The notes: generated by a model from the letters alone, not told the origin. DNA of 64,000 nt from Macrostomum hystrix (GCA_950097015.1 CATNEN010000024.1:2418001-2482000), one strand, 5' to 3'; shown: positions 1 through 64,000, counted from the stretch's first letter. A program made the numbers and translations.

Positions 1-145
1 TTCCTCTGACCTGAGGTTTTACATTTATCTCACCTGGGATTTCGCTCTTTCTCAAATGAGATTGCGCTCTCCTGTCTTGAGTTTGAATACTAGACTTTCA
101 GCTTATGTAATTCGATAATCGCTCTTAACACCCCCTCAACCGCAG

Positions 146-3100
146 CCTGGACTGTGTGGGCATACTGAAGCTGCGCAATGCCGATGTTGAACAGAAGCGC
201 GGAGCTGGCAAGAATCGCAAGAAGAGCATCAAAGCCAGGCTGGTGTTCCGGGTTAACCTGCCGATGGGCGGAGGGAATTTTATCACGCTCCAAGCCGTCT
301 CAGATCCCATTGTGTGCAGTGCGTTTTCTTTCTACTCTTTGTCTTATAATCCTATGTTTTTATAGAACCTAATCCCATGCCTCTCCCGTACCCCTTAGCA
401 ATGATCTCATAGCTATTTAGGATCCCCCAGAAAAAATCTTGTCTCTCTACGATTCCTCAAGAAATAATCGCATGCCCCTTTGGAGCCCCTGCAATAATCT
501 CTAAAATCCCTAGGATCCATCTATGATCCCATACTTCTCTATCACCCTGTAGTTATAATCCTATGTCTCTAGGACCCTTATGTTGATAATCCCATGCCAC
601 TCTGGAACCCCAGTTTGATAATCCCATTCCTCTCTAGAACTCCAGTTTGATAATCCCATGCCTCTCTAGAAACCCAGTTTGATAATCCCATGCCTCTCTA
701 GAACCCCAGTTTGATAATCCCATGCCACTCGTGAACCTCAGTTTGATAATCCCATGCCACTCGTGAACCCCAGTTTGATAATCCCATGCCACTCGTGAAC
801 CTCAGTTTGATAATCCCATGCCTCTCTAGAACCCCAGTTTGATAATCCCATGCCACTCGTGAACCCCAGTTTGATAATCCCATGCCACTCGTGAACCCCA
901 GTTTGATAATCCCATGCCACTCGTGAACCTCAGTTTGATAATCCCATGCCACTCGTGAACCCCAGTTTGATAATCCCATGCCACTCGTGAACCTCAGTTT
1001 GATAATCCCATGCCTCTCTAGAACCCCAGTTTGATAATCCCATGCCACTCGTGAACCCCAGTTTGATAATCCCATGCCACTCGTGAACCTCAGTTTGATA
1101 ATCCCATGCCACTCATGAACCTCAGTTTGATAATCCCATGCCACTCGTGAACCCCAGTTTGATAATCCCATGCCACTCGTGAACCCCAGTTTGATAATCC
1201 CATGCCACTCGTGAACCCCATTTTGATAATCCCATGCCACTCGTGAACCTCAGTTTGATAATCCCATGCCACTCATGAACCTCAGTTTGATAATCCCATG
1301 CCACTCGTGAACCCCAGTTTGATAATCCCATGCCACTCGTGAACCCCAGTTTGATAATCCCATGCCACTCGTGAACCCCATTTTGATAATCCCATGCCAC
1401 TCGTGAACCTCAGTTTGATAATCCCATGCCACTCGTGAACCTCAGTTTGATAATCCCATGCCACTCGTGAACCCCAGTTTGATAATCCCATGCCTCTCTA
1501 GAACCCCAGTTTGATAATCCCATGCCTCTCTAGAACCCCAGTTTGATAATCCCATGCCACTCGTGAACCCCAGTTTGATAATCCCATGCGTCTCTAGAAA
1601 CCCAGTTTGATAATCCCATGCCACTTTAGAACCCCAGTTTGATTTATCCCATTCCTCTCTAGGGATCGATTGCAATCGATGATCGCATGAGCGCTAATCC
1701 CAAATCCCCGCAGCTCAACCTGTCGGCTCGCCGGAGATGCACAGAATCTCCATGATGGAAGGCCCCTGCCATGGCAACGAGGATCTATTCATCATTGGCA
1801 AAAACTTCACCAAGGGCACCCGAGTAATATTCCAGGAATACATGGAGAGCAAGGGCATTGTGTGGGAGGCCGAAGCCAAGGTTGAGTCCGAGTATTTCTC
1901 TCAGACTCACCTAATCTGTAGGATTCCGCCTTACGGCAATCCGGATTTGAGGAATCCCCTAACAGTTCAGGTGATCATCCATTGCGGCCCGCGCGTGTCC
2001 GAGCCCTTCTACTTCACCTACAAGCCGGGTGAGTAAGCCATGCGTTTCTTTCAAGAAAAGGATGGGACTGTAGGAGGTGGGGGATGGGACTGTAGGAGGT
2101 GGAGGATGGGACTGTAGGAGGTGGAGGATGGAGAAATGTGGACTGTACGATGTGGAGGATGGAACTGTAGGAGGGGGAGGATGGGACTGTAGGAGGTGGA
2201 GGATGGGACTGTAGGAGGGGGAGGATGGGACTGTACGATGTGGAGGATGGAACTGTAGGAGGGGGAGGATGGGACTGTAGGAGGGGGAGGATGGGACTGT
2301 AGGAGGTGGAGGATGGAACTGTAGGAGGTGGAGGATGGGACTGTAGGAGGTGGAGGATGGAACTGTAGGAGGTGGAGGATGGGACTGTAGAAGGGGGAGG
2401 ATGGGACTGTATGAGGTGGAGGATGGGACTGTAGGAGGTGGAGGATGGGACTGTAGGAGGGGGAGGATGGGACTGTAGGAGGGGGAGGATGGGACTGTAG
2501 AAGGGGGAGGATGGGACTGTAGGAGGTGGAGGATGGGACTGTAGGAGGTGGAGGATGGGACTGTAGGAGATGGAGGATGTGACTGTAGGAGGGGGAGGAT
2601 GGGACTGTAGGAGGTGGAGGATGGGACTGTAGGAGGGGGAGGATGGGACTGTAGGAGGTGGAGGATGGGACTGTAGGAGGTGGAGGATGGGACTGTAGGA
2701 GGGGGAGGATAGGACTGTAGGAGGTGGAGGATGGGACTGTAGGAGGTGGAGGATGGGACTGTAGGAGGTGGAGGATGGGACTGTAGGAGGGGGAGGATGG
2801 GACTGTAGGAGGTGGAGGATGGGACTGTAGGAGGTGGAGGATGGGACTGTAGGGGGTGGAGGATGGGACTGTAGGAGGTGGAGGATGGGACTGTAGGAGG
2901 GGGAGGATGGGACTGTAGGAGGTGGAGGATGGGACTGTAGGAGGTGGAGGATGGGACTGTAGGAGGTGGAGGATGGGACTGTAGGAGGTGGAGGATGGGA
3001 CTGTAGGAGGTGGAGGATGGGACTGTAGGAGGTGGAGGATGGGACTGTAGGAGGTGGAGGATGGGACTGTAGGAGGTGGAGGATGGGACTGTAGGAGGTG

Positions 3101-4292
3101 GAGGATGGGACTGTAAAAGGTAGAATTCGGCGCTGTATGAGGTGGAGGATGGGACTGTAGGAGGTGGAGGATGGGACTGTAGGAGGTGGAGGATGGGACT
3201 GTAGGAGGTGGAGGATGGGACTGTAGGAGGTGGAGGATGGGACTGTAGGAGGTGGAGGATGGGACTGTAAAAGGTAGAATTCGGCGCTGTATGAGGTGGA
3301 GGATGGGACTGTAGGAGGTGGAGGATGGGACTGTAGGAGGTGGAGGATGGGACTGTAGGAGGTGGAGGATGGGACTGTAGGAGGTGGAGGATGGGACTGT
3401 AAAAGGTAGAATTCGGCGCTGTATGAGGTGGAGGATGGGACTTGTAATTAGGCAAAGATTAATGTTCAAGTGGTCAGCAATACAATCGAGTCAAATGCAA
3501 CTAATTTCTACCTGCTGATTTCAGTCGCATGTTCCACTGATTTGTCGGCCGTGACGCTATTAAAAGCTGCAGCCGCCGCGGCCAGTGCAAGCGGCGGGGC
3601 TGGAGGTTCCACTGACGAGTTAAAGCCTTCTTTGGCTTGCGTGTCGCCCAGTGAGTCAGAAACTTTAGTCAAAGCATAGTTTAATGGAAGTGAACAGTCT
3701 GAATTATTCTAACGCACTGCTTATATCCGTTTTAGTGGCCGCCCAGTTAAACAAACTTATCGAGGAGAGCTGCCGCAGCCAGCAACAGCAGCAGCAGCTT
3801 CAGCAGCAGGAGACGCAGCACTTTAGCGCAGCCCTCGCCAGCCAGGAGCCGCTGCCGGACCTCGGCAATTCAGCCATGGACTGGAACGTCAGCATTCAGC
3901 CGGTCGGCCAGCCGGACGAGTCGCAGCATCAGCTTCCTCATCTTCATCACCAGGTGGTGGCCGCAACCAACCTCATCGACCCCGGCACTGTTGGCCTGCC
4001 GCTCCCTTCCTGGTCGACTGTTGCGGATCCCGTGTCAGTTGCCACCGCGGCTTCGGCAGCTGCGCCAGGACCCGTGACCGCAGCCACGGCCGACTCCTAC
4101 ATGCAGCTGAGCAGCCAGGTGCTCGACTCGCTGCTTAACGGCGCCACTGGAGTCGACGACGCAGCCGCAGCTGCAGCCGCTGTTGAAGTTGTCCAGTCTG
4201 TGGACGTACTGTCATCGTCAGTCTCGATGGAGTCCCAGCCTGCGACATCTGTGGCTGGCAGTGGTGACAACTCGACTGTGTACCTGCTGTAA
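146..4292 (+). CDS. NFAT5: NFAT5-like Rel-homology transcription factor, 5'-incomplete; exons 146-318, 1714-2028, 3525-3650, 3736-4292
   Basis: Spliced translation LDCVGILKLRNADVE...ARLVFRVN...LQAVSDPIVC/TQPVGSPE...LFIIGKNFTKG...PF.FTY.P matches the NFAT5 RHD C-terminus and IPT domain. All three introns are GT-AG with consistent phase 1. The last exon is Q/A/S-rich like an activation region; stop TAA at 4290-4292. Confidence 0.88.
590..1650. repeat. 32-bp minisatellite (CAGTTTGATAATCCCATGCCACTCGTGAACCY), ~33 copies, in NFAT5 intron
   Basis: Direct tandem periodicity in the sequence. Confidence 0.95.
2062..3441. repeat. 22-bp purine-rich minisatellite (GGGACTGTAGGAGGTGGAGGAT), ~60 copies, in NFAT5 intron
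   Basis: Direct tandem periodicity; the 22-aa periodic ORFs on the minus strand equal three units. Confidence 0.95.
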
Positions 4293-4429
4293 ATGTCCAG
4301 ATGGACTGGACGTTGTGCTTTAGATTCTGTTTTAATAACTGCCTAAAACTGCTTGCAGGAATGCAGCGTTAGCATTTCAGCAAAGCTGAATATGAGTTAT
4401 TGAATTGCTATTTCATATCATATGGATAT

Positions 4430-4978
4430 AGGAATAGAATGGATTGCTAATCTATCCCATGGATGAAGGATTAGAATAGATTGCTAATCTATCCCATGGA
4501 TCGAGGAATAGAATGGATTGCTGATCCATCCCATGGATGACGGAGTAGAATAGATTGCTAATCTATCCCATGGATCGAGGAATAGAATGGATTGCTAATC
4601 TATCCCATGGATGAAGGAATGGAATGGATTGCTAATCTATCCCATGGATGAAGGAATAGAACGGATTGCTAATCTATCGCATGGATGAAGGAATAGAACG
4701 GATTGCTAATCTATCGCATGGATGAAGGAATAGAATGGATTGCTAATCCATCCCATGGATGAAGGAATAGAATGGATTGCTAATCTATCCCATGGATGAA
4801 GGAATAGAATGGATTGCTAATCCATCCCATGGATGAAGGAATAGAATGGATTGCTAATCCATCCCATGGATGAAGGAGTAGAATGGATTGCTAATCCATC
4901 CCATGGATGAAGGAATAGAATGGATTGCTAATCCATCCCATGGATGAAGGAGTAGAATGGATTGCTAATCTATCTATC
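4430..4978. repeat. 37-bp minisatellite (GATTGCTAATCTATCCCATGGATGAAGGAATAGAATG), ~15 copies, 3' of the NFAT5 stop
   Basis: Direct tandem periodicity; same family as 17549-18158. Confidence 0.93.
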
Positions 4979-6171
4979 GCATTTGAGGTGCAAAATGGAT
5001 TGCTAGTCTAGCCAATGGATACCAAGCATGCAGGGTAATTCGCAAAGTAACATAAGATTTCAGTGGTTTCTTGTGTTCATAATTCGTCCTCTAAAGCGCA
5101 CACTTCAGTGCTCGCTGCTTTTCAATAGTGTGTGTTGTCTACCCTATGCGTTGCATATGGTCTTTTTGCAAGTTTTTTATATTCTAAAATAAATTGCATT
5201 AGTTTTAGTAAATATAGTTATCCCAAGCCTTGTAAAATCTACATTGTGTTTATCAATTTCAAACAGGTAGTTGTTTTCTTCACACTTGCCACCTTCTCGG
5301 TGTTTGCTGTCTTAATTAATTTTTTTATTCAATTACAAACTTTCATTATTGTCGTGATTTTTCTAATCTGAAATTTATACAATAAATCAGTTAATTATCA
5401 AAATGAACTGTTAATGTTACATTCTTTTTATCTGCCCTAATTAAACAAGTTAAATTCTTAAATCAAATCGAATATAAACTACTCTTCATTGTAATGATGT
5501 TCATTATAATTGTATTGTTTTACTTTTTACTTTTGCTAGCAAAAAAGCACTTTAGATTGACCAGCGTGTGTGTTAGTTTGTAGTTAATTAGCATATTAGC
5601 ATGTGAAATTGATTTTAGCTAATTAAACAGTCAACTGATACAAATCTAAAGCTGCATTCGCTCATAACAGTAGTCTGTTGCGTGTTTTATGTGAATAAAA
5701 TGCTAATAGTTTGCAATTCTGGCGCTGCTACGTCTGTTAGTAATTTCATATGTATTCTTTATCAGTAGGTACAGTATATTGCGCTAGACATTTTTAAACT
5801 TCTATATATTTTTATTACCAAAAAATCTCTGACTATATTATCTGTCTTGTGCGCTTTAAACTAACGTAATTTGCTGTAATCTACTGTACTTTACTGTAGT
5901 TTACATTTAATGTCCGTTTTGATTTCCTTATTTCTTAATGCAATTTTCACGCACTATTTTTGTTTGGTTTGGCTTTTTATAGCCATCTTAACTACGAAGT
6001 TTGCTTAGGACATGCAGAGAAAGATCTCAAGAATAATTGTCTCGACTTTAACCCGTGTTTAGTTTAAAAGTTTAAATTTTTATTTTTGTTTGTTTGTTTG
6101 TTTGTTTGCGACCTTGTGTCTCCTCGGTTAGTGCCTCCCTTCTTTGATGACTTGCAGTTTCCCTTTTCTTT

Positions 6172-6935
6172 AAGACAGGGCTTGTCCCCTGTTAGACATG
6201 GGCTTGTCCCCTGTTAGACATGGGCTTGTCCCCTGTTAGACATGGGCTTGTCCCCTGTTAGACATGGGCTTGTCCCCTGTTAGACATGGGCTTGTCCCCT
6301 GTTAGACATGGGCTTGTCCCCTGTTAGACATGGGCTTGTCCCCTGTTAGACATGGGCTTGTCCCCTGTTAGACATGGGCTTGTCCCCTGTTAGACATGGG
6401 CTTGTCCCCTGTTAGACATGGGCTTGTCCCCTGTTAGACATGGGCTTGTCCCCTGTTAGACATGGGCTTGTCCCCTGTTAGACATGGGCTTGTGCCATGT
6501 TAGACATCGACTTCTCACCTGTTAGACATGGGCTTGTCCTGTTAGACATCGACTTCTCATCTGTTAGACATGGGCTTCTCACCTGTTAGACATCGACTTC
6601 TCACCTGTTAGACATGGGCTTGTCCTGTTAGACATCGACTTCTCATCTGTTAGACATGGGCTTGTCCCCTGTTAGACATCGACTTGTCACCTGTTAGACA
6701 TGGGCTTGTCCCCTGTTAGACATCGACTTGTCACCTGTTAGACATGGGCTTGTCCCATGTTAGACATCGACTTCTCACCTGTTAGACATGGGCTTGTCCT
6801 GTTAGACATCGACTTCTCACCTGTTAGACATGGGCTTGTCCTGTTAGACATCGACTTCTCATCTGTTAGACATGGGCTTCTCACCTGTTAGACATCGACT
6901 TCTCACCTGTTAGACATGGACTTTTCACCTGTTAG
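6172..6935. repeat. 22-bp minisatellite (GTTAGACATGGGCTTGTCCCCT), ~35 copies, degenerating rightward
   Basis: Direct tandem periodicity. Confidence 0.93.
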
Positions 6936-7419
6936 AGTTGTCACCTGTTACATGAGGGTTTGTCATTTGTTTGAAGTGAAGTTGTCACCTGTTAGGTGTG
7001 TAGTTGTCACCTGTTAGGCGTGTAGTTGTCACCTGCTTTTTAATCAAAGTTAGATTTCCGTGCCCACTGTTGCTGCCAGTGCGAGTTGAGCATTGGCTTC
7101 TATCCAGTTTTTTATTCTCTGCAGCTTCATCATTTTGCTGTTGCTCATGCATTATAAAGCCTCTTATTTTCTATGTAAAATATCTGTGCCACGCCTGGCA
7201 ACCTCTGTGTTTTTTGTGAATCTGTGTTTCTGTGTATATCGTCTCTATTGAGACGCATTGATACCATGTACGTAGACAGGATTTATGTTTTTGGTTTGAA
7301 ATATAATGAGTAAAAATATAGAAATATCATGCTTTCATTCATTATGTCATGTTCGTGTACAAATTGGCCTTGACTAGATTCTTACGTTTTGCCTTTCTCA
7401 TTTTCAACTGCCGAATTCC

Positions 7420-7650
7420 AAAACCCTCCCAGTGTTCAGGATTGGTTGCCGAACCCTCCCAGTATTCAGGATTGGTTGCCGAACCCTCCCAGTATTCAGG
7501 ATTGGTTGCCGAAGCCTCCCAGTATTCAGGATTGGTTGCCGAAGCCTCCCAGTATTCAGGATTGCTTGCCGAACCCTCGCAGTATTCAGGATTGGTTGCC
7601 GAACCCTCCCAGTATTCAGGATTGGTTGCCGAAGCCTCCCAGTATTTGGG
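7420..7650. repeat. 30-bp minisatellite (CCGAACCCTCCCAGTATTCAGGATTGGTTG), ~7-8 copies
   Basis: Direct tandem periodicity; a stray partial unit lies near 8140. Confidence 0.9.
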
Positions 7651-8616
7651 ATTTGTTGTCCTTTGTGTCCCTTGATGCACGAGACGTTTATCCAAACGTA
7701 ACCTGGTCGATCTGCCCGCTAAAGGAGACGATTATGGAATGCGTAACCTGTAGTTCTCGTCCTGGAAGAGCTTCTCCAAGCTCAAGCATGGCTGTCCTGA
7801 TCGGTAAATTATTATATTCGAATAACGGGCCTTGTCCGACGTTCCGCCGTTGTGGACCCATATCAGCTCTGCCATTCATTGGCTGAGGCTTTTCAAGCTC
7901 TCTCATTGGCTGGAATGATGTTACGGAAATTCCGCGGATGTGCCACAAGAGCGGTGGAAAAACCGTGGAAATATCGGTAAACGGTTTTCCATAGCACAAT
8001 CGCTATCAGACACCCTTAGCTATTAACATTATGTTTGCTAATTGGATAGGACAAAGCTTGGTCATTCAGCGGTAATTGTTAATTTGTCTAGGAGGGAGAA
8101 CTTGATGTGCTCCTAGTGACTCACTACAATTTGTTGTCTGACCCTCCCAGTATTCAGGTTGTGTTGCAAGGGCACTCGTGCCATCAGTATGCAGAAATGA
8201 ATGAGACATTAGTACGACAGTCTTCTGAAAAAAGTGTAAATTTTGTACAATTCAATTCTTTGTATTCGGCAAGTTTCCAAGATGTTAAGTACACTTGCAC
8301 GACTTCTTCATAGACAAGTCAGTCTATAGTGCTATTTATATATTTATATTTGCTCTACAGCACAGAAGCGCATTTAAAAATAAGGCGTGTGTAAAAATTA
8401 TCCAAGTCAAAGAATTTTCGAAAAGGTTCGTGCGATTGTCGCATGTAGAAGTGTACATTCGTCTAGTTGTTCTTATTGGTCTAGACGGATGTACATTGCC
8501 GCCCACCCCACACCTAAACAAGTACAAAACTGCCCCGTCTGTTCCTTTAATAAATTTATCAACATTGGATAAGTCCCTTTATGTCAAAATAAGCATTCAG
8601 TTTTGCGTTTGGTATA

Positions 8617-10319
8617 ATGCTCAACATATCAGTCTCCTGCCTGAGAACCGGTTTCAGCTGGTTGATCAACCGGCCGGACCAGCGTCCGCTGCTGCTGGAG
8701 CTGGCCTTGATGCTGCTGTCCACCCCGGTGCTGCTGTCAGCCGCTGCGATGCTTCGTCGGGCTCAGCGTGCGCGAGTCAGCGGTGCGCCCTCATGCAAGC
8801 AGGTGAGCAAGCCCGGTACAGTTCTGCTTAGCAGGTCAGGCTGTCAAACAGTTCAGTTCCCTGTCTAACAGTTCAGTTCCCTGTCTAACAGTTCAGATCT
8901 TTGTCTAACAGTTCAGTTCTCTGTCTAACAGTTCAGTTCTTTGTCTAACAGTTCAGTTCTCTGTCTAACAGTTCAGTTCTCTGTCTGGCAATTCAGTTCC
9001 CTGTCTAACAGTTCAGTTCCCTGTCTAACAGTTCAGTTCTCTGTCTAACAGTTCAGTTCCCTGTCTAACAGTTCAGTTCTCTGTCTAACAGTTCAGTTCC
9101 CTGTCTAACAGTTCAGTTCCCTGTCTAACAGTTCAGATCTTTGTCTAACAGTTCAGTTCTCTGTCTAACAGTTCAGTTCTTTGTCTAACAGTTCAGTTCT
9201 CTGTCTAACAGTTCAGTTCCCTGTCTAACAGTTCAGTTCTCTGTCTAACAGTTTAGTTCTCTGTCTAACGGGTCATGGCTCTACATGTCTAACTGGGCCA
9301 AGACTCTTTGTAACAGGTCAAGTCTCTGTCTAACACCTCGGGTTTTAATTTAAACCGAAATATATCGTCCTTTCGGTGTTGGTTATGACTGGGTTTTATT
9401 CACTAGTAGTGAGTGTCGCATATTTAGTGCGAATTTAAATTATTTACCGAAATGCCCTCGATGCCCCGCCGCGCAGCTCCGCGTCCACCGCAGCCTCCTG
9501 TTTGCCTTCATCAGCCACTATGCCGTCCGGTCCTGCCGCATCGCCTTCTGGCCGGCCGTGTCAGCCTGTTCTGCCAGCCGGCCGGGTGTTGTCCAGCAGC
9601 TCCTGATGGCGGCTGGCGAGCTCCTCGACGCCGGCACCTACTGCTCTATCTTCGGCTGGCTTCTGGCCGAGTCGCTCTGCCTCCACTTGGACACAATGGC
9701 CAGGGCGGCGCGCAGCTCGGAGCCCGGCTCGGCAGTTTTCCCCTACAGCGCCGGCAACGCCGCCCAGCTGTTCGGCTGGGGCGCGCCCTGCGTCATCGCC
9801 GTTGTGTACTTCTCCATTCACCTGCTGCCGGAGGGCGGCGACTATGGCGACGCCGAACTCTGGCTGTTGGTGAGGCGGGACCGCAGCTCCGTGTTCTCCT
9901 ACGCCGTCCGCTTACCCGCTGGCTGCCTGCTGCTGTGCAGCCTCGCCATCAGCGCCTGGTCGCTGAGGATCTGCCTGGCCAGGGCCGCCGCCAGCCAGCC
10001 CGGCAGGCGCCGCCTGGCCAGGGCGCTGGCGCTGGCCAAAGCTGCCGGCAGTCTCTACCTGCTCACTGGCGGCCTGCTGCTCTTCGAATTGTTGCCTGGC
10101 GACCTGCTGGAGCCCAACGACGGCGATAGGCGAGAGGCGGCCAGGTGCGCCCAGATCGGTCTGTTGAGCCTCCAGGGCCTGCTGGTGACGGTGCCGCTGT
10201 GCTGGGCCAATCGCCGCCTGGCAGGCCTGCTGTGGCCCAGACGGCTGCGTCGGAGCCGGCGCCGACGGATGCCGCGAAGCGGCAGTCGGTTGTGGATGAG
10301 CGCCTGCAGCCGCGTTTAG
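8617..10319 (+). CDS. Divergent class-B (secretin-family) 7TM GPCR; exons (8617 or acceptor 8658)-8802 and 9477-10319; N-terminus uncertain
   Basis: The phase-0 splice joins SCKQ|LRVHRSLLFAF (TM2 motif C.R..IH.NL..SF). Also present: FGWLLAESLCLH (TM3 F.WML.EG.YLH), GWGAP (TM4 GWG.P) and LLSLQGLLVTVPLCWAN (TM7 L.SFQG..V...YCF.N). Donor GTGAGC at 8803, acceptor CAG at 9474-9476. Confidence 0.78.
8822..9270. repeat. 20-bp minisatellite (CTGTCTAACAGTTCAGTTCY), ~22 copies, in the GPCR intron
   Basis: Direct tandem periodicity. Confidence 0.93.
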
Positions 10320-10404
10320 GTCGGCTGGATTTCAGAATTTCCTCTTTTGTATGACATCCTTCACTGATTAAGGGTATTCAGGTTACGCTCTTCAGGAATT
10401 TCTA

Positions 10405-10845
10405 GTGCTCAGGTAACATCCTTCAGGGATTTGTAGTCTTCAGGTGACATCCCTCAGGGATTTCTAGTCTTCAGGTGACATCCCTCAGGGATTTGTAGTC
10501 TTCAGGTGACATCCCTCAGGGATTTCTAGTCCTCATGTGACATCCCTTAGGGATTTGTAGTCTTCAGGTGACATCCTTCAGGGATTTGTAGTCTTCAGGT
10601 GACATCCTTCAGGGATTTGTAGTCTTCAGGTAACATCCTTCAGGGATTTGTAGTCTTCAGGTGACATCCTTCAGGGATTTGTAGTCTTCAGGTGACATCC
10701 TTCAGGGATTTGTAGTCTTCAGGTAACATCCTTCAGGGATTTGTAGTCTTCAGGTGACATCCTTCAGGGATTTCTAGTCTTCATGTGACATCCCTCAGGG
10801 ATTTGTAGTCTTCAGGTGACATCCCTCAGGGATTTCTAGTGTTCA
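10405..10845. repeat. 31-bp minisatellite (CTTCAGGGATTTGTAGTCTTCAGGTGACATC), ~14 copies
   Basis: Direct tandem periodicity just 3' of the GPCR stop. Confidence 0.93.
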
Positions 10846-12034
10846 GTCAAGATTCTGCAGCTTGTTGATCCTTAAATGTTCCAACCATTATCCCCTTGTC
10901 TGATAGCTGTTTAAAAAATCAGACATTGTTTTAGTTACTTTCAATTACTACTTGTTAATTGTAGTATCTACAATAAAAATCGGCCCCTTTGGCAAAGCGA
11001 TCGTAGCAATGCAAAAGTCCGAATAGTATCGATTTAAGATTGACCTTCTCGCTGATGATGCCTTGCGGCGGGCCTGACCGCAAACCCGCTTGTTGCCACC
11101 GTGCTTCCATGATGACAGGCCCCTCATTTAGCCCCTCTGTCTGCACAGCAAATCGAAAACGAGTAGCAAGGCCTGTAAATTATAGTTATTTCGAAAACTT
11201 TTGCTTCTCTCCAACCTTAGCTTCGTTATTCCCAACATACAAGTATCATCTTATTTTCAGTTAATCTATTGTCTACTGTAAATTCTCATGTTTTGCTTGA
11301 CTTTTGCTGCCTTTTCATTGATTGGAGTCTTTTAATTGCATGTTAATAACTATGTTCATACTTATCAATCAAGATTCGCCTATTTTCTTAAAAGTTTAGT
11401 AAAAGTACAAGAAAAAAAGTTGTGTTACTTTTTGTGTTATCAATAAACAATATTGTTTTTACAATGTCTCCTCTTATCTGATCTAGCAATCTGATTGGTC
11501 TAGCAATCTGATTGGTCTAGAAATCTGATTGATCTAGCAATCTGATTCGTTTATGCTTTGATTTGGTCAAACACACTGATTTTGTTGGACCCTGAACTAC
11601 GTCAGCAGATCGAGACGTTAAAGTAATGAGTATTCTGTATTCGGTATATCAGTATTAACTAGTGCGTACTTGTCGGCACTTTGAACTTAAAGCTCGTAGT
11701 TAAATCAAAAGTCTAACAGGCTAATAAAAATGCGAAACTTAGACAAGTTTTTTGATTAAAATAATTGACAATCAGGCCATGTTTTCTAAGCGCAAGGCAG
11801 ATACGATAGCAGATAATGACACAGCAAATAGCGGCATTCTTTGCGACATTCGAAGCCTTTTTCCAGGGCTAACTGTGGATCATTTCGAGTTCGTTGGAGG
11901 ACGAACTGAATGTTTGAATAATTTCAGGAGCAAATATTGAGACAGCGATTTGATGGTTTGGATCAACACGATGAGTTAATAGGTCGTATACTTAATGCTT
12001 TGAGTACCGCAACCTAACAGATAACAGCAATGCT

Positions 12035-12730
12035 CAACTCCTGACCAATGTCCAGCACTCCTGACCAATCTCCAGCACTCCTGACCAATCTCTAGCACTC
12101 CTGACCAATCTCCAGCACTCCTGACCAATCTCCAGCACTCCTGACCAATCTCTAGCACTCCTGACCAATCTCCAGCACTGTTGAGCATTCTCTAGCACTC
12201 CTGACCAATCTCCAGCACTGTTGACCAATCTCCAGCACTGTTGACCGATCTCCAGCACTTTTGACCATTCTCTAGCACTGTTGACCGATCTCTAGCACTG
12301 TTGACCATTCTCTAGCACTCCTGACCATTCTCTAGCACTGTTGACCGATCTCTAGCACTGTTGACCATTCTCTAGCACTCCTGACCATTCTCTAGCACTC
12401 CTGACCAATCTCCAGCACTCCTGACCAATCTCTAGCACTCCTGACCAATCTCCAGCACTGTTGAGCATTCTCTAGCACTCATGACCAATCTCCAGCACTG
12501 TTGACCAATCTCCAGCACTGTTGACCGATCTCCAGCACTTTTGACCATTCTCTAGGACTCCTGACCAATTTCTAGGACTCCCGACCAATTTCTAGGACTC
12601 CTGACCAATCTTTAACACTTCTGACTAATCTCAAACAGTCCTGACCAATCTCAAACAGTTCCTGACCAATCTCAGACAGTCCTGACCGATCTTACACAGT
12701 TCCTGACAAATCTCAGACAGTCCTGACTCC
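12035..12730. repeat. 20-bp minisatellite (CTCCTGACCAATCTCYAGCA), ~34 copies
   Basis: Direct tandem periodicity. Confidence 0.93.
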
Positions 12731-13661
12731 TGACCCATTTTTGTCAATCTCACAGGTTGCTTAATTATACAATCTCAATTCTTAGCTAATAAATTCTAAT
12801 ATCTAATTGAACTTGGGGACGGACATTCTACGGTAATTACGAGATATTCTAAGAAACATGGCCCTGAGGCGGACATTCTCCACCGAGCCTCTGACGCTTT
12901 TCCCTTTGTAGATTATCTCAGCCGCCGCATCTAATCTCCCCTCTCCGAAATCCTACCGCGTCGGATTAAAGATAATCCCACCACGGCGCAGGTAAACGTG
13001 GAGCATCCCACCCGGCCCTTCCCCTCGGCGACTGTCACATGATTAATTATCCCCCCTCTCAGATTTATCACATTCTCTCTGCGATTCGAGTGCTAGAACA
13101 GCTGACCCAGCTTTAACCAGGACAACGCCCGGCCCGAGTTCTAAGAAAGTCTGTCACCCACCCCACCGCCGGCCCTTCACCGTCTGACAAGTAGTTCGCC
13201 AGTAATTCGCGGGCCTGCTCTCTACCTGGGATTAATTAGAGCCCTCACTGTGAGACTCTCTATCTCTGGAATTTTTTTCACCTCTGAAGAGCATCCTCTT
13301 CTGGGAAGAAAATCGTGCGCGGAAACAAACGCGGCGCCTCCGCATTTAGGCGGCTGAACAAAGACAGAAGGACGCCTGGACTAGGCCTTCGAATGACTTA
13401 GGGGCGAGCACAGTCACCCGCTTCTCCTCTTATCCCTCTGCTAATCTGTTCTTGTGCAGCTCGCGTCACTGGCTGCCTCTGCTTCTCTCCCGCCTCGCCT
13501 AGCCCTGAGCTGCTCCGCTTGCTTTGTCTCCCCGCTTAGTCAACTCATGACTTCCCAAAGCCTCCGCGTCTACTTTTTACAACCAAATCAAACCCAACTC
13601 GAGCAAAACTTATCCCCATATTTTGTGACAGTTATCCCCCAGCATGTTTTGTCACAAAAAA

Positions 13662-14160
13662 TACGAGGTCTATCCGAAAAACATGTTTCGCTGTAGTATA
13701 CATTTCTAGTCCTGAGAAGGTTCAACGGAAGCGCAGAGCTCCTTGAAGGTGATGCACATCGTCTTCTTTGACTACAAGAAAAATTGAGGCCAGCCTTCAG
13801 GAAAAAGGCGTGATTTTTCACCACGACACCGCACCTGTGCACCGCGCTATAGAAGAGTGGAGGAGCTCCCGGAGTCCTGGAGCTGGGAGGTCCTGGCACA
13901 GCCACGCTGATTTCGCTCCAGCGGACTTCTATATATTTCCCAGAATGAAGGAGAGTCTTCGGGGTCAACGCTTCGCCTCTGTGGAGCAGATTAACAACAA
14001 TGCTTCATCAGCTTTGCGGCATCTGGCAACCGGCGGCTGCGATGCTGCCTTTCAACCGGCGCTGGCTAGAGCGCGTGGACCTTAACGACAAATTTGTGGA
14101 GTAACTTTGACGAGTTTTCACTACTGTTAAAGTTTTCAGACTTTCCTTCAAACGCCTTAT
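13662..14160 (+). mobile_element. Internally deleted mariner relic (C-terminal DD34D transposase fragment)
   Basis: A TIR-like start TACGAGGTCTATCCGAAA at 13662. Translation FHHDTAPVH...DFAPADFYIFPRMKESLRGQRFASVEQI matches mariner HDNAP.H / YSPDLAP.DF.LFP.LK..L.G.RF. The right TIR is only weakly recognisable (...CGCCTTATA near 14160). Confidence 0.8.
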
Positions 14161-14289
14161 ATTATTGCTTTTTGGAATAGCCCTCGAATTTATGAATTTC
14201 ATTATTTACTCACCCAGATCAAAAAACAACCGGTAGCACTTCGCTAGCACAATAGTCTAGAATTCGTTGTCCCAGATGTGCTCAGGAAA

Positions 14290-14720
14290 TATTCCCTAAT
14301 GTGTTCAAATATCCCTTGTCTCTATCATTTCCCCCAGTAATTATCCCCTCATTTTTCAGGTACAAGTCCACATCATTCCATCATTAAATATCCCATCAGG
14401 TGTTCAGGTACTCCCTATTCCCATAAGCCAGTCAGGAAATATCCCTTCAGGTATTCAAATATCCATATCATTTCCCCCCAGTAATTATCCCCTATAATTA
14501 TCCCCTAATGTGTTCATGTATCCCTTGTCACTATAATGTCCCCAAAAATTATCCCCCTAATGTGTCAAATATCCCTTGTCACAATCATTTCCACCCAGTA
14601 ATTATCCACTAATGTGCTCAGCTATAAATCCTCATCATTCCTTCAGAAAATATCCCCTCAGGTGTTCAGATATCCATCTAATGTCCTAATCCCATCGTTC
14701 CTCTAGAAGTATCCCCTCTA
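14290..14720. repeat. Degenerate low-identity tandem repeat (ATTATCCCCTAATGTGTTCA...ATATCCC motifs)
   Basis: Recurrent motif with irregular period. Confidence 0.55.
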
Positions 14721-15594
14721 GACTTCAGTTCTCATCCCATATGCAAGCAAGGGACAGGAGTGCAAATCTCATTGCACTATTTCTAGTTCTCTCTACCGCT
14801 GGCCTCCCATTTCTTATCTCTCCCCCTACTTCTCAATTCCCAGTGCTCCAATCCAAGCTTTAACTGTCTCCTGCAGAAATTTCCATTCCAGTAGCCTCAC
14901 TCGGAGCCACCATCTCCATCATGAAAATTGGTCAATTACAAATCCCCTTTAGCTACTGATTGCCCAGCTAGCAAGCAGCAATTATTCGGTAACTGCTTGA
15001 AGAGGCCATCCCCGAAGCGCTCTTGGCGCAGCTGCCGGTGGCAGAAAATCCTTTAAACTGAGCTGAACTCCATCGAACAGAGATTTGCTTGCATCGGTCT
15101 GATCAACCGGCTTCCGCGAATTTGAAACTCAATCTGAGCAATTTTAATAGTCGCTTTTAACTGACTCATTTTCTTGCAGGAGTGCAGACAGAAGTGCAGA
15201 CACGTTACTTAAAGTATATTTGTATGGATTTTAGAATAAAAATAGGAAAATAAAGAAACGCCAAGGGGACTGAAAAAATGATAAACAAGAAAAGTTTCAG
15301 AATTTGCGTGGAACACTACGAGTAGAAGCACTCTATGATTTCCCGAGAGAGTCAATTATCAGAGTGTCAGAGCCGACAGTTCACTGGCTGTGGATTGGCA
15401 GTCTGAAGCCTAGAATAAATTGGCTTCAGTAGAAATCTTAATTCGCATTATTTATATTTTATAATTTCGTGTTACACCATGCAAATCGATAGATAGACAT
15501 TCTTTACATTAATTCCTTACTTTTTAGATTGTGTAAGGATTAACTACAGCCTAAAAAGTTTTTTTGCAACAACCCAACCTCCGCCGAACCTAAC

Positions 15595-15800
15595 TAAAAT
15601 ATCAGCAAGTAAGACACCCACCCCACTCCGCCAACACCCCACGAAGATATCAGCCAGTCAGACACCCACCCCACTCCGCCAACACCCCACGAAGATATCA
15701 GCAAGTCAGACACCCACCCCACTCCGCCAACACCCCACGAAGATATCAGCCAGTCAGACACCAACCCCAAACCACAAACACCCCACGAAAAAGTAATCCG
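15595..15800. repeat. 48-bp minisatellite, ~4 copies
   Basis: Unit GATATCAGCMAGTCAGACACCCACCCCACTCCGCCAACACCCCACGAA; gives a 16-aa periodic ORF. Confidence 0.88.
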
Positions 15801-16367
15801 CAAGTCAGACGATGCCCATCCCAGCCGCGAGTAAATTAGCGAGGCTTACTTCAAGACAGCCGTAGTGCAGTTACAGGCAAATAGTAATACGTGACGCAGA
15901 CTATCGAAGTCTAATTTCCTTTCAGCCTTTCAATTACCATGAAACTTGTCATCGCGGTGCGTACAAATTTTCTCCGCCGGGCGACTTAAATCCCGGCCCT
16001 GTAATCCTAGGGTCTGGATTAATCCACCCTCCGATGACCTGCCAGCCCATCTCTCGCTTCTCCTTTTCCTCCTCTCCCCAAGAGGAGCTTTTGTACAGCG
16101 TGGCCAATCCTGTTAGACCTGAGCCTCATTCTGTGCGGCCTGGATAACCAACCCTATGCAGCCGTTAAATATGTGAAGCAATGTGGAGAGAAGGAACAGA
16201 GGCGCATAGAGACAGACAGACTGAACGACAGGTTGCTTGAGGAAGCAAGGCAGCAGCGGAGTCGAGATCAAGGAAAAGCAATAAAATAAGGAGAGAAAAC
16301 TCTATCAACTTTGAATATACTTGTATAACACACAAATATTAAGCAAAAGATAGATTGGTAAATAGAT

Positions 16368-19300
16368 ATGCAGAGAGTCGGAGCTACGTCGGACCGCCAG
16401 GCGGATGGTCGGTTGCGCAACAATTCAGCCAGACAGCGCAACGAGTTCTGTTGCTGCGGGCCAGGCAGGAAGCGCTACCTAATAGCCCTGCTGTGCTCAC
16501 TCGGTCTGACTGTGGTTATCGGCATGCGAGCTGAGATGGTGGCCATCATGGACTATTTGAACCGGCGGAGCAGCGCCAACTCCAGCTTCGTTGTTGGAGC
16601 AGCCGCTGCCGCGACCGCCTCAGCCGCCGCCGGTCCGGCTGACTCAGTCGTCGGTTCCGCCAAATCCGGCGGCGGAAGTGGCGCCTCTTCTGGGGCCGGC
16701 GGCAGCAACGGAATGTTTCAGCCCAGCACCCATCGCCAGATGCCCTGGCAGAACATGGCCAACGATCTTGTTGAGAATTCGCTATTCATCGGCTACCTGG
16801 TCGCTAGTCCCATAGGCGGCTACCTGACTGTGCATCACGACAGTTCGCTGCTTCTCGGCTGCTCAGTAGCGCTCACCTGCGGCCTGAACCTGTTCCTGCC
16901 GCTCGTGACGCAGATTGCTGCCGACATCTCCGCCTCCATAGCCGTCATTGTGCTGCTCCGCCTGCTGCAGGGCCTGGCCGAGGGCTGCCTCATACCTGCC
17001 GTGTTCGGCACCCTCCGCTTCTGGGGCCCGGAGACCGAGCGGTCCTCGCTGCTCTGCTCGGCCGTCATCGGCGTTTCCCTCGGCCCGCTGATCGGCCTGC
17101 CGGTCTGCCAGGAGATCGAGAGGGCCTGGGGCTGGGCCGTGGTGTTCTACATCTATGCAAACATCGGCCTGATTTGGTGCATCTTCTGGTGGCGCCTCAT
17201 CGACGAGAAGCCGCCGAAGGATCAGCGCCTAGGCAAACGGGAGCGCCAGTACCTGGAGGCGGCGGTTAAGAAAAAGGTCCTGTACGCCGACAGGAGAATC
17301 TGTGTGCCCTGGAAGGAGATTTTCAAATCCAGGCCGGTGTACGCAATCTTCTTCACCTACGCTGCCGACGACTGGACCTTCCAGATCAGCTCGGTGTGCA
17401 TGCAGAGCTACTACCACCAGATGTACAACACGGACATTGCGCGCACCATCTTCCTGCTGTCCTTCCCATTCCTGGCCCGCTCGCTGTTCGTACCAGTTGG
17501 TGAGTGAATTCTGAGATGGCTCCATTGATAGTCTATCGGATGATTGGAGGAATAGAATAGATTGCTAATCCATACCATGGATAAAGAAATAGAATGGATT
17601 GCTAATCCATACCATGGATAAAGAAATAGAATGGATTGCTAATCTATCCCATGGATGAAGGAATAGAATGGATTGCTAATCTATTCTATGCATGAAGGAA
17701 AAGAATGGATTGCTAATCTATCCTATGCATGATGGAATAGAATGGATTGCTAATCTATCCTATGCATGATGGAATAGAATGGATTGCTAATCTATCCTAT
17801 GCATGATGGAATAGAATGGATTGCTAATCTATCCTATGCATGATGGAATAGAACGGATTGCTAATCTATCCCATGCACGATGGAATAGAATGGATTGCTA
17901 ATCTATCCTATGCATGATGGAATAGAATGGATTGCTAATCTATCCTATGCATGATGGAATAGAATGGATTGCTAATCAATCCTATGCATGATGGAATAGA
18001 ACGGATTGCTAATCTATCCCATGCATGATGGAATAGAATGGATTGCTAATCTATCCTATGCATGATGGAATAGAATGGATTGCTAATCTATCCTATGCAT
18101 GATGGAATAGAATGGATTGCTAACCTATCCTATGCATGATGGAATAGAATGGATTGTAATTTTTGAAACGCTTGGAGATGTAAAATAATTCTTTCTACTT
18201 TCTACTGACAACAATAGTTTCAAAACAGTAATTTTCAGTCAGGCATACGCAGCAGCCCGTAATTTTCAGGAATGCAGGAAAATCGTCGATCTCTGTGACA
18301 ACTGCTGTCAAAACTGATTTGTGGGCAAAAATATTCTGAAACAGTTTTCTTTCTTAGCAGTACCGTTATGAATTGAATAGATTCACTAGGATGCAACTTA
18401 AATTTGATTTTTTCTCTGTCAGGCAGATGGGACAGAGAAGGCCTGGGCGGAATGAAAAGCATTGTCCGCTTCGGGCTCGGAAATTTCAGTTTTATATGTT
18501 ATAAAATAATCCTTGGAAGCAGAAAAAACTAAGTATTTTTGTCCAAAAAATTGACAAACATTTACTTTAAAATTGAAAAAAAAAATAATTTTTTTTTGAG
18601 CGAAAAGTAGCCCTAAAATTCGGGTCTGCATTTTAGAACAGCTGTCGGCCACATTATGTACCTCCTGGGCAAGCAGCATGGAATGGTCAATTGCAGTGGT
18701 TCGGACTAAGACATTAGAGATGAGAAACGAGAGAGATGAGCCAGGGGAGAGATGAGACAGGGGAGAGATGAGACAGGGGAGAGATGAGACAGGGGAGAGA
18801 TGAGACAGGGGAGAGATGAGCCAGGGGAGAGATCAGACAGGGGAGAGATGAGACATGGGAGAGATGAGACACGGGAGAGATAAGACAGGGGTGAGATGAG
18901 ACAGGGGAGAGATGAGACAGGGGTGAGATGAGACAGGGGTGAGATGAGACAGGGGAGAGATGAAACAGGGGAGAGATGAGACATGGGAGAGATGAGACAT
19001 GGGAGAGATGAGACAGTGGAGAGTTGAGACAGTGGAGAGATGAGACAGGGGAGAGATGAGACAGGGGAGAGATGAGACAGGGGAGAGATGAGACAGGGGA
19101 GAGATGAGACAGGGGAGAGATGAGACAGGGAGAGATGAGACAGGGAGAGATGAGACAGTGGAGAGATGAGACAGGGGAGAGATGAGAAAGGGGAGAGATG
19201 AAACAGGGGAGAGATAAGACAGTATATATATATAGAGACGCAGAAAGTTAGATAGCTTTTGCGCGCACTCGCTCGCAGAACAGTTGGGAGGGGCAGGCCA

Positions 19301-22300
19301 TGGCGGACTGGGGATCAAGTCCGATGGCCTGCAAGTCAGCCAACAGTGTGGCATTCAGCGTCACGGTTCTTCCTTGGCCGCGGCGCAGCCGCTCGGTCGG
19401 CTGGTGCAGGAGGACCAGCGCAAGCGGGTTTCGCTCGCCGCGACCGTGACTCCTCAGAGAGTGGCCCAGCTGCATCTGGCGGCGCCGGCGCAGGGTGACG
19501 CTCAGGGCCGGGACGCCGGCACGAACCATCAGATCTCTGGACGGCAGCCTCTCCGGGTAGTGCACGCCCAGGGCGTGGCGCAGTAGGGACCTGTACAGCG
19601 CGTCCAGGGCCTTCTCTCGCGTTGCGGTCATCGGCACTGCTTCCATGCCGTACAGGAAGATAGGCTCAACGGCAGCGCGGAAGAGGCGCACCTTCAGGCT
19701 GTCTCTTGCAGCAGAGTTGAAGACGTTCCTGAGAAGGTGCGCCGCGCGCCAGGCCTGATTCCTCCTGTCGGAGACGATGGAGTCGGGACTCATCACCAGG
19801 GAGCCGAGGTACCGAAAGTCCTCGCACACCGCGATGGCGTCTTCGTTGGGCAGATCTAGTGCCGGGGCGGTGTCAGTGCCCACGTGCTGCACTTCTGTCT
19901 TCAGTGAGTTGATCATCAGTCCAACCCGAGAGACAGTGGAGAGACAGTGGAGAGATGAGACGCGGGAGAGATGAGACACGGGAGAGATGAGACAGTGGAG
20001 AGTAGATTTTGGATGTGACCAAGGCCTTTGCGGGTGGTTTCTGGCTAACCGCAGCTTTAGCTGGTCATAAAGGTGCAAAAGCATCAATGAAGAGTATTTT
20101 TTGTCTTTAGTTACCAGTCATGCCACAATGCCACAAAAATGCGTTTGACACGGCAACAGTTGAATAATTTCAATAATCGAAACTAGAAGACATCGCCAGT
20201 TTCTGGCTTGTTGGTCAACGCATTTTGAATTGCAGCGGCTGGTGGCTATGCTTGAGCAGTTTGGATGTGTCTGAGCACAGTACCATGTGGTTTTTTCCAC
20301 TTCAAACTACGGGCCCTCACAAAAATTTATCCATAACTTCCACATCTATGCAGCATCTCAAAAGCGCTGGCATACCCCTTCACTCTTTTTATCGCGTTTT
20401 GGGGTATGGGCCCGGTGCTTCATACAGATAGGTGAATGCTTGTGTGTATGAGCGATGGCGCGCACACACACACACACACCATCTCGCATATCCCTCTGAG
20501 TGGAAAACCAGGCCAGCCAAAATACGCGGATCCCTGCCCATCTCTCTCTCTCTTTTCTATTTCTCCCATGCGTCTGCAGTACCACCAGAACCTGCGGGGG
20601 ATAATGAATGATGCCATTGCTGCTGCTGCTGCTTTTTTGTAGCGATCGGCTAGCCTGAAGTTTCCACCCTCCCCCCTCTATAGGGACAGGTAAGAGAGGC
20701 GAGACCAGAGTCACGGGAAAATGGAGAGTGAGGCCCGTGGCAGCGGTGCAGAAAAAATATCATGAGCACACATTCTTCGCGCAAAAAAAGGTTGTTAATA
20801 AATAATAAATCCTCACTGTTAAATTCGCTCATAAATGAAGTTTTATGGCTTTAGCAGAAAGTAACTACTTATTTATTTATTTATTTAATAAAAAAATAGG
20901 ACATATTTATCCTGAAAAAACTTTGGCTAAGCGTTCAAGCTGAAAATTTCTAATCTATTTCCGAGTATCTCGAATTTAATGAGTTGATTTTTTAAACTCG
21001 CGCGAAAAGTATAACGTAAAACAAAAACTTATTTCTTATTGGCTTTTTATTTTGTCAGTTTCTTGTGAATCAGCAATATTGTAAATATTTATATTAGTTT
21101 TAATATTGCAGTGAATCAAAGAATTGGTTTCTTTTGGTTTTTGTAGGAACAAACTCACTTTCGCTTGTTTTAATTCAGTGAATATGTCAGCCAGACAACC
21201 TGAAGCTGTGCTCAGTGCGGCTTTTGAGTCCGTGTTTGAGCATAACTATAGAGGCTAATTTATTAAGTGATGTGATGCTGAGAATCTGACAGATGCTAAG
21301 GAGTGTGTGCGTGTGTGTGTCAGTATAGACTGACTGACTTGCTTGGTCCGATAAGGGCCACGTGTTAATCAGCAGTGCATGCTTTAACCTGTCTCGACAA
21401 ATTTCTAAACACTTACAAGACCCACAAGATACCGTTTCACTGATAAATAATTTGCTAACAAATTTAGACTACCTTCCGTTGCTGATAAGTAATGGGGGAG
21501 ATAGAATGAGAGGGCGAGAGATGGAATGCGAGGGCGAGAGATAGAATGCGAGGGCGAGAGATGGAATGCGAGGCAAGAGATGGAATGCGAGGGCGAGAGA
21601 TGGAATGCGAGGTGAGAGATGGAATGCGAGGGTGAGAGATGGAATGAGAGGGCAGAGATGGAATGCGAGGGCGAGAGATGGAATGCGAGGGCGAGAGATG
21701 GAATGCGAGGCAAGAGATGGAATGCGAGGGCGAGAGATGGAATGCGAGGTGAGAGATGGAATGCGAGGGCGAGAGATGGAATGAGAGGGCGAGAGATGGA
21801 ATGCGAGGGCGAGAGATAGAATGCGAGGGCGAGAGATGGAATGCGAGGCGAGAGATGGAATGCGAGGGGAGAGATGGAATGAGAGGGTGAGAGATGGAAT
21901 GCGAGGGCGAGAGATAGAATGCGAGGGCGAGAGATGGAATGCGAGGCGAGAGATGGAATGCGAGGCGAGAGATGGAATGCGAGGGGAGAGATGGAATGAG
22001 AGGGTGAGAGTTGGAATGAGAGGGGAGAGTTGAAATGAGAGGGCGAGAGATGGAATGCGAGGGGAGAGATGGAATGAGAGGGTGAGAGTTGGAATGAGAG
22101 GGGAGAGTTGAAATGAGAGGGCGAGAGATGGAATGCGAGGGGAGAGATGGAATGCGAGGGTGAGAGTTGGAATGAGAGGGGAGAGATGAAATGAGAGGGC
22201 GAGAGATGAAATGAGAGGGGAGAGATAGAATGCGAGGGCGAGAGATGGAATGCGAGGCGAGAGATGGAATGCGAGGGGAGAGATGGAATGAGAGGGTGAG

Positions 22301-25300
22301 AGTTGGAATGAGAGGGGAGAGTTGAAATGAGAGGGCGAGAGATGGAATGCGAGGGCGAGAGATGGAATGCGAGGGTGAGAGTTGGAATGAGAGGGGAGAG
22401 TTGAAATGAGAGGGCGAGAGATGGAATGCGAGGGCGAGAGATGGAATGCGAGGGTGAGAGTTGGAATGAGAGGGTGAGAGTTGGAATGAGAGGGGAGAGT
22501 TGAAATGAGAGGGCGAGAGATGGAATGCGAGGGGAGAGATGGAATGAGAGGGTTAGAGTTGGAATGAGAGGGGAGAGTTGAAATGAGAGGGCGAGAGATG
22601 GAATGCGAGGGGAGAGATGGAATGCGAGGGTGAGAGTTGGAATGAGAGGGGAGAGATGAAATGAGAGGGCGAGAGATGAAATGAGAGGGGAGAGATAAAA
22701 TGCGAGGGCGAGAGATGGAATGCGAGGCGAGAGATGGAATGCGAGGGGAGAGATGGAATGAGAGGGTGAGAGTTGGAATGAGAGGGGAGAGTTGAAATGA
22801 GAGGGCGAGAGATGGAATGCGAGGGCGAGAGATGGAATGCGAGGGTGAGAGTTGGAATGAGAGGGGAGAGTTGAAATGAGAGGGCGAGAGATGGAATGCG
22901 AGGGCGAGAGATGGAATGCGAGGGCGAGAGATGAAATGAGAGGGGAGAGATAGAATGCGAGGGCGAGAGATGGAATGCGAGGCGAGAGATGGAATGCGAG
23001 GGGAGAGATGGAATGAGAGGGTGAGAGTTGGAATGAGAGGGGAGAGTTGAAATGAGAGGGCGAGAGATGGAATGCGAGGCGAGAGATGGAATGCGAGGGT
23101 GAGAGTTGGAATGAGAGGGGAGAGTTGAAATGAGAGGGCGAGAGATGGAATGCGAGGGCGAGAGATGGAATGAGAGGGTGAGAGTTGGAATGAGAGGGGA
23201 GAGTTGAAATGAGAGGGCGAGAGATGAAATGAGAGGGCGAGAGATGGAATGCGAGGGCGAGAGATGGAATGCGAGGGCGAGAGATGGAATGCGAGGGCGA
23301 GAGATGGAATGCGAGGGCGAGAGATGGAATGAGAGGGCGAGAGATGGAATTAGAGGGCGAGAGATGAAATGAGAAAAATAGGCAGAATGAGAGAGGGAGA
23401 GAGACTGGATGAAACTGAGATGCGTTTGAGAGAGTGTGAGATCAATCCAGACTGCAAATAATTAACAGTAGAAAATAGCTTATTCCTAGAACATTGGGAA
23501 AGTGAATTTGTGTTCGCTTGTTGCGGCATTATATTGAGTAAGTATTCTCAAAGTCCCGGATGCATTGGCAGGCGGTTTCCTAGCCGACTTCATCAAGCTG
23601 AAGACCAGCCTTAACTGGACTACAATCAGAAAGATCTTCGCCGGCCTTGGCTTCGGTCTCAAAGCATTCTTCTTTGTGGCGCTGGGCTTCGCGAATGACG
23701 CCGTGGTTGCAACAATTCTTCTTTCTCTGGCTCTGGGTTTGTGTCAGGGCTGATGGATAGTGGGAGAGGGACAGAGGGATAGAGGGATAGAGGGATAGAG
23801 GGAGAGGGAGAGGGAGAGGGAGAGGGACAGAGGGATAGAGGGACAGAGGGAGAGGGAGAGGGAGAGGGAGAGGGAGAGGGAGAGGGTGAGGGAGAGGGAG
23901 AGGGTGAGGGAGAGGATGAGGGAGAGGGAGAGGGTGAGGGAGAGGGAGAGGGAGAGGGACAGACGGACAGAGGGATGGAGGGAGAGGGAGAGGGAGAGGG
24001 AGAGGGAGAGGGTGAGGGAGAGGGAGAGGGAGAGGGAGAGGGAGAGGGAGAGGGAGAGGGAGAGGGATAGAGGGAGAGGGAGAGGGAGAGGGAGAGGGAC
24101 AGAGGGATAGAGGGAGAGGGAGAGGGAGAGGGAGAGGGAGAGGGACAGAGGGATAGAGGGACAGAGGGAGAGGGAGAGGGAGAGGGAGAGGGAGAGGGAG
24201 AGGGAGAGGGAGAGGGACAGAGGGATAGAGGGACAGAGGGAGAGGGAGAGGGAGAGGGAGAGGGAGAGGGAGAGGGTGAGGGAGAGGGAGAGGGTGAGGG
24301 AGAGGATGAGGGAGAGGGAGAGGGTGAGGGAGAGGGAGAGGGAGAGGGACAGACGGACAGAGGGATGGAGGGAGAGGGAGAGGGAGAGGGAGAGGGAGAG
24401 GGTGAGGGAGAGGGAGAGGGAGAGGGAGAGGGAGAGGGAGAGGGAGAGGGAGAGGGAGAGGGATAGAGGGAGAGGGAGAGGGAGAGGGAGAGGGAGAGGG
24501 ATAGAGGGAGAGGGAGAGGGAGAGGGAGAGGGAGAGGGAGAGGGAGAGGGAGAGGGAGTGAGATAAACGGGAAAGGAGAGGGATAGAGGGGAGCGGAGTG
24601 GGGAAGGGATAAAGATAAAGGGAGAGGAGTTAAGGGGAAGTTGAGAGGGAAAGGAAAATGGACAGAACGGAGAGGAAAAGTTAGGATAGAGGTGACAGTG
24701 AGGCGGCAGAGTCTGAAACAAGAATTTCACCGCACAAACTTTTCTGCCGCAATGCACCGCAGGATTCTCGGGGCTGGCCGTGGCGGGCTATGCCGTCAAC
24801 GTGATGGAGCTGGCTCCGAACTTCTGCGGCCTGGTGATGGGCTTCGCTAATAGCATCAGCACATTTACAGGTGAGCGCGGCGGTGGGTCTGTGAGAATGT
24901 CACGGCTAAAGCAGATTTCTAAAGGCTGAGGGCATGAGAATGAGAGTGGAGATTGGTGACAGGTTAGCAAACTAGCAAATGAGGACACACCAGCCACAGT
25001 GTTTGCTCTCCAGTTGAAGATGGATTGCTGACTGGCTTGGCAAAAACTGTTTCTTATGAAAGCTTTTGAGAGCACATAGTTCAAGGGATATTGGGGAAAT
25101 TGAAAACCGACGAGGTCTGGAGAATCGACGAGGTCTGGAGAATCGACGAGGTCTGGAGAGTCGACGAGGTCTGGAGAATCGACGAGGTCTGGAGAATCGA
25201 CGAGGTCTGGAGAATCGACGAGGTCTGGAGAATCGACGAGGTCTGGAGAATCGACGAGGTCTGGAGAATCGACGAGGTCTGGAGAATCGACGAGGTCTGG

Positions 25301-28300
25301 AGAATCGACGAGGTCTGGAGAATCGACGAGGTCTGGAGAATCGACGAGGTCTGGAGAATCGACGAGGTCTGGAGAATCGACGAGGTCTGGAGAATCGACG
25401 AGGTCTGGAGAATCGACGAGGTCTGGAGAATCGACGAGGTCTGGAGAATCGACGAGGTCTGGAGAATCGACGAGGTCTGGAGAATCGACGAGGTCTGGAG
25501 AATCGACGAGGTCTGGAGAATCGACGAGGTCTGGAGAATCGACGAGGTCTGGAGAATCGACGAGGTCTGGAGAATCGACGAGGTCTGGAGAATCGACGAG
25601 GTCTGGAGAATCGACGAGGTCTGGAGAATCGACGAGGTCTGGAGAATCGACGAGGTCTGGAGAATCGACGAGGTCTGGAGAATCGACGAGGTCTGGAGAA
25701 TCGACGAGGTCTGGAGAATCGACGAAGTGGAGAGAATCGACGAGGTCTGGAGAATCGACGAAGTGGAGAGAATCGACGAAGTGGAGAGAATCGACGAAGT
25801 TGAGAATTGACGAAGTGGAGAGAATCAACGAAGTGGAGAGATTCGACGAAGTGGAGAGAATCGACGAAGTGGAGAGAATCGACGAAGTTGAGAGAATCGA
25901 CGAAGTTGAGAACCGATGAAGTTGAGAACCGATGAAGTTGAGAACCGATGAAGTTGAGAACCGATGAAGTTGAGAACCGACGAAGTGGAGAGATTCGACG
26001 AAGTTGAGAATCCACGAAGTTGAGAACCGACGAAGTGGAGAACCGACGAAGTGGAGAGATTCGACGAAGTTGAGAATTGACGAAGTGGAGAGAATCTACG
26101 AAGTGGAGAGAATCGACGAAGTTGAGAGAATCAACGAAGTGGAGAGAATCGACGAAGTGGAGAGAATCGACGAAGTTGAGAGAATCAACGAAGTGGAGAG
26201 AATCGACGAAGTGGAGAGAATCGACGAAGTAGAGAGAATCAACGAAGTGGAGAGAATCGACGAAGTGGAGAGAATCCACGAAGTAGAGAGAATCAACGAA
26301 GTGGAGAGAACCGACGAAGTGGAGAGATTCGACGAAGTTGAGAATCCACGAAGTTGAGAACCGACGAAGTGGAGAACCGACGAAGTGGAGAGATTCGACG
26401 AAGTTGAGAATTGACGAAGTGGAGAGAATCTACGAAGTGGAGAGAATCGACGAAGTTGAGAGAATCAACGAAGTGGAGAGAATCTACGAAGTGGAGAGAA
26501 TCGACGAAGTTGAGAGAATCAACGAAGTGGAGAGAATCGACGAAGTTGTGAGAATCAACTAATTTGCGAGAATCGACGAAGTTCAGAGAATCAACGAAGT
26601 GGAGAGAATCGACGAAGTGGAGAGAATCCACGAAGTGGAGAGAATCAACGAAGTGGAGAGAATCGACGAAGTGGAGAGAATCAACGAAGTGGAGAGAATC
26701 AACGAAGTGGAGAGAATCGACGAAGTGGAGAGAATTGACGAAGTTGAGAACCGATGAAGTTGAGAACCGATGAAGTTGAGAACCGACGAAGTGGAGAGAT
26801 TCGACGAAGTTGAGAATCCACGAAGTTGAGAACCGACGAAGTGGAGAGAATCGACGAAGTGGAGAGAATTGACGAAGTTGAGAACCGATGAAGTTGAGAA
26901 CCGATGAAGTTGAGAACCGACGAAGTGGAGAGATTCGACGAAGTTGAGAATCCACGAAGTTGAGAACCGACGAAGTGGAGAACCGACGAAGTGGAGAGAT
27001 TCGACGAAGTTGAGAATCCACGAAGTTGAGAACCGACGAAGTGGAGAACCGACGAAGTGGAGAGATTCGACGAAGTTGAGAATTGACGAAGTGGAGAGAA
27101 TCTACGAAGTGGAGAGAATCGACGAAGTTGAGAGAATCAACGAAGTGGAGAGAATCGACGAAGTTGTGAGAATCAACTAATTTGCGAGAATCGACGAAGT
27201 TCAGAGAATCAACGAAGTGGAGAGAATCGACGAAGTGGAGAGAATCCACGAAGTAGAGAGAATCAACGAAGTGGAGAGAATCGACGAAGTGGAGAGGATC
27301 GACGAAGTGGAGAGAATCGACGAAGTGGAGAGAATCGACGAAGTTGAGAATCGACGAAGTGGAGAGAATCAACGAAGTGGAGAGAATCGACGAAGTGGAG
27401 AGAATCGACGAAGTGGAGAAAATCAACGAAGTGGAGAGAATCGACGAAGTGGAGAGAATCGACGAAGTTGAGAATCGACGAAGTGGAGAGAATCAACGAA
27501 GTGGAGAGAATCGACGAAGTGGAGAGAATTGACGAAGTTGAGAACCGATGAAGTTGAGAACCGATGAAGTTGAGAACCGACGAAGTGGAGAGATTCGACG
27601 AAGTTGAGAATCCACGAAGTTGAGAACCGACGAAGTGGAGAACCGACGAAGTGGAGAGATTCGACGAAGTTGAGAATCCACGAAGTTGAGAACCGACGAA
27701 GTGGAGAACCGACGAAGTGGAGAGATTCGACGAAGTTGAGAATTGACGAAGTGGAGAGAATCTACGAAGTGGAGAGAATCGACGAAGTTGAGAGAATCAA
27801 CGAAGTGGAGAGAATCGACGAAGTTGTGAGAATCAACTAATTTGCGAGAATCGACGAAGTTCAGAGAATCAACGAAGTGGAGAGAATCGACGAAGTGGAG
27901 AGAATCCACGAAGTAGAGAGAATCAACGAAGTGGAGAGAATCGACGAAGTGGAGAGGATCGACGAAGTGGAGAGAATCGACGAAGTGGAGAGAATCGACG
28001 AAGTTGAGAACCGACGAAGTTGAGAACCGATGAAGTTGAGAACCGATGAAGTTGAGAACCGACGAAGTGGAGAGATTCGACGAAGTTGAGAATCCACGAA
28101 GTTGAGAACCGACGAAGTGGAGAACCGACGAAGTGGAGAGATTCGACGAAGTTGAGAATTGACGAAGTGGAGAGAATCTACGAAGTGGAGAGAATCGACG
28201 AAGTTGAGAGAATCAACGAAGTGGAGAGAATCGACGAAGTTGTGAGAATCAACTAATTTGCGAGAATCGACGAAGTTCAGAGAATCAACGAAGTGGAGAG

Positions 28301-31300
28301 AATCGACGAAGTGGAGAGAATCCACGAAGTAGAGAGAATCAACGAAGTGGAGAGAATCGACGAAGTGGAGAGAATCGACGAAGTGGAGAAAATCAACGAA
28401 GTGGAGAGAATCGACGAAGTGGAGAGAATCGACGAAGTGGAGAGAATCGACGAAGTGGAGAGAATCGACGAAGTAGAGAGAATCAACGAAGTGGAGAGAA
28501 TCGACGAAGTGGAGAGAATCGACGAAGTGGAGAGAATCGACGAAGTGGAGAGAATTGACGAAGTTGAGAACCGACGAAGTTGAGAACCGATGAAGTTGAG
28601 AACCGATGAAGTTGAGAACCGACGAAGTGGAGAGATTCGACGAAGTTGAGAATCCACGAAGTTGAGAACCGACGAAGTGGAGAACCGACGAAGTGGAGAG
28701 ATTCGACGAAGTTGAGAATCCACGAAGTTGAGAACCGACGAAGTGGAGAGAATCTACGAAGTGGAGAGAATCGACGAAGTTGAGAGAATCGACAAAGTTG
28801 AGAACCGATGAAGTTGAGAACCGACGAAGTGGAGAGAATCGACGAAGTTGAGAATCGACGAAGTGGAGAGAATCGACGAAGTTGTGAGAATCAACTAATT
28901 TGCGAGAATCGACGAAGTTCAGAGAATCGACAAAGTTGTGAGAATCAACTAATTTGCGAGAATCAACTAATTTTCGAGAATCGACGAAGTTGAGAGTATC
29001 GACGAAGTTCAGAGAATCGACGAAGTTGAGAGTATCGACGAAGTTACGAATCTAAAATTCTAATTCCTTAATTGACAGACCTATTTTGTATTGAGCATTG
29101 CTAGGTTCTAATTTTTTTTACAGAATTACTTTCAAGGGATCACAAACTGCTAAAAATGCAGCATATAACAATGGCAGCAGTCAGAAATGCTTAAAATTGC
29201 TTTCCAACAAAATCAACAGCTTTTATAGAAATTAGAAAAATGCTGCATTCTCTTGTTAGAAGGCTGGGATAAATTGTCTGCGATGGGAAAAGCTGCACTA
29301 AGTGCACCTTCGGTGTTGTTTTCCACGACAGACATAAAAAGCTTTTTTATCTTTTTCGTCTGCTACATTTTTTCATTTTATTTTACTAAAATAAATTTTT
29401 GTTTATTTGGGCTTATTCTGATCGGGGCAAATATAGAATAAAAAGGAAAAATTTTTAATTGCTAATTTTAATAGCAGAATCAAGATCTGCTATGGATGGC
29501 AATTATGGCTGTTATCAGCTTGTTGAATTTGTTGAATGTCAATAGAATTAATTTTTTATACAGATAGACAAATAGAAATGATGTGCCGTTCAGTCTATCA
29601 GATTGGCTCAGATTCGAACTGTCGACCTCTCGGTCAGAAGTCTGGGTCTTAAATAAATTCACAACAAAACTGTGGATCAATTCAATGTCATATTTGCAAC
29701 AGGCTGACTGGTATTAAGGATTTGTTTAAATAAAACTAACCCACGATTTAAGACCCGTGCAGTTACAAAACTGTTTTTATGGCACCTCTCAAAGAGCTCT
29801 TGCTAATTGGATTGGTCAGAAATGATAAATGTGAGCAAAATGAATGATTCATAAGCCTCGTCTGTGAGCTAGGCACAGTCAAAACTGATCACAATCTATT
29901 TTACCTGCTTTTTTTACAATCCGCTTGTCATGTTAGCTTGTGCGGGATTCAGTACCCTGTTCAGAAGGATGGGATTCTGGGCTGACATCTTGAAGGATGG
30001 GATTCTGGACTGACATCTTGAAGGATGGGATTCTGAACTGACATCTTGAAGGATGGGATTCTGGACTGACATCTTGAAGGATGGGATTCTGGACTGACAT
30101 CTTGCAGGATGGGATTCTGGACTGACATCTTGAAGGATGGGATTCTGGACTGACATCTTGAAGGATGGGATTCTGGGCTGACATCTTGAAGGATGGGATT
30201 CTGGACTGACATCTTGAAGGATGGGATTCTGGGCTGACATCTTGCAGGATAGGATTCTGGAATGACATCTTGAAGGATGGGATTCTGGAATGACATCTTG
30301 AAGGATGGGATTCTGGAATGACATCTTGAAGGATGGGATTCTGGAATGACATCTTGAAGGATGGGATTCTGGACTGACATCTTGAAGGATGGGATTCTGG
30401 AATGACATCTTGAAGGATGGGATTCTGGAATGACATCTTGAAGGATGGGATTCTGGAATGAAATCTTGAAGGATGGGATTCTGGACTGACATCTTGAAGG
30501 ATGGGATTCTGGAATGACATCTTGAAGGATGGGATTCTGGAATGACATCTTGAAGGATGGGATTCTGGAATGACATCTTGAAGGATGGGATTACGGAATA
30601 AACATGTCAATAAGATAAGACTCTGAACATTGTAGGATGGGATTCTCGAGTACATTTCTTGTGGGATGGTTTCTGGAATATATTCTACGATATTTTTGAC
30701 ATTACTGAAAATTTCAGATTGACTTCGTTAACTTTCGCTCAATAGGATTACACTCAAGAAAAAATGAGTACGACAGTGATTGGCAAACAGCTATTTTTAG
30801 CTTATTCCCGTTTCCGCTTTCACTTGGTTTCTCGGAATTTTCTAACCAGCTCACGTTTTTTATTATTTTTGGTTTAGTTGAGCATAGCCTGGAGAGTTTG
30901 AATGTCAGTTTTTAAACCTAAGCGAATTTTATGCACTTCAGGCAACTCAAGATAAGAAAGCAATTGAGCTTGTTTGGAATCAGTCCACATGATCGTCATG
31001 CTTCAGCCACTCAGATGATTAAAATAGTACTAAAATATAAACTAGACATTTATATAATTACTAAATTTACTCAAATCTTGCGTACAAAGATATAGAGAAA
31101 CAGTTTGTGCATGAAAACTTATATTTACTCGTTAAGGAAAGTTTTTCGTGTCGTGAAAAAAATCCCTTATTTTTCGTATGACCCCAAGTAAAAGAAGAAA
31201 AAATGTTCACTCTTGTTCAATATGCATAATTAAATTTAGAATTGTTCTGATTTTTTATAATTTTCTGCTTCAGCAAAAGCACTGCCGCTCTATTAAGGTG

Positions 31301-32123
31301 ATTAGAGCTCCGTGTCCATTTAATTTCCTCCGAATGAGGAGTTTCACTTGTCAATATCACTAATTAATGCTTATTAACAATTTAGTTTCGACTTTTAGCG
31401 TCTTCCAATACAGAATAACTACAGCTATAGACAAAAGGAACAGAGGTATAGGAAATGCAGAAACTCACAAATGAAAGGATTACTCACTATTCACACGCCC
31501 GCATTGGCTAACTCCCAACTTCTCAACAACACCTGAGCCTGTCTTCGCTGCAGTCTTATGCTATATAAAATAGGTACGAGCTTTATCCTTTCATTTGCAG
31601 GGATAGCAATTATTTCAATTGCACAAGCAAAGTAGGATGACTCGAATAATTTAAATAGCGGAAATCTTCAGAAGCACTTTAGGAGATCGATATAGTCCTT
31701 CTAAAAAATCATATACAGACAAAAATTGAAACGCAAGGCAAAACGCACATTGCAGGCATGATGTCAACAGTGATTGCCACGCTGATTGTGAGAAGTCGCG
31801 ACGATCGGGCTCGTGTGAAATTCGAATGGCAAATTGCGCTGAGCAGCGCGGCAGCCACCCAGGTGATCGCCGGCGTTGTCTACCTCATGTTCGCCTCGGC
31901 TGAAGAGCAGTCCTGGACCTCGGCGGCTGGCGACGTCAGCGGAGGCGGCGGCGATGTTACTGAGGACGATGAAGCTGAAGATCTGGATGATGAATTCTGC
32001 GTTGGTGGCAACGCCCGCGCCGGTGGTGGATCGAGCGGAGGCGTCGACGCAGGCGAAGCAGGCGACGGTCAGTCGACGAGTTTGAACTACTCGAGCGACT
32101 TGATGGACGACAACAGGTGCTGA
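16368..32123 (+). CDS. SLC17-family (VGLUT/sialin-like) MFS anion transporter, 590 aa; exons 16368-17499, 23572-23736, 24763-24870, 31756-32123
   Basis: Motifs [12 protein letters not shown]...[71 protein letters not shown] and W....[11 protein letters not shown]. Three phase-1 GT-AG introns; exon lengths sum to 1773 nt = 591 codons. Confidence 0.9.
17549..18158. repeat. 37-bp minisatellite, ~16 copies, same family as 4430-4978, in SLC17 intron 1
   Basis: Unit GATTGCTAATCTATCCTATGCATGATGGAATAGAATG. Confidence 0.93.
18715..19222. repeat. 16-bp purine-rich minisatellite (GAGATGAGACAGGGGA), ~31 copies; resumes at ~19928-20000
   Basis: Direct tandem periodicity, interrupted by a LINE fragment. 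Confidence 0.93.
19223..19927 (-). mobile_element. 5'-truncated non-LTR retrotransposon (RTE-like), C-terminal RT/thumb region with (TA)n 3' tail
   Basis: Minus-strand translation [10 protein letters not shown]...FRYLGS...[19 protein letters not shown]...[12 protein letters not shown]...GH.LR...GR is typical of the RTE-clade C-terminus. Stop at 19248, followed by a (TA)6 tail. Confidence 0.85.
21495..23375. repeat. ~20-bp purine-rich minisatellite (GAGGGCGAGAGATGGAATGC), ~90 copies with higher-order blocks
   Basis: Direct tandem periodicity in SLC17 intron 1. Confidence 0.95.
23762..24565. repeat. (GAGAGG)n polypurine microsatellite with a ~390-bp internal duplication
   Basis: Near-pure A/G on the + strand; identical variant blocks start at 23886 and 24276. 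Confidence 0.93.
25105..29045. repeat. 18-bp minisatellite (GAGAATCGACGAGGTCTG, then GAGAGAATCGACGAAGTG variants), ~3.9 kb, in SLC17 intron 3
   Basis: Direct tandem periodicity; source of the IDEVWR, RRGLEN and VDSLHF artefact ORFs. Confidence 0.96.
29595..29650 (-). mobile_element. Isolated tRNA-like SINE head fragment
   Basis: Reverse complement GACTTCTGACCGAGAGGTCGACAGTTCGAATCTGAGCC contains a B-box-like AGTTCGAATC and resembles the head at 53730. Confidence 0.45.
29965..30595. repeat. 28-bp minisatellite (TGACATCTTGAAGGATGGGATTCTGGAM), ~22 copies
   Basis: Direct tandem periodicity. Confidence 0.94.
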
Positions 32124-32162
32124 TGATCCAAATAGCGTGGAGATGCTGTGTAGCTCTTAACA

Positions 32163-32425
32163 GTGTGAGGGTTGCAACCCAAGCTGTGTATCATAGTGAG
32201 GGTTGCAACCCAAGCTGTGTATCATAGTGAGGGTTGCAACCCAAGCTGTGTATCATAGTGAGGGTTGCAACCCAAGCTGTGTATCATAGTGAGGGTTGCA
32301 ACCCAAGCTGTGTATCATAGTGAGGGTTGCAACCCAAGCTGTGTATCATAGTGAGGGTTGCAACCCAAGCTGTGTATCATAGTGAGGGTTGCAACCCAAG
32401 ATGTGTATCATTGTGAGGGTTGCAA
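32163..32425. repeat. 31-bp minisatellite with a 12-bp palindrome (GTGAGGGTTGCAACCCAAGCTGTGTATCATA), ~8 copies, just 3' of the SLC17 stop
   Basis: Direct tandem periodicity; GGGTTGCAACCC is self-complementary. Confidence 0.93.
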
Positions 32426-33289
32426 CAAAAATATTTGTGTTTTTGCTGAGCTTGATGAAATGTGTTTGTGTAGCAGTTTTGTGGTCGCGAGTTCGCGAAT
32501 AATTAAGAGCTAGGCGGTGGTCTTTTGTATTGTTTGCTGAGTCTCGTATGAGATCAGAAAGGGTTGACTATTGCTGGATCGGATGCAGTATATTTATAGT
32601 GTATTTTAGTGTTTCCGGAAGTTTCTAGAAATATACTTATTGTACGGTAAAACAAATTTAATCGAGCTACTTATTATTATAGTTAGGTGTGGGCGCATAT
32701 TGAATTTGTGCTAGATACTTACAATTTGATATACAAAAATTTATGGTTAAATACGCGAATATTGTACTCAAGGAATATTCTACGAGTAGAAAAAATGGGG
32801 AAGTTTAATTTGTGCTATTTCAAAGAATTCTCAAGAAGTCGATATTTTCGTATCGCATGTGAGTTTCGCGAATTATGGTCGCTACAAGGTCACTACAATT
32901 GCTTGTAGAGGTTTTAGGCCAGTATTTCAAAACATTTATCTAGTCTTTGACTCTCAGAAAAGGAATTCATTTTCCTTCACCATCCTAGAGTTTACTACTC
33001 TCATCCGAACGTGTTACTGTGAGTAGAAATGTTTAGAAGATTTCACTGAAATCAATTAAATCAATCTTCATTGTTTTTGTGCACTGGAGAGAATATAAAT
33101 CCTGCTTAAAAATTCTTCATTTTAAATATACCTAAAAAACTAGCTTATTTAAAAACTTTTTTGTATATTTTTACTTTGTGCTTTTCGTTACTTAAGACTT
33201 TTAATTTCGAAGATTGTGAAATTTTGAAGAGATTAATCACACAGAAACGGATGCCTAGCTAAAGAAATCTCACAATAAAACGTCGAATG

Positions 33290-33900
33290 AAATCTCACAC
33301 AATGAAATCTCACCCCATGAAATCTTACCCCAATGAAATCTCACCCCATGAAATCTTACCCCAATGAAATCTCACACAATGAAATCTCACACAATGAAAT
33401 CTCACACAATGAAATCTCACACAATGAAATCTCACACAATGAAATCTCACCCCATGAAATCTTACCCCAATGAAATCTCACCCCATGAAATCTTACCCCA
33501 ATGAAATCTCACACAATGAAATCTCACACAATGAAATCTCACACAATGAAATCTCACACAATAAAATCTCACACAATAAAATCTCACACAATGAAATCTC
33601 ACACACAATGAAATCTCACACAATGAAATCTCACACAATGAAATCTCACACAATGAAATCTCACACAATGAAATCTCACCCCAGTGAAATCTCACCCCAG
33701 TGAAATCTCACCCCAGTGAAATCTCACCCCAATGATATCTCTTCCTAATGAAATCTCACACAATGAAACCTCACGCCAATGATATCTCACCCCAATGAAA
33801 TCTTACCGTAATGAAATCTCACACAGTGAAATCTCACCCCAGTAAAATCTCACACAATGAAATCTCACAATTAAATCTAACAATAAAATTTCACTCCAAT
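33290..33900. repeat. 15-17-bp minisatellite (AATGAAATCTCACAC)
   Basis: Direct tandem periodicity. Confidence 0.9.
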
Positions 33901-34893
33901 TAAATCTCACCCCGCTGATATCTCAAATCATCCTATTGAAACTCACTCAATGAATGCGGCAAGCATCAAATCGGATAGTTTTTGTTGAAATCCTTGAAAA
34001 TGTATTTTTAGCTGCGACAAACAAGTTCCACACAGATTCAAAGTCTCAAGTCAGGTTAGGAAAAAATGCAAATCAAAATTTCAATCTTTCGAGATCATCT
34101 TTCTTTGGCTAGCCGCGAGGCAAAATCAACATTCTAATCTGGTCTCATCTTACCGTTGCTCATTCATCATTCTCAAACTGCTATTGAAATTACTCAAAAT
34201 CATCGATTGGTTCCGTGGTTCGTCCAACCAATGAGCTGCTATCACAAGCTCTGTGCTGGCGGGCATAAACTCGCGACTGCCGCGCGACCCGAGGGACTCC
34301 TTCGCTTCCTCCTGGTATCGCCGCTGTCACTGTCTCCGAAAAAAACGCCGTCAAGAGATTCGGGTGCCTCAGTCAACCAGGTGAGTATATAACAATGCGA
34401 TTCCGATGAGAATGCACATTTTTTTCTCAAAAACCCAATCAAGCGAAACTGCGAATCAATTTAGCCAGATGATAAAAAAACTCGCGCTTTGAAGTGGCGT
34501 CGATAATATTTATTTAAAATATCAATCACAAATCTCTGCATTACACCGTGTAAAATAGAACAAATCACTTTTAAAGCTAATTTTTTAAGCTTAAAAAGCT
34601 TTATTGCAAATCGACGTGATTCTTTCTCCACGCACCACTGCCATTCTTCCGGCGCTAGAAAACCCTAAAAATTAAAATAGAAATGCCGATTCAGCTAAAA
34701 CCTTTCCTAGCGTAGGTAGACTGTCAGCATAGCATGCCTTTAGCTAAACCTGCTCGCTAGCTAATTACAAAAATGCGTAGGCGCTTAGAAACCTGATGGC
34801 TAGGTTGCAACACTAGTAGTTAAAGCTATTTATGTCAGGAGACAATGCGTTTGATTATTCCCACGCAATATCGACACCCGATCCAAGACAGCC

Positions 34894-35187
34894 ATGCCGC
34901 GATTCACCGCCGTCCTATTGATCTGCGCGACGCTTCTGATCGTCGACTTTGCCGGAGTTGACTGCCTACCGAACAGCCACGCGTTTCTGCGGACCCAGTC
35001 TGGCGATCGGCATCTGGACGAAGCCGACTGGCAGCATCTGAGCGACGCCCTGGAGCTGGCCAATCAGCTGCTCGAGCAGCAGAACTTGGACAGCGCCGCC
35101 AGAGAAACTGGCGAGGACTCGGCGGCGACTGAGAAGCGGGGCTTCCGGGGCAGCCTTCGCTTCGGCTCGAATTTCGGCAAGAAGTGA
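34894..35187 (+). CDS. Neuropeptide precursor, 97 aa; predicted product GFRGSLRFGSNF-amide
   Basis: N-terminal hydrophobic signal peptide (MPRFTAVLLICATLLIVDFAGVDC), acidic spacer, then KR-GFRGSLRFGSNF-G-KK-stop (dibasic cleavage plus Gly amide donor). GC-rich coding island in AT-rich flanks. Confidence 0.82.
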   Translation: MPRFTAVLLICATLLIVDFAGVDCLPNSHAFLRTQSGDRHLDEADWQHLSDALELANQLLEQQNLDSAARETGEDSAATEKRGFRGSLRFGSNFGKK

Positions 35188-35274
35188 GCCCTGCCGGGAT
35201 GCATCTGCGCTTTGAGAAGGGGATCAGCCAACCTTTGAGTCCACTCACACCGTGAAATCTCCTTCAGCTAGCTA

Positions 35275-37220
35275 TCACAGACAGCAAATCTACTCTCTTA
35301 ATGACAGCAAATCTACTCTCTTAATGACAGCAAATCTACCCTCTCAATGACAGCAAGTCTACCCTCTCAATGACAGCAAGTCTACCCTCTCAATGACAGC
35401 AAATCTACCCTCTCAATGACAGCAAGTCTACCCTCTCAATGACAGCAAGTCTACCCTCTCAATGACAGCAAGTCTACCCTCTCAATGACAGCAAGTCTAC
35501 CCTCTCAATGACAGCAAGTCTACCCTCTCAATGACAGCAAGTCTACCCTCGCAATGACAGCAAATCTACCCTCTCAATGACAGCAAATCTACTCTCTTAA
35601 TGACAGCAAATCTACTCTCTTAATGACAGCAAATCTACCCTCTCAATGACAGCAAGTCTACCCTCTCAATGACAGCAAGTCTACTCTCTTAATGACAGCA
35701 AATCTACTCTCTTAATGACAGCAAGTCTACCCTCTCAATGACAGCAAGTCTACCCTCTCAATGACAGCAAGTCTACCCTCTCAATGACAGCAAGTCTACC
35801 CTCTCAATGACAGCAAGTCTACCCTCTCAATGACAGCAAGTCTACCCTCGCAATGACAGCAAATCTACCCTCTCAATGACAGCAAATCTACTCTCTTAAT
35901 GACAGCAAATCTACTCTCTTAATGACAGCAAATCTACCCTCTCAATGACAGCAAGTCTACCCTCTCAATGACAGCAAGTCTACTCTCTTAATGACAGCAA
36001 ATCTACTCTCTTAATGACAGCAAGTCTACCCTCTCAATGACAGCAAGTCTACTCTCTCAATGACAGCAAGTCTACTCTCTTAATGACAGCAAGTCTACCC
36101 TCTCAATGACAGCAAATCTACCCTCTCAATGACAGCAAGTCTACCCTCGCAATGACAGCAAATCTACCCTCTCAATGACAGCAAGTCTACCCTCTCAATG
36201 ACAGCAAATCTACCCTCTCAATGACAGCAAATCTACCCTCTCAATGACAGCAAGTCTACTCTCTCAATGACAACAAATCCGCCCCCTTTAATAACAAAAG
36301 ATCCGCCCCCCTTAATAACAAAAGATCCGCCCCCTTAATAACAAAAGATCCGCCCCCCTTAGTAACAACGAATCCGCCACTTTAATGACAACAAATCCGC
36401 CACTTTAATAACAACAAATCTGCCACTTTAATAACAACAAATCCGCCACTTTAATGACAACAAATCTGCCACTTTAATAACAACAAATCTGCCACTTTAA
36501 TAACAACAAAGCCGCCACTTTAATGACAACAAATCCGCCACTTTAATAACAACAAATCTGCCACTTTAATAACAACAAAGCCGCCACTTTAATAACAACA
36601 AATCCGCCACTTTAATGACAACAAAGCCGCCACTTTAATAACAACAAATCTGCCACTTTAATGACAACAAATCCGCCACTTTAATGACAACAAAGCCGCC
36701 ACTTTAATAACAACAAATCCGCCACTTTAATAACAACAAAGCCGCCACTTTAATAACAACAAATCTGCCACTTTAATGACAACAAAGCCGCCACTTTAAT
36801 AACAACAAATCCGCCACTTTAATAACAACAAAGCCGCCACTTTAATAACAACAAAGCCGCCACTTTAATGACAACAAAGCCGCCACTTTAATAACAACAA
36901 ATCCGCCACTTTAATAACAACAAAGCCGCCACTTTAATAACAACAAATCTGCCACTTTAATAACAACAAATCCGCCACTTTAATAACAACAAATCTGCCA
37001 CTTTAATAACAACAAAGCCGCCACTTTAATAACAACAAATCTGCCACTTTAATAACAACAAATCCGCCACTTTAATAACAACAAATCTGCCACTTTAATA
37101 ACAACAAAGCCGCCACTTTAATAACAACAAATCCGCCACTTTAATAACAAGAAATCTGCCACTTTAATAACAACAAATCCGCCACTTTAATAACAACAAA
37201 TCCGCCACTTTAATGACACA
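35275..37220. repeat. Compound 23-bp minisatellite: GACAGCAAGTCTACCCTCTCAAT (to ~36270), then AACAACAAATCCGCCACTTTAAT
   Basis: Direct tandem periodicity; the two related unit types share period 23. Confidence 0.94.
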
Positions 37221-37699
37221 TATCCGCCCCCTTTGTTGACAATAAATCTAATGACAACCTATTCGCCCCTAAAAAATAGTAAATGTGCCATTTATATTTG
37301 TCTTTCCATTAACAGTGTACAGAAATTTGCAGGACAAAAAAAGTTTGTAGCAAACTCTCTACTACCAATGCACTTTTTAAAATCGAACTGTTAGTTTTGA
37401 GCCAAGCTCGGCAACTTGAAGTTGAATTTTAGTCGAAACAGAACTGAACAAACGAAACAGAGAAACAGAATATTTGATTTTATTCAACCTGCTATACTAA
37501 ATTAACTATCTAACTATATACAATCCGCGAACTATACAAGCAGCAGTGGCAGTCCAGTTCTGGAACCGCAAGCCAAAAACCAACTTAAAATGCTAATTCA
37601 ATGTGATCAACGGCCTGATCAGCTTGTCATGCCGCACCTCTCTTGCTGAATCTGGGCTAGTTTTGTATTTTATTGAACGGGGATTTTGGTGAATCGAGA

Positions 37700-38018
37700 T
37701 ATTTTTTATTTATAATTACAATATTTACAGTGACTAACTACACCTGGCCCAATCGGGCCAGATGTGCAGCCGACAGCACAGCCGCAGCTATTGCGCGGCG
37801 CATCTGAAAGACTGCGTTCAGCTGTTCAGTCCATGGACTGGGGGGATGCCACACCCACCCTCAATTACACCAGCTAGTGCTGGTACCCATTTAACAGCTG
37901 GATGAACGGAAGCAACGCAGAGTTAAGTGCCTTGCAAAAGGACACAATTAGTTCCAGTGGAGTCGGGAATCGAATCCCCGACCTTCAGTTGTAACTTCAA
38001 CGCTTTAAACACTAGGCA
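37700..38018 (-). mobile_element. tRNA-derived SINE (family 1) with a CORE-like domain
   Basis: Reverse complement has an A-box-like TAGTGTTTAAAGC and a B-box GATTCGATTCCC, followed by TGTGTCCTTTTGCAAGGCACTTAAC...CAGCTGTTAAATGGGTACC, which resembles the MIR/CORE consensus (TGTGTGACCTTGGGCAAG..ACTTAAC...CTGTAAAATGGG). Confidence 0.7.
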
Positions 38019-39912
38019 AAAAACCCTTCCCTTGAAGGTCTAAGGTGCGTGTGTGCTCTTGAGTCAGCGGAATCGGCTAAAACTGCAGACTGTGGGTAGT
38101 ACTGCGACCAAAATGATGCGCCATTGCCCGAAGCCCTCCTATAAATTTTTTATTTATTTTTACCACGCTACGCATACGTATATGAGTAGATTAGAAGGCC
38201 AAATGGGTTTTTCATGTGTATAAATTTTCCAAAGTCCAATTAAGGTATAAAAAAGACACGCAATAATGACGACATGCACCTCAGAAGAATTGCTTGATAG
38301 ATTTGTTTGTGTTTGTGATTTAGGCAATGCCCGATTTTCTCTGAGCCTATACATGAATGCGAGACCCTGTTTGAACCCAACGATAATTGTGCATGCAAGC
38401 AGAGATTTGAAAGCGCTTTTGTTATTTCCCCAGTCTTTTTTCATTAAAATCACTCTGTTGCTTTTACCATTTTTTCATTTTTTTCATTCACATTGTCTGC
38501 TTGAACTGCAGCAACTGAAGTGATACTGTTGTTTTTATCATTTGAAGTACGAGCGAATGGAATTATGAAATCAGGAAATTCTATCCAGGAAATCCATTCT
38601 GCTAAACCTAGCAGAATGGATTTACAAAAGTACATGATTGCACTACCATTTAGCTGAGCTTGTCATACCATGAATTGAAGAATTAATTCATAGGTTCATA
38701 GCACCCTGAAATTTATAGCTTTCACACCTGAAGTTGCGGAGTGACGCACGTTTGGTCGTTTAGTCGAACCATTTATTCAAATTTATATAAAATTGATATA
38801 CACTAAATCGTTTGAAAAGTAGACGCACACGATCAGCCTATACAAATGAATTAAAAATGATTACGTGCCTTTATAAAATTGCTTTCTCGTCTCATTTAAA
38901 TTCCGGCAGGTGATGAACACTCTGGCTGTGAGATCGCCGCAGAAGTTCAACTTTAACGAAATTCGGCACCGAGCGCAACAAATAATAGAAAGTGCAAAGA
39001 TTTAAACTGTCAATAAATATTTCTACTGCCTGCTATCCTTATACCCGGATTCAAGAATGATAAGCATAATTTTATTCGAATGAACTTGGCAAATAAAAAT
39101 GATATCATTAACATCTTGTTGAGTTGAGGTAGCTGAGTTCTATTACAGCAAACGCGTCGCACTAAGGCCAACAAGCTTTAGACGCGAAAGCATTAGAAAG
39201 CTGACTTATTGCTTCATAAGTTTTAATATTGACAAAAATTGTTTTTTGGTGCAATGGAAAAACTCTTGTGCTTGAGGCATCATGTTGTCCTAACATATCG
39301 AGATATCAACACCAAAACTACCCATTATCCTGCATAATTTACAGATTCAAGCTGATACAGCGTGTTATTGATTTTCCTGTAATGTTTCCAAGAAACGTTT
39401 TTAGGTTTTCACACAAGGACAACTTAAGTGTTTTTATGTTGTGCTTGTTTTCACGTCCATTTATTTCAGATTTTAGCAAGATTGTATAGAGAACGGGTTT
39501 TCCTGAACGTGTACAAGCGTGTTTAGCAAAGCTACTCGTAATTGTCAAAAGAGGATATATATAAAGTATTCAATACCGATCAGAAGGGCGGGAAGCTAAA
39601 CTGCTGAAGCTAAGCCAAGCATACTCATATCTCTGCTACGAGCCTACACTAGTGTAGCTTGACAGAGAAGTTTGTTCATTTGTTAAAAAGGATTTAGGAA
39701 CATATTATAATTAATTACAAGTTAGAAATACTTTTGTTATCGCTTTAAAATCTCTATCTCTCTGCTAAAAAAACAATGAATCAGGAACAACGCTTGTATA
39801 TAATATGACGCTGTTTTAATAGCAAATTTTCTAATGCACCAAACTGATGATATACATAGTTTTTAATACAAGCTTTTATAACGTTCGGAGCAGTCACTTC
39901 TTAAACAGGTAC

Positions 39913-40099
39913 TGTGTTGTACTTTGATATGTGTTGTACTTTCATTATATAGAAACTAGTATTTGACCGTTGCAGCTAAATATCCCATAGACAATTCGTT
40001 CTACCTGTTTGTTTGCGAGGACCGCGTTAAGAGTGTTTGCGGCTCTAGCTTTCGTGGTAACCCCGGGCTTTGCTATCTACACAAATACATCAGACCACA
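39913..40099 (+). repeat. 5' LTR (187 bp)
   Basis: Base-for-base identical to the 3' LTR on manual comparison. Confidence 0.96.
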
Positions 40100-40122
40100 A
40101 GCTATCGCGGCAATACGCAACG

Positions 40123-40833
40123 ATGGCAAGCGCAGTCAAATTCAGCGACATAATCAAGCAGTACGACGGTGAAGAGGATTTTTCGCGCTGGGCACAGAAG
40201 CTCGAACTCGTTGCCAAGCTCCAAAAAGTGAATGACCTGGCTGCTTTCATCCCACTATTTCTATCGGGAGGTGCGTTCGCCGTGTACCAGGCACTAAACG
40301 AGGAAAGCAAGTCGGACTACAAAACTCTGAAAGCGGCTCTTACCTCAGCGTTCTGCCCAAACAAGTACAAACCATACGACGAGTTCGTGTCACGCAGGCT
40401 CGGCCCCGGGGAGTCCGTGGACGTTTTTCTCGTGGATCTCACGAGGCTTGCACGCCTAGTGGACGAGATCCCCGGGGAAGAATGGATCAAATGCGCATTC
40501 GTCCGCGGGCTTCCAGCAACCGTCAGTCAGCAGCTGATCGCTTCCTGCTCTCTAAAAGAGCTCGAACTCCATGAACTAGCGGAGAAAGCTAGAAACTTAA
40601 CGATCAGTCGCGAGTCCTGCTGTGTTGTCTCGAGCGCAGGAAATGCGCGAAGCGCTGGAAAGTTCGCCCCACGCAACAAAGTGATGTCGTGCTACTCGTG
40701 CGGCAAGGAGGGCCATGTGAGCAAAGAGTGCATGGAACGCAACCGAGCGAATCAAGGTTGTTTTGTTTGTGGAAAAGCGGGACATGTGGCTGCTCGATGC
40801 CCGCAGCGCGCCGATTTTCAAAAAAACGAGTGA
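40123..40833 (+). CDS. gag: Gag (236 aa) with two CCHC zinc knuckles
   Basis: First ATG after the LTR (MASAVKF...); CYSCGKEGHVSKEC and CFVCGKAGHVAARC. Confidence 0.9.
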   Translation: MASAVKFSDIIKQYDGEEDFSRWAQKLELVAKLQKVNDLAAFIPLFLSGGAFAVYQALNEESKSDYKTLKAALTSAFCPNKYKPYDEFVSRRLGPGESVDVFLVDLTRLARLVDEIPGEEWIKCAFVRGLPATVSQQLIASCSLKELELHELAEKARNLTISRESCCVVSSAGNARSAGKFAPRNKVMSCYSCGKEGHVSKECMERNRANQGCFVCGKAGHVAARCPQRADFQKNE

Positions 40834-43800
40834 TGGAAGCGCGGAATGTTTGCGCCAACGGGCTTCCTTGTGCACCGGCGCACCTACCATCGTTAAGTGT
40901 TCATGTTAATAGTTTGGTCGTTACTGCTTTAGTAGATACTGGTTGTTCGCGGTCCATCGTTTCTTCACGAGTTACTGGAGTTAAAAAACGTCCCGTTCAC
41001 GAGAGGGTCACGATGATGAATGGTGACTCAGCAGAATGTGAATGGGAGGCTGACGTTACTTTGTCTGTTCGAGGCCACCAATTACCAGTGCTGCGATGTA
41101 TCGTTATGGACATCCTTCCTGGGTTCGATTTGCTGCTTGGGATGGATGCCATCAGCCGATTGGGCGGTGTCTCTGTGAAGCGAGATTGCCGCAGTGTCCG
41201 CTTCGGTATTGAAGAGCAGTCATTAGCGCTGGAGACTGCTGCGGTAGCCAAGGCTTTCTCAAAACCAAAGGCGGAGTCACCTGTGAGCTGTCCGGCAGGA
41301 GAGGTCGAGTCACCTGTGAGCTGTCCGGCAGGAGAGGTCGAGTCACCTGTGAGCTGTCCGGCAGGAGAGGTCGAGTCACCTGTGAGCTGTCCGGCAGGAG
41401 AGGTCGAGTCACCTGTGAGCTGTCCGGCAGGAGAGGTCGAGTCACCTGTGAGCTGTCCGGCAGGAGAGGTCGAGTCACCTGTGAGCTGTCCGGCAGGAGA
41501 GGTCGAGTCACCTGTGAGCTGTCCGGCAGGAGAGGTCGAGTCACCTGTGAGCTGTCCGGCAGGAGAGGTCGAGTCACCTGTGAGCTGTCCGGCAGGAGAG
41601 GTCGAGTCACCTGTGAGCTGTCCGGCAGGAGAGGTCGAGTCACCTGTGAGCTGTCCGGCAGGAGAGGTCGAGTCACCTGTGAGCTGTCCGGCAAGAGGAG
41701 CGAGGCTTGCGAAAAATACTTTAACCGAGGCGTGCCTGGTGCTTGAGGAAAAAGACTTCTCTGCTAAGTTTATCGATGGAGAGTGGACAGTGGCATGGAA
41801 GTGGCTGGATGAGGCCCCACTACTGTCAAATACGATAGCTCAATACCGAGTCCCACCAGAGGCGGTAGGCGAGTATGAGTCAGAGATAAAAGACTGGATT
41901 CAGCGAGGTTGGCTGCTACCGTTCGAAGGTGACAGTGACGGCGTCATCCCTCTGATGGCAGTGGTGCAGACCAACAAAGCAAAGGTGCGGCCTGTACTCG
42001 ACTATCGCGAGTTGAACCAGTACGTGTCAAGCCACACCGCCGAAAGCGTCGTGTGCGGCGCCAAGCTCCGGGCCTGGCGGCGGCTCGGTGAGAATGCGAG
42101 TATCATCGACCTGCGGAAGGCCTACCTACAACTGCGATTGGACCCCAGTCTCTGGCGCTACCAAGTAGTGAGGTTCAAAGGCCGCCGTTACTGTCTCACC
42201 CGGTTAGGATTCGGACTCAACGTGGCGCCAAAAATTATGACGGCGGTTGTGAACAAAGTCCTGTCGATGGAAGACGACGTGCGTGAGGCCACGGACTCTT
42301 ACATTGACGACATTATTGTGAACAATAGCAAGATTCCGAATGAACGCGTAACTGGGTTGCTTGCCCGGTTCGGGCTAGAAGCCAAGCCTCCTGAGAGCCT
42401 CATTGGGGGCCGCGTGCTCGGCCTCCGCGTCTACCGTCGAGAGGATGGGGTCATTTGCTGGAAACGAGACAATGTCCTCTCTCAGTTGAAAGGTCCAGCA
42501 ACACGACGGCAACTATTCTCCTGGTGCGGCCAGCTAGTAGGCCATTTCCCCGTCGCCGCATGGCTGCGTGTCGCATGCAGCTACTTGAAGCGGGTCACCA
42601 GCACAATCGCGTGGGACGCTATCGTCAGCGAGTCTGCCATGCGGATCGCCCAAGAAATCAGCGGAATGGTCCAGGAACGAGATCCTGTCGTTGGGGTGTG
42701 GACCGTTGACGAGACTTCGAGCTGTCGCGTCTGGTGCGACGCCAGCAGCATCGCCATTGGAGCCGTCATCGAAATTGGTGGCGTAATCGTGGAGGACGCC
42801 TCGTGGTTGCGAAAACAAGACGACGCTGCGCACATCAATCTTGCCGAACTTGAGGCGGTCATCAAGGGTCTCAACCTTGCCCTCGCTTGGGGTACGAGGA
42901 AAGTTGAAGTGTTGACTGATTCTGCAACCGTGCACGGCTGGCTCCAGTCTTTGATTGTCGGCGATAAGCCCGTGCGAGTCAAAGGTCTCGGTGAAGCTCT
43001 GGTTCGGAAACGGCTATCATTAATCCGAGACACGGCGTCGGAGTGCGAGCTCGAGCTACTGACATCGCTGGTGCCATCTTCAGCAAACAAGGCAGACGCA
43101 CTGACGCGAGTACCGCAACAGTGGCTGCGCCAGCGGCCCTTCTGTGCAGTGGCGCTGCGCCCCGTTGACATGGATCTCCGTGCGTGCCACGAGAAGCACC
43201 ACTTCGGGGTGGACAGGACGCTCTACCTGGCCAAACTGTGCTTCCCTGAACGTGAGGTACTGCGTGAAGAGGTTGAGCGCATCGTTGCAAACTGCATCCG
43301 ATGCAAGTCCGTAGACCCTGCGCCGATGGTTTGGGACCATGGCAGACTCGAGGTGGATGCAAACTGGTGGCGCTTGGCCTGCGACGTGACCCACTTTAAG
43401 GACGACCGCTATCTGTCCATTGTTGACTGCGGGCCGAGCAGATTCTCGCTGTGGCGAAAACTCACCGACGAGCGGACAGCGTCAATTACCGGGATACTCG
43501 TGCAGGTGTTCCGAGAGCGGGGCCCTCCCTGGCAGCTGCTTCTCGACAATTCACCGACCTTCCGCTCCGCTGAGGTCCGTGCGTTTTGTGAGGCTTGGGG
43601 AGTGCAGCTCCTCTTCCGTTGCGCTCACCGGCCGTCAGGCAACGGAATAGTCGAGCGCAACCATCGGACGATTAAGCGGATGGCAGCCAGAACCGGAAAG
43701 GACGTGCTGGAAATGGTGTTCTGGTACAACATGGCTCCAAAGGATGGCACTCGCAAGGACAGCGTGCCCAGCAGAATGGTCAGCACCTATGACTGGAAGC

Positions 43801-44108
43801 CGCCAACTGTGTCTCTCCCTGAGGCCTTGGAGACCTTGGAGGCAAACCCCACCCTGCCAGTGGGAACAGAAGTGTTTGTTAAACCGCCGGCCGTCAGATG
43901 CACCGACGAGTGGCCTAGGGGACGCGTGACGGGCCAGGGACAAGGGTCTACGGTGGAGGTCGATGGCCTTCCCCGTCACGTAGCTGACGTCCGCCCGGCA
44001 CCAGACACGCAACCGCAGCCTCCTGGGGTGGAGCGAGCTGTCGAGCGGGATGCCGAACCACGACGGTCTAATAGGGTGAAGTCGGCGCCGGTCCGTTACG
44101 AACCTTGA
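40821..44108 (+). CDS. pol: Pol polyprotein (protease, RT, RNase H, integrase), likely reached by -1 frameshift
   Basis: LVDTGCS protease; IDLRKAYLQ / LGFGLNVAP / YIDDI RT; WCDAS...HINLAELEAV...TDS RNase H; H..HH...C..C zinc finger and CDVTHF / LDNSPTF / NGIVER integrase; open to the stop at 44108. Confidence 0.93.
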   Translation, partial: KKRVMEARNVCANGLPCAPAHLPSLSVHVNSLVVTALVDTGCSRSIVSSRVTGVKKRPVHERVTMMNGDSAECEWEADVTLSVRGHQLPVLRCIVMDILPGFDLLLGMDAISRLGGVSVKRDCRSVRFGIEEQSLALETAAVAKAFSKPKAESPVSCPAGEVESPVSCPAGEVESPVSCPAGEVESPVSCPAGEVESPVSCPAGEVESPVSCPAGEVESPVSCPAGEVESPVSCPAGEVESPVSCPAGEVESPVSCPAGEVESPVSCPAGEVESPVSCPAGEVESPVSCPARGARLAKNTLTEACLVLEEKDFSAKFIDGEWTVAWKWLDEAPLLSNTIAQYRVPPEAVGEYESEIKDWIQRGWLLPFEGDSDGVIPLMAVVQTNKAKVRPVLDYRELNQYVSSHTAESVVCGAKLRAWRRLGENASIIDLRKAYLQLRLDPSLWRYQVVRFKGRRYCLTRLGFGLNVAPKIMTAVVNKVLSMEDDVREATDSYIDDIIVNNSKIPNERVTGLLARFGLEAKPPESLIGGRVLGLRVYRREDGVICWKRDNVLSQLKGPATRRQLFSWCGQLVGHFPVAAWLRVACSYLKRVTSTIAWDAIVSESAMRIAQEISGMVQERDPVVGVWTVDETSSCRVWCDASSIAIGAVIEIGGVIVEDASWLRKQDDAAHINLAELEAVIKGLNLALAWGTRKVEVLTDSATVHGWLQSLIVGDKPVRVKGLGEALVRKRLSLIRDTASECELELLTSLVPSSANKADALTRVPQQWLRQRPFCAVALRPVDMDLRACHEKHHFGVDRTLYLAKLCFPEREVLREEVERIVANCIRCKSVDPAPMVWDHGRLEVDANWWRLACDVTHFKDDRYLSIVDCGPSRFSLWRKLTDERTASITGILVQVFRERGPPWQLLLDNSPTFRSAEVRAFCEAWGVQLLFRCAHRPSGNGIVERNHRTIKRMAARTGKDVLEMVFWYNMAPKDGTRKDSVPSRMVSTYDWKPPTVSLPEALETLEANPTLPVGTEVFVKPPAVRCTDEWPRGRVTGQGQGSTVEVDGLPRHVADVRPAPDTQPQPPGVERAVERDAEPRRSNRVKSAPVRYEP
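41274..41693 (+). repeat. Perfect in-frame 33-bp minisatellite (ESPVSCPAGEV x 12.7) between protease and RT
   Basis: Unit GAGTCACCTGTGAGCTGTCCGGCAGGAGAGGTC; 12 full units plus 24 bp. Confidence 0.96.
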
Positions 44109-44137
44109 TCTCTTGTGATCCGGAGATCAGGGGGTGA

Positions 44138-44324
44138 TGTGTTGTACTTTGATATGTGTTGTACTTTCATTATATAGAAACTAGTATTTGACCGTTGCAG
44201 CTAAATATCCCATAGACAATTCGTTCTACCTGTTTGTTTGCGAGGACCGCGTTAAGAGTGTTTGCGGCTCTAGCTTTCGTGGTAACCCCGGGCTTTGCTA
44301 TCTACACAAATACATCAGACCACA
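44138..44324 (+). repeat. 3' LTR (187 bp)
   Basis: Identical to the 5' LTR; preceded by GGAGATCAGGGGGTGA. Confidence 0.96.
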
Positions 44325-46240
44325 GGTACTTTAGTAGTCTCTGGTTCGGTGGTCATCAGGCGTGTCCTTAATCTGCATGCAGTAGCATCATATATATTTA
44401 AAATGCCTAACTGGCATTATACAGGCACCTTTTGTTAGGTAATATAGGTAATATAGAGACACCTGACAAGTAAACAAATTACCGTCTGAATAGTCCGTCT
44501 AAATTAAATTAATAGGAAAAAAGAATGTAGGCTTCAAACAAATACTAAAGCTAAAAAAATTTTATAGACGCGAAATAGCAAGTAAAGGTATAGTGATTCA
44601 AACTTGACACACGATTTTCGTATTCTGTTTCTTTCATAATTCAAATCACAAATAAAGCTAACTTTCTTCGAAACAGGTCTTTCTTTTCTGCGAAATAAAA
44701 GCTTTAACTTATCTTACTTTGACGTTAACTTACGTGTACTATATTTACTTTGTTCCTAAAAGCAATTCCTAAAAACTAATCAAAAATAGTTCTAAACTTT
44801 ATATTATGTAATTTTAACTTTTTTGGCAATCCTACACTTCCGTTCGGTAAATTATTTTGACACTGAATTTTGAACAGGCGTGTTAAATAACAATGTAACC
44901 AAACAAAACTGAAACAGTGGAACATGGTAGCAGTCTGTTAGAGCGCATAGTCACTTAGAGTGTGTCTGCAGGTCATTAAGGTGTCTACAATGGATAGTTT
45001 ATTTATTTTTAATTAGGCATACTTTTACTATGATAACTGTCTATAGCTATGGACAGCATGTAGCTGACAGTGATAGTCATATCATCATACTTGCAGCTAA
45101 ATGAGTGTGATCATAGTCATACTTAGCCATTGATTTATTCAATATTTGTTTATTTTTAAAATACAAAATAATATATTGTAAATTCATTTTAAGCCTACCC
45201 ACCGAACTTCTTTGCTTGTAACAGTAAATAATTGGGCCTAACAACCATGTAAAATAGGAAAAACAGCCATTTCGCTTTTTTAAATATATACTCATATTTG
45301 CAATATTAAAGCTGAACATATACTAACAAACAATAACAAAGTGAACTAACATTAATACAGAGTAGAAAGTCTGTTTGTAGTTCATTTAAACCAGTCCAGA
45401 GTGATTCAAGTCAATTGAGTTTGCCTTAGACAGGATATGTTTAATAATGGACAATCCAGAAAAGAATGACTCCAAGCACATTGTTGGAAAAAATTGGATG
45501 CCAAAGAAATTCCTGTAGGTGGCTCTGTGGCTAAGACAAATTTGGCAGGTGGTATGATAAAAGACAAGCAGCAGTAAAACTAACCATTGGAAAAATACTG
45601 AAAAGAAGTTAGTCTGCCAAGTCTGGATATTTTAAGCTTTGCTGCTATAAAGTAATTTGCTCATAGGAACTGAGTACAGTTTCACTTATAAAGCAGGCTT
45701 TGTAAAGTCTGCTTTCACTTATAAGTGAAATGATCACTTATTTTTTATTTCAAAGCAGTTGGCTTCATATGAGGCCGCAACTTGGTCTTATGGAGGTCTG
45801 CTAAATCAATTTGTTGTTCAGCCTAAGAAAGGTTAATGTCAGTTATTTTTTCGCATGAAGGCAAGTGTTACTGTGACGAAGATGTTACTACCAATCGAAC
45901 CATTAGTATTGTCTGATACTGATTGTCCACCGCGAAACTAAATTAAACAAGGTTAAACATTTTAATATAATGAATGAATTTATATTTTTTAATTGATATG
46001 CTTATATTAATTGGTTAAGTACAGCAAAAATAATAGATCATAAAAATGTGTTTAAAAGTAAATAATAAATTAATTGAGTATTCTGAGCCAGCATATTATA
46101 AATGATAGCAGGTTTGCTAGCCATGCATATTAAACAATTGCTATTATATTTGTAATTTGCTCTATTCATTGGAATTGTTGAATGAATTTTAACTTCTTTA
46201 ACGCATTAAATTCGATTTCCAGTGCATTTTTTACTTTCAA

Positions 46241-48196
46241 ATGCAGTGTCTGGTTGGAACTGCAATACTCCTACTTAGCATTTTCTCCTTAATACCAAGA
46301 CCAAGTCTCTGTTCGGCAATTAATATCAGCTACTATCCTGAGCTAGAGGAACCTGTTGGCTGTGACTGGTTGCCATGGCGATGCTGGGCAAAGCATTCGA
46401 AGTTTAATCAGTTGACTCCGGAGTGCATTCTTTATAAAGTAAAGAACTGCTCAACAGAGCCGTTTGCCCGCCAGGAATTGAGTCCAGAGCAGCAGTTCTC
46501 TATGGGATATACCTGCGCCCACCCCATGACAGATCAGTATTGCTTGCCTAAACCGAGGTATGCCAACACTGGCAGCAAGGGAATGCAGACACAGTGGTGC
46601 CCGTGGCTGAACTGGCAGCCCTGGCATTATGCTTGCATCGATACTGTGATTGAGAGTAATCCTTGGCTCTCTCAAGTACTGTCTAATTATAAAGGTAGCT
46701 ACACCGATTTCTTGCATTCACTTTTAGTTACGAGTAATTGTTTAGTCATAGTCACATCATTTTTAGTTGTAATAATACTCGTATAAAGATAAAAACCAAC
46801 AAATAATAACAAGTGCTAGAGGGCTGTGGACAATGGCACATCATTTGGTGACACTAGGCCCGCAGCCAGCGAGGACGCAGTTCTGCTCACTCTGCTGACT
46901 CCTGAGCACACACGCACACTAGATACCGTACGCAGGCACACGCTCACACACTGGTGTACATCTGCCTTGGCTTTCTCATCATTAGCCAGTGTACACTTTC
47001 ACTGTGCCGATTGGCCCTCAAAGGCGTAAATTGCACGACAAGCCTATAAGCCTTCTCAAAATAAATGAGACATTTTTGTCAATACAGTCAGTCAGTCAGT
47101 CAGTCAGTCAGTCAGTCAGTCAGTCAGTCAGTCAGTCAGTCAGTCAGTCAGTCAGTCAGTCAGTCAGTCAGTCAGTCAGTTCTCTTTCCAAACCTCGCAG
47201 AGCGGCAGCGAAGTAACGCAGTGTGGCTGAAAATGCGCAGCAGATTCTGCGTCTGTCCAGGTCGGTACAATATCCCCTGCTCCGGATTTAGCCAGCAGGC
47301 GGCATTCGCGCCGCAGTTAACCGCTCTGGAAGCTGGGCGACTCCCGGCCAGCCGCCTGACTTCCTGGTGCCCCTGGTCCACCTGGTCCGCCAGCTGCGAC
47401 TGTGCCACCGATTCGTCATCCGGCTATCGGTATCGTAGCCGCGTCTGCCTAGTCCACAATCATAATACTCTCTGCCCTGGCCGGGACGCCGACAGCAAAA
47501 GCTGCCGTTGCGACAGGATAGCGCCGTCGACACCGAAAACTCGAGAACTGGATTCTGATTTCTTTTTCAGCAAGCCAGTCATTCTCATGGTGTCGATTCC
47601 TCTGGGCGTGCTGCTCATTCTCTGCTGCGTCTGTCGGGCCACGAGTCGTCAAGACCGAGAGTGAGTGGTGCCTATGAGTTTGTTGAAATCCAAAATGTAT
47701 CGATTCTTCGTAATGATAATAAGGCAGGTAATATATACCGATAGCATTTTGCCTCTCGCTCATATTAAGGTCCCTTATGTTGAATCCACGGCGAGGCCAC
47801 ATTCATTTTAGGCTTGTCGTGCAATTTACGCCCACTGAGGGGCCAACCTCCAAGGCTCAGTGAAAGTGTACACTGTCTGACGAACCTCTCCTTGCCCTCT
47901 TGCTGGCGGCGGGTCCAGTGTCATGAAATGTTGTGCCATTGCCCAGAGCCCTCCTGCAATTTTGTATTACTTTTATTAATTTTTTTATATTAACAATTTA
48001 TGACAGACATCTGCGGCTGCGGCGGCAGCAGCAGCAGCATCGGCTGGAGCCGCATGAGCTACTGCCATCAACTGGACTTCGACAATCCGACCGTCCAGTC
48101 CTTCTGCCACCAACTGCTACCGCTGCCGTCGAGGTTGACAACTCGCTGGATGCGCCACCTCCGTCCTACGAGGAGGCAATTAAGTTGGTGACTTGA
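46241..48196 (+). CDS. TSP1-like/TM/PPxY receptor paralog 1 (367 aa); exons 46241-46694, 47201-47660, 48007-48196
   Basis: Signal peptide; GCDWLPWRC...C.LY..KNCSTEP...QWCPWLNWQPWHYAC; WLKMRSRFC...WCPWSTWSASCDC...RYRSRVC; TM VILMVSIPLGVLLILCCVC; tail PPPSYEEAIK. GT-AG introns of phase 1 and 2; total 1104 nt in frame. Confidence 0.85.
46830..47046 (-). mobile_element. SINE family 2, 5'-truncated copy, in intron 1 of paralog 1
   Basis: Reverse complement aligns with 54470-54675 (GGCTTGTCGTGCAATTTACGCC...CAGTGAAAGTGTACACTG...GGCAGATGTACAC...GTGTGCTCAGGAGTC...CTAGTGTCACCAA). Confidence 0.75.
47085..47180. repeat. (CAGT)24 microsatellite ending 20 nt before the exon-2 acceptor
   Basis: Direct. 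Confidence 0.97.
47735..47880 (+). mobile_element. SINE family 2, 3'-truncated copy, in intron 2 of paralog 1
   Basis: Aligns with 54375-54535 (AAGGTCCC...ATCCACGGCGAGGCCACATTCATTTTAGGCTTGTCGTGCAATTTACGCCC...CAGTGAAAGTGTACACTG). Confidence 0.75.
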
Positions 48197-48574
48197 CCCG
48201 ATACGTACCAACCCAGATGATTGTAGTGTTTGGCAGCGGGTTCGAACCCATGACGCTCCTCCATTCGGCTTTCTAATACATTTTGCTTGCTTTTTTGTCT
48301 TTAAGCGCTCTGTCTGTACATATTGATTGATTGATTGTAAACCTTTTTTAACGCTTGACGCTATATTATACTTGTATTCTTTACACTGAAGTCAATGCTA
48401 AGTTATTTCCGCTTCCAAAGCGGATTTCTGGTCTATAATGTTGTTTTTCCAATTATGAAAAAACTCACTCACATGCCACAATACAACTCACTCAATTACC
48501 ACAAAAAAATCACCCCACCCCACATTAGAAGTCACCCTCGCGGGTATGTACGAGTTGTGACAGGGACAAGAAGA

Positions 48575-49320
48575 TGTGAGTGAGTTGTATTGTGGTATGT
48601 GAGTGAGTTGTATTGTGGTATGTGAGTGAGTTGTATTGTGGTATGTGAGTGAGTTGTATTGTGGTATGTGAGTGAGTTGTATTGTGGGATGTGAGTGAGT
48701 TGTATTGTGGTATGTGAGTGAGTTGTATTGTGGTATGTGAGTGAGTTGTATTGTGGTATGTGAGTGAGTTGTATTGTGGTATGTGAGTGAGTTGTATTGT
48801 GGTATGTGAGTGAGTTGTATTGTGGTATGTGAGTGAGTTGTATTGTGGGATGTGAGTGAGTTGTATTGTGGTATGTGAGTGAGTTGTATTGTGGTATGTG
48901 AGTGAGTTGTACTATGGTATGTGAGTGAGTTGTATTGTGGTATGTGAGTGAGTTGTATTGTGGTATGTGAGTGATTTGTATTGTGGTATGTGAGTGATTT
49001 GTATTGTGGGATGTGAGTGAGTTGTATTGTGGTATGTGAGTGAGTTGTATTGTGGTATGTGAGTGAGTTGTATTGTGGGATGTGAGTGAGTTGTATTGTG
49101 GTATGTGAGTGAGTTGTATTGTGGGATGTGAGTGAGTTGTATTGTGGTATGTGAGTGAGTTGTATTGTGGGATGTGAGTGAGTTGTATTGTGGTATGTGA
49201 GTGAGTTGTATTGTGGGATGTGAGTGAGTTGTATTGTGGTATGTGAGTGAGTTGTATTGTGGTATTTGAGTGATTTGTATTGTGGGATGTGAGTGAGTTG
49301 TATTGTGGGATGTGAGTTAA
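48575..49320. repeat. 23-bp minisatellite (GTGAGTGAGTTGTATTGTGGKAT), ~32 copies, ending ~30 nt before paralog 2
   Basis: Direct tandem periodicity. Confidence 0.95.
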
Positions 49321-49349
49321 GTGACTCCATCTCAAATGTCACCTTGCAG

Positions 49350-52300
49350 ATGGTATTGTCTGCCACAATCACAGCAGCATTGGGCTTAATCACTAGCTTA
49401 ATAAGCCTGTGTTCGGCCAATTTCACCATCTATCCATTGCTGGAGGAAGCCGGCTGTCCTTGGTCTGATTGGCAATGCAGGACAGAAAAAGCCGTGCCTT
49501 ATCCGAACTGCATTCTCTATCAAGAAAAGAACTGCTCAACGGAACCCTATCTACAGAAAGTTTACAGTGCAACTCAACAGACACTCATGGGTGTGCTATG
49601 CTCCTTCACTTTTACTCAAAAAGTTTGCCGTTCTAAGCCGAGCTACTCAACCAGTAGCAAGATCGGGCCGCAGTGGTGCCAGTGGCTGCCCTGGATGCAT
49701 TGGCGCTACGCCTGCGTGGATGCTGTGATGGAGGAATACCCGTGGCTAGCTGAGTTCTTCACAAATTTTACAAGTGAGCCCGTTATAATAGAGGACAGTT
49801 ATTTGATTGTTGTCAGCAGTAATAGCTAGTTAGACCCAAGGGGCCCGTACTACGAGTATAAAGCGTTCGTACGCTCCGTCGTGAGCTCTATCTTACGCAC
49901 GACAGTTAGTAACCGTCTCAGAGCGTTGTTAAGTGCGTTCGTTGAAACTTTCGTAGATACGTCTTAACTTACGCAGTGGCTACGATCAAGCTTAAGTATT
50001 GGTGCCTGAGAATTCACAACCGCCAGCGAAACTTTTTCCACTCATTATTACATTTGTTTTTAGATGCAGGATGTTGTTCACGAATTATTAATTCGTAAAG
50101 TAAATACTTAATGAACCAAAACGTAGAGTCAAATGCACATTTCCATGAAGAAACATTTGACTTTGCCACGATCAACCACTGCCATCGATCCTTTTCACCG
50201 ACAGTACGGTCGTATTTAACAATGTTAAGCAAGCAATAAAATATATCCGAAAACTGGGTTTCGGTGTCTTTTATCGAGGTCTTATATTATTATCGAGATG
50301 AGACAATGAAATGTTATGCACTGTTTATCTATCCATAAAATTAAGATGCTTATCGCTCGACCGCTTCTTCCTTTTCATCGCTAGTATTTCCTGCTCGATG
50401 CCTTGATGTTCTCTGTCGATCTGCAGCCTCTCCCTCTCAACGCACAATCGCTTGTTTTCAACATCCAGTCAAGCTTCATCCACACAAATTCGGTTTTTTC
50501 CAACGCTTCAATAGTCACAAGGTTGCTTTGCCTGGGCCGAAACTTGCTATTCCTCGCACGCGTGGCAGCAGACTCTTCCATGTCTTCATCATCTGCCGTC
50601 TCGTACTCAGGTGACTCACTTCTGCCTAGCTGCTTTTGCTTCATCAGGCTTATTGGCAGGAGGCGTGCAGACAGTATTAACACATACAAACATCGAGCTT
50701 GACGACGCAGCCTGGACCTTGGTTAGAGGCAGCTGCAGCGTGTCTACACCAGATGGTACGCCTTCGACGGCTTGTTTTCGAACAGACTGCGCCGCCTTCT
50801 CCTCGAAGCTCGACAACTGCAGAGCCTGCGATGGACCACCTCCAGTCTTATATTTTGTTTTTTTTGCGGTTGATGGCGACCTTGTGCTTCAGCTGGCTTT
50901 TGAAGTCGGACCAGTCGGATCTGCTCTCCAGATCGTCCTTGTCCGTCGACCGCATTGACGATATCGGCGATCTGCTGCCATCCGCGCTTTTTGCGTAGAT
51001 TAGCTTCAACTGTATTTGCGGAGCTTTCTAGATAGCTTTTGCGCATCGGTCACTGCCTCCTGAAGTGCTTCAAGCTCTGCGATTGACCAATTGGCCGCGC
51101 GTCTTTGTGCTGCGTTAGAATTCATCGCATAATATAAATATCTGCGAGTACGATCAGGACAGCAACTTCTCCTCTATCAGTCGCCGCTTTATACTCGTAT
51201 TGTCGCTAAATTCCAAAAAAATGGTTGAGGCTGTTTACAACCTTTGGCGGCGAGTTCAATGAAGCCAACCAACGTCGATTATCAGTCGGTCGAAGGTTGC
51301 CCCTTCGGTCGACAGATTAAGTTTAAATCTTTGCTTTGGTTCAACTGTAGTTGCGTAACAGCCTCAAGAGTTGTGGCCGATGTTTGCAAGCTGCTTCAGG
51401 ATATGGCACCTGTTTTTATTTCATTTCCAAGCAATCAACAGGCGGCAGCAGCTTCAGCATGTGCTTTCTTGAATGCCGGAGTGGCACAAGGTGCTCGGAG
51501 CCATCGACTGTACGCACATCCGCATCCGGCGCCCAATCGACGATGGTGAAATTTTTATCAACAGAAGGGGTTTCCACTCGATCAATGTTCAGGCAGTGCG
51601 CTGTGCCAGTCTCGCATTTAAGAACGTCGTCGCACGCTTGGCCCGGCAGTAAGCCCGGCAGTAGATGCAGGCTATCCTCTCCAACCATTTCTGATGACAC
51701 CGTTTAGAGACCCACAAACGAATTCGGAGCAAAATTTCAACCGGCGACTGAGGAGAACGCGCGTGACAATCGAAAGGGCGTTCGGCGTTTTGAAAGCGAG
51801 ATTTTGGTGCCTTGATCACAGCGGAGGAGCTCTGTAGTTAAATCCTAACAAAGTGTGCAGCATTATTGTTGCATGCTGCGTGCTACAGAATTTTGCTTTG
51901 ACGAGAGCAGTTCCACTCCCACCTGAGCCTCAGCCGCTGGTCATGGAAGTGACTGAAGAAAATGAAGCCGCACCAGCTTAAGACACTGCTGCTAGTCGAG
52001 CAGAAAGACAGTGAATCATGCAGCTGCTGCCACTGTGATTGGACAGGGATTTTTCTTTTACTTTTCTTACGACTAAATATGAGACCTTTACAATAGGTTA
52101 TCTGCTCTACGAGTAATTAGTAATCTATGTGATGAAGTATAACCTCTAAATATACAATGGCCGTGTCTTTTACATTGCTAAGGCGAGACTTACGGCAGCT
52201 CCGATCTATCTTAGATTTATGGCGGAACTTAAGGAGCCGGATTGACTTACGAAAGTTTCACCTAATGCTAAATTACGCGTCCGCGATGACTTAAAAAGCT

Positions 52301-53713
52301 TCTGAAATCTAAGAACGATCTCAAGATACGAGTGTACGATGGCTTCACTGAACATTTTACGACACGGCGCCAACGTAAGTTGGAACTTAGAGATACGCAA
52401 GCCTTATAGAACGGGCCCAAGGTCCACTAGAAGAAGAAGGACGGAACGCTTCGTTTTTTACGAAATGTATTAAAGGCAGATTTTTACGGAAAAATGCACT
52501 AGCGAGATTGGAACTTTTTACTTTTTTTACATTAAAATGTAGATAAATTTTAATTGGAAGCAGATCCAATGCTGTTCATGGTGTTTCTAGTGGCCTAATT
52601 TCACTTGTTATAGCCCTTGAAGGTCACGCAGTTGGTCTAGATAAAGGTAGGTGACCACCGAAGACGGAGAATATGCAGTCACATTCGGGTGAAATACTGA
52701 TAAATTTTATAGGGGTGTATTTTATATTGCTCCTATAGGAAAAATCAGATTTTCGGCCAAAAACATTGAATATCTCGACGGTCGAAAGAGCTGGCAACTT
52801 GATTCTTGTTTCAGAAGATGCGCAAAAAAGTTGGCCCGTGTTCTTGAGTTTCGTTTGCTTGCTTTACACTGTTCTGTGCAGCACAAAAAATTTTCATGGG
52901 AAGGAGAAATCCCCCTTGGTAGTTCTATTGTTAAGCCACTTGTCTAGAAAGTAAATTTAGAATCGATTATAAATTTCCAATTCTAACAAATCTCGCAGAG
53001 CGGCAGCAGAATGGCGCAATCTGGCTGAAAATGCGCAGCCGAACCTGCGCCTGTCCCGGCCAGTACAATGTCCCCTGCACCGGGTTCGGCCTGCAGGCGG
53101 CCTTATCGCCGGAGCTTGACGAGTTGGAAGCTCGGCAACTCTCGGCCAACCGTCTGTCGGCCTGGTGCCCCTGGTCCGCCTGGTCCAGCAACTGCGACTG
53201 CTCCTCCGAGTATTTGAAGTCGTCTTCTGCTGCGCCAGTCCGTGAACGCAGCCGCGTCTGCCTGTCCAGTACTGTGTCTACCACGCCCTGCCTCGGCTCC
53301 AGCAGCGACCGACAGTCGTGCCGCTGCGATAGGACTTCGCCTCCAAGTGGCATAAGAAACATTAGCTTCAGGTCTATCATTGTCAAAGTGATCGCTCTGG
53401 CTGTCGTGATTCTCATTGTCTGTGTAGTTTTGCGCAGCTTCAAGCAGCGCCGAAATCAGGAGTGAGTGTGTGCCATATTTTTGTATTGTCTTTATTCATA
53501 AGCTTTCTTTTATCATAGCTTTGCTTTATATTTTTATCCAACAGGCTACAGGAGCAGCAGCCTGAGCAGCAATTTGAGCAGCTATTGCCTGCCGTTTCAA
53601 TCCAACCAGCTAATCCAACCGCTCCCGTCAATGACGAAAGCTCGCTGACTTCGCCGCCGCAGCCGCCGCCTCCGTCCTACGAGGAGGCGATTAAACTGGC
53701 GGCCAGACAATGA
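49350..53713 (+). CDS. TSP1-like/TM/PPxY receptor paralog 2 (351 aa); exons 49350-49773, 52999-53461, 53545-53713
   Basis: Same motifs and intron phases as paralog 1 (GCPWSDWQC...KNCSTEP...QWCQWLPWMHWRYAC | WLKMRSRTC...WCPWSAWSSNCDC...RERSRVC; TM IIVKVIALAVVILIVCVVL; PPPPSYEEAIK); total 1056 nt in frame. Confidence 0.85.
50382..51125 (-). pseudogene. Harbinger Myb/SANT-like DNA-binding protein, frameshifted
   Basis: Across frames: RRAANWSIAELEAL...RKKRGWQQIADIVNAVD...EQI...WSDFKSQLK...KTGGGPS...FEEK...VEGVPSGVDT. Confidence 0.75.
51340..52015 (+). pseudogene. Harbinger (HARBI1-like) DDE nuclease fragments, deleted and frameshifted
   Basis: VLGAIDCTHIRIRRP...FINRRGFHSINVQAV and DAGYPLQPFLMTPF...FNRRL..TRVTIERAFGVLKARFWCLDHSGGAL*...IIVACCVLQN; the N-terminal half is missing. 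Confidence 0.85.
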
Positions 53714-53724
53714 AAATGGCGGCG

Positions 53725-53850
53725 TGTAATTCTGACTGGGAGGTCGCGAGTTCGAATCTCAGCCTAACGGATGCAATTTGTGTACTTAAAAGATTCAGTT
53801 CATGCAGCTATCAAATGGGTATCAACATTAGCTGGAGTAGAATTTGGGTT
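53725..53850 (+). mobile_element. Degenerate SINE family 1 copy immediately 3' of the paralog 2 stop
   Basis: GAGGTCGCGAGTTCGAATCTC (B box) followed by AATTTGTGT...CAGCTATCAAATGGGTATCAACATTAGCTGG, similar to 37700-38018 and 57475-57630. Confidence 0.55.
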
Positions 53851-54361
53851 AGTGTCAAGTTGTGTCCACGGACATAATAGATGTACAAAGCCTTTGGAGG
53901 CGTCATGTTTACAATACTATGTATATCAATGTATGAATAGATGTAAAAATGCTTCGCTAGGGTCGTTTCTATCTATTAATACTGATTAACGATTTCCGGT
54001 GCAATACGTGATTGGCACTCACTACCTCGCTTCTTGTGTGCTAATTTATCCCACAATGGCTGCTGGCCCAATATTTTGCATTACTACACCACTTTGTTCC
54101 CTCTCATTTAGCTATAGTTTATGATTGCTATTGCTGCTGTAATCCTCACTTAACTTAGTTTCTTATCCGAGACAATTTTCGGCACGACAATTTCGTGCGC
54201 TGCCCGGCCTAACCCTGATAATAATCTATAAACATTTTGTCGTTAGTGTCGAATCATTCGCGGAATACATTTTACCTTTTATGTAACCTTCAGTTGAATA
54301 TACACTGACTAATCTCTATTTACTTACATTTTTAACTTGTTATTGCAACAAAATTACATTA

Positions 54362-54675
54362 TTCAGCGGTTAACGCGTTTGTCTCTCGCACCAAGGTCCC
54401 TGAGCTCGATTCCGCGGCGAGGCCACACTCATTTTAGGCGCAGCCGCGGAGAGAAGGCTTGGGGGCTTGTCGTGCAATTTACGCCCTTGAAGACCAACCT
54501 CCCAAGGTACAGTGAAAGTGTACACTGCCTGACGATGAGAAAGTCTGGGCAGATGTACACACCTGTGCGATAGTGTGCCTGCGTATAGTGTGCGTGTGTG
54601 CTCAGGAGTCTGCGGGATGGGCAGAATTGCCTGGCTGGGGATCTAGTGTCACCAATTGCAAATAATGCCCATTTT
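54362..54675 (+). mobile_element. tRNA-derived SINE family 2, near full-length copy
   Basis: A-box-like AGCGGTTAACGC and B-box-like GAGCTCGATTCC; the body is shared with the copies at 46830-47046 and 47735-47880. Confidence 0.72.
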
Positions 54676-54924
54676 TATGTGCAGCGTTATAATATTATGT
54701 CAGAGATTTTAAGCCGGCATCTGCTTCTTGTACTTATTATACGCATCAACAATTTTTTAAATAAAAATCTACAAGAGTCATCAGGAGTAATAACTATACC
54801 CTAATATAAAAAATTCGATATATAATATCGTGTCATCTTATTAATACTTTGGCTTGGGCGATGTATTACATACCGTAGCTCAAATAGAAGATTGTATTTA
54901 CACCATCTGATTCTCTATTTCCAG

Positions 54925-57900
54925 ATGAATCTGCTGTCACAGGTCCTTCGGCTCTGCCTACTATTGAGTCCTGTCTGCTCAGCTAACGATGTGACCATTT
55001 TTCCCATACTGAGTGAGTCCACAGGCTGCCAGTGGTCCGCATGGCGCTGCCGACAAGACACCAAGCTGCAGCCAGCCTGCATTACTTACAGAGAGAAGAA
55101 CTGCTCGACTGAGCCGTACGAGATAGACCAATTAGATGCAGTTCGTGAGTACATTGCCGCAGTGTCGTGCAGCTCAGCGACTCCCGCTAAGCAGATAAGC
55201 AGATCCCGCGACTGCTTATCAGAGCCCAGATACACCATGGATGCCAGCTTGGATCCGCAGTGGTGCCCTTGGCAGGACTGGCAGCCGTGGGCTTACGCCT
55301 GCGTTGCTACCGTGGCTGAGCAGCACTCTTGGCTAGCTGAGTCTTTGTCCAACTATAGCAGTGAGTTTTTCTTTGTGAAACCAATTATCAATTATTGCTT
55401 ATGCATACCTAAGCGCTGCGGCTGAACTGTTAGCAGTCTCAATTGTCTGTCCTTGTATATATGAGGCGTCACTGCATGCTTGAAATTCAATGAGTTTGGT
55501 GCCATTGGAAAGCGGAAAGTTTCATCTTTAAATTGACTGCTGAAATATGACCAAATTCGAACTATTCAACAAGTTACAACTAGAAACATAGAACAAGGTC
55601 CGCCATAGAGTTACAATGAAATCCACAAGACGCAACAGGTCAGCAGGAGTTCCGCAATTAGCATGCATCATCATCATCTGGAAGGGAAGTTTTTTTCAAC
55701 TTAGTTACCACCAGAAATCACAAACTTTTGCCAGCGACTGATCAAGCCATCAATCGCATCTGCGTAGACCTGTCCCGTAATCCCGTGAACGAGGATTCGG
55801 CGAACTTCCTGCTCCAGGTGATCACGGTTGGTGTGGACATGGCCTCTCAGATGGCGCTTCAGTTGTGGGAACAGGGCGAAGTCCGCAGGTGCCAGATGTA
55901 GTGAGTATGGAGGATGAGGAAGAACCTCGAACTTTAGCCTTTTAATCGCCTCCATTGTCTTTTGGGCAATATGCGGCTGGCCGTTGTCATGGTGCAGGAT
56001 GAAAGGCCTGACTTCTGAGCGCCGCTTGTTCTGGGTGTCCGCCCTCAGGCTGGCAAGAAGAGATGAATAACGGTCTACATTGATCGTCGATTTTGGTTCA
56101 AGGAAGTCAATGGTGATTGGGCCACTGCAGTCAAAGAACACTGACAGCATGGTCTTCTGAAAGTGTGTCTCACGCCTAGCCTTGACTGGCGGATAGGAAC
56201 CTCTGACTGCCCACACTTTTGACTCTTGCTTTGTCGGTGGGTCAAAATGTGGAACCCACGTCTCGTCACCAGTGACAATCAATTGGCGGAATAGATTCCA
56301 ACCACCACGCTGACTGACCAGATCCAGGTTGCCTTGGTAAGTCTGCTGGCGCTGCAGTCTTAGATCAGGCGTATGGAGCTTTGGGACCTTCACGAAGTCC
56401 ATGCTGGTCAGGCAGAGATGAATTGTTGATGTCGGGGCGTCAAGTCTATCCACCATCTCACGAATTGTCAGCCTGCTGTCTTCTTCTAGGAGGTCCAGAA
56501 TCCGGTCAGCCAAGGCTTCTGAACCTGGTGCCAATGGTCTTCCTGACCTGTGCAAGTCAGCCACATTTGTCCTCCCTGTCTCAAAATTTTCGATCCAGCG
56601 GTACACCGTCATGTGACTTATCGCTTCAGCTCCATGAATGCTGCGCAGATGACGGTGGATCTCCGACCCACTCTTTCCGATGCTCCACAAAGTGAATATG
56701 GCATGTCGCTGCCCTTCCTTGGAGTGCACATACATGATTTCCGTTTGTGCAGAAACTGCTCAGTCTTGACAGAAGCACTCAATTAAGTTTCTATATAGGC
56801 TCGTAGGTATTGTAATGTGGTGTCTGCATGCAAAGTGTCAGAGTTTGGATGGATTCGCCAGAGGTTTATGCAGAGAAATGCTTGTTGTCCTCGTCACCAG
56901 TGTCCTCGACAAGTATCGACAAGCTGAATATCTCGACGATGCTGACGTCGGACGGCTTCGAAAGCTAGTTCATCGTAAAGAGCGGAAAATCTCGATCAGT
57001 TTCATGAAAATGAGTCATTCGGTTTGTGAGCTATCGTGAAGGAGGCAGTGGGTATTTAAAATGCCACTCTTATGGCTATATTTCTATATATGGCTATATA
57101 GATGTCATACGCATGTCATTGGTCTTTCCCCAAGGGGAAAATACCGTACTCTTTCTACTGTCAAACGCCCGTAAAAGGGCCTCGACCTATCGGAATTGCT
57201 TACTGAGACAAAAATGTCTATGGCACAATTGCAGTAATGCGCATTTACGTAGGATTATCTTATACTTTCCACACGTGGGTAATATTTTATATGATCTATT
57301 CTCGGACTTGCTCAGTATTATAAGGATGCTATCTTTAGAACTCCTTGGGTGAAGCCATGCATGGAATTTTTCTAACTAGCATCTCTAGTTTCTAGCTAGA
57401 GAAATCTATGAAGTTGAAAAAATGCTCTTTTCCACTGAGTCCTAAGTTCTCGTTAAAGTGATCATGTTCTGATCAAGCCAGTGGTTAGAGCATCCGACTC
57501 ACGACTTCAAGGTCGGTGGTTCGATTCTCGACTCCGCTGGAACAATTTGTGTCCTTTAGCAAGACGCATTGCTTCATTTCACACAGCTGATAAATGGCTA
57601 CCAGCATAAGCTAGAGTCATCGAGGGTCGAATCACTTCAGTGGTGAAATCATTCATTATCATAATTATCACAGTAAATATTTCTGTAATATTGTGGCATT
57701 TCTACTACAAGTAGCTATTATAGTATTTTATGCAACACTTTTGGAAAAGTACGCTACTTTACCACTATAATTCAAAACTGCGTCTGGCATTGATTACTCA
57801 GAAAATCACGGCGACGCCATGTGGCTGCAGCTGCGAAGTCGAGACTGTCGTTGTCCCAACGGCCGATTAGAGATCGAGTGCTTCGGGCCCGGCTTTCAGG

Positions 57901-59192
57901 CCGCGTACGCGCCCCGAATCAACGAGTCCGAGGCGCTGCGATTGCCAACAAGCCGTCAGTCGGACTGGTGTCCGTGGACCGCCTGGTCCGGTGAGTGCTA
58001 CTGCCTGCCAAATTTGTCAAAACCAATGTTTCGCCAGCGCAGCCGCGTCTGCCGTTTCGGCACGTCTTCCAAAGCGCCCTGCCGCGGCGGCGGCGACTTT
58101 GACAGCGTCCAGTGCAACTGTAATGGGCCTTCTCGAAGCCGGCAGACTGACACTAAAACCATCGTTCTGGCCATCGCTGTGCCCGCTGGCGCGCTGATTA
58201 TTCTCTGTTCCGTGTTTTACTTTGGCCGAGCTAAGCGGCAGTGAGTAATTCTTTGAGAATAGCAGTGGGATAATTTGAAAGTAGAGAATAGCAGTGGGAT
58301 AATTTGAAAGTGGAGAATAGCATTGGGATAATTTGAAAGTGGGGAAATAGCAGTGGGATAATTTGAAAGTGGGGAAATAGCAGTGGGATAATTTGAAAGT
58401 GGAGAATAGCAGTGGGAGAATGTGAAAGTGGAGAATAGCAGTGGGATAATTTGAAAGTGGAGAATAGCAGTGGGATAATTTGAAAGTAGAGAATAGCAGT
58501 GGGATAATTTGAAAGTGGAGAAATAGCAGTGGGATAATTTGAAAGTGGAGAAATAGCAGTGGGATAATTTGAAAGTGGAGAATAGCAGTGGGATAATTTG
58601 AAAGTGGAGAAATAGCAGTGGGATAATTTGAAAGTGGAGAATAGCAGTGGGATAATTTGAAAGTGGAGAATAGCAGTGGGATAATTTGAAAGTGGAGAAT
58701 AGCAGTGGGATAATTTGAAAGTGGAGAAATAGCAGTGGGATAATTTGAAAGTAGAGAATAGCAGTGGGATAATTTGAAAGTGGAGAATAGCAGTGGGATA
58801 ATTTGAAAGTGGAGAATAGCAGTGGGATAATTTGAAAGTGGAGAATAGCAGTGGGATAATTTGAAAGTGGAGAATAGCAGTGGGGTTTGGGAATAGGTGG
58901 GCATTATTTAGAAGTATCAATAAAATGGTTGATATACCCTGTATATTTTAACTTGAGTTAAAGACTGGCTGATAAGACTTTTAAGTATAATTACATGATT
59001 TTATTACATAAAATGGTTTTATATTATTATAAGATCATGTAAAACTCATTTATTAGGAACCAGCAGCAGCAGCAACAGCAGCAACAACTCCTGCAAGTTG
59101 CAGTGCAGCAGCCGGTTAGTCCGGGCCCCGGTGACGGGCCAGTTAGTCAGCCGCCGCCATCCTATGAGGAGGTCTCAAAACAGACGGTCTGA
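54925..59192 (+). CDS. TSP1-like/TM/PPxY receptor paralog 3 (336 aa); exons 54925-55360, 57802-58240, 59057-59192
   Basis: Same motifs and phases (GCQWSAWRC...KNCSTEP...QWCPWQDWQPWAYAC | WLQLRSRDC...WCPWTAWSGECYC...RQRSRVC; TM IVLAIAVPAGALIILCSVFYF; polyQ; PPPSYEE); total 1011 nt in frame. Confidence 0.85.
55690..56805 (-). mobile_element. Mariner element (D,D34D transposase, 344-aa ORF 55701-56735), 3' end truncated, in intron 1 of paralog 3
   Basis: HTH region with VYRW and RSGRP; IVTGDETWV; LHHDNGQPH-34-D in YS..LAPAD. 5' TIR-like TACGAGCCTATATAGAAAC ends at 56805. A nonsense codon replaces Y in GN*VEK; no 3' TIR found. Confidence 0.88.
57475..57630 (+). mobile_element. SINE family 1 copy (tRNA head + CORE-like)
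   Basis: AGTGGTTAGAGC (A box), GGTTCGATTCTC (B box), then GGAACAATTTGTGTCCTTTAGCAAGAC...CAGCTGATAAATGGCTACCAGCA, aligning with the reverse complement of 37880-38018. Confidence 0.72.
58250..58885. repeat. 29/30-bp minisatellite (GTGGGATAATTTGAAAGTGGAGAATAGCA), ~21 copies, in intron 2 of paralog 3
   Basis: Direct tandem periodicity. Confidence 0.94.
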
Positions 59193-59239
59193 GTGCTGCC
59201 TGTGACTTAAGCTTGTTTTTGTATCAATGACTCAACTAA

Positions 59240-60447
59240 TGATGTGCCAGTTTTGATGAATGATGTGCCAGTTTTGATTAACGATGTGCCAGTTTTGATG
59301 AACGATGTGCCAGTTTTGATGACTGATGTGCCAGTTTTGATGAACGATGTGCCAGTTTTGATGGATTATGTGCCAGTTTTGATGAATGATGTGCCAGTTT
59401 TGATTAACGATGTGCCAGTTTTGATGAACGATGTGCCAGTTTTGATGACTGATGTGCCAGTTTTGATGAATGATGTGCCAGTTTTGATGAATTATGTGCC
59501 AGTTTTGATGAACGATGTGCCAGTTTTGATGAATTATGTGCCAGTTTTGATGAATTATGTGCCAGTTTTGATGAACGATGTGCCAGTTTTGATGAATTAT
59601 GTGCCAGTTTTGATGAACGATGTGCCAGTTTTGATGACTGATGTGCCAGTTTTGATGAATGATGTGCCAGTTTTGATGAATTATGTGCCAGTTTTGTTGA
59701 ACGATGTGCCAGTTTTGATGAATTATGTGCCAGTTTTGATGAATTATGTGCCAGTTTTGATGAATTATGTGCCAGTTTTGATGACTGATGTGCCAGTTTT
59801 GATGAATTATGTGCCAGTTTTGATGAACGATGTGCCAGTTTTGATGACTGATGTGCCAGTTTTGATGAATGATGTGCCAGTTTTGATGAATTATGTGCCA
59901 GTTTTGATGAACGATGTGCCAGTTTTGATGAATTATGTGCCAGTTTTGATGAACGATGTGCCAGTTTTGATGAACGATGTGCCAGTTTTGATGAATGATG
60001 TGCCAGTTTTGATGAACGATGTGCCAGTTTTGATGAACGATGTGCCAGTTTTGATGAACGATGTGCCAGTTTTGATGAATGATGTGCCAGTTTTGATGAA
60101 TTATGTGCCAGTTTTGATGAACGATGTGCCAGTTTTGATGACTGATGTGCCAGTTTTGATGAATGATGTGCCAGTTTTGATGAATTATGTGCCAGTTTTG
60201 TTGAACGATGTGCCAGTTTTGATGAATTATGTGCCAGTTTTGATGAATGATGTGCCAGTTTTGATGAACGATGTGCCAGTTTTGATGAACGATGTGCCAG
60301 TTTTGATGAATGATGTGCCAGTTTTGATGAACGATGTGCCAGTTTTGATGAACGATGTGCCAGTTTTGATGAACGATGTGCCAGTTTTGATGAATGATGT
60401 GCCAGTTTTGATGAACGATGTGCCAGTTTTGATGAACGATGTGCCAG
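59240..60447. repeat. 21-bp minisatellite (GATGTGCCAGTTTTGATGAAY), ~57 copies, 3' of paralog 3
   Basis: Direct tandem periodicity. Confidence 0.96.
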
Positions 60448-61124
60448 AAGCAAGGTTACCCGTGAAACGTTTTAAGTGCACACGTTGTTATTAAGGCCGC
60501 TTTTTTGTTGAAAACTGACTCAAAATTGTTGAGTCAGTGAGGATTTTGATGAAAGTTTGTGACTTTTTTAGTGGTCGACACTAGCGAGCATTTTTTCTCA
60601 TCCTGTTGTGTTTTTCGATTCAATAGAATGTTGGCCATTTTTTCAACTAGCTCGTACTACGCTCGTATATCGTTGGCTGATTCAAAATTACTGAAATTTT
60701 TTTGTCTCGTTCAACTTTTAGCAACTTCTCGTCCGTTCTACAGTTATACTCAGGGTCATTGTGGAACGATTTTATCGATTTTTTACCGATTTTTTTGTCG
60801 AATCTCTGAGAACCAGTGAGATAGTGCTTTTTCTACCAATACAAATTATCTAAGTCACTTTAGCAATATGCATGCAAGTTACTTTTCTGGTGAAGGTCTC
60901 ATGCTTGTCCCTCTTTATAGTTGAAATACCACGCTATTTCAAATTCCCATTGCCTACTTCACGATCACTCCCAAACCGGATGACTGATCGTGGGCGATAA
61001 AAAAATAACAGTGCACATAGGTATTTAAAATACCCTCCTCGTCTTCCTACTGTTTATTCTCGTAGTGCTTTATTCCTACGTAATGTAATTAAATAACTAA
61101 GAGAAAATATTTACAAACGGCTGC

Positions 61125-61600
61125 GTCCGCCTGTTCACCCTGTGCAGAGCAGTGGGGTCCGCCTGTTCACCCTGTGCAGAGCAGTGGGGTCCGCCTGTTC
61201 ACTCTGTGCAGTGCAGTGGGGTCCGCCTGTTCACTCTGTGCAGTGCAGTGGGGTCCGCCTGTTCACCCTGTGCAGTGCAGTGGGGTCCGCCTGTTCACTC
61301 TGTGCAGTGCAGTGGGGTCCGCCTGTTCACTCTGTGCAGTGCAGTGGGGTCCGCCTGTTCACCCTGTGCAGTGCAGTGGGGTCCGCCTGTTCACCCTGTG
61401 CAGTGCAGTGGGGTCCGCCTGTTCACCCTGTGCAGTGCAGTGGGGTCCGGCTGTTCACCCTGTGCAGTGCAGTGGGGTCCGCCTGTTCACCCTGTGCAGT
61501 GCAGTGGGGTCCGGCTGTTCACCCTGTGCAGTGCAGTGGGGTCCGCCTGTTCACCCTGTGCAGTGCAGTGGGGTCCGGCTGTTCACTCTGTGCAGTGCGG
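61125..61600. repeat. 32-bp minisatellite (GGGGTCCGCCTGTTCACYCTGTGCAGTGCAGT), ~15 copies
   Basis: Direct tandem periodicity. Confidence 0.94.
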
Positions 61601-62039
61601 TGGCTGTGTCCGCCATAGCTACTTTGTTGTTGAGAAAGGCACAAACATCAATAGTAATAACTACTGAAAGTAGTTAAAGGCATTGTTTTTTCTAAATAGT
61701 TGCCAGACTAAACCTCTTACCAAATTTCCCTTATCGATTTATATTTTGCACCTTGCAGCTTTAATTGCAGTTTTTTTAATAATATTATTGCGTTGGCAAG
61801 TGAAAATTTTGATACTCGTATTATGATTATGAATGCATTTCATAATTGGACTGATTTTTTATTTTACCTTATGGCTACTCGCAATATAAATTTACTGCGT
61901 TCCTTGACCCAAACACATTCTTATTCAAAATTTAATAATGATTAGTTAACTAGGCTGGATGAAGTCATTTTTTATTGTCATTTATAGTGCTATTCCAAGA
62001 CAAAATAAATTCCCATGTAGTTCGTTTTTATTTAAAAAA

Positions 62040-62225
62040 GGTTGGTTGCCCCATCGAACTAGCTGGTTGCCCCATCAAACTGGTTGGTTGCCCCATCGAA
62101 CTAGTTGGTTGCCCCATCAAACTAGTTGGTTGCCCCATCGAACTAGTTGGTTGCCCCATCAAACTGGTTGGTTGCCCCATCAAACTAGTTGGTTGCTGTA
62201 TCGATCGAACTAGTTGGTTGCCCAA
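62040..62225. repeat. 21-bp minisatellite (GGTTGCCCCATCRAACTAGTT), ~8 copies
   Basis: Direct tandem periodicity. Confidence 0.9.
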
Positions 62226-62359
62226 TCATACACTTGAACTTCGTCTGTTCTTTCTATGAAGTAATTTGCCTGTTCGAATTCCATAATAGTTCGTGGGTGA
62301 TGTTACGAGCTATTTAATTTTTTCTGCGCAACTTTTACTTGAATTCTGTTTCATTACAG

Positions 62360-62786
62360 ATGCCACACCTGACATTATTGCTCAGCCTTCTGTCATCAAT
62401 CCTAGGCTGTTGTCTTTCCGCAGTCAATATAACTGTCTATCCTACCGCTGAGCAGCTGGTCAAGCCCGGCTGTGATTGGTCCGACTGGCAGTGCTCTGAG
62501 AAGCCCGGCAATCCGCCTAGCTGCACACTGTTCAAGGAATGGAACTGCTCAGGCCAGCCCTACCAACGGCTCGAGTACTATCACTATAGTCAGTTTTACA
62601 AGGGCATCAGCTGCAATACCAGGGAGTCACTATCATCTTGTCTGACAGTGCCAGACTACTCAACTGGCTATTCTGAGCAGCCCCGTTGGTGCTCTTGGCA
62701 GGAGTGGCAACAGTGGAGATACGTCTGCTTAGACACAGCGATACGTGACCACTCCTGGCTGCAAACTGCATTGTACAAGTATGGAA
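62360..62786 (+). CDS. TSP1-like receptor paralog 4, first coding exon (gene continues beyond the window)
   Basis: Signal peptide, GCDWSDWQC...C.LFKEWNCSGQP...RWCSWQEWQQWRYVC...SWL...L..Y; phase-1 donor GTGAGT at 62787, at the same position as in paralogs 1-3. Confidence 0.82.
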
Positions 62787-62964
62787 GTGAGTTCCGTGTT
62801 CAGTGGACATGTTTATCCAAGCGTACCTGGTAGCTCCAGCTCAGAGGACATGTTTATCCAAGCGAACCAGTAGCTCTCGCTGCGGTAAGGTATCGCTTGT
62901 CCAAACGAATCCCTTGTAGCTGAGTTCGAGCTTGTCTTAACTCAAGACTTTGACTCACAAGAGT

Positions 62965-64000
62965 TTTATCACAGACTAGTTCTGTTTATCACTGGCTAGT
63001 TCTGTTTATCACAGGCCAGTTCTGTTTATCACAGACTAGTTCTGTTTATCACTGGCTAGTTCCATTTAGCACAGGCTAGTTCCATTTAGCACAGGCTAGT
63101 TCTGCTTATCACTGGCTAGTTCTGTTTATCACAGGCCAGTTCTGTTTATCACAGACTAGTTCTGTTTATCACTGGCTAGTTCTGTTTATCACAGACTAGT
63201 TCTGTTTATCACAGACTAGTTCTGTTTATCACAGACTAGTTCTGTTTATCACTGGCTAGTTCTCTTTATCACTGGCTAGTTCTGTTTATCACTGGCTAGT
63301 TCTGTTTATCACTGGCTAGTTCTGTTTATCACAGACTAGTTCTGTTTATCACAGACTAGTTCTGTTTATCACAGGCCAGTTCTGTTTATCACAGGCCAGT
63401 TCTGTTTATCACAGGCCAGTTCTGTTTATCACAGGCTAGTTCCATTTATCACAGGCTAGTTCTGTTTATCACAGACTAGTTCTGTTTATCACAGGCCAGT
63501 TCTGTTTATCACTAGCTAGTTCTGTTTATCACAGGCTAGTTCCATTTATCACAGGCTAGTTATGTTTATCACTGGCTAGTTCTGTTTATCACTGGCTAGT
63601 TCTGTTTATCACAGGCTAGTTCTGTTTATCACTGGCTAGTTCCATTTATCACAGGCCAGTTCTGTTTATCACAGGCCAGTTCTGTTTATCACAGGCTAGT
63701 TCTGCTTATCACAGGCTAGTTCCATTTATCACAGGCTAGTTCCTTTTATCACAGGCCAGTTCTGTTTATCACAGGCTAGTTCTGTTTATCACCGGCTAGT
63801 TCTGTTTATCACAGACTAGTTCTGTTTATCACAGGCTAGTTCTGTTTATCACTGGCTAGTTATTTTTATCACTGGCTAGTTCTGTTTATCACTGGCTAGT
63901 TCTGTTTATCACTGGCTAGTTCTGTTTATCACAGGCTAGTTCTGTTTATCACAGGCTAGTTCTGTTTATCACAGGCTAGTTCCATTTATCACAGGCCAGT
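62965..64000. repeat. 20-bp minisatellite (CTAGTTCTGTTTATCACWGR), >50 copies, runs off the window
   Basis: Direct tandem periodicity in intron 1 of paralog 4. Confidence 0.95.

Follow-up and report, generated by a model that had tools for sequence, protein, structure and literature searches.

A small Macrostomum-restricted family of single-pass membrane proteins with a divergent TSR-like module and an extended PY motif

A 64,000-nucleotide stretch of the Macrostomum hystrix genome (GCA_950097015.1, CATNEN010000024.1:2418001-2482000; herein the window) carries a run of similarly built genes whose predicted products share a cysteine- and tryptophan-rich skeleton. The first-pass annotation, made from the sequence alone, described them as four highly diverged, TSP1-like single-pass receptors of no named family, with a fixed scaffold and a variable surface as in recognition receptors. 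Does the locus encode such a recognition system, or a membrane protein family of another kind?

On its plus strand the window carries three genes with all three exons present, as well as the first exon of a fourth (Table 1). Every copy has introns of phase 1 and then phase 2 with canonical GT-AG splice sites, which bears out the shared exon structure proposed earlier. Regular-expression searches of the six-frame translation locate GCxWxxWxC, NCS[TG][EQ]P, and WCxWxxWxxWxYxC in the four exon-1 reading frames; [LM]RSRxC, WCPWxxWSxxCxC, and RxRSRVC in the three exon-2 frames; and PPPSYEE in the three exon-3 pieces. All motifs that had been listed were recovered at their places on the plus strand. 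The paralogues are 36 to 49% identical in protein sequence, nearly all of the invariant positions being C, W, P, G, or R, and at the DNA level the likeness among array copies is restricted to exons. A (CAGT)24 microsatellite lies in intron 1 of paralogue 1, just 5' of exon 2, and the tRNA-like stretches that lie 3' of the array genes yield no ARAGORN tRNA prediction.

Table 1. Coordinates of the array genes and of an unrelated ORF, counted from the first nucleotide of the window; extended coordinates continue past its end, and exon-3 end positions within the window are those of the stops
Feature	Position	Strand	Content
Paralogue 1 (subfamily A) exon 1	46241..46694	+	Signal peptide, N-terminal Cys-rich beta domain, WCxWxxWxxWxYxC strand; donor G|GT, phase 1
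Paralogue 1 exon 2	47201..47660	+	WLKMRSRxCxCP segment, TSR-like module (WCPWSTWS...RYRSRVC...CxG...CxC), TM helix, basic stop-transfer; donor GTGAGT, phase 2
Paralogue 1 exon 3	48007..48196	+	Q/P-rich cytoplasmic tail ending PPPSYEEAIKLVT-stop
Paralogue 2 exon 1	49350..49773	+	ttgcag acceptor immediately 5' of ATG
Paralogue 2 exon 2	52999..53461	+	TSR-like module and TM; preceding intron 1 is 3.2 kb
Paralogue 2 exon 3	53545..53713	+	Tail ending PPPPSYEEAIKLAARQ-stop
Paralogue 3 exon 1	54925..55360	+	ttccag acceptor immediately 5' of ATG
Paralogue 3 exon 2	57802..58240	+	TSR-like module and TM
Paralogue 3 exon 3	59057..59192	+	Poly-Q tail ending PPPSYEEVSKQTV-stop; minisatellite on either side
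Paralogue 4 exon 1	62360..62786	+	Last array exon inside the window
Paralogue 4 exons 2 and 3	~64827-65280, ~66000-66200 (extended)		Past the window
Two near-identical copies after paralogue 4, exon 1	66728 and 72963 (extended)		
Divergent subfamily-B gene (seventh)	76441-77997 (extended)		
Mariner-type transposase ORF, intact, 344 aa	55701..56735	-	Pfam Transposase_1, HTH_48; in paralogue 3 intron 1, not a family member

Extension of the contig to the right, a check suggested at the outset, shows that the tandem array is real but larger than the four genes first described. The next 15 kb contain exons 2 and 3 of paralogue 4 (P4), two near-identical copies (P5 and P6), and a very divergent seventh gene (P7), giving seven linked genes, of which six belong to subfamily A and one (P7) to subfamily B; genes 5 through 7 lie past the window. 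The genome-wide paralogue count comes to eight, the remaining member (P8, subfamily C) being unlinked on contig 38. Seven of the eight genes keep open reading frames and intact splice sites; in P6, exon 3 has decayed, with stop codons, and the TM segment differs. P4 has an extra cysteine compared with P5 and P6.

Relatives outside M. hystrix are few. An exhaustive hmmsearch with the exon-1 profile against 1.84 billion protein representatives returned three matches, all M. lignano hypothetical-protein clusters and one for each of the subfamilies A, B, and C; word-index searches with the full-length M. lignano proteins gave no further relatives. The M. hystrix genes of the window were handled exon by exon, and analyses of whole proteins relied on the M. 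lignano database entries. Introns of the annotated M. lignano orthologue match those of the array genes in position and phase. Neither the individual exons nor the full-length M. lignano proteins score above threshold for any Pfam family, and the protein searches found no full-length orthology to a characterized family; the absence of a recognizable family name in the initial reading thus holds. M. lignano genes of the family are Mlig018523, Mlig034364, and Mlig019245. The M. lignano gene identifiers are absent from paper main texts and from the PMC5816591 and PMC5730564 supplements. The name "EGF-like domain-containing protein" in UniProt was rejected, as it belongs to a chimeric gene model in which a subfamily-A gene is fused to the next subfamily-B gene, with no evidence of an EGF domain. 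The family is undescribed, small, fairly old, and confined to Macrostomum.

Its members, restricted to this genus, are small type-I membrane glycoproteins of ~340 to 390 residues. Every complete gene has the predicted architecture, in the order cleavable signal peptide, Cys/Trp-rich ectodomain, one TM helix, and Q/P-rich tail. The ectodomain spans ~250 residues with 18 cysteines and tryptophan ladders, and has no CC doublets. It begins with a disulphide-rich beta/alpha domain of ~65 residues, followed by a W-ladder strand (WCxWxxWxxW), an RSRxCxCP strand, and a membrane-proximal divergent TSR that leads into the TM helix and the Gln/Pro-rich tail. The exon-1 profile finds no relative in the PDB and the exon-1 ESM-Atlas feature search no match, while fold searches with the exon-1 model are all nonsignificant (best VIA-align Z 3.2, a COMM domain; Foldseek E ≥0.77; Atlas TM ≤0.33); a search with the whole-protein model was swamped by the long TM/poly-Q helix. 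The N-terminal domain may represent a new small fold.

The TM helix, its basic stop-transfer residues, and the PY motif are kept between species whose proteins are only ~35 to 45% identical elsewhere. This conservation weighs against the idea that the genes encode secreted or shed Cys-rich structural or glandular proteins, with an incidental TM helix and tail, or are partly decaying duplicates without conserved function. The state of P6, the extra cysteine of P4, and the lineage restriction of the family would fit such an account, but the other seven genes have open frames and intact splice sites and ω is below 1 (see below), and we regard it as very improbable.

The TSP1-like label rests on tryptophan and arginine patterns. 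Every copy carries a tryptophan ladder in each of the first two exons (WCxWxxWxxW in exon 1; WCPWxxWS in exon 2); an arginine strand, RxRSR[VL]C, follows the exon-2 ladder by 12 to 17 residues, and a second, RSRxCxCP, starts exon 2. Compared by hhalign with 12 canonical TSRs from the same genome, the membrane-proximal module matches with 92% probability (E = 6.6e-7, 45 columns), and with the TSR pair of a semaphorin-5-like gene the value is 87%. In a profile search of the PDB, its top four matches are all TSRs (BAI1, E = 0.005; TSP-1, E = 0.014; F-spondin; MIC2; E = 0.005 to 1). On the three-stranded layered TSR fold, the top Foldseek rows are again all TSR proteins but are weak (E = 0.06 to 0.5), and AF2 models both W/R modules with low confidence (pLDDT 45 to 60); an ESM-Atlas feature search with exon 2 gives only a weak TSP1/THSD7 lead (0.88).

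Pfam TSP_1 (PF00090) has no match at E ≤1 to any exon or to the full-length M. lignano proteins, and none of the 58 matches in a whole-genome TSP_1 scan falls in the array. The CSxTCG turn, which in TSRs harbours the O-fucosylation site, and the canonical six-cysteine spacing are both absent; the module has seven cysteines and a CxC (e.g., SCDC) instead. The TSP1-like reading is therefore upheld for the membrane-proximal module by profiles, although Pfam TSP_1 recognizes no copy, and at the level of profile comparison we classify the module as a divergent TSR. Exon 1 alone has no profile-level TSR similarity; its W-ladder, taken with the RSRxCxCP strand of exon 2, may represent a first, split TSR-like unit. 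Weak genomic matches on contigs 25 and 2 were rejected as family members, since they fall in an SRCR/TSR gene and the semaphorin-5-like gene, both ordinary TSR genes.

The age and divergence of the copies bear directly on the recognition question. Each of the three subfamilies has an M. lignano orthologue, and the placement of A next to B is common to both species; at the syntenic locus, subfamily A has six copies in M. hystrix vs. one in M. lignano. Identity to the M. lignano orthologues is 32 to 46% for subfamilies A and B vs. 52 to 66% for C, and A and B have longer branches. By these comparisons A and B evolve faster than C, and therefore some relaxation or adaptive change is possible. Between diverged copies, dS is ~1 or saturated and pairwise ω lies at about 0.2 to 0.5; in the young, near-identical subfamily-A trio (P4, P5, and P6), differences are mainly synonymous (ω = 0.13). 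The dN/dS check put forward in the first-pass annotation, run pairwise, thus yields values of 0.13 to 0.55, never above 1.

Diversifying recognition receptors would change their ectodomain surface for immunity, self/non-self, or sperm-egg or partner recognition, and the array would expand under that pressure. A tandem cluster, an invariant skeleton limited to C, W, R, P, and G, the lower identities and longer branches of A and B, the six-to-one copy difference at the syntenic locus, and the recent triplication are all in keeping with this scenario. However, the genome holds only eight family genes, the young copies carry mainly synonymous differences, and a deep split in the genus has left both the A-B order and the division into three subfamilies in place. 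A diversifying system is not supported because the duplicates are old (dS ~1 or saturated and ω about 0.2 to 0.5 for all diverged pairs); on present evidence, the proposal of a hypervariable recognition array with a variable surface is not borne out, and we consider such receptors unlikely here. M. hystrix is a hypodermically inseminating, self-fertilizing hermaphrodite. A Macrostomum-specific surface recognition of sperm, partner tissue, or self/non-self can be imagined, in which the orphan N-terminal fold would present a fast-evolving surface, ligand engagement would trigger Nedd4-driven internalization, and the one-to-six expansion of subfamily A would be adaptive; we view this as a decidedly long shot.

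The cytoplasmic tail suggests another kind of function. In both species, tails of subfamilies A and B end in [L/P]PSYEEA[I/V]K, the array genes reading PPSYEEAIKL (P1 and P2), PPSYEEVSK (P3), LPSYEEAVKL (P4 and P5), and PPSYEEAIKQ (P7). PY function is not family-wide, because subfamily C has lost the motif tyrosine (PPAD) and exon 3 of P6 has decayed. In Commissureless (Comm), the extended motif LPSYDEAL is essential, is common to PRRG proteins, and is bound by Nedd4 WW domains (PMC5578492). The Macrostomum tail motif matches this extended PY motif and, on sequence grounds, points to the recruitment of Nedd4 ligases. At least four genomic loci combine WW repeats with a HECT domain after them, as in Nedd4-type ligases; four such loci lie on contig 39 at 1.58 Mb, contig 25 at 3.06 Mb, contig 1 at 4.13 Mb, and contig 8 at 4.06 Mb.

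We favor the reading that the proteins are lineage-specific PY-motif TM adaptors or endocytic receptors that recruit Nedd4-family ligases, encoded by an array derived from an A-B pair, and give it about an even chance of being correct. Typical TSR ligands are matrix components, glycans, or receptors, and by analogy the ectodomain would have a binding partner outside the cell or in a lumen. Through its extended PY motif, the tail would dock WW domains in HECT ligases of the Nedd4 family; the adaptor, with any cargo it holds, would then be ubiquitinated and sent on to endosomes or lysosomes. The proteins might act in the manner of Commissureless/PRRG4, Shisa/WBP1L, or Ndfip adaptors, or as self-down-regulating endocytic receptors. 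The array itself would have arisen from an ancestral A-B gene pair through old duplications of A and a very recent triplication.

PPxY motifs also bind WW proteins that are not ligases, such as YAP/Yorkie and MAGI. The family could accordingly comprise matrix/adhesion or guidance receptors whose ectodomain binds extracellular matrix or glycosaminoglycans and whose PPxY tail sequesters or activates a WW effector (YAP/Yorkie or MAGI-type scaffolds rather than ubiquitin ligases), comparable to dystroglycan-type receptors. Such signaling would suit a TSR-like ectodomain, a PPxY near the C terminus, the many WW-domain loci in the genome without an adjacent HECT domain, and the binding of MAGI proteins by the PY motifs of PRRG4 (PMC5578492). 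The acidic-hydrophobic extension (SYEEA[I/V]), however, is the form described for Nedd4-binding adaptors (PMC5578492), and the tail is too short for other signaling modules; we find this reading improbable.

Should the Nedd4-adaptor mechanism be true, the family would be an independently assembled PY-motif transmembrane adaptor, in which a TSR-like ectodomain and an orphan disulphide-rich domain have been joined to the Nedd4-docking motif of Commissureless/PRRG4, and would supply a data point on the convergent origin of sorting adaptors. The Macrostomum model system gains a compact, lineage-specific gene family amenable to RNAi and transgenesis.

Three known systems invite comparison. Members of the Shisa-like superfamily (Shisa, WBP1/WBP1L, VOPP1, TMEM92, and CYYR1) have the layout of the Macrostomum proteins, with a signal peptide and Cys-rich ectodomain N-terminal to a single TM helix and PY motifs in a Pro-rich tail, and are reported to be transmembrane adaptors for NEDD4-family ligases (PMC6991692, PMC10531659). 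Their hallmark is a pattern of six cysteines, C*C*CC*CC, after the signal peptide (PMC5578492, citing Pei and Grishin 2012); the Macrostomum family lacks this pattern, its cysteines being spaced otherwise in an ectodomain of the size and cysteine content given above. Pfam WBP-1 (PF11669) reaches the M. lignano subfamily-A protein below threshold (21.9 vs. the 28.1-bit cut-off, E = 2.9e-4), over the TM helix and tail only.

Type-I receptors with TSRs (THSD1, THSD7A, UNC5, semaphorin-5, and apicomplexan TRAP/MIC2) likewise place WxxWxxW and RxRxR strands, followed by conserved cysteines, beside a single TM helix. The Macrostomum family differs in being much smaller, in falling below the Pfam TSP_1 threshold with CxC replacing the CSxTCG turn, in having an orphan N-terminal domain, and in carrying a PY tail rather than death, ZU5, or acidic-Trp tails.

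Commissureless and PRRG4 bear a propeptide/Gla-like segment where the family has its orphan Cys-rich domain and TSR-like modules; Pfam detects no Gla domain in any exon or full-length M. lignano protein. Sequence homology is absent beyond the motif, and for the Macrostomum family the binding of a ligase or other partner is a prediction. What the two groups have in common is a single-pass topology and a short cytoplasmic tail with an extended PY motif, LPSYDEAL in Comm and [L/P]PSYEEA[I/V]K in Macrostomum, which in Comm and PRRG proteins binds Nedd4 WW domains and governs how a surface receptor is trafficked (PMC5578492).

Three complete head-to-tail genes (P1 through P3) and exon 1 of a fourth (P4) occupy positions 46241 through 62786 of the forward strand, as established by ORF listing, alignment, and splice-site inspection; the tandem genes described in the first-pass annotation are thereby borne out. 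Exon 1 encodes a hydrophobic signal peptide with a CSA end and then a Cys/Trp-rich stretch (GCxWxxWxC, NCS[TG][EQ]P, and WCxWxxWxxWxYxC), ending at a phase 1 G|GT donor. Exon 2 encodes, in order, WLxxRSRxCxCP, WCPWxxWSxxCxC...RxRSRVC...CxG...CxC, and a transmembrane (TM) helix with basic residues, and ends at a phase 2 GTGAGT donor; exon 3 is Gln/Pro-rich, with PPPSYEE[AV] and a few further residues at the C-terminal end. Protein identity between copies is 36 to 49%, and the invariant positions are nearly all C, W, P, G, or R. Likeness at the DNA level is confined to exons, the introns and spacers being full of minisatellites, a mariner element, and other repeats. In Macrostomum lignano, the gene of subfamily A (the group of P1 through P6) has the same intron positions and phases, and its annotated protein is continuous over the predicted Macrostomum hystrix junctions; the gene models are thus supported.

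Coordinates of the array and of other features (window numbering, carried past 64,000 for P6; L011-type handles denote other DNA loci)
Feature	Coordinates	Strand	Remarks
Exon 1 starts	46241, 49350, 54925, 62360	+	P1, P2, P3, P4
Exon 2 starts	47201, 52999, 57802	+	P1, P2, P3
Exon 3 ends	48196, 53713, 59192	+	P1, P2, P3
P6	75016-76440		L011 3016-4440
Acceptor-ATG sites	49340-49352, 54915-54927, 62350-62362; L026 9990-10003		
Array minisatellites	48574-49317, 58255-58884, 59238-60447, 61125-61603, 62041-62228, 62965-64000		
Short interspersed element	46826-47057, 47790-47880, 54400-54585		
LTR retrotransposon	40009-44108		gag and pol
Minisatellite in pol	41274-41697		
Mariner/Mos1-type transposase	55701-56735	-	P3 intron 1
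TpsiC-arm strings	~48230, ~53745		P1, P2
MFS/SLC17-like exon	16368-17507		
Semaphorin-5-like gene	L025 3171-4010		contig 2:7,557,170-7,558,010

Long, highly homogeneous minisatellites (period 20 to 33 bp, up to 58 copies) lie in every array spacer and some introns and explain most of the length variation between repeat units. Copies of a short interspersed element (~100 to 200 bp) are scattered over the introns and spacers, some in one orientation and some in the other; inverted pairs are 78 to 84% complementary. The mariner ORF is intact (344 aa; Transposase_1, HTH_48), and the retrotransposon just upstream of the array (1139-aa ORF) carries, in frame within pol, a perfect 33-bp repeat of 12.8 copies. 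Strings resembling the tRNA TpsiC arm stand just 3' of the P1 and P2 stop codons; ARAGORN called no tRNA genes there. Unrelated to the array is a long open exon, GC-rich in its coding sequence, for an MFS/SLC17-like transporter. The ATG codons of P2, P3, and P4 directly follow good splice acceptors (ttgcag, ttccag, and ttacag, respectively), the M. lignano subfamily A model starts just after an acceptor, a few codons 5' of the first Met, and the same-strand spacers are short. The acceptor-ATG sites and short spacers fit spliced-leader trans-splicing or an upstream noncoding exon; the array is possibly transcribed in an operon-like manner.

All four paralogs of the first-pass annotation are present, but six-frame profile searches of the genome (220,453,370 bases, 42 contigs) and the downstream DNA of contig 24 show that the array comprises seven genes, with an unlinked eighth member (P8, subfamily C) on contig 38. 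The window itself covers contig 24:2,418,001-2,482,000. P4 has two near-identical copies, P5 and P6, with an exon 1 dS of 0 to 0.01. P6 shares exon 1 and the thrombospondin type-1 repeat (TSR) with P4 and P5; its juxtamembrane/TM segment differs, and its exon 3 has decayed to a remnant that contains stop codons and lacks the PY motif. P6 is possibly a decoy without a tail or an incipient pseudogene. The last gene, P7 (subfamily B), is very divergent, keeps the intron phases, and has the tail end LLPPSYEEAIKQ; P8 has the same exon structure and has lost the tail tyrosine (SPPAD). The six-frame searches revealed no further family loci elsewhere in the genome. Weaker matches were rejected as ordinary TSR genes; the only nonfamily locus matched by the exon-2 profile was a semaphorin-5-like gene encoding a PSI domain and then TSRs.

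When the exon-1 profile was run exhaustively against 1.84 billion representative proteins with hmmsearch, it matched three (E = 1.7e-28, 1.1e-10, and 1.6e-5), all from M. lignano and labeled hypothetical/uncharacterized. The full-length M. lignano proteins, used one by one and combined into a profile, gave no relatives outside that species in word-index searches. The proposal of an undescribed family stands: it is confined to Macrostomum and has neither a name nor a Pfam model. In a tree for each exon, one M. lignano protein groups with each of the three subfamilies. In M. lignano, the B gene lies 0.9 kb downstream of the single A gene and in the same orientation (a UniProt model fuses them), and the A-B pair is thus ancestral; the six A copies reflect either expansion in the M. 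hystrix lineage or loss in M. lignano.

Nei-Gojobori dN/dS was computed per exon, with counts summed over separately treated exons. P1-P2 has a dS of 0.95; other diverged pairs have dS >1.3 or are saturated, with ω of 0.2 to 0.55, estimates that saturation weakens; P4-P5 has a dS of 0.035 and ω of 0.13. Identity to the M. lignano ortholog is 32 to 46% for A, 37% for B, and 52 to 66% for C. Together, these values indicate that the array consists of old duplicates evolving faster than the unlinked paralog. Pairwise comparisons per exon, weak owing to saturation, gave no detectable signal of diversifying selection, and the suggested recognition-receptor role finds no support in copy number, age, or ω.

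All searches with the window genes took single exons as queries. Pfam returned no family at threshold for any exon, nor did it for the full-length M. lignano proteins; a genome-wide scan placed none of its 58 canonical TSP_1 repeats in this cluster. The four best PDB matches of the exon-2 profile are nevertheless solved TSRs (BAI1 TSR3, E = 0.005; thrombospondin-1, 0.014; F-spondin; and MIC2), and it aligns with a profile built from 12 canonical TSRs of this genome (92% probability, E = 6.6e-7) and with the semaphorin-5-like TSR pair (87% probability). Since these matches all point to TSRs, the membrane-proximal module is, as judged by profile similarity, a divergent TSR, and the TSR label holds for this one module though not at the Pfam threshold for TSP_1. 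The module keeps the W-ladder, R-strand, and later cysteines of a canonical TSR, but has CxC where the CSxTCG turn is expected. A second TSR-like unit, interrupted by intron 1, may be formed by the exon-1 W-ladder together with the RSRxCxCP that opens exon 2; exon 1 alone showed no TSR similarity, and AF2 is unconfident over this region. The N-terminal ~65 residues (first six Cys) are confidently modeled by AF2 as a small β/α domain (pLDDT 80 to 92) in both the M. lignano full-length protein and P1 exon 1. Searches of the PDB and ESM Atlas with this model gave nothing significant (Z ≤3.2, TM ≤0.33), which is no proof of a new fold.

The sole cytoplasmic feature kept in subfamilies A and B of both species is [L/P]PSYEEA[I/V]K, 4 to 9 residues from the C terminus. 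An extended motif, GLPSYDEAL, is essential in Commissureless, and Shisa, WBP1, VOPP1, and CYYR1 fall in the same functional class of Cys-rich, single-pass, PY-bearing adaptors (PMC5578492). The M. lignano A protein matches WBP-1 below threshold over the TM helix and tail (21.9 bits vs. 28.1). The genome has at least four loci in which WW repeats precede a HECT domain, and thus supplies partners of the kind that such a tail would need. The best-supported reading is that the family product acts as a PY-motif transmembrane adaptor or endocytic receptor, in which the TSR-type module would bind outside the cell and the tail would tie the ectodomain to Nedd4-family ubiquitin ligases. In this proposed mode of action the family resembles the Comm/PRRG/Shisa-type adaptors, but it belongs to none of them.
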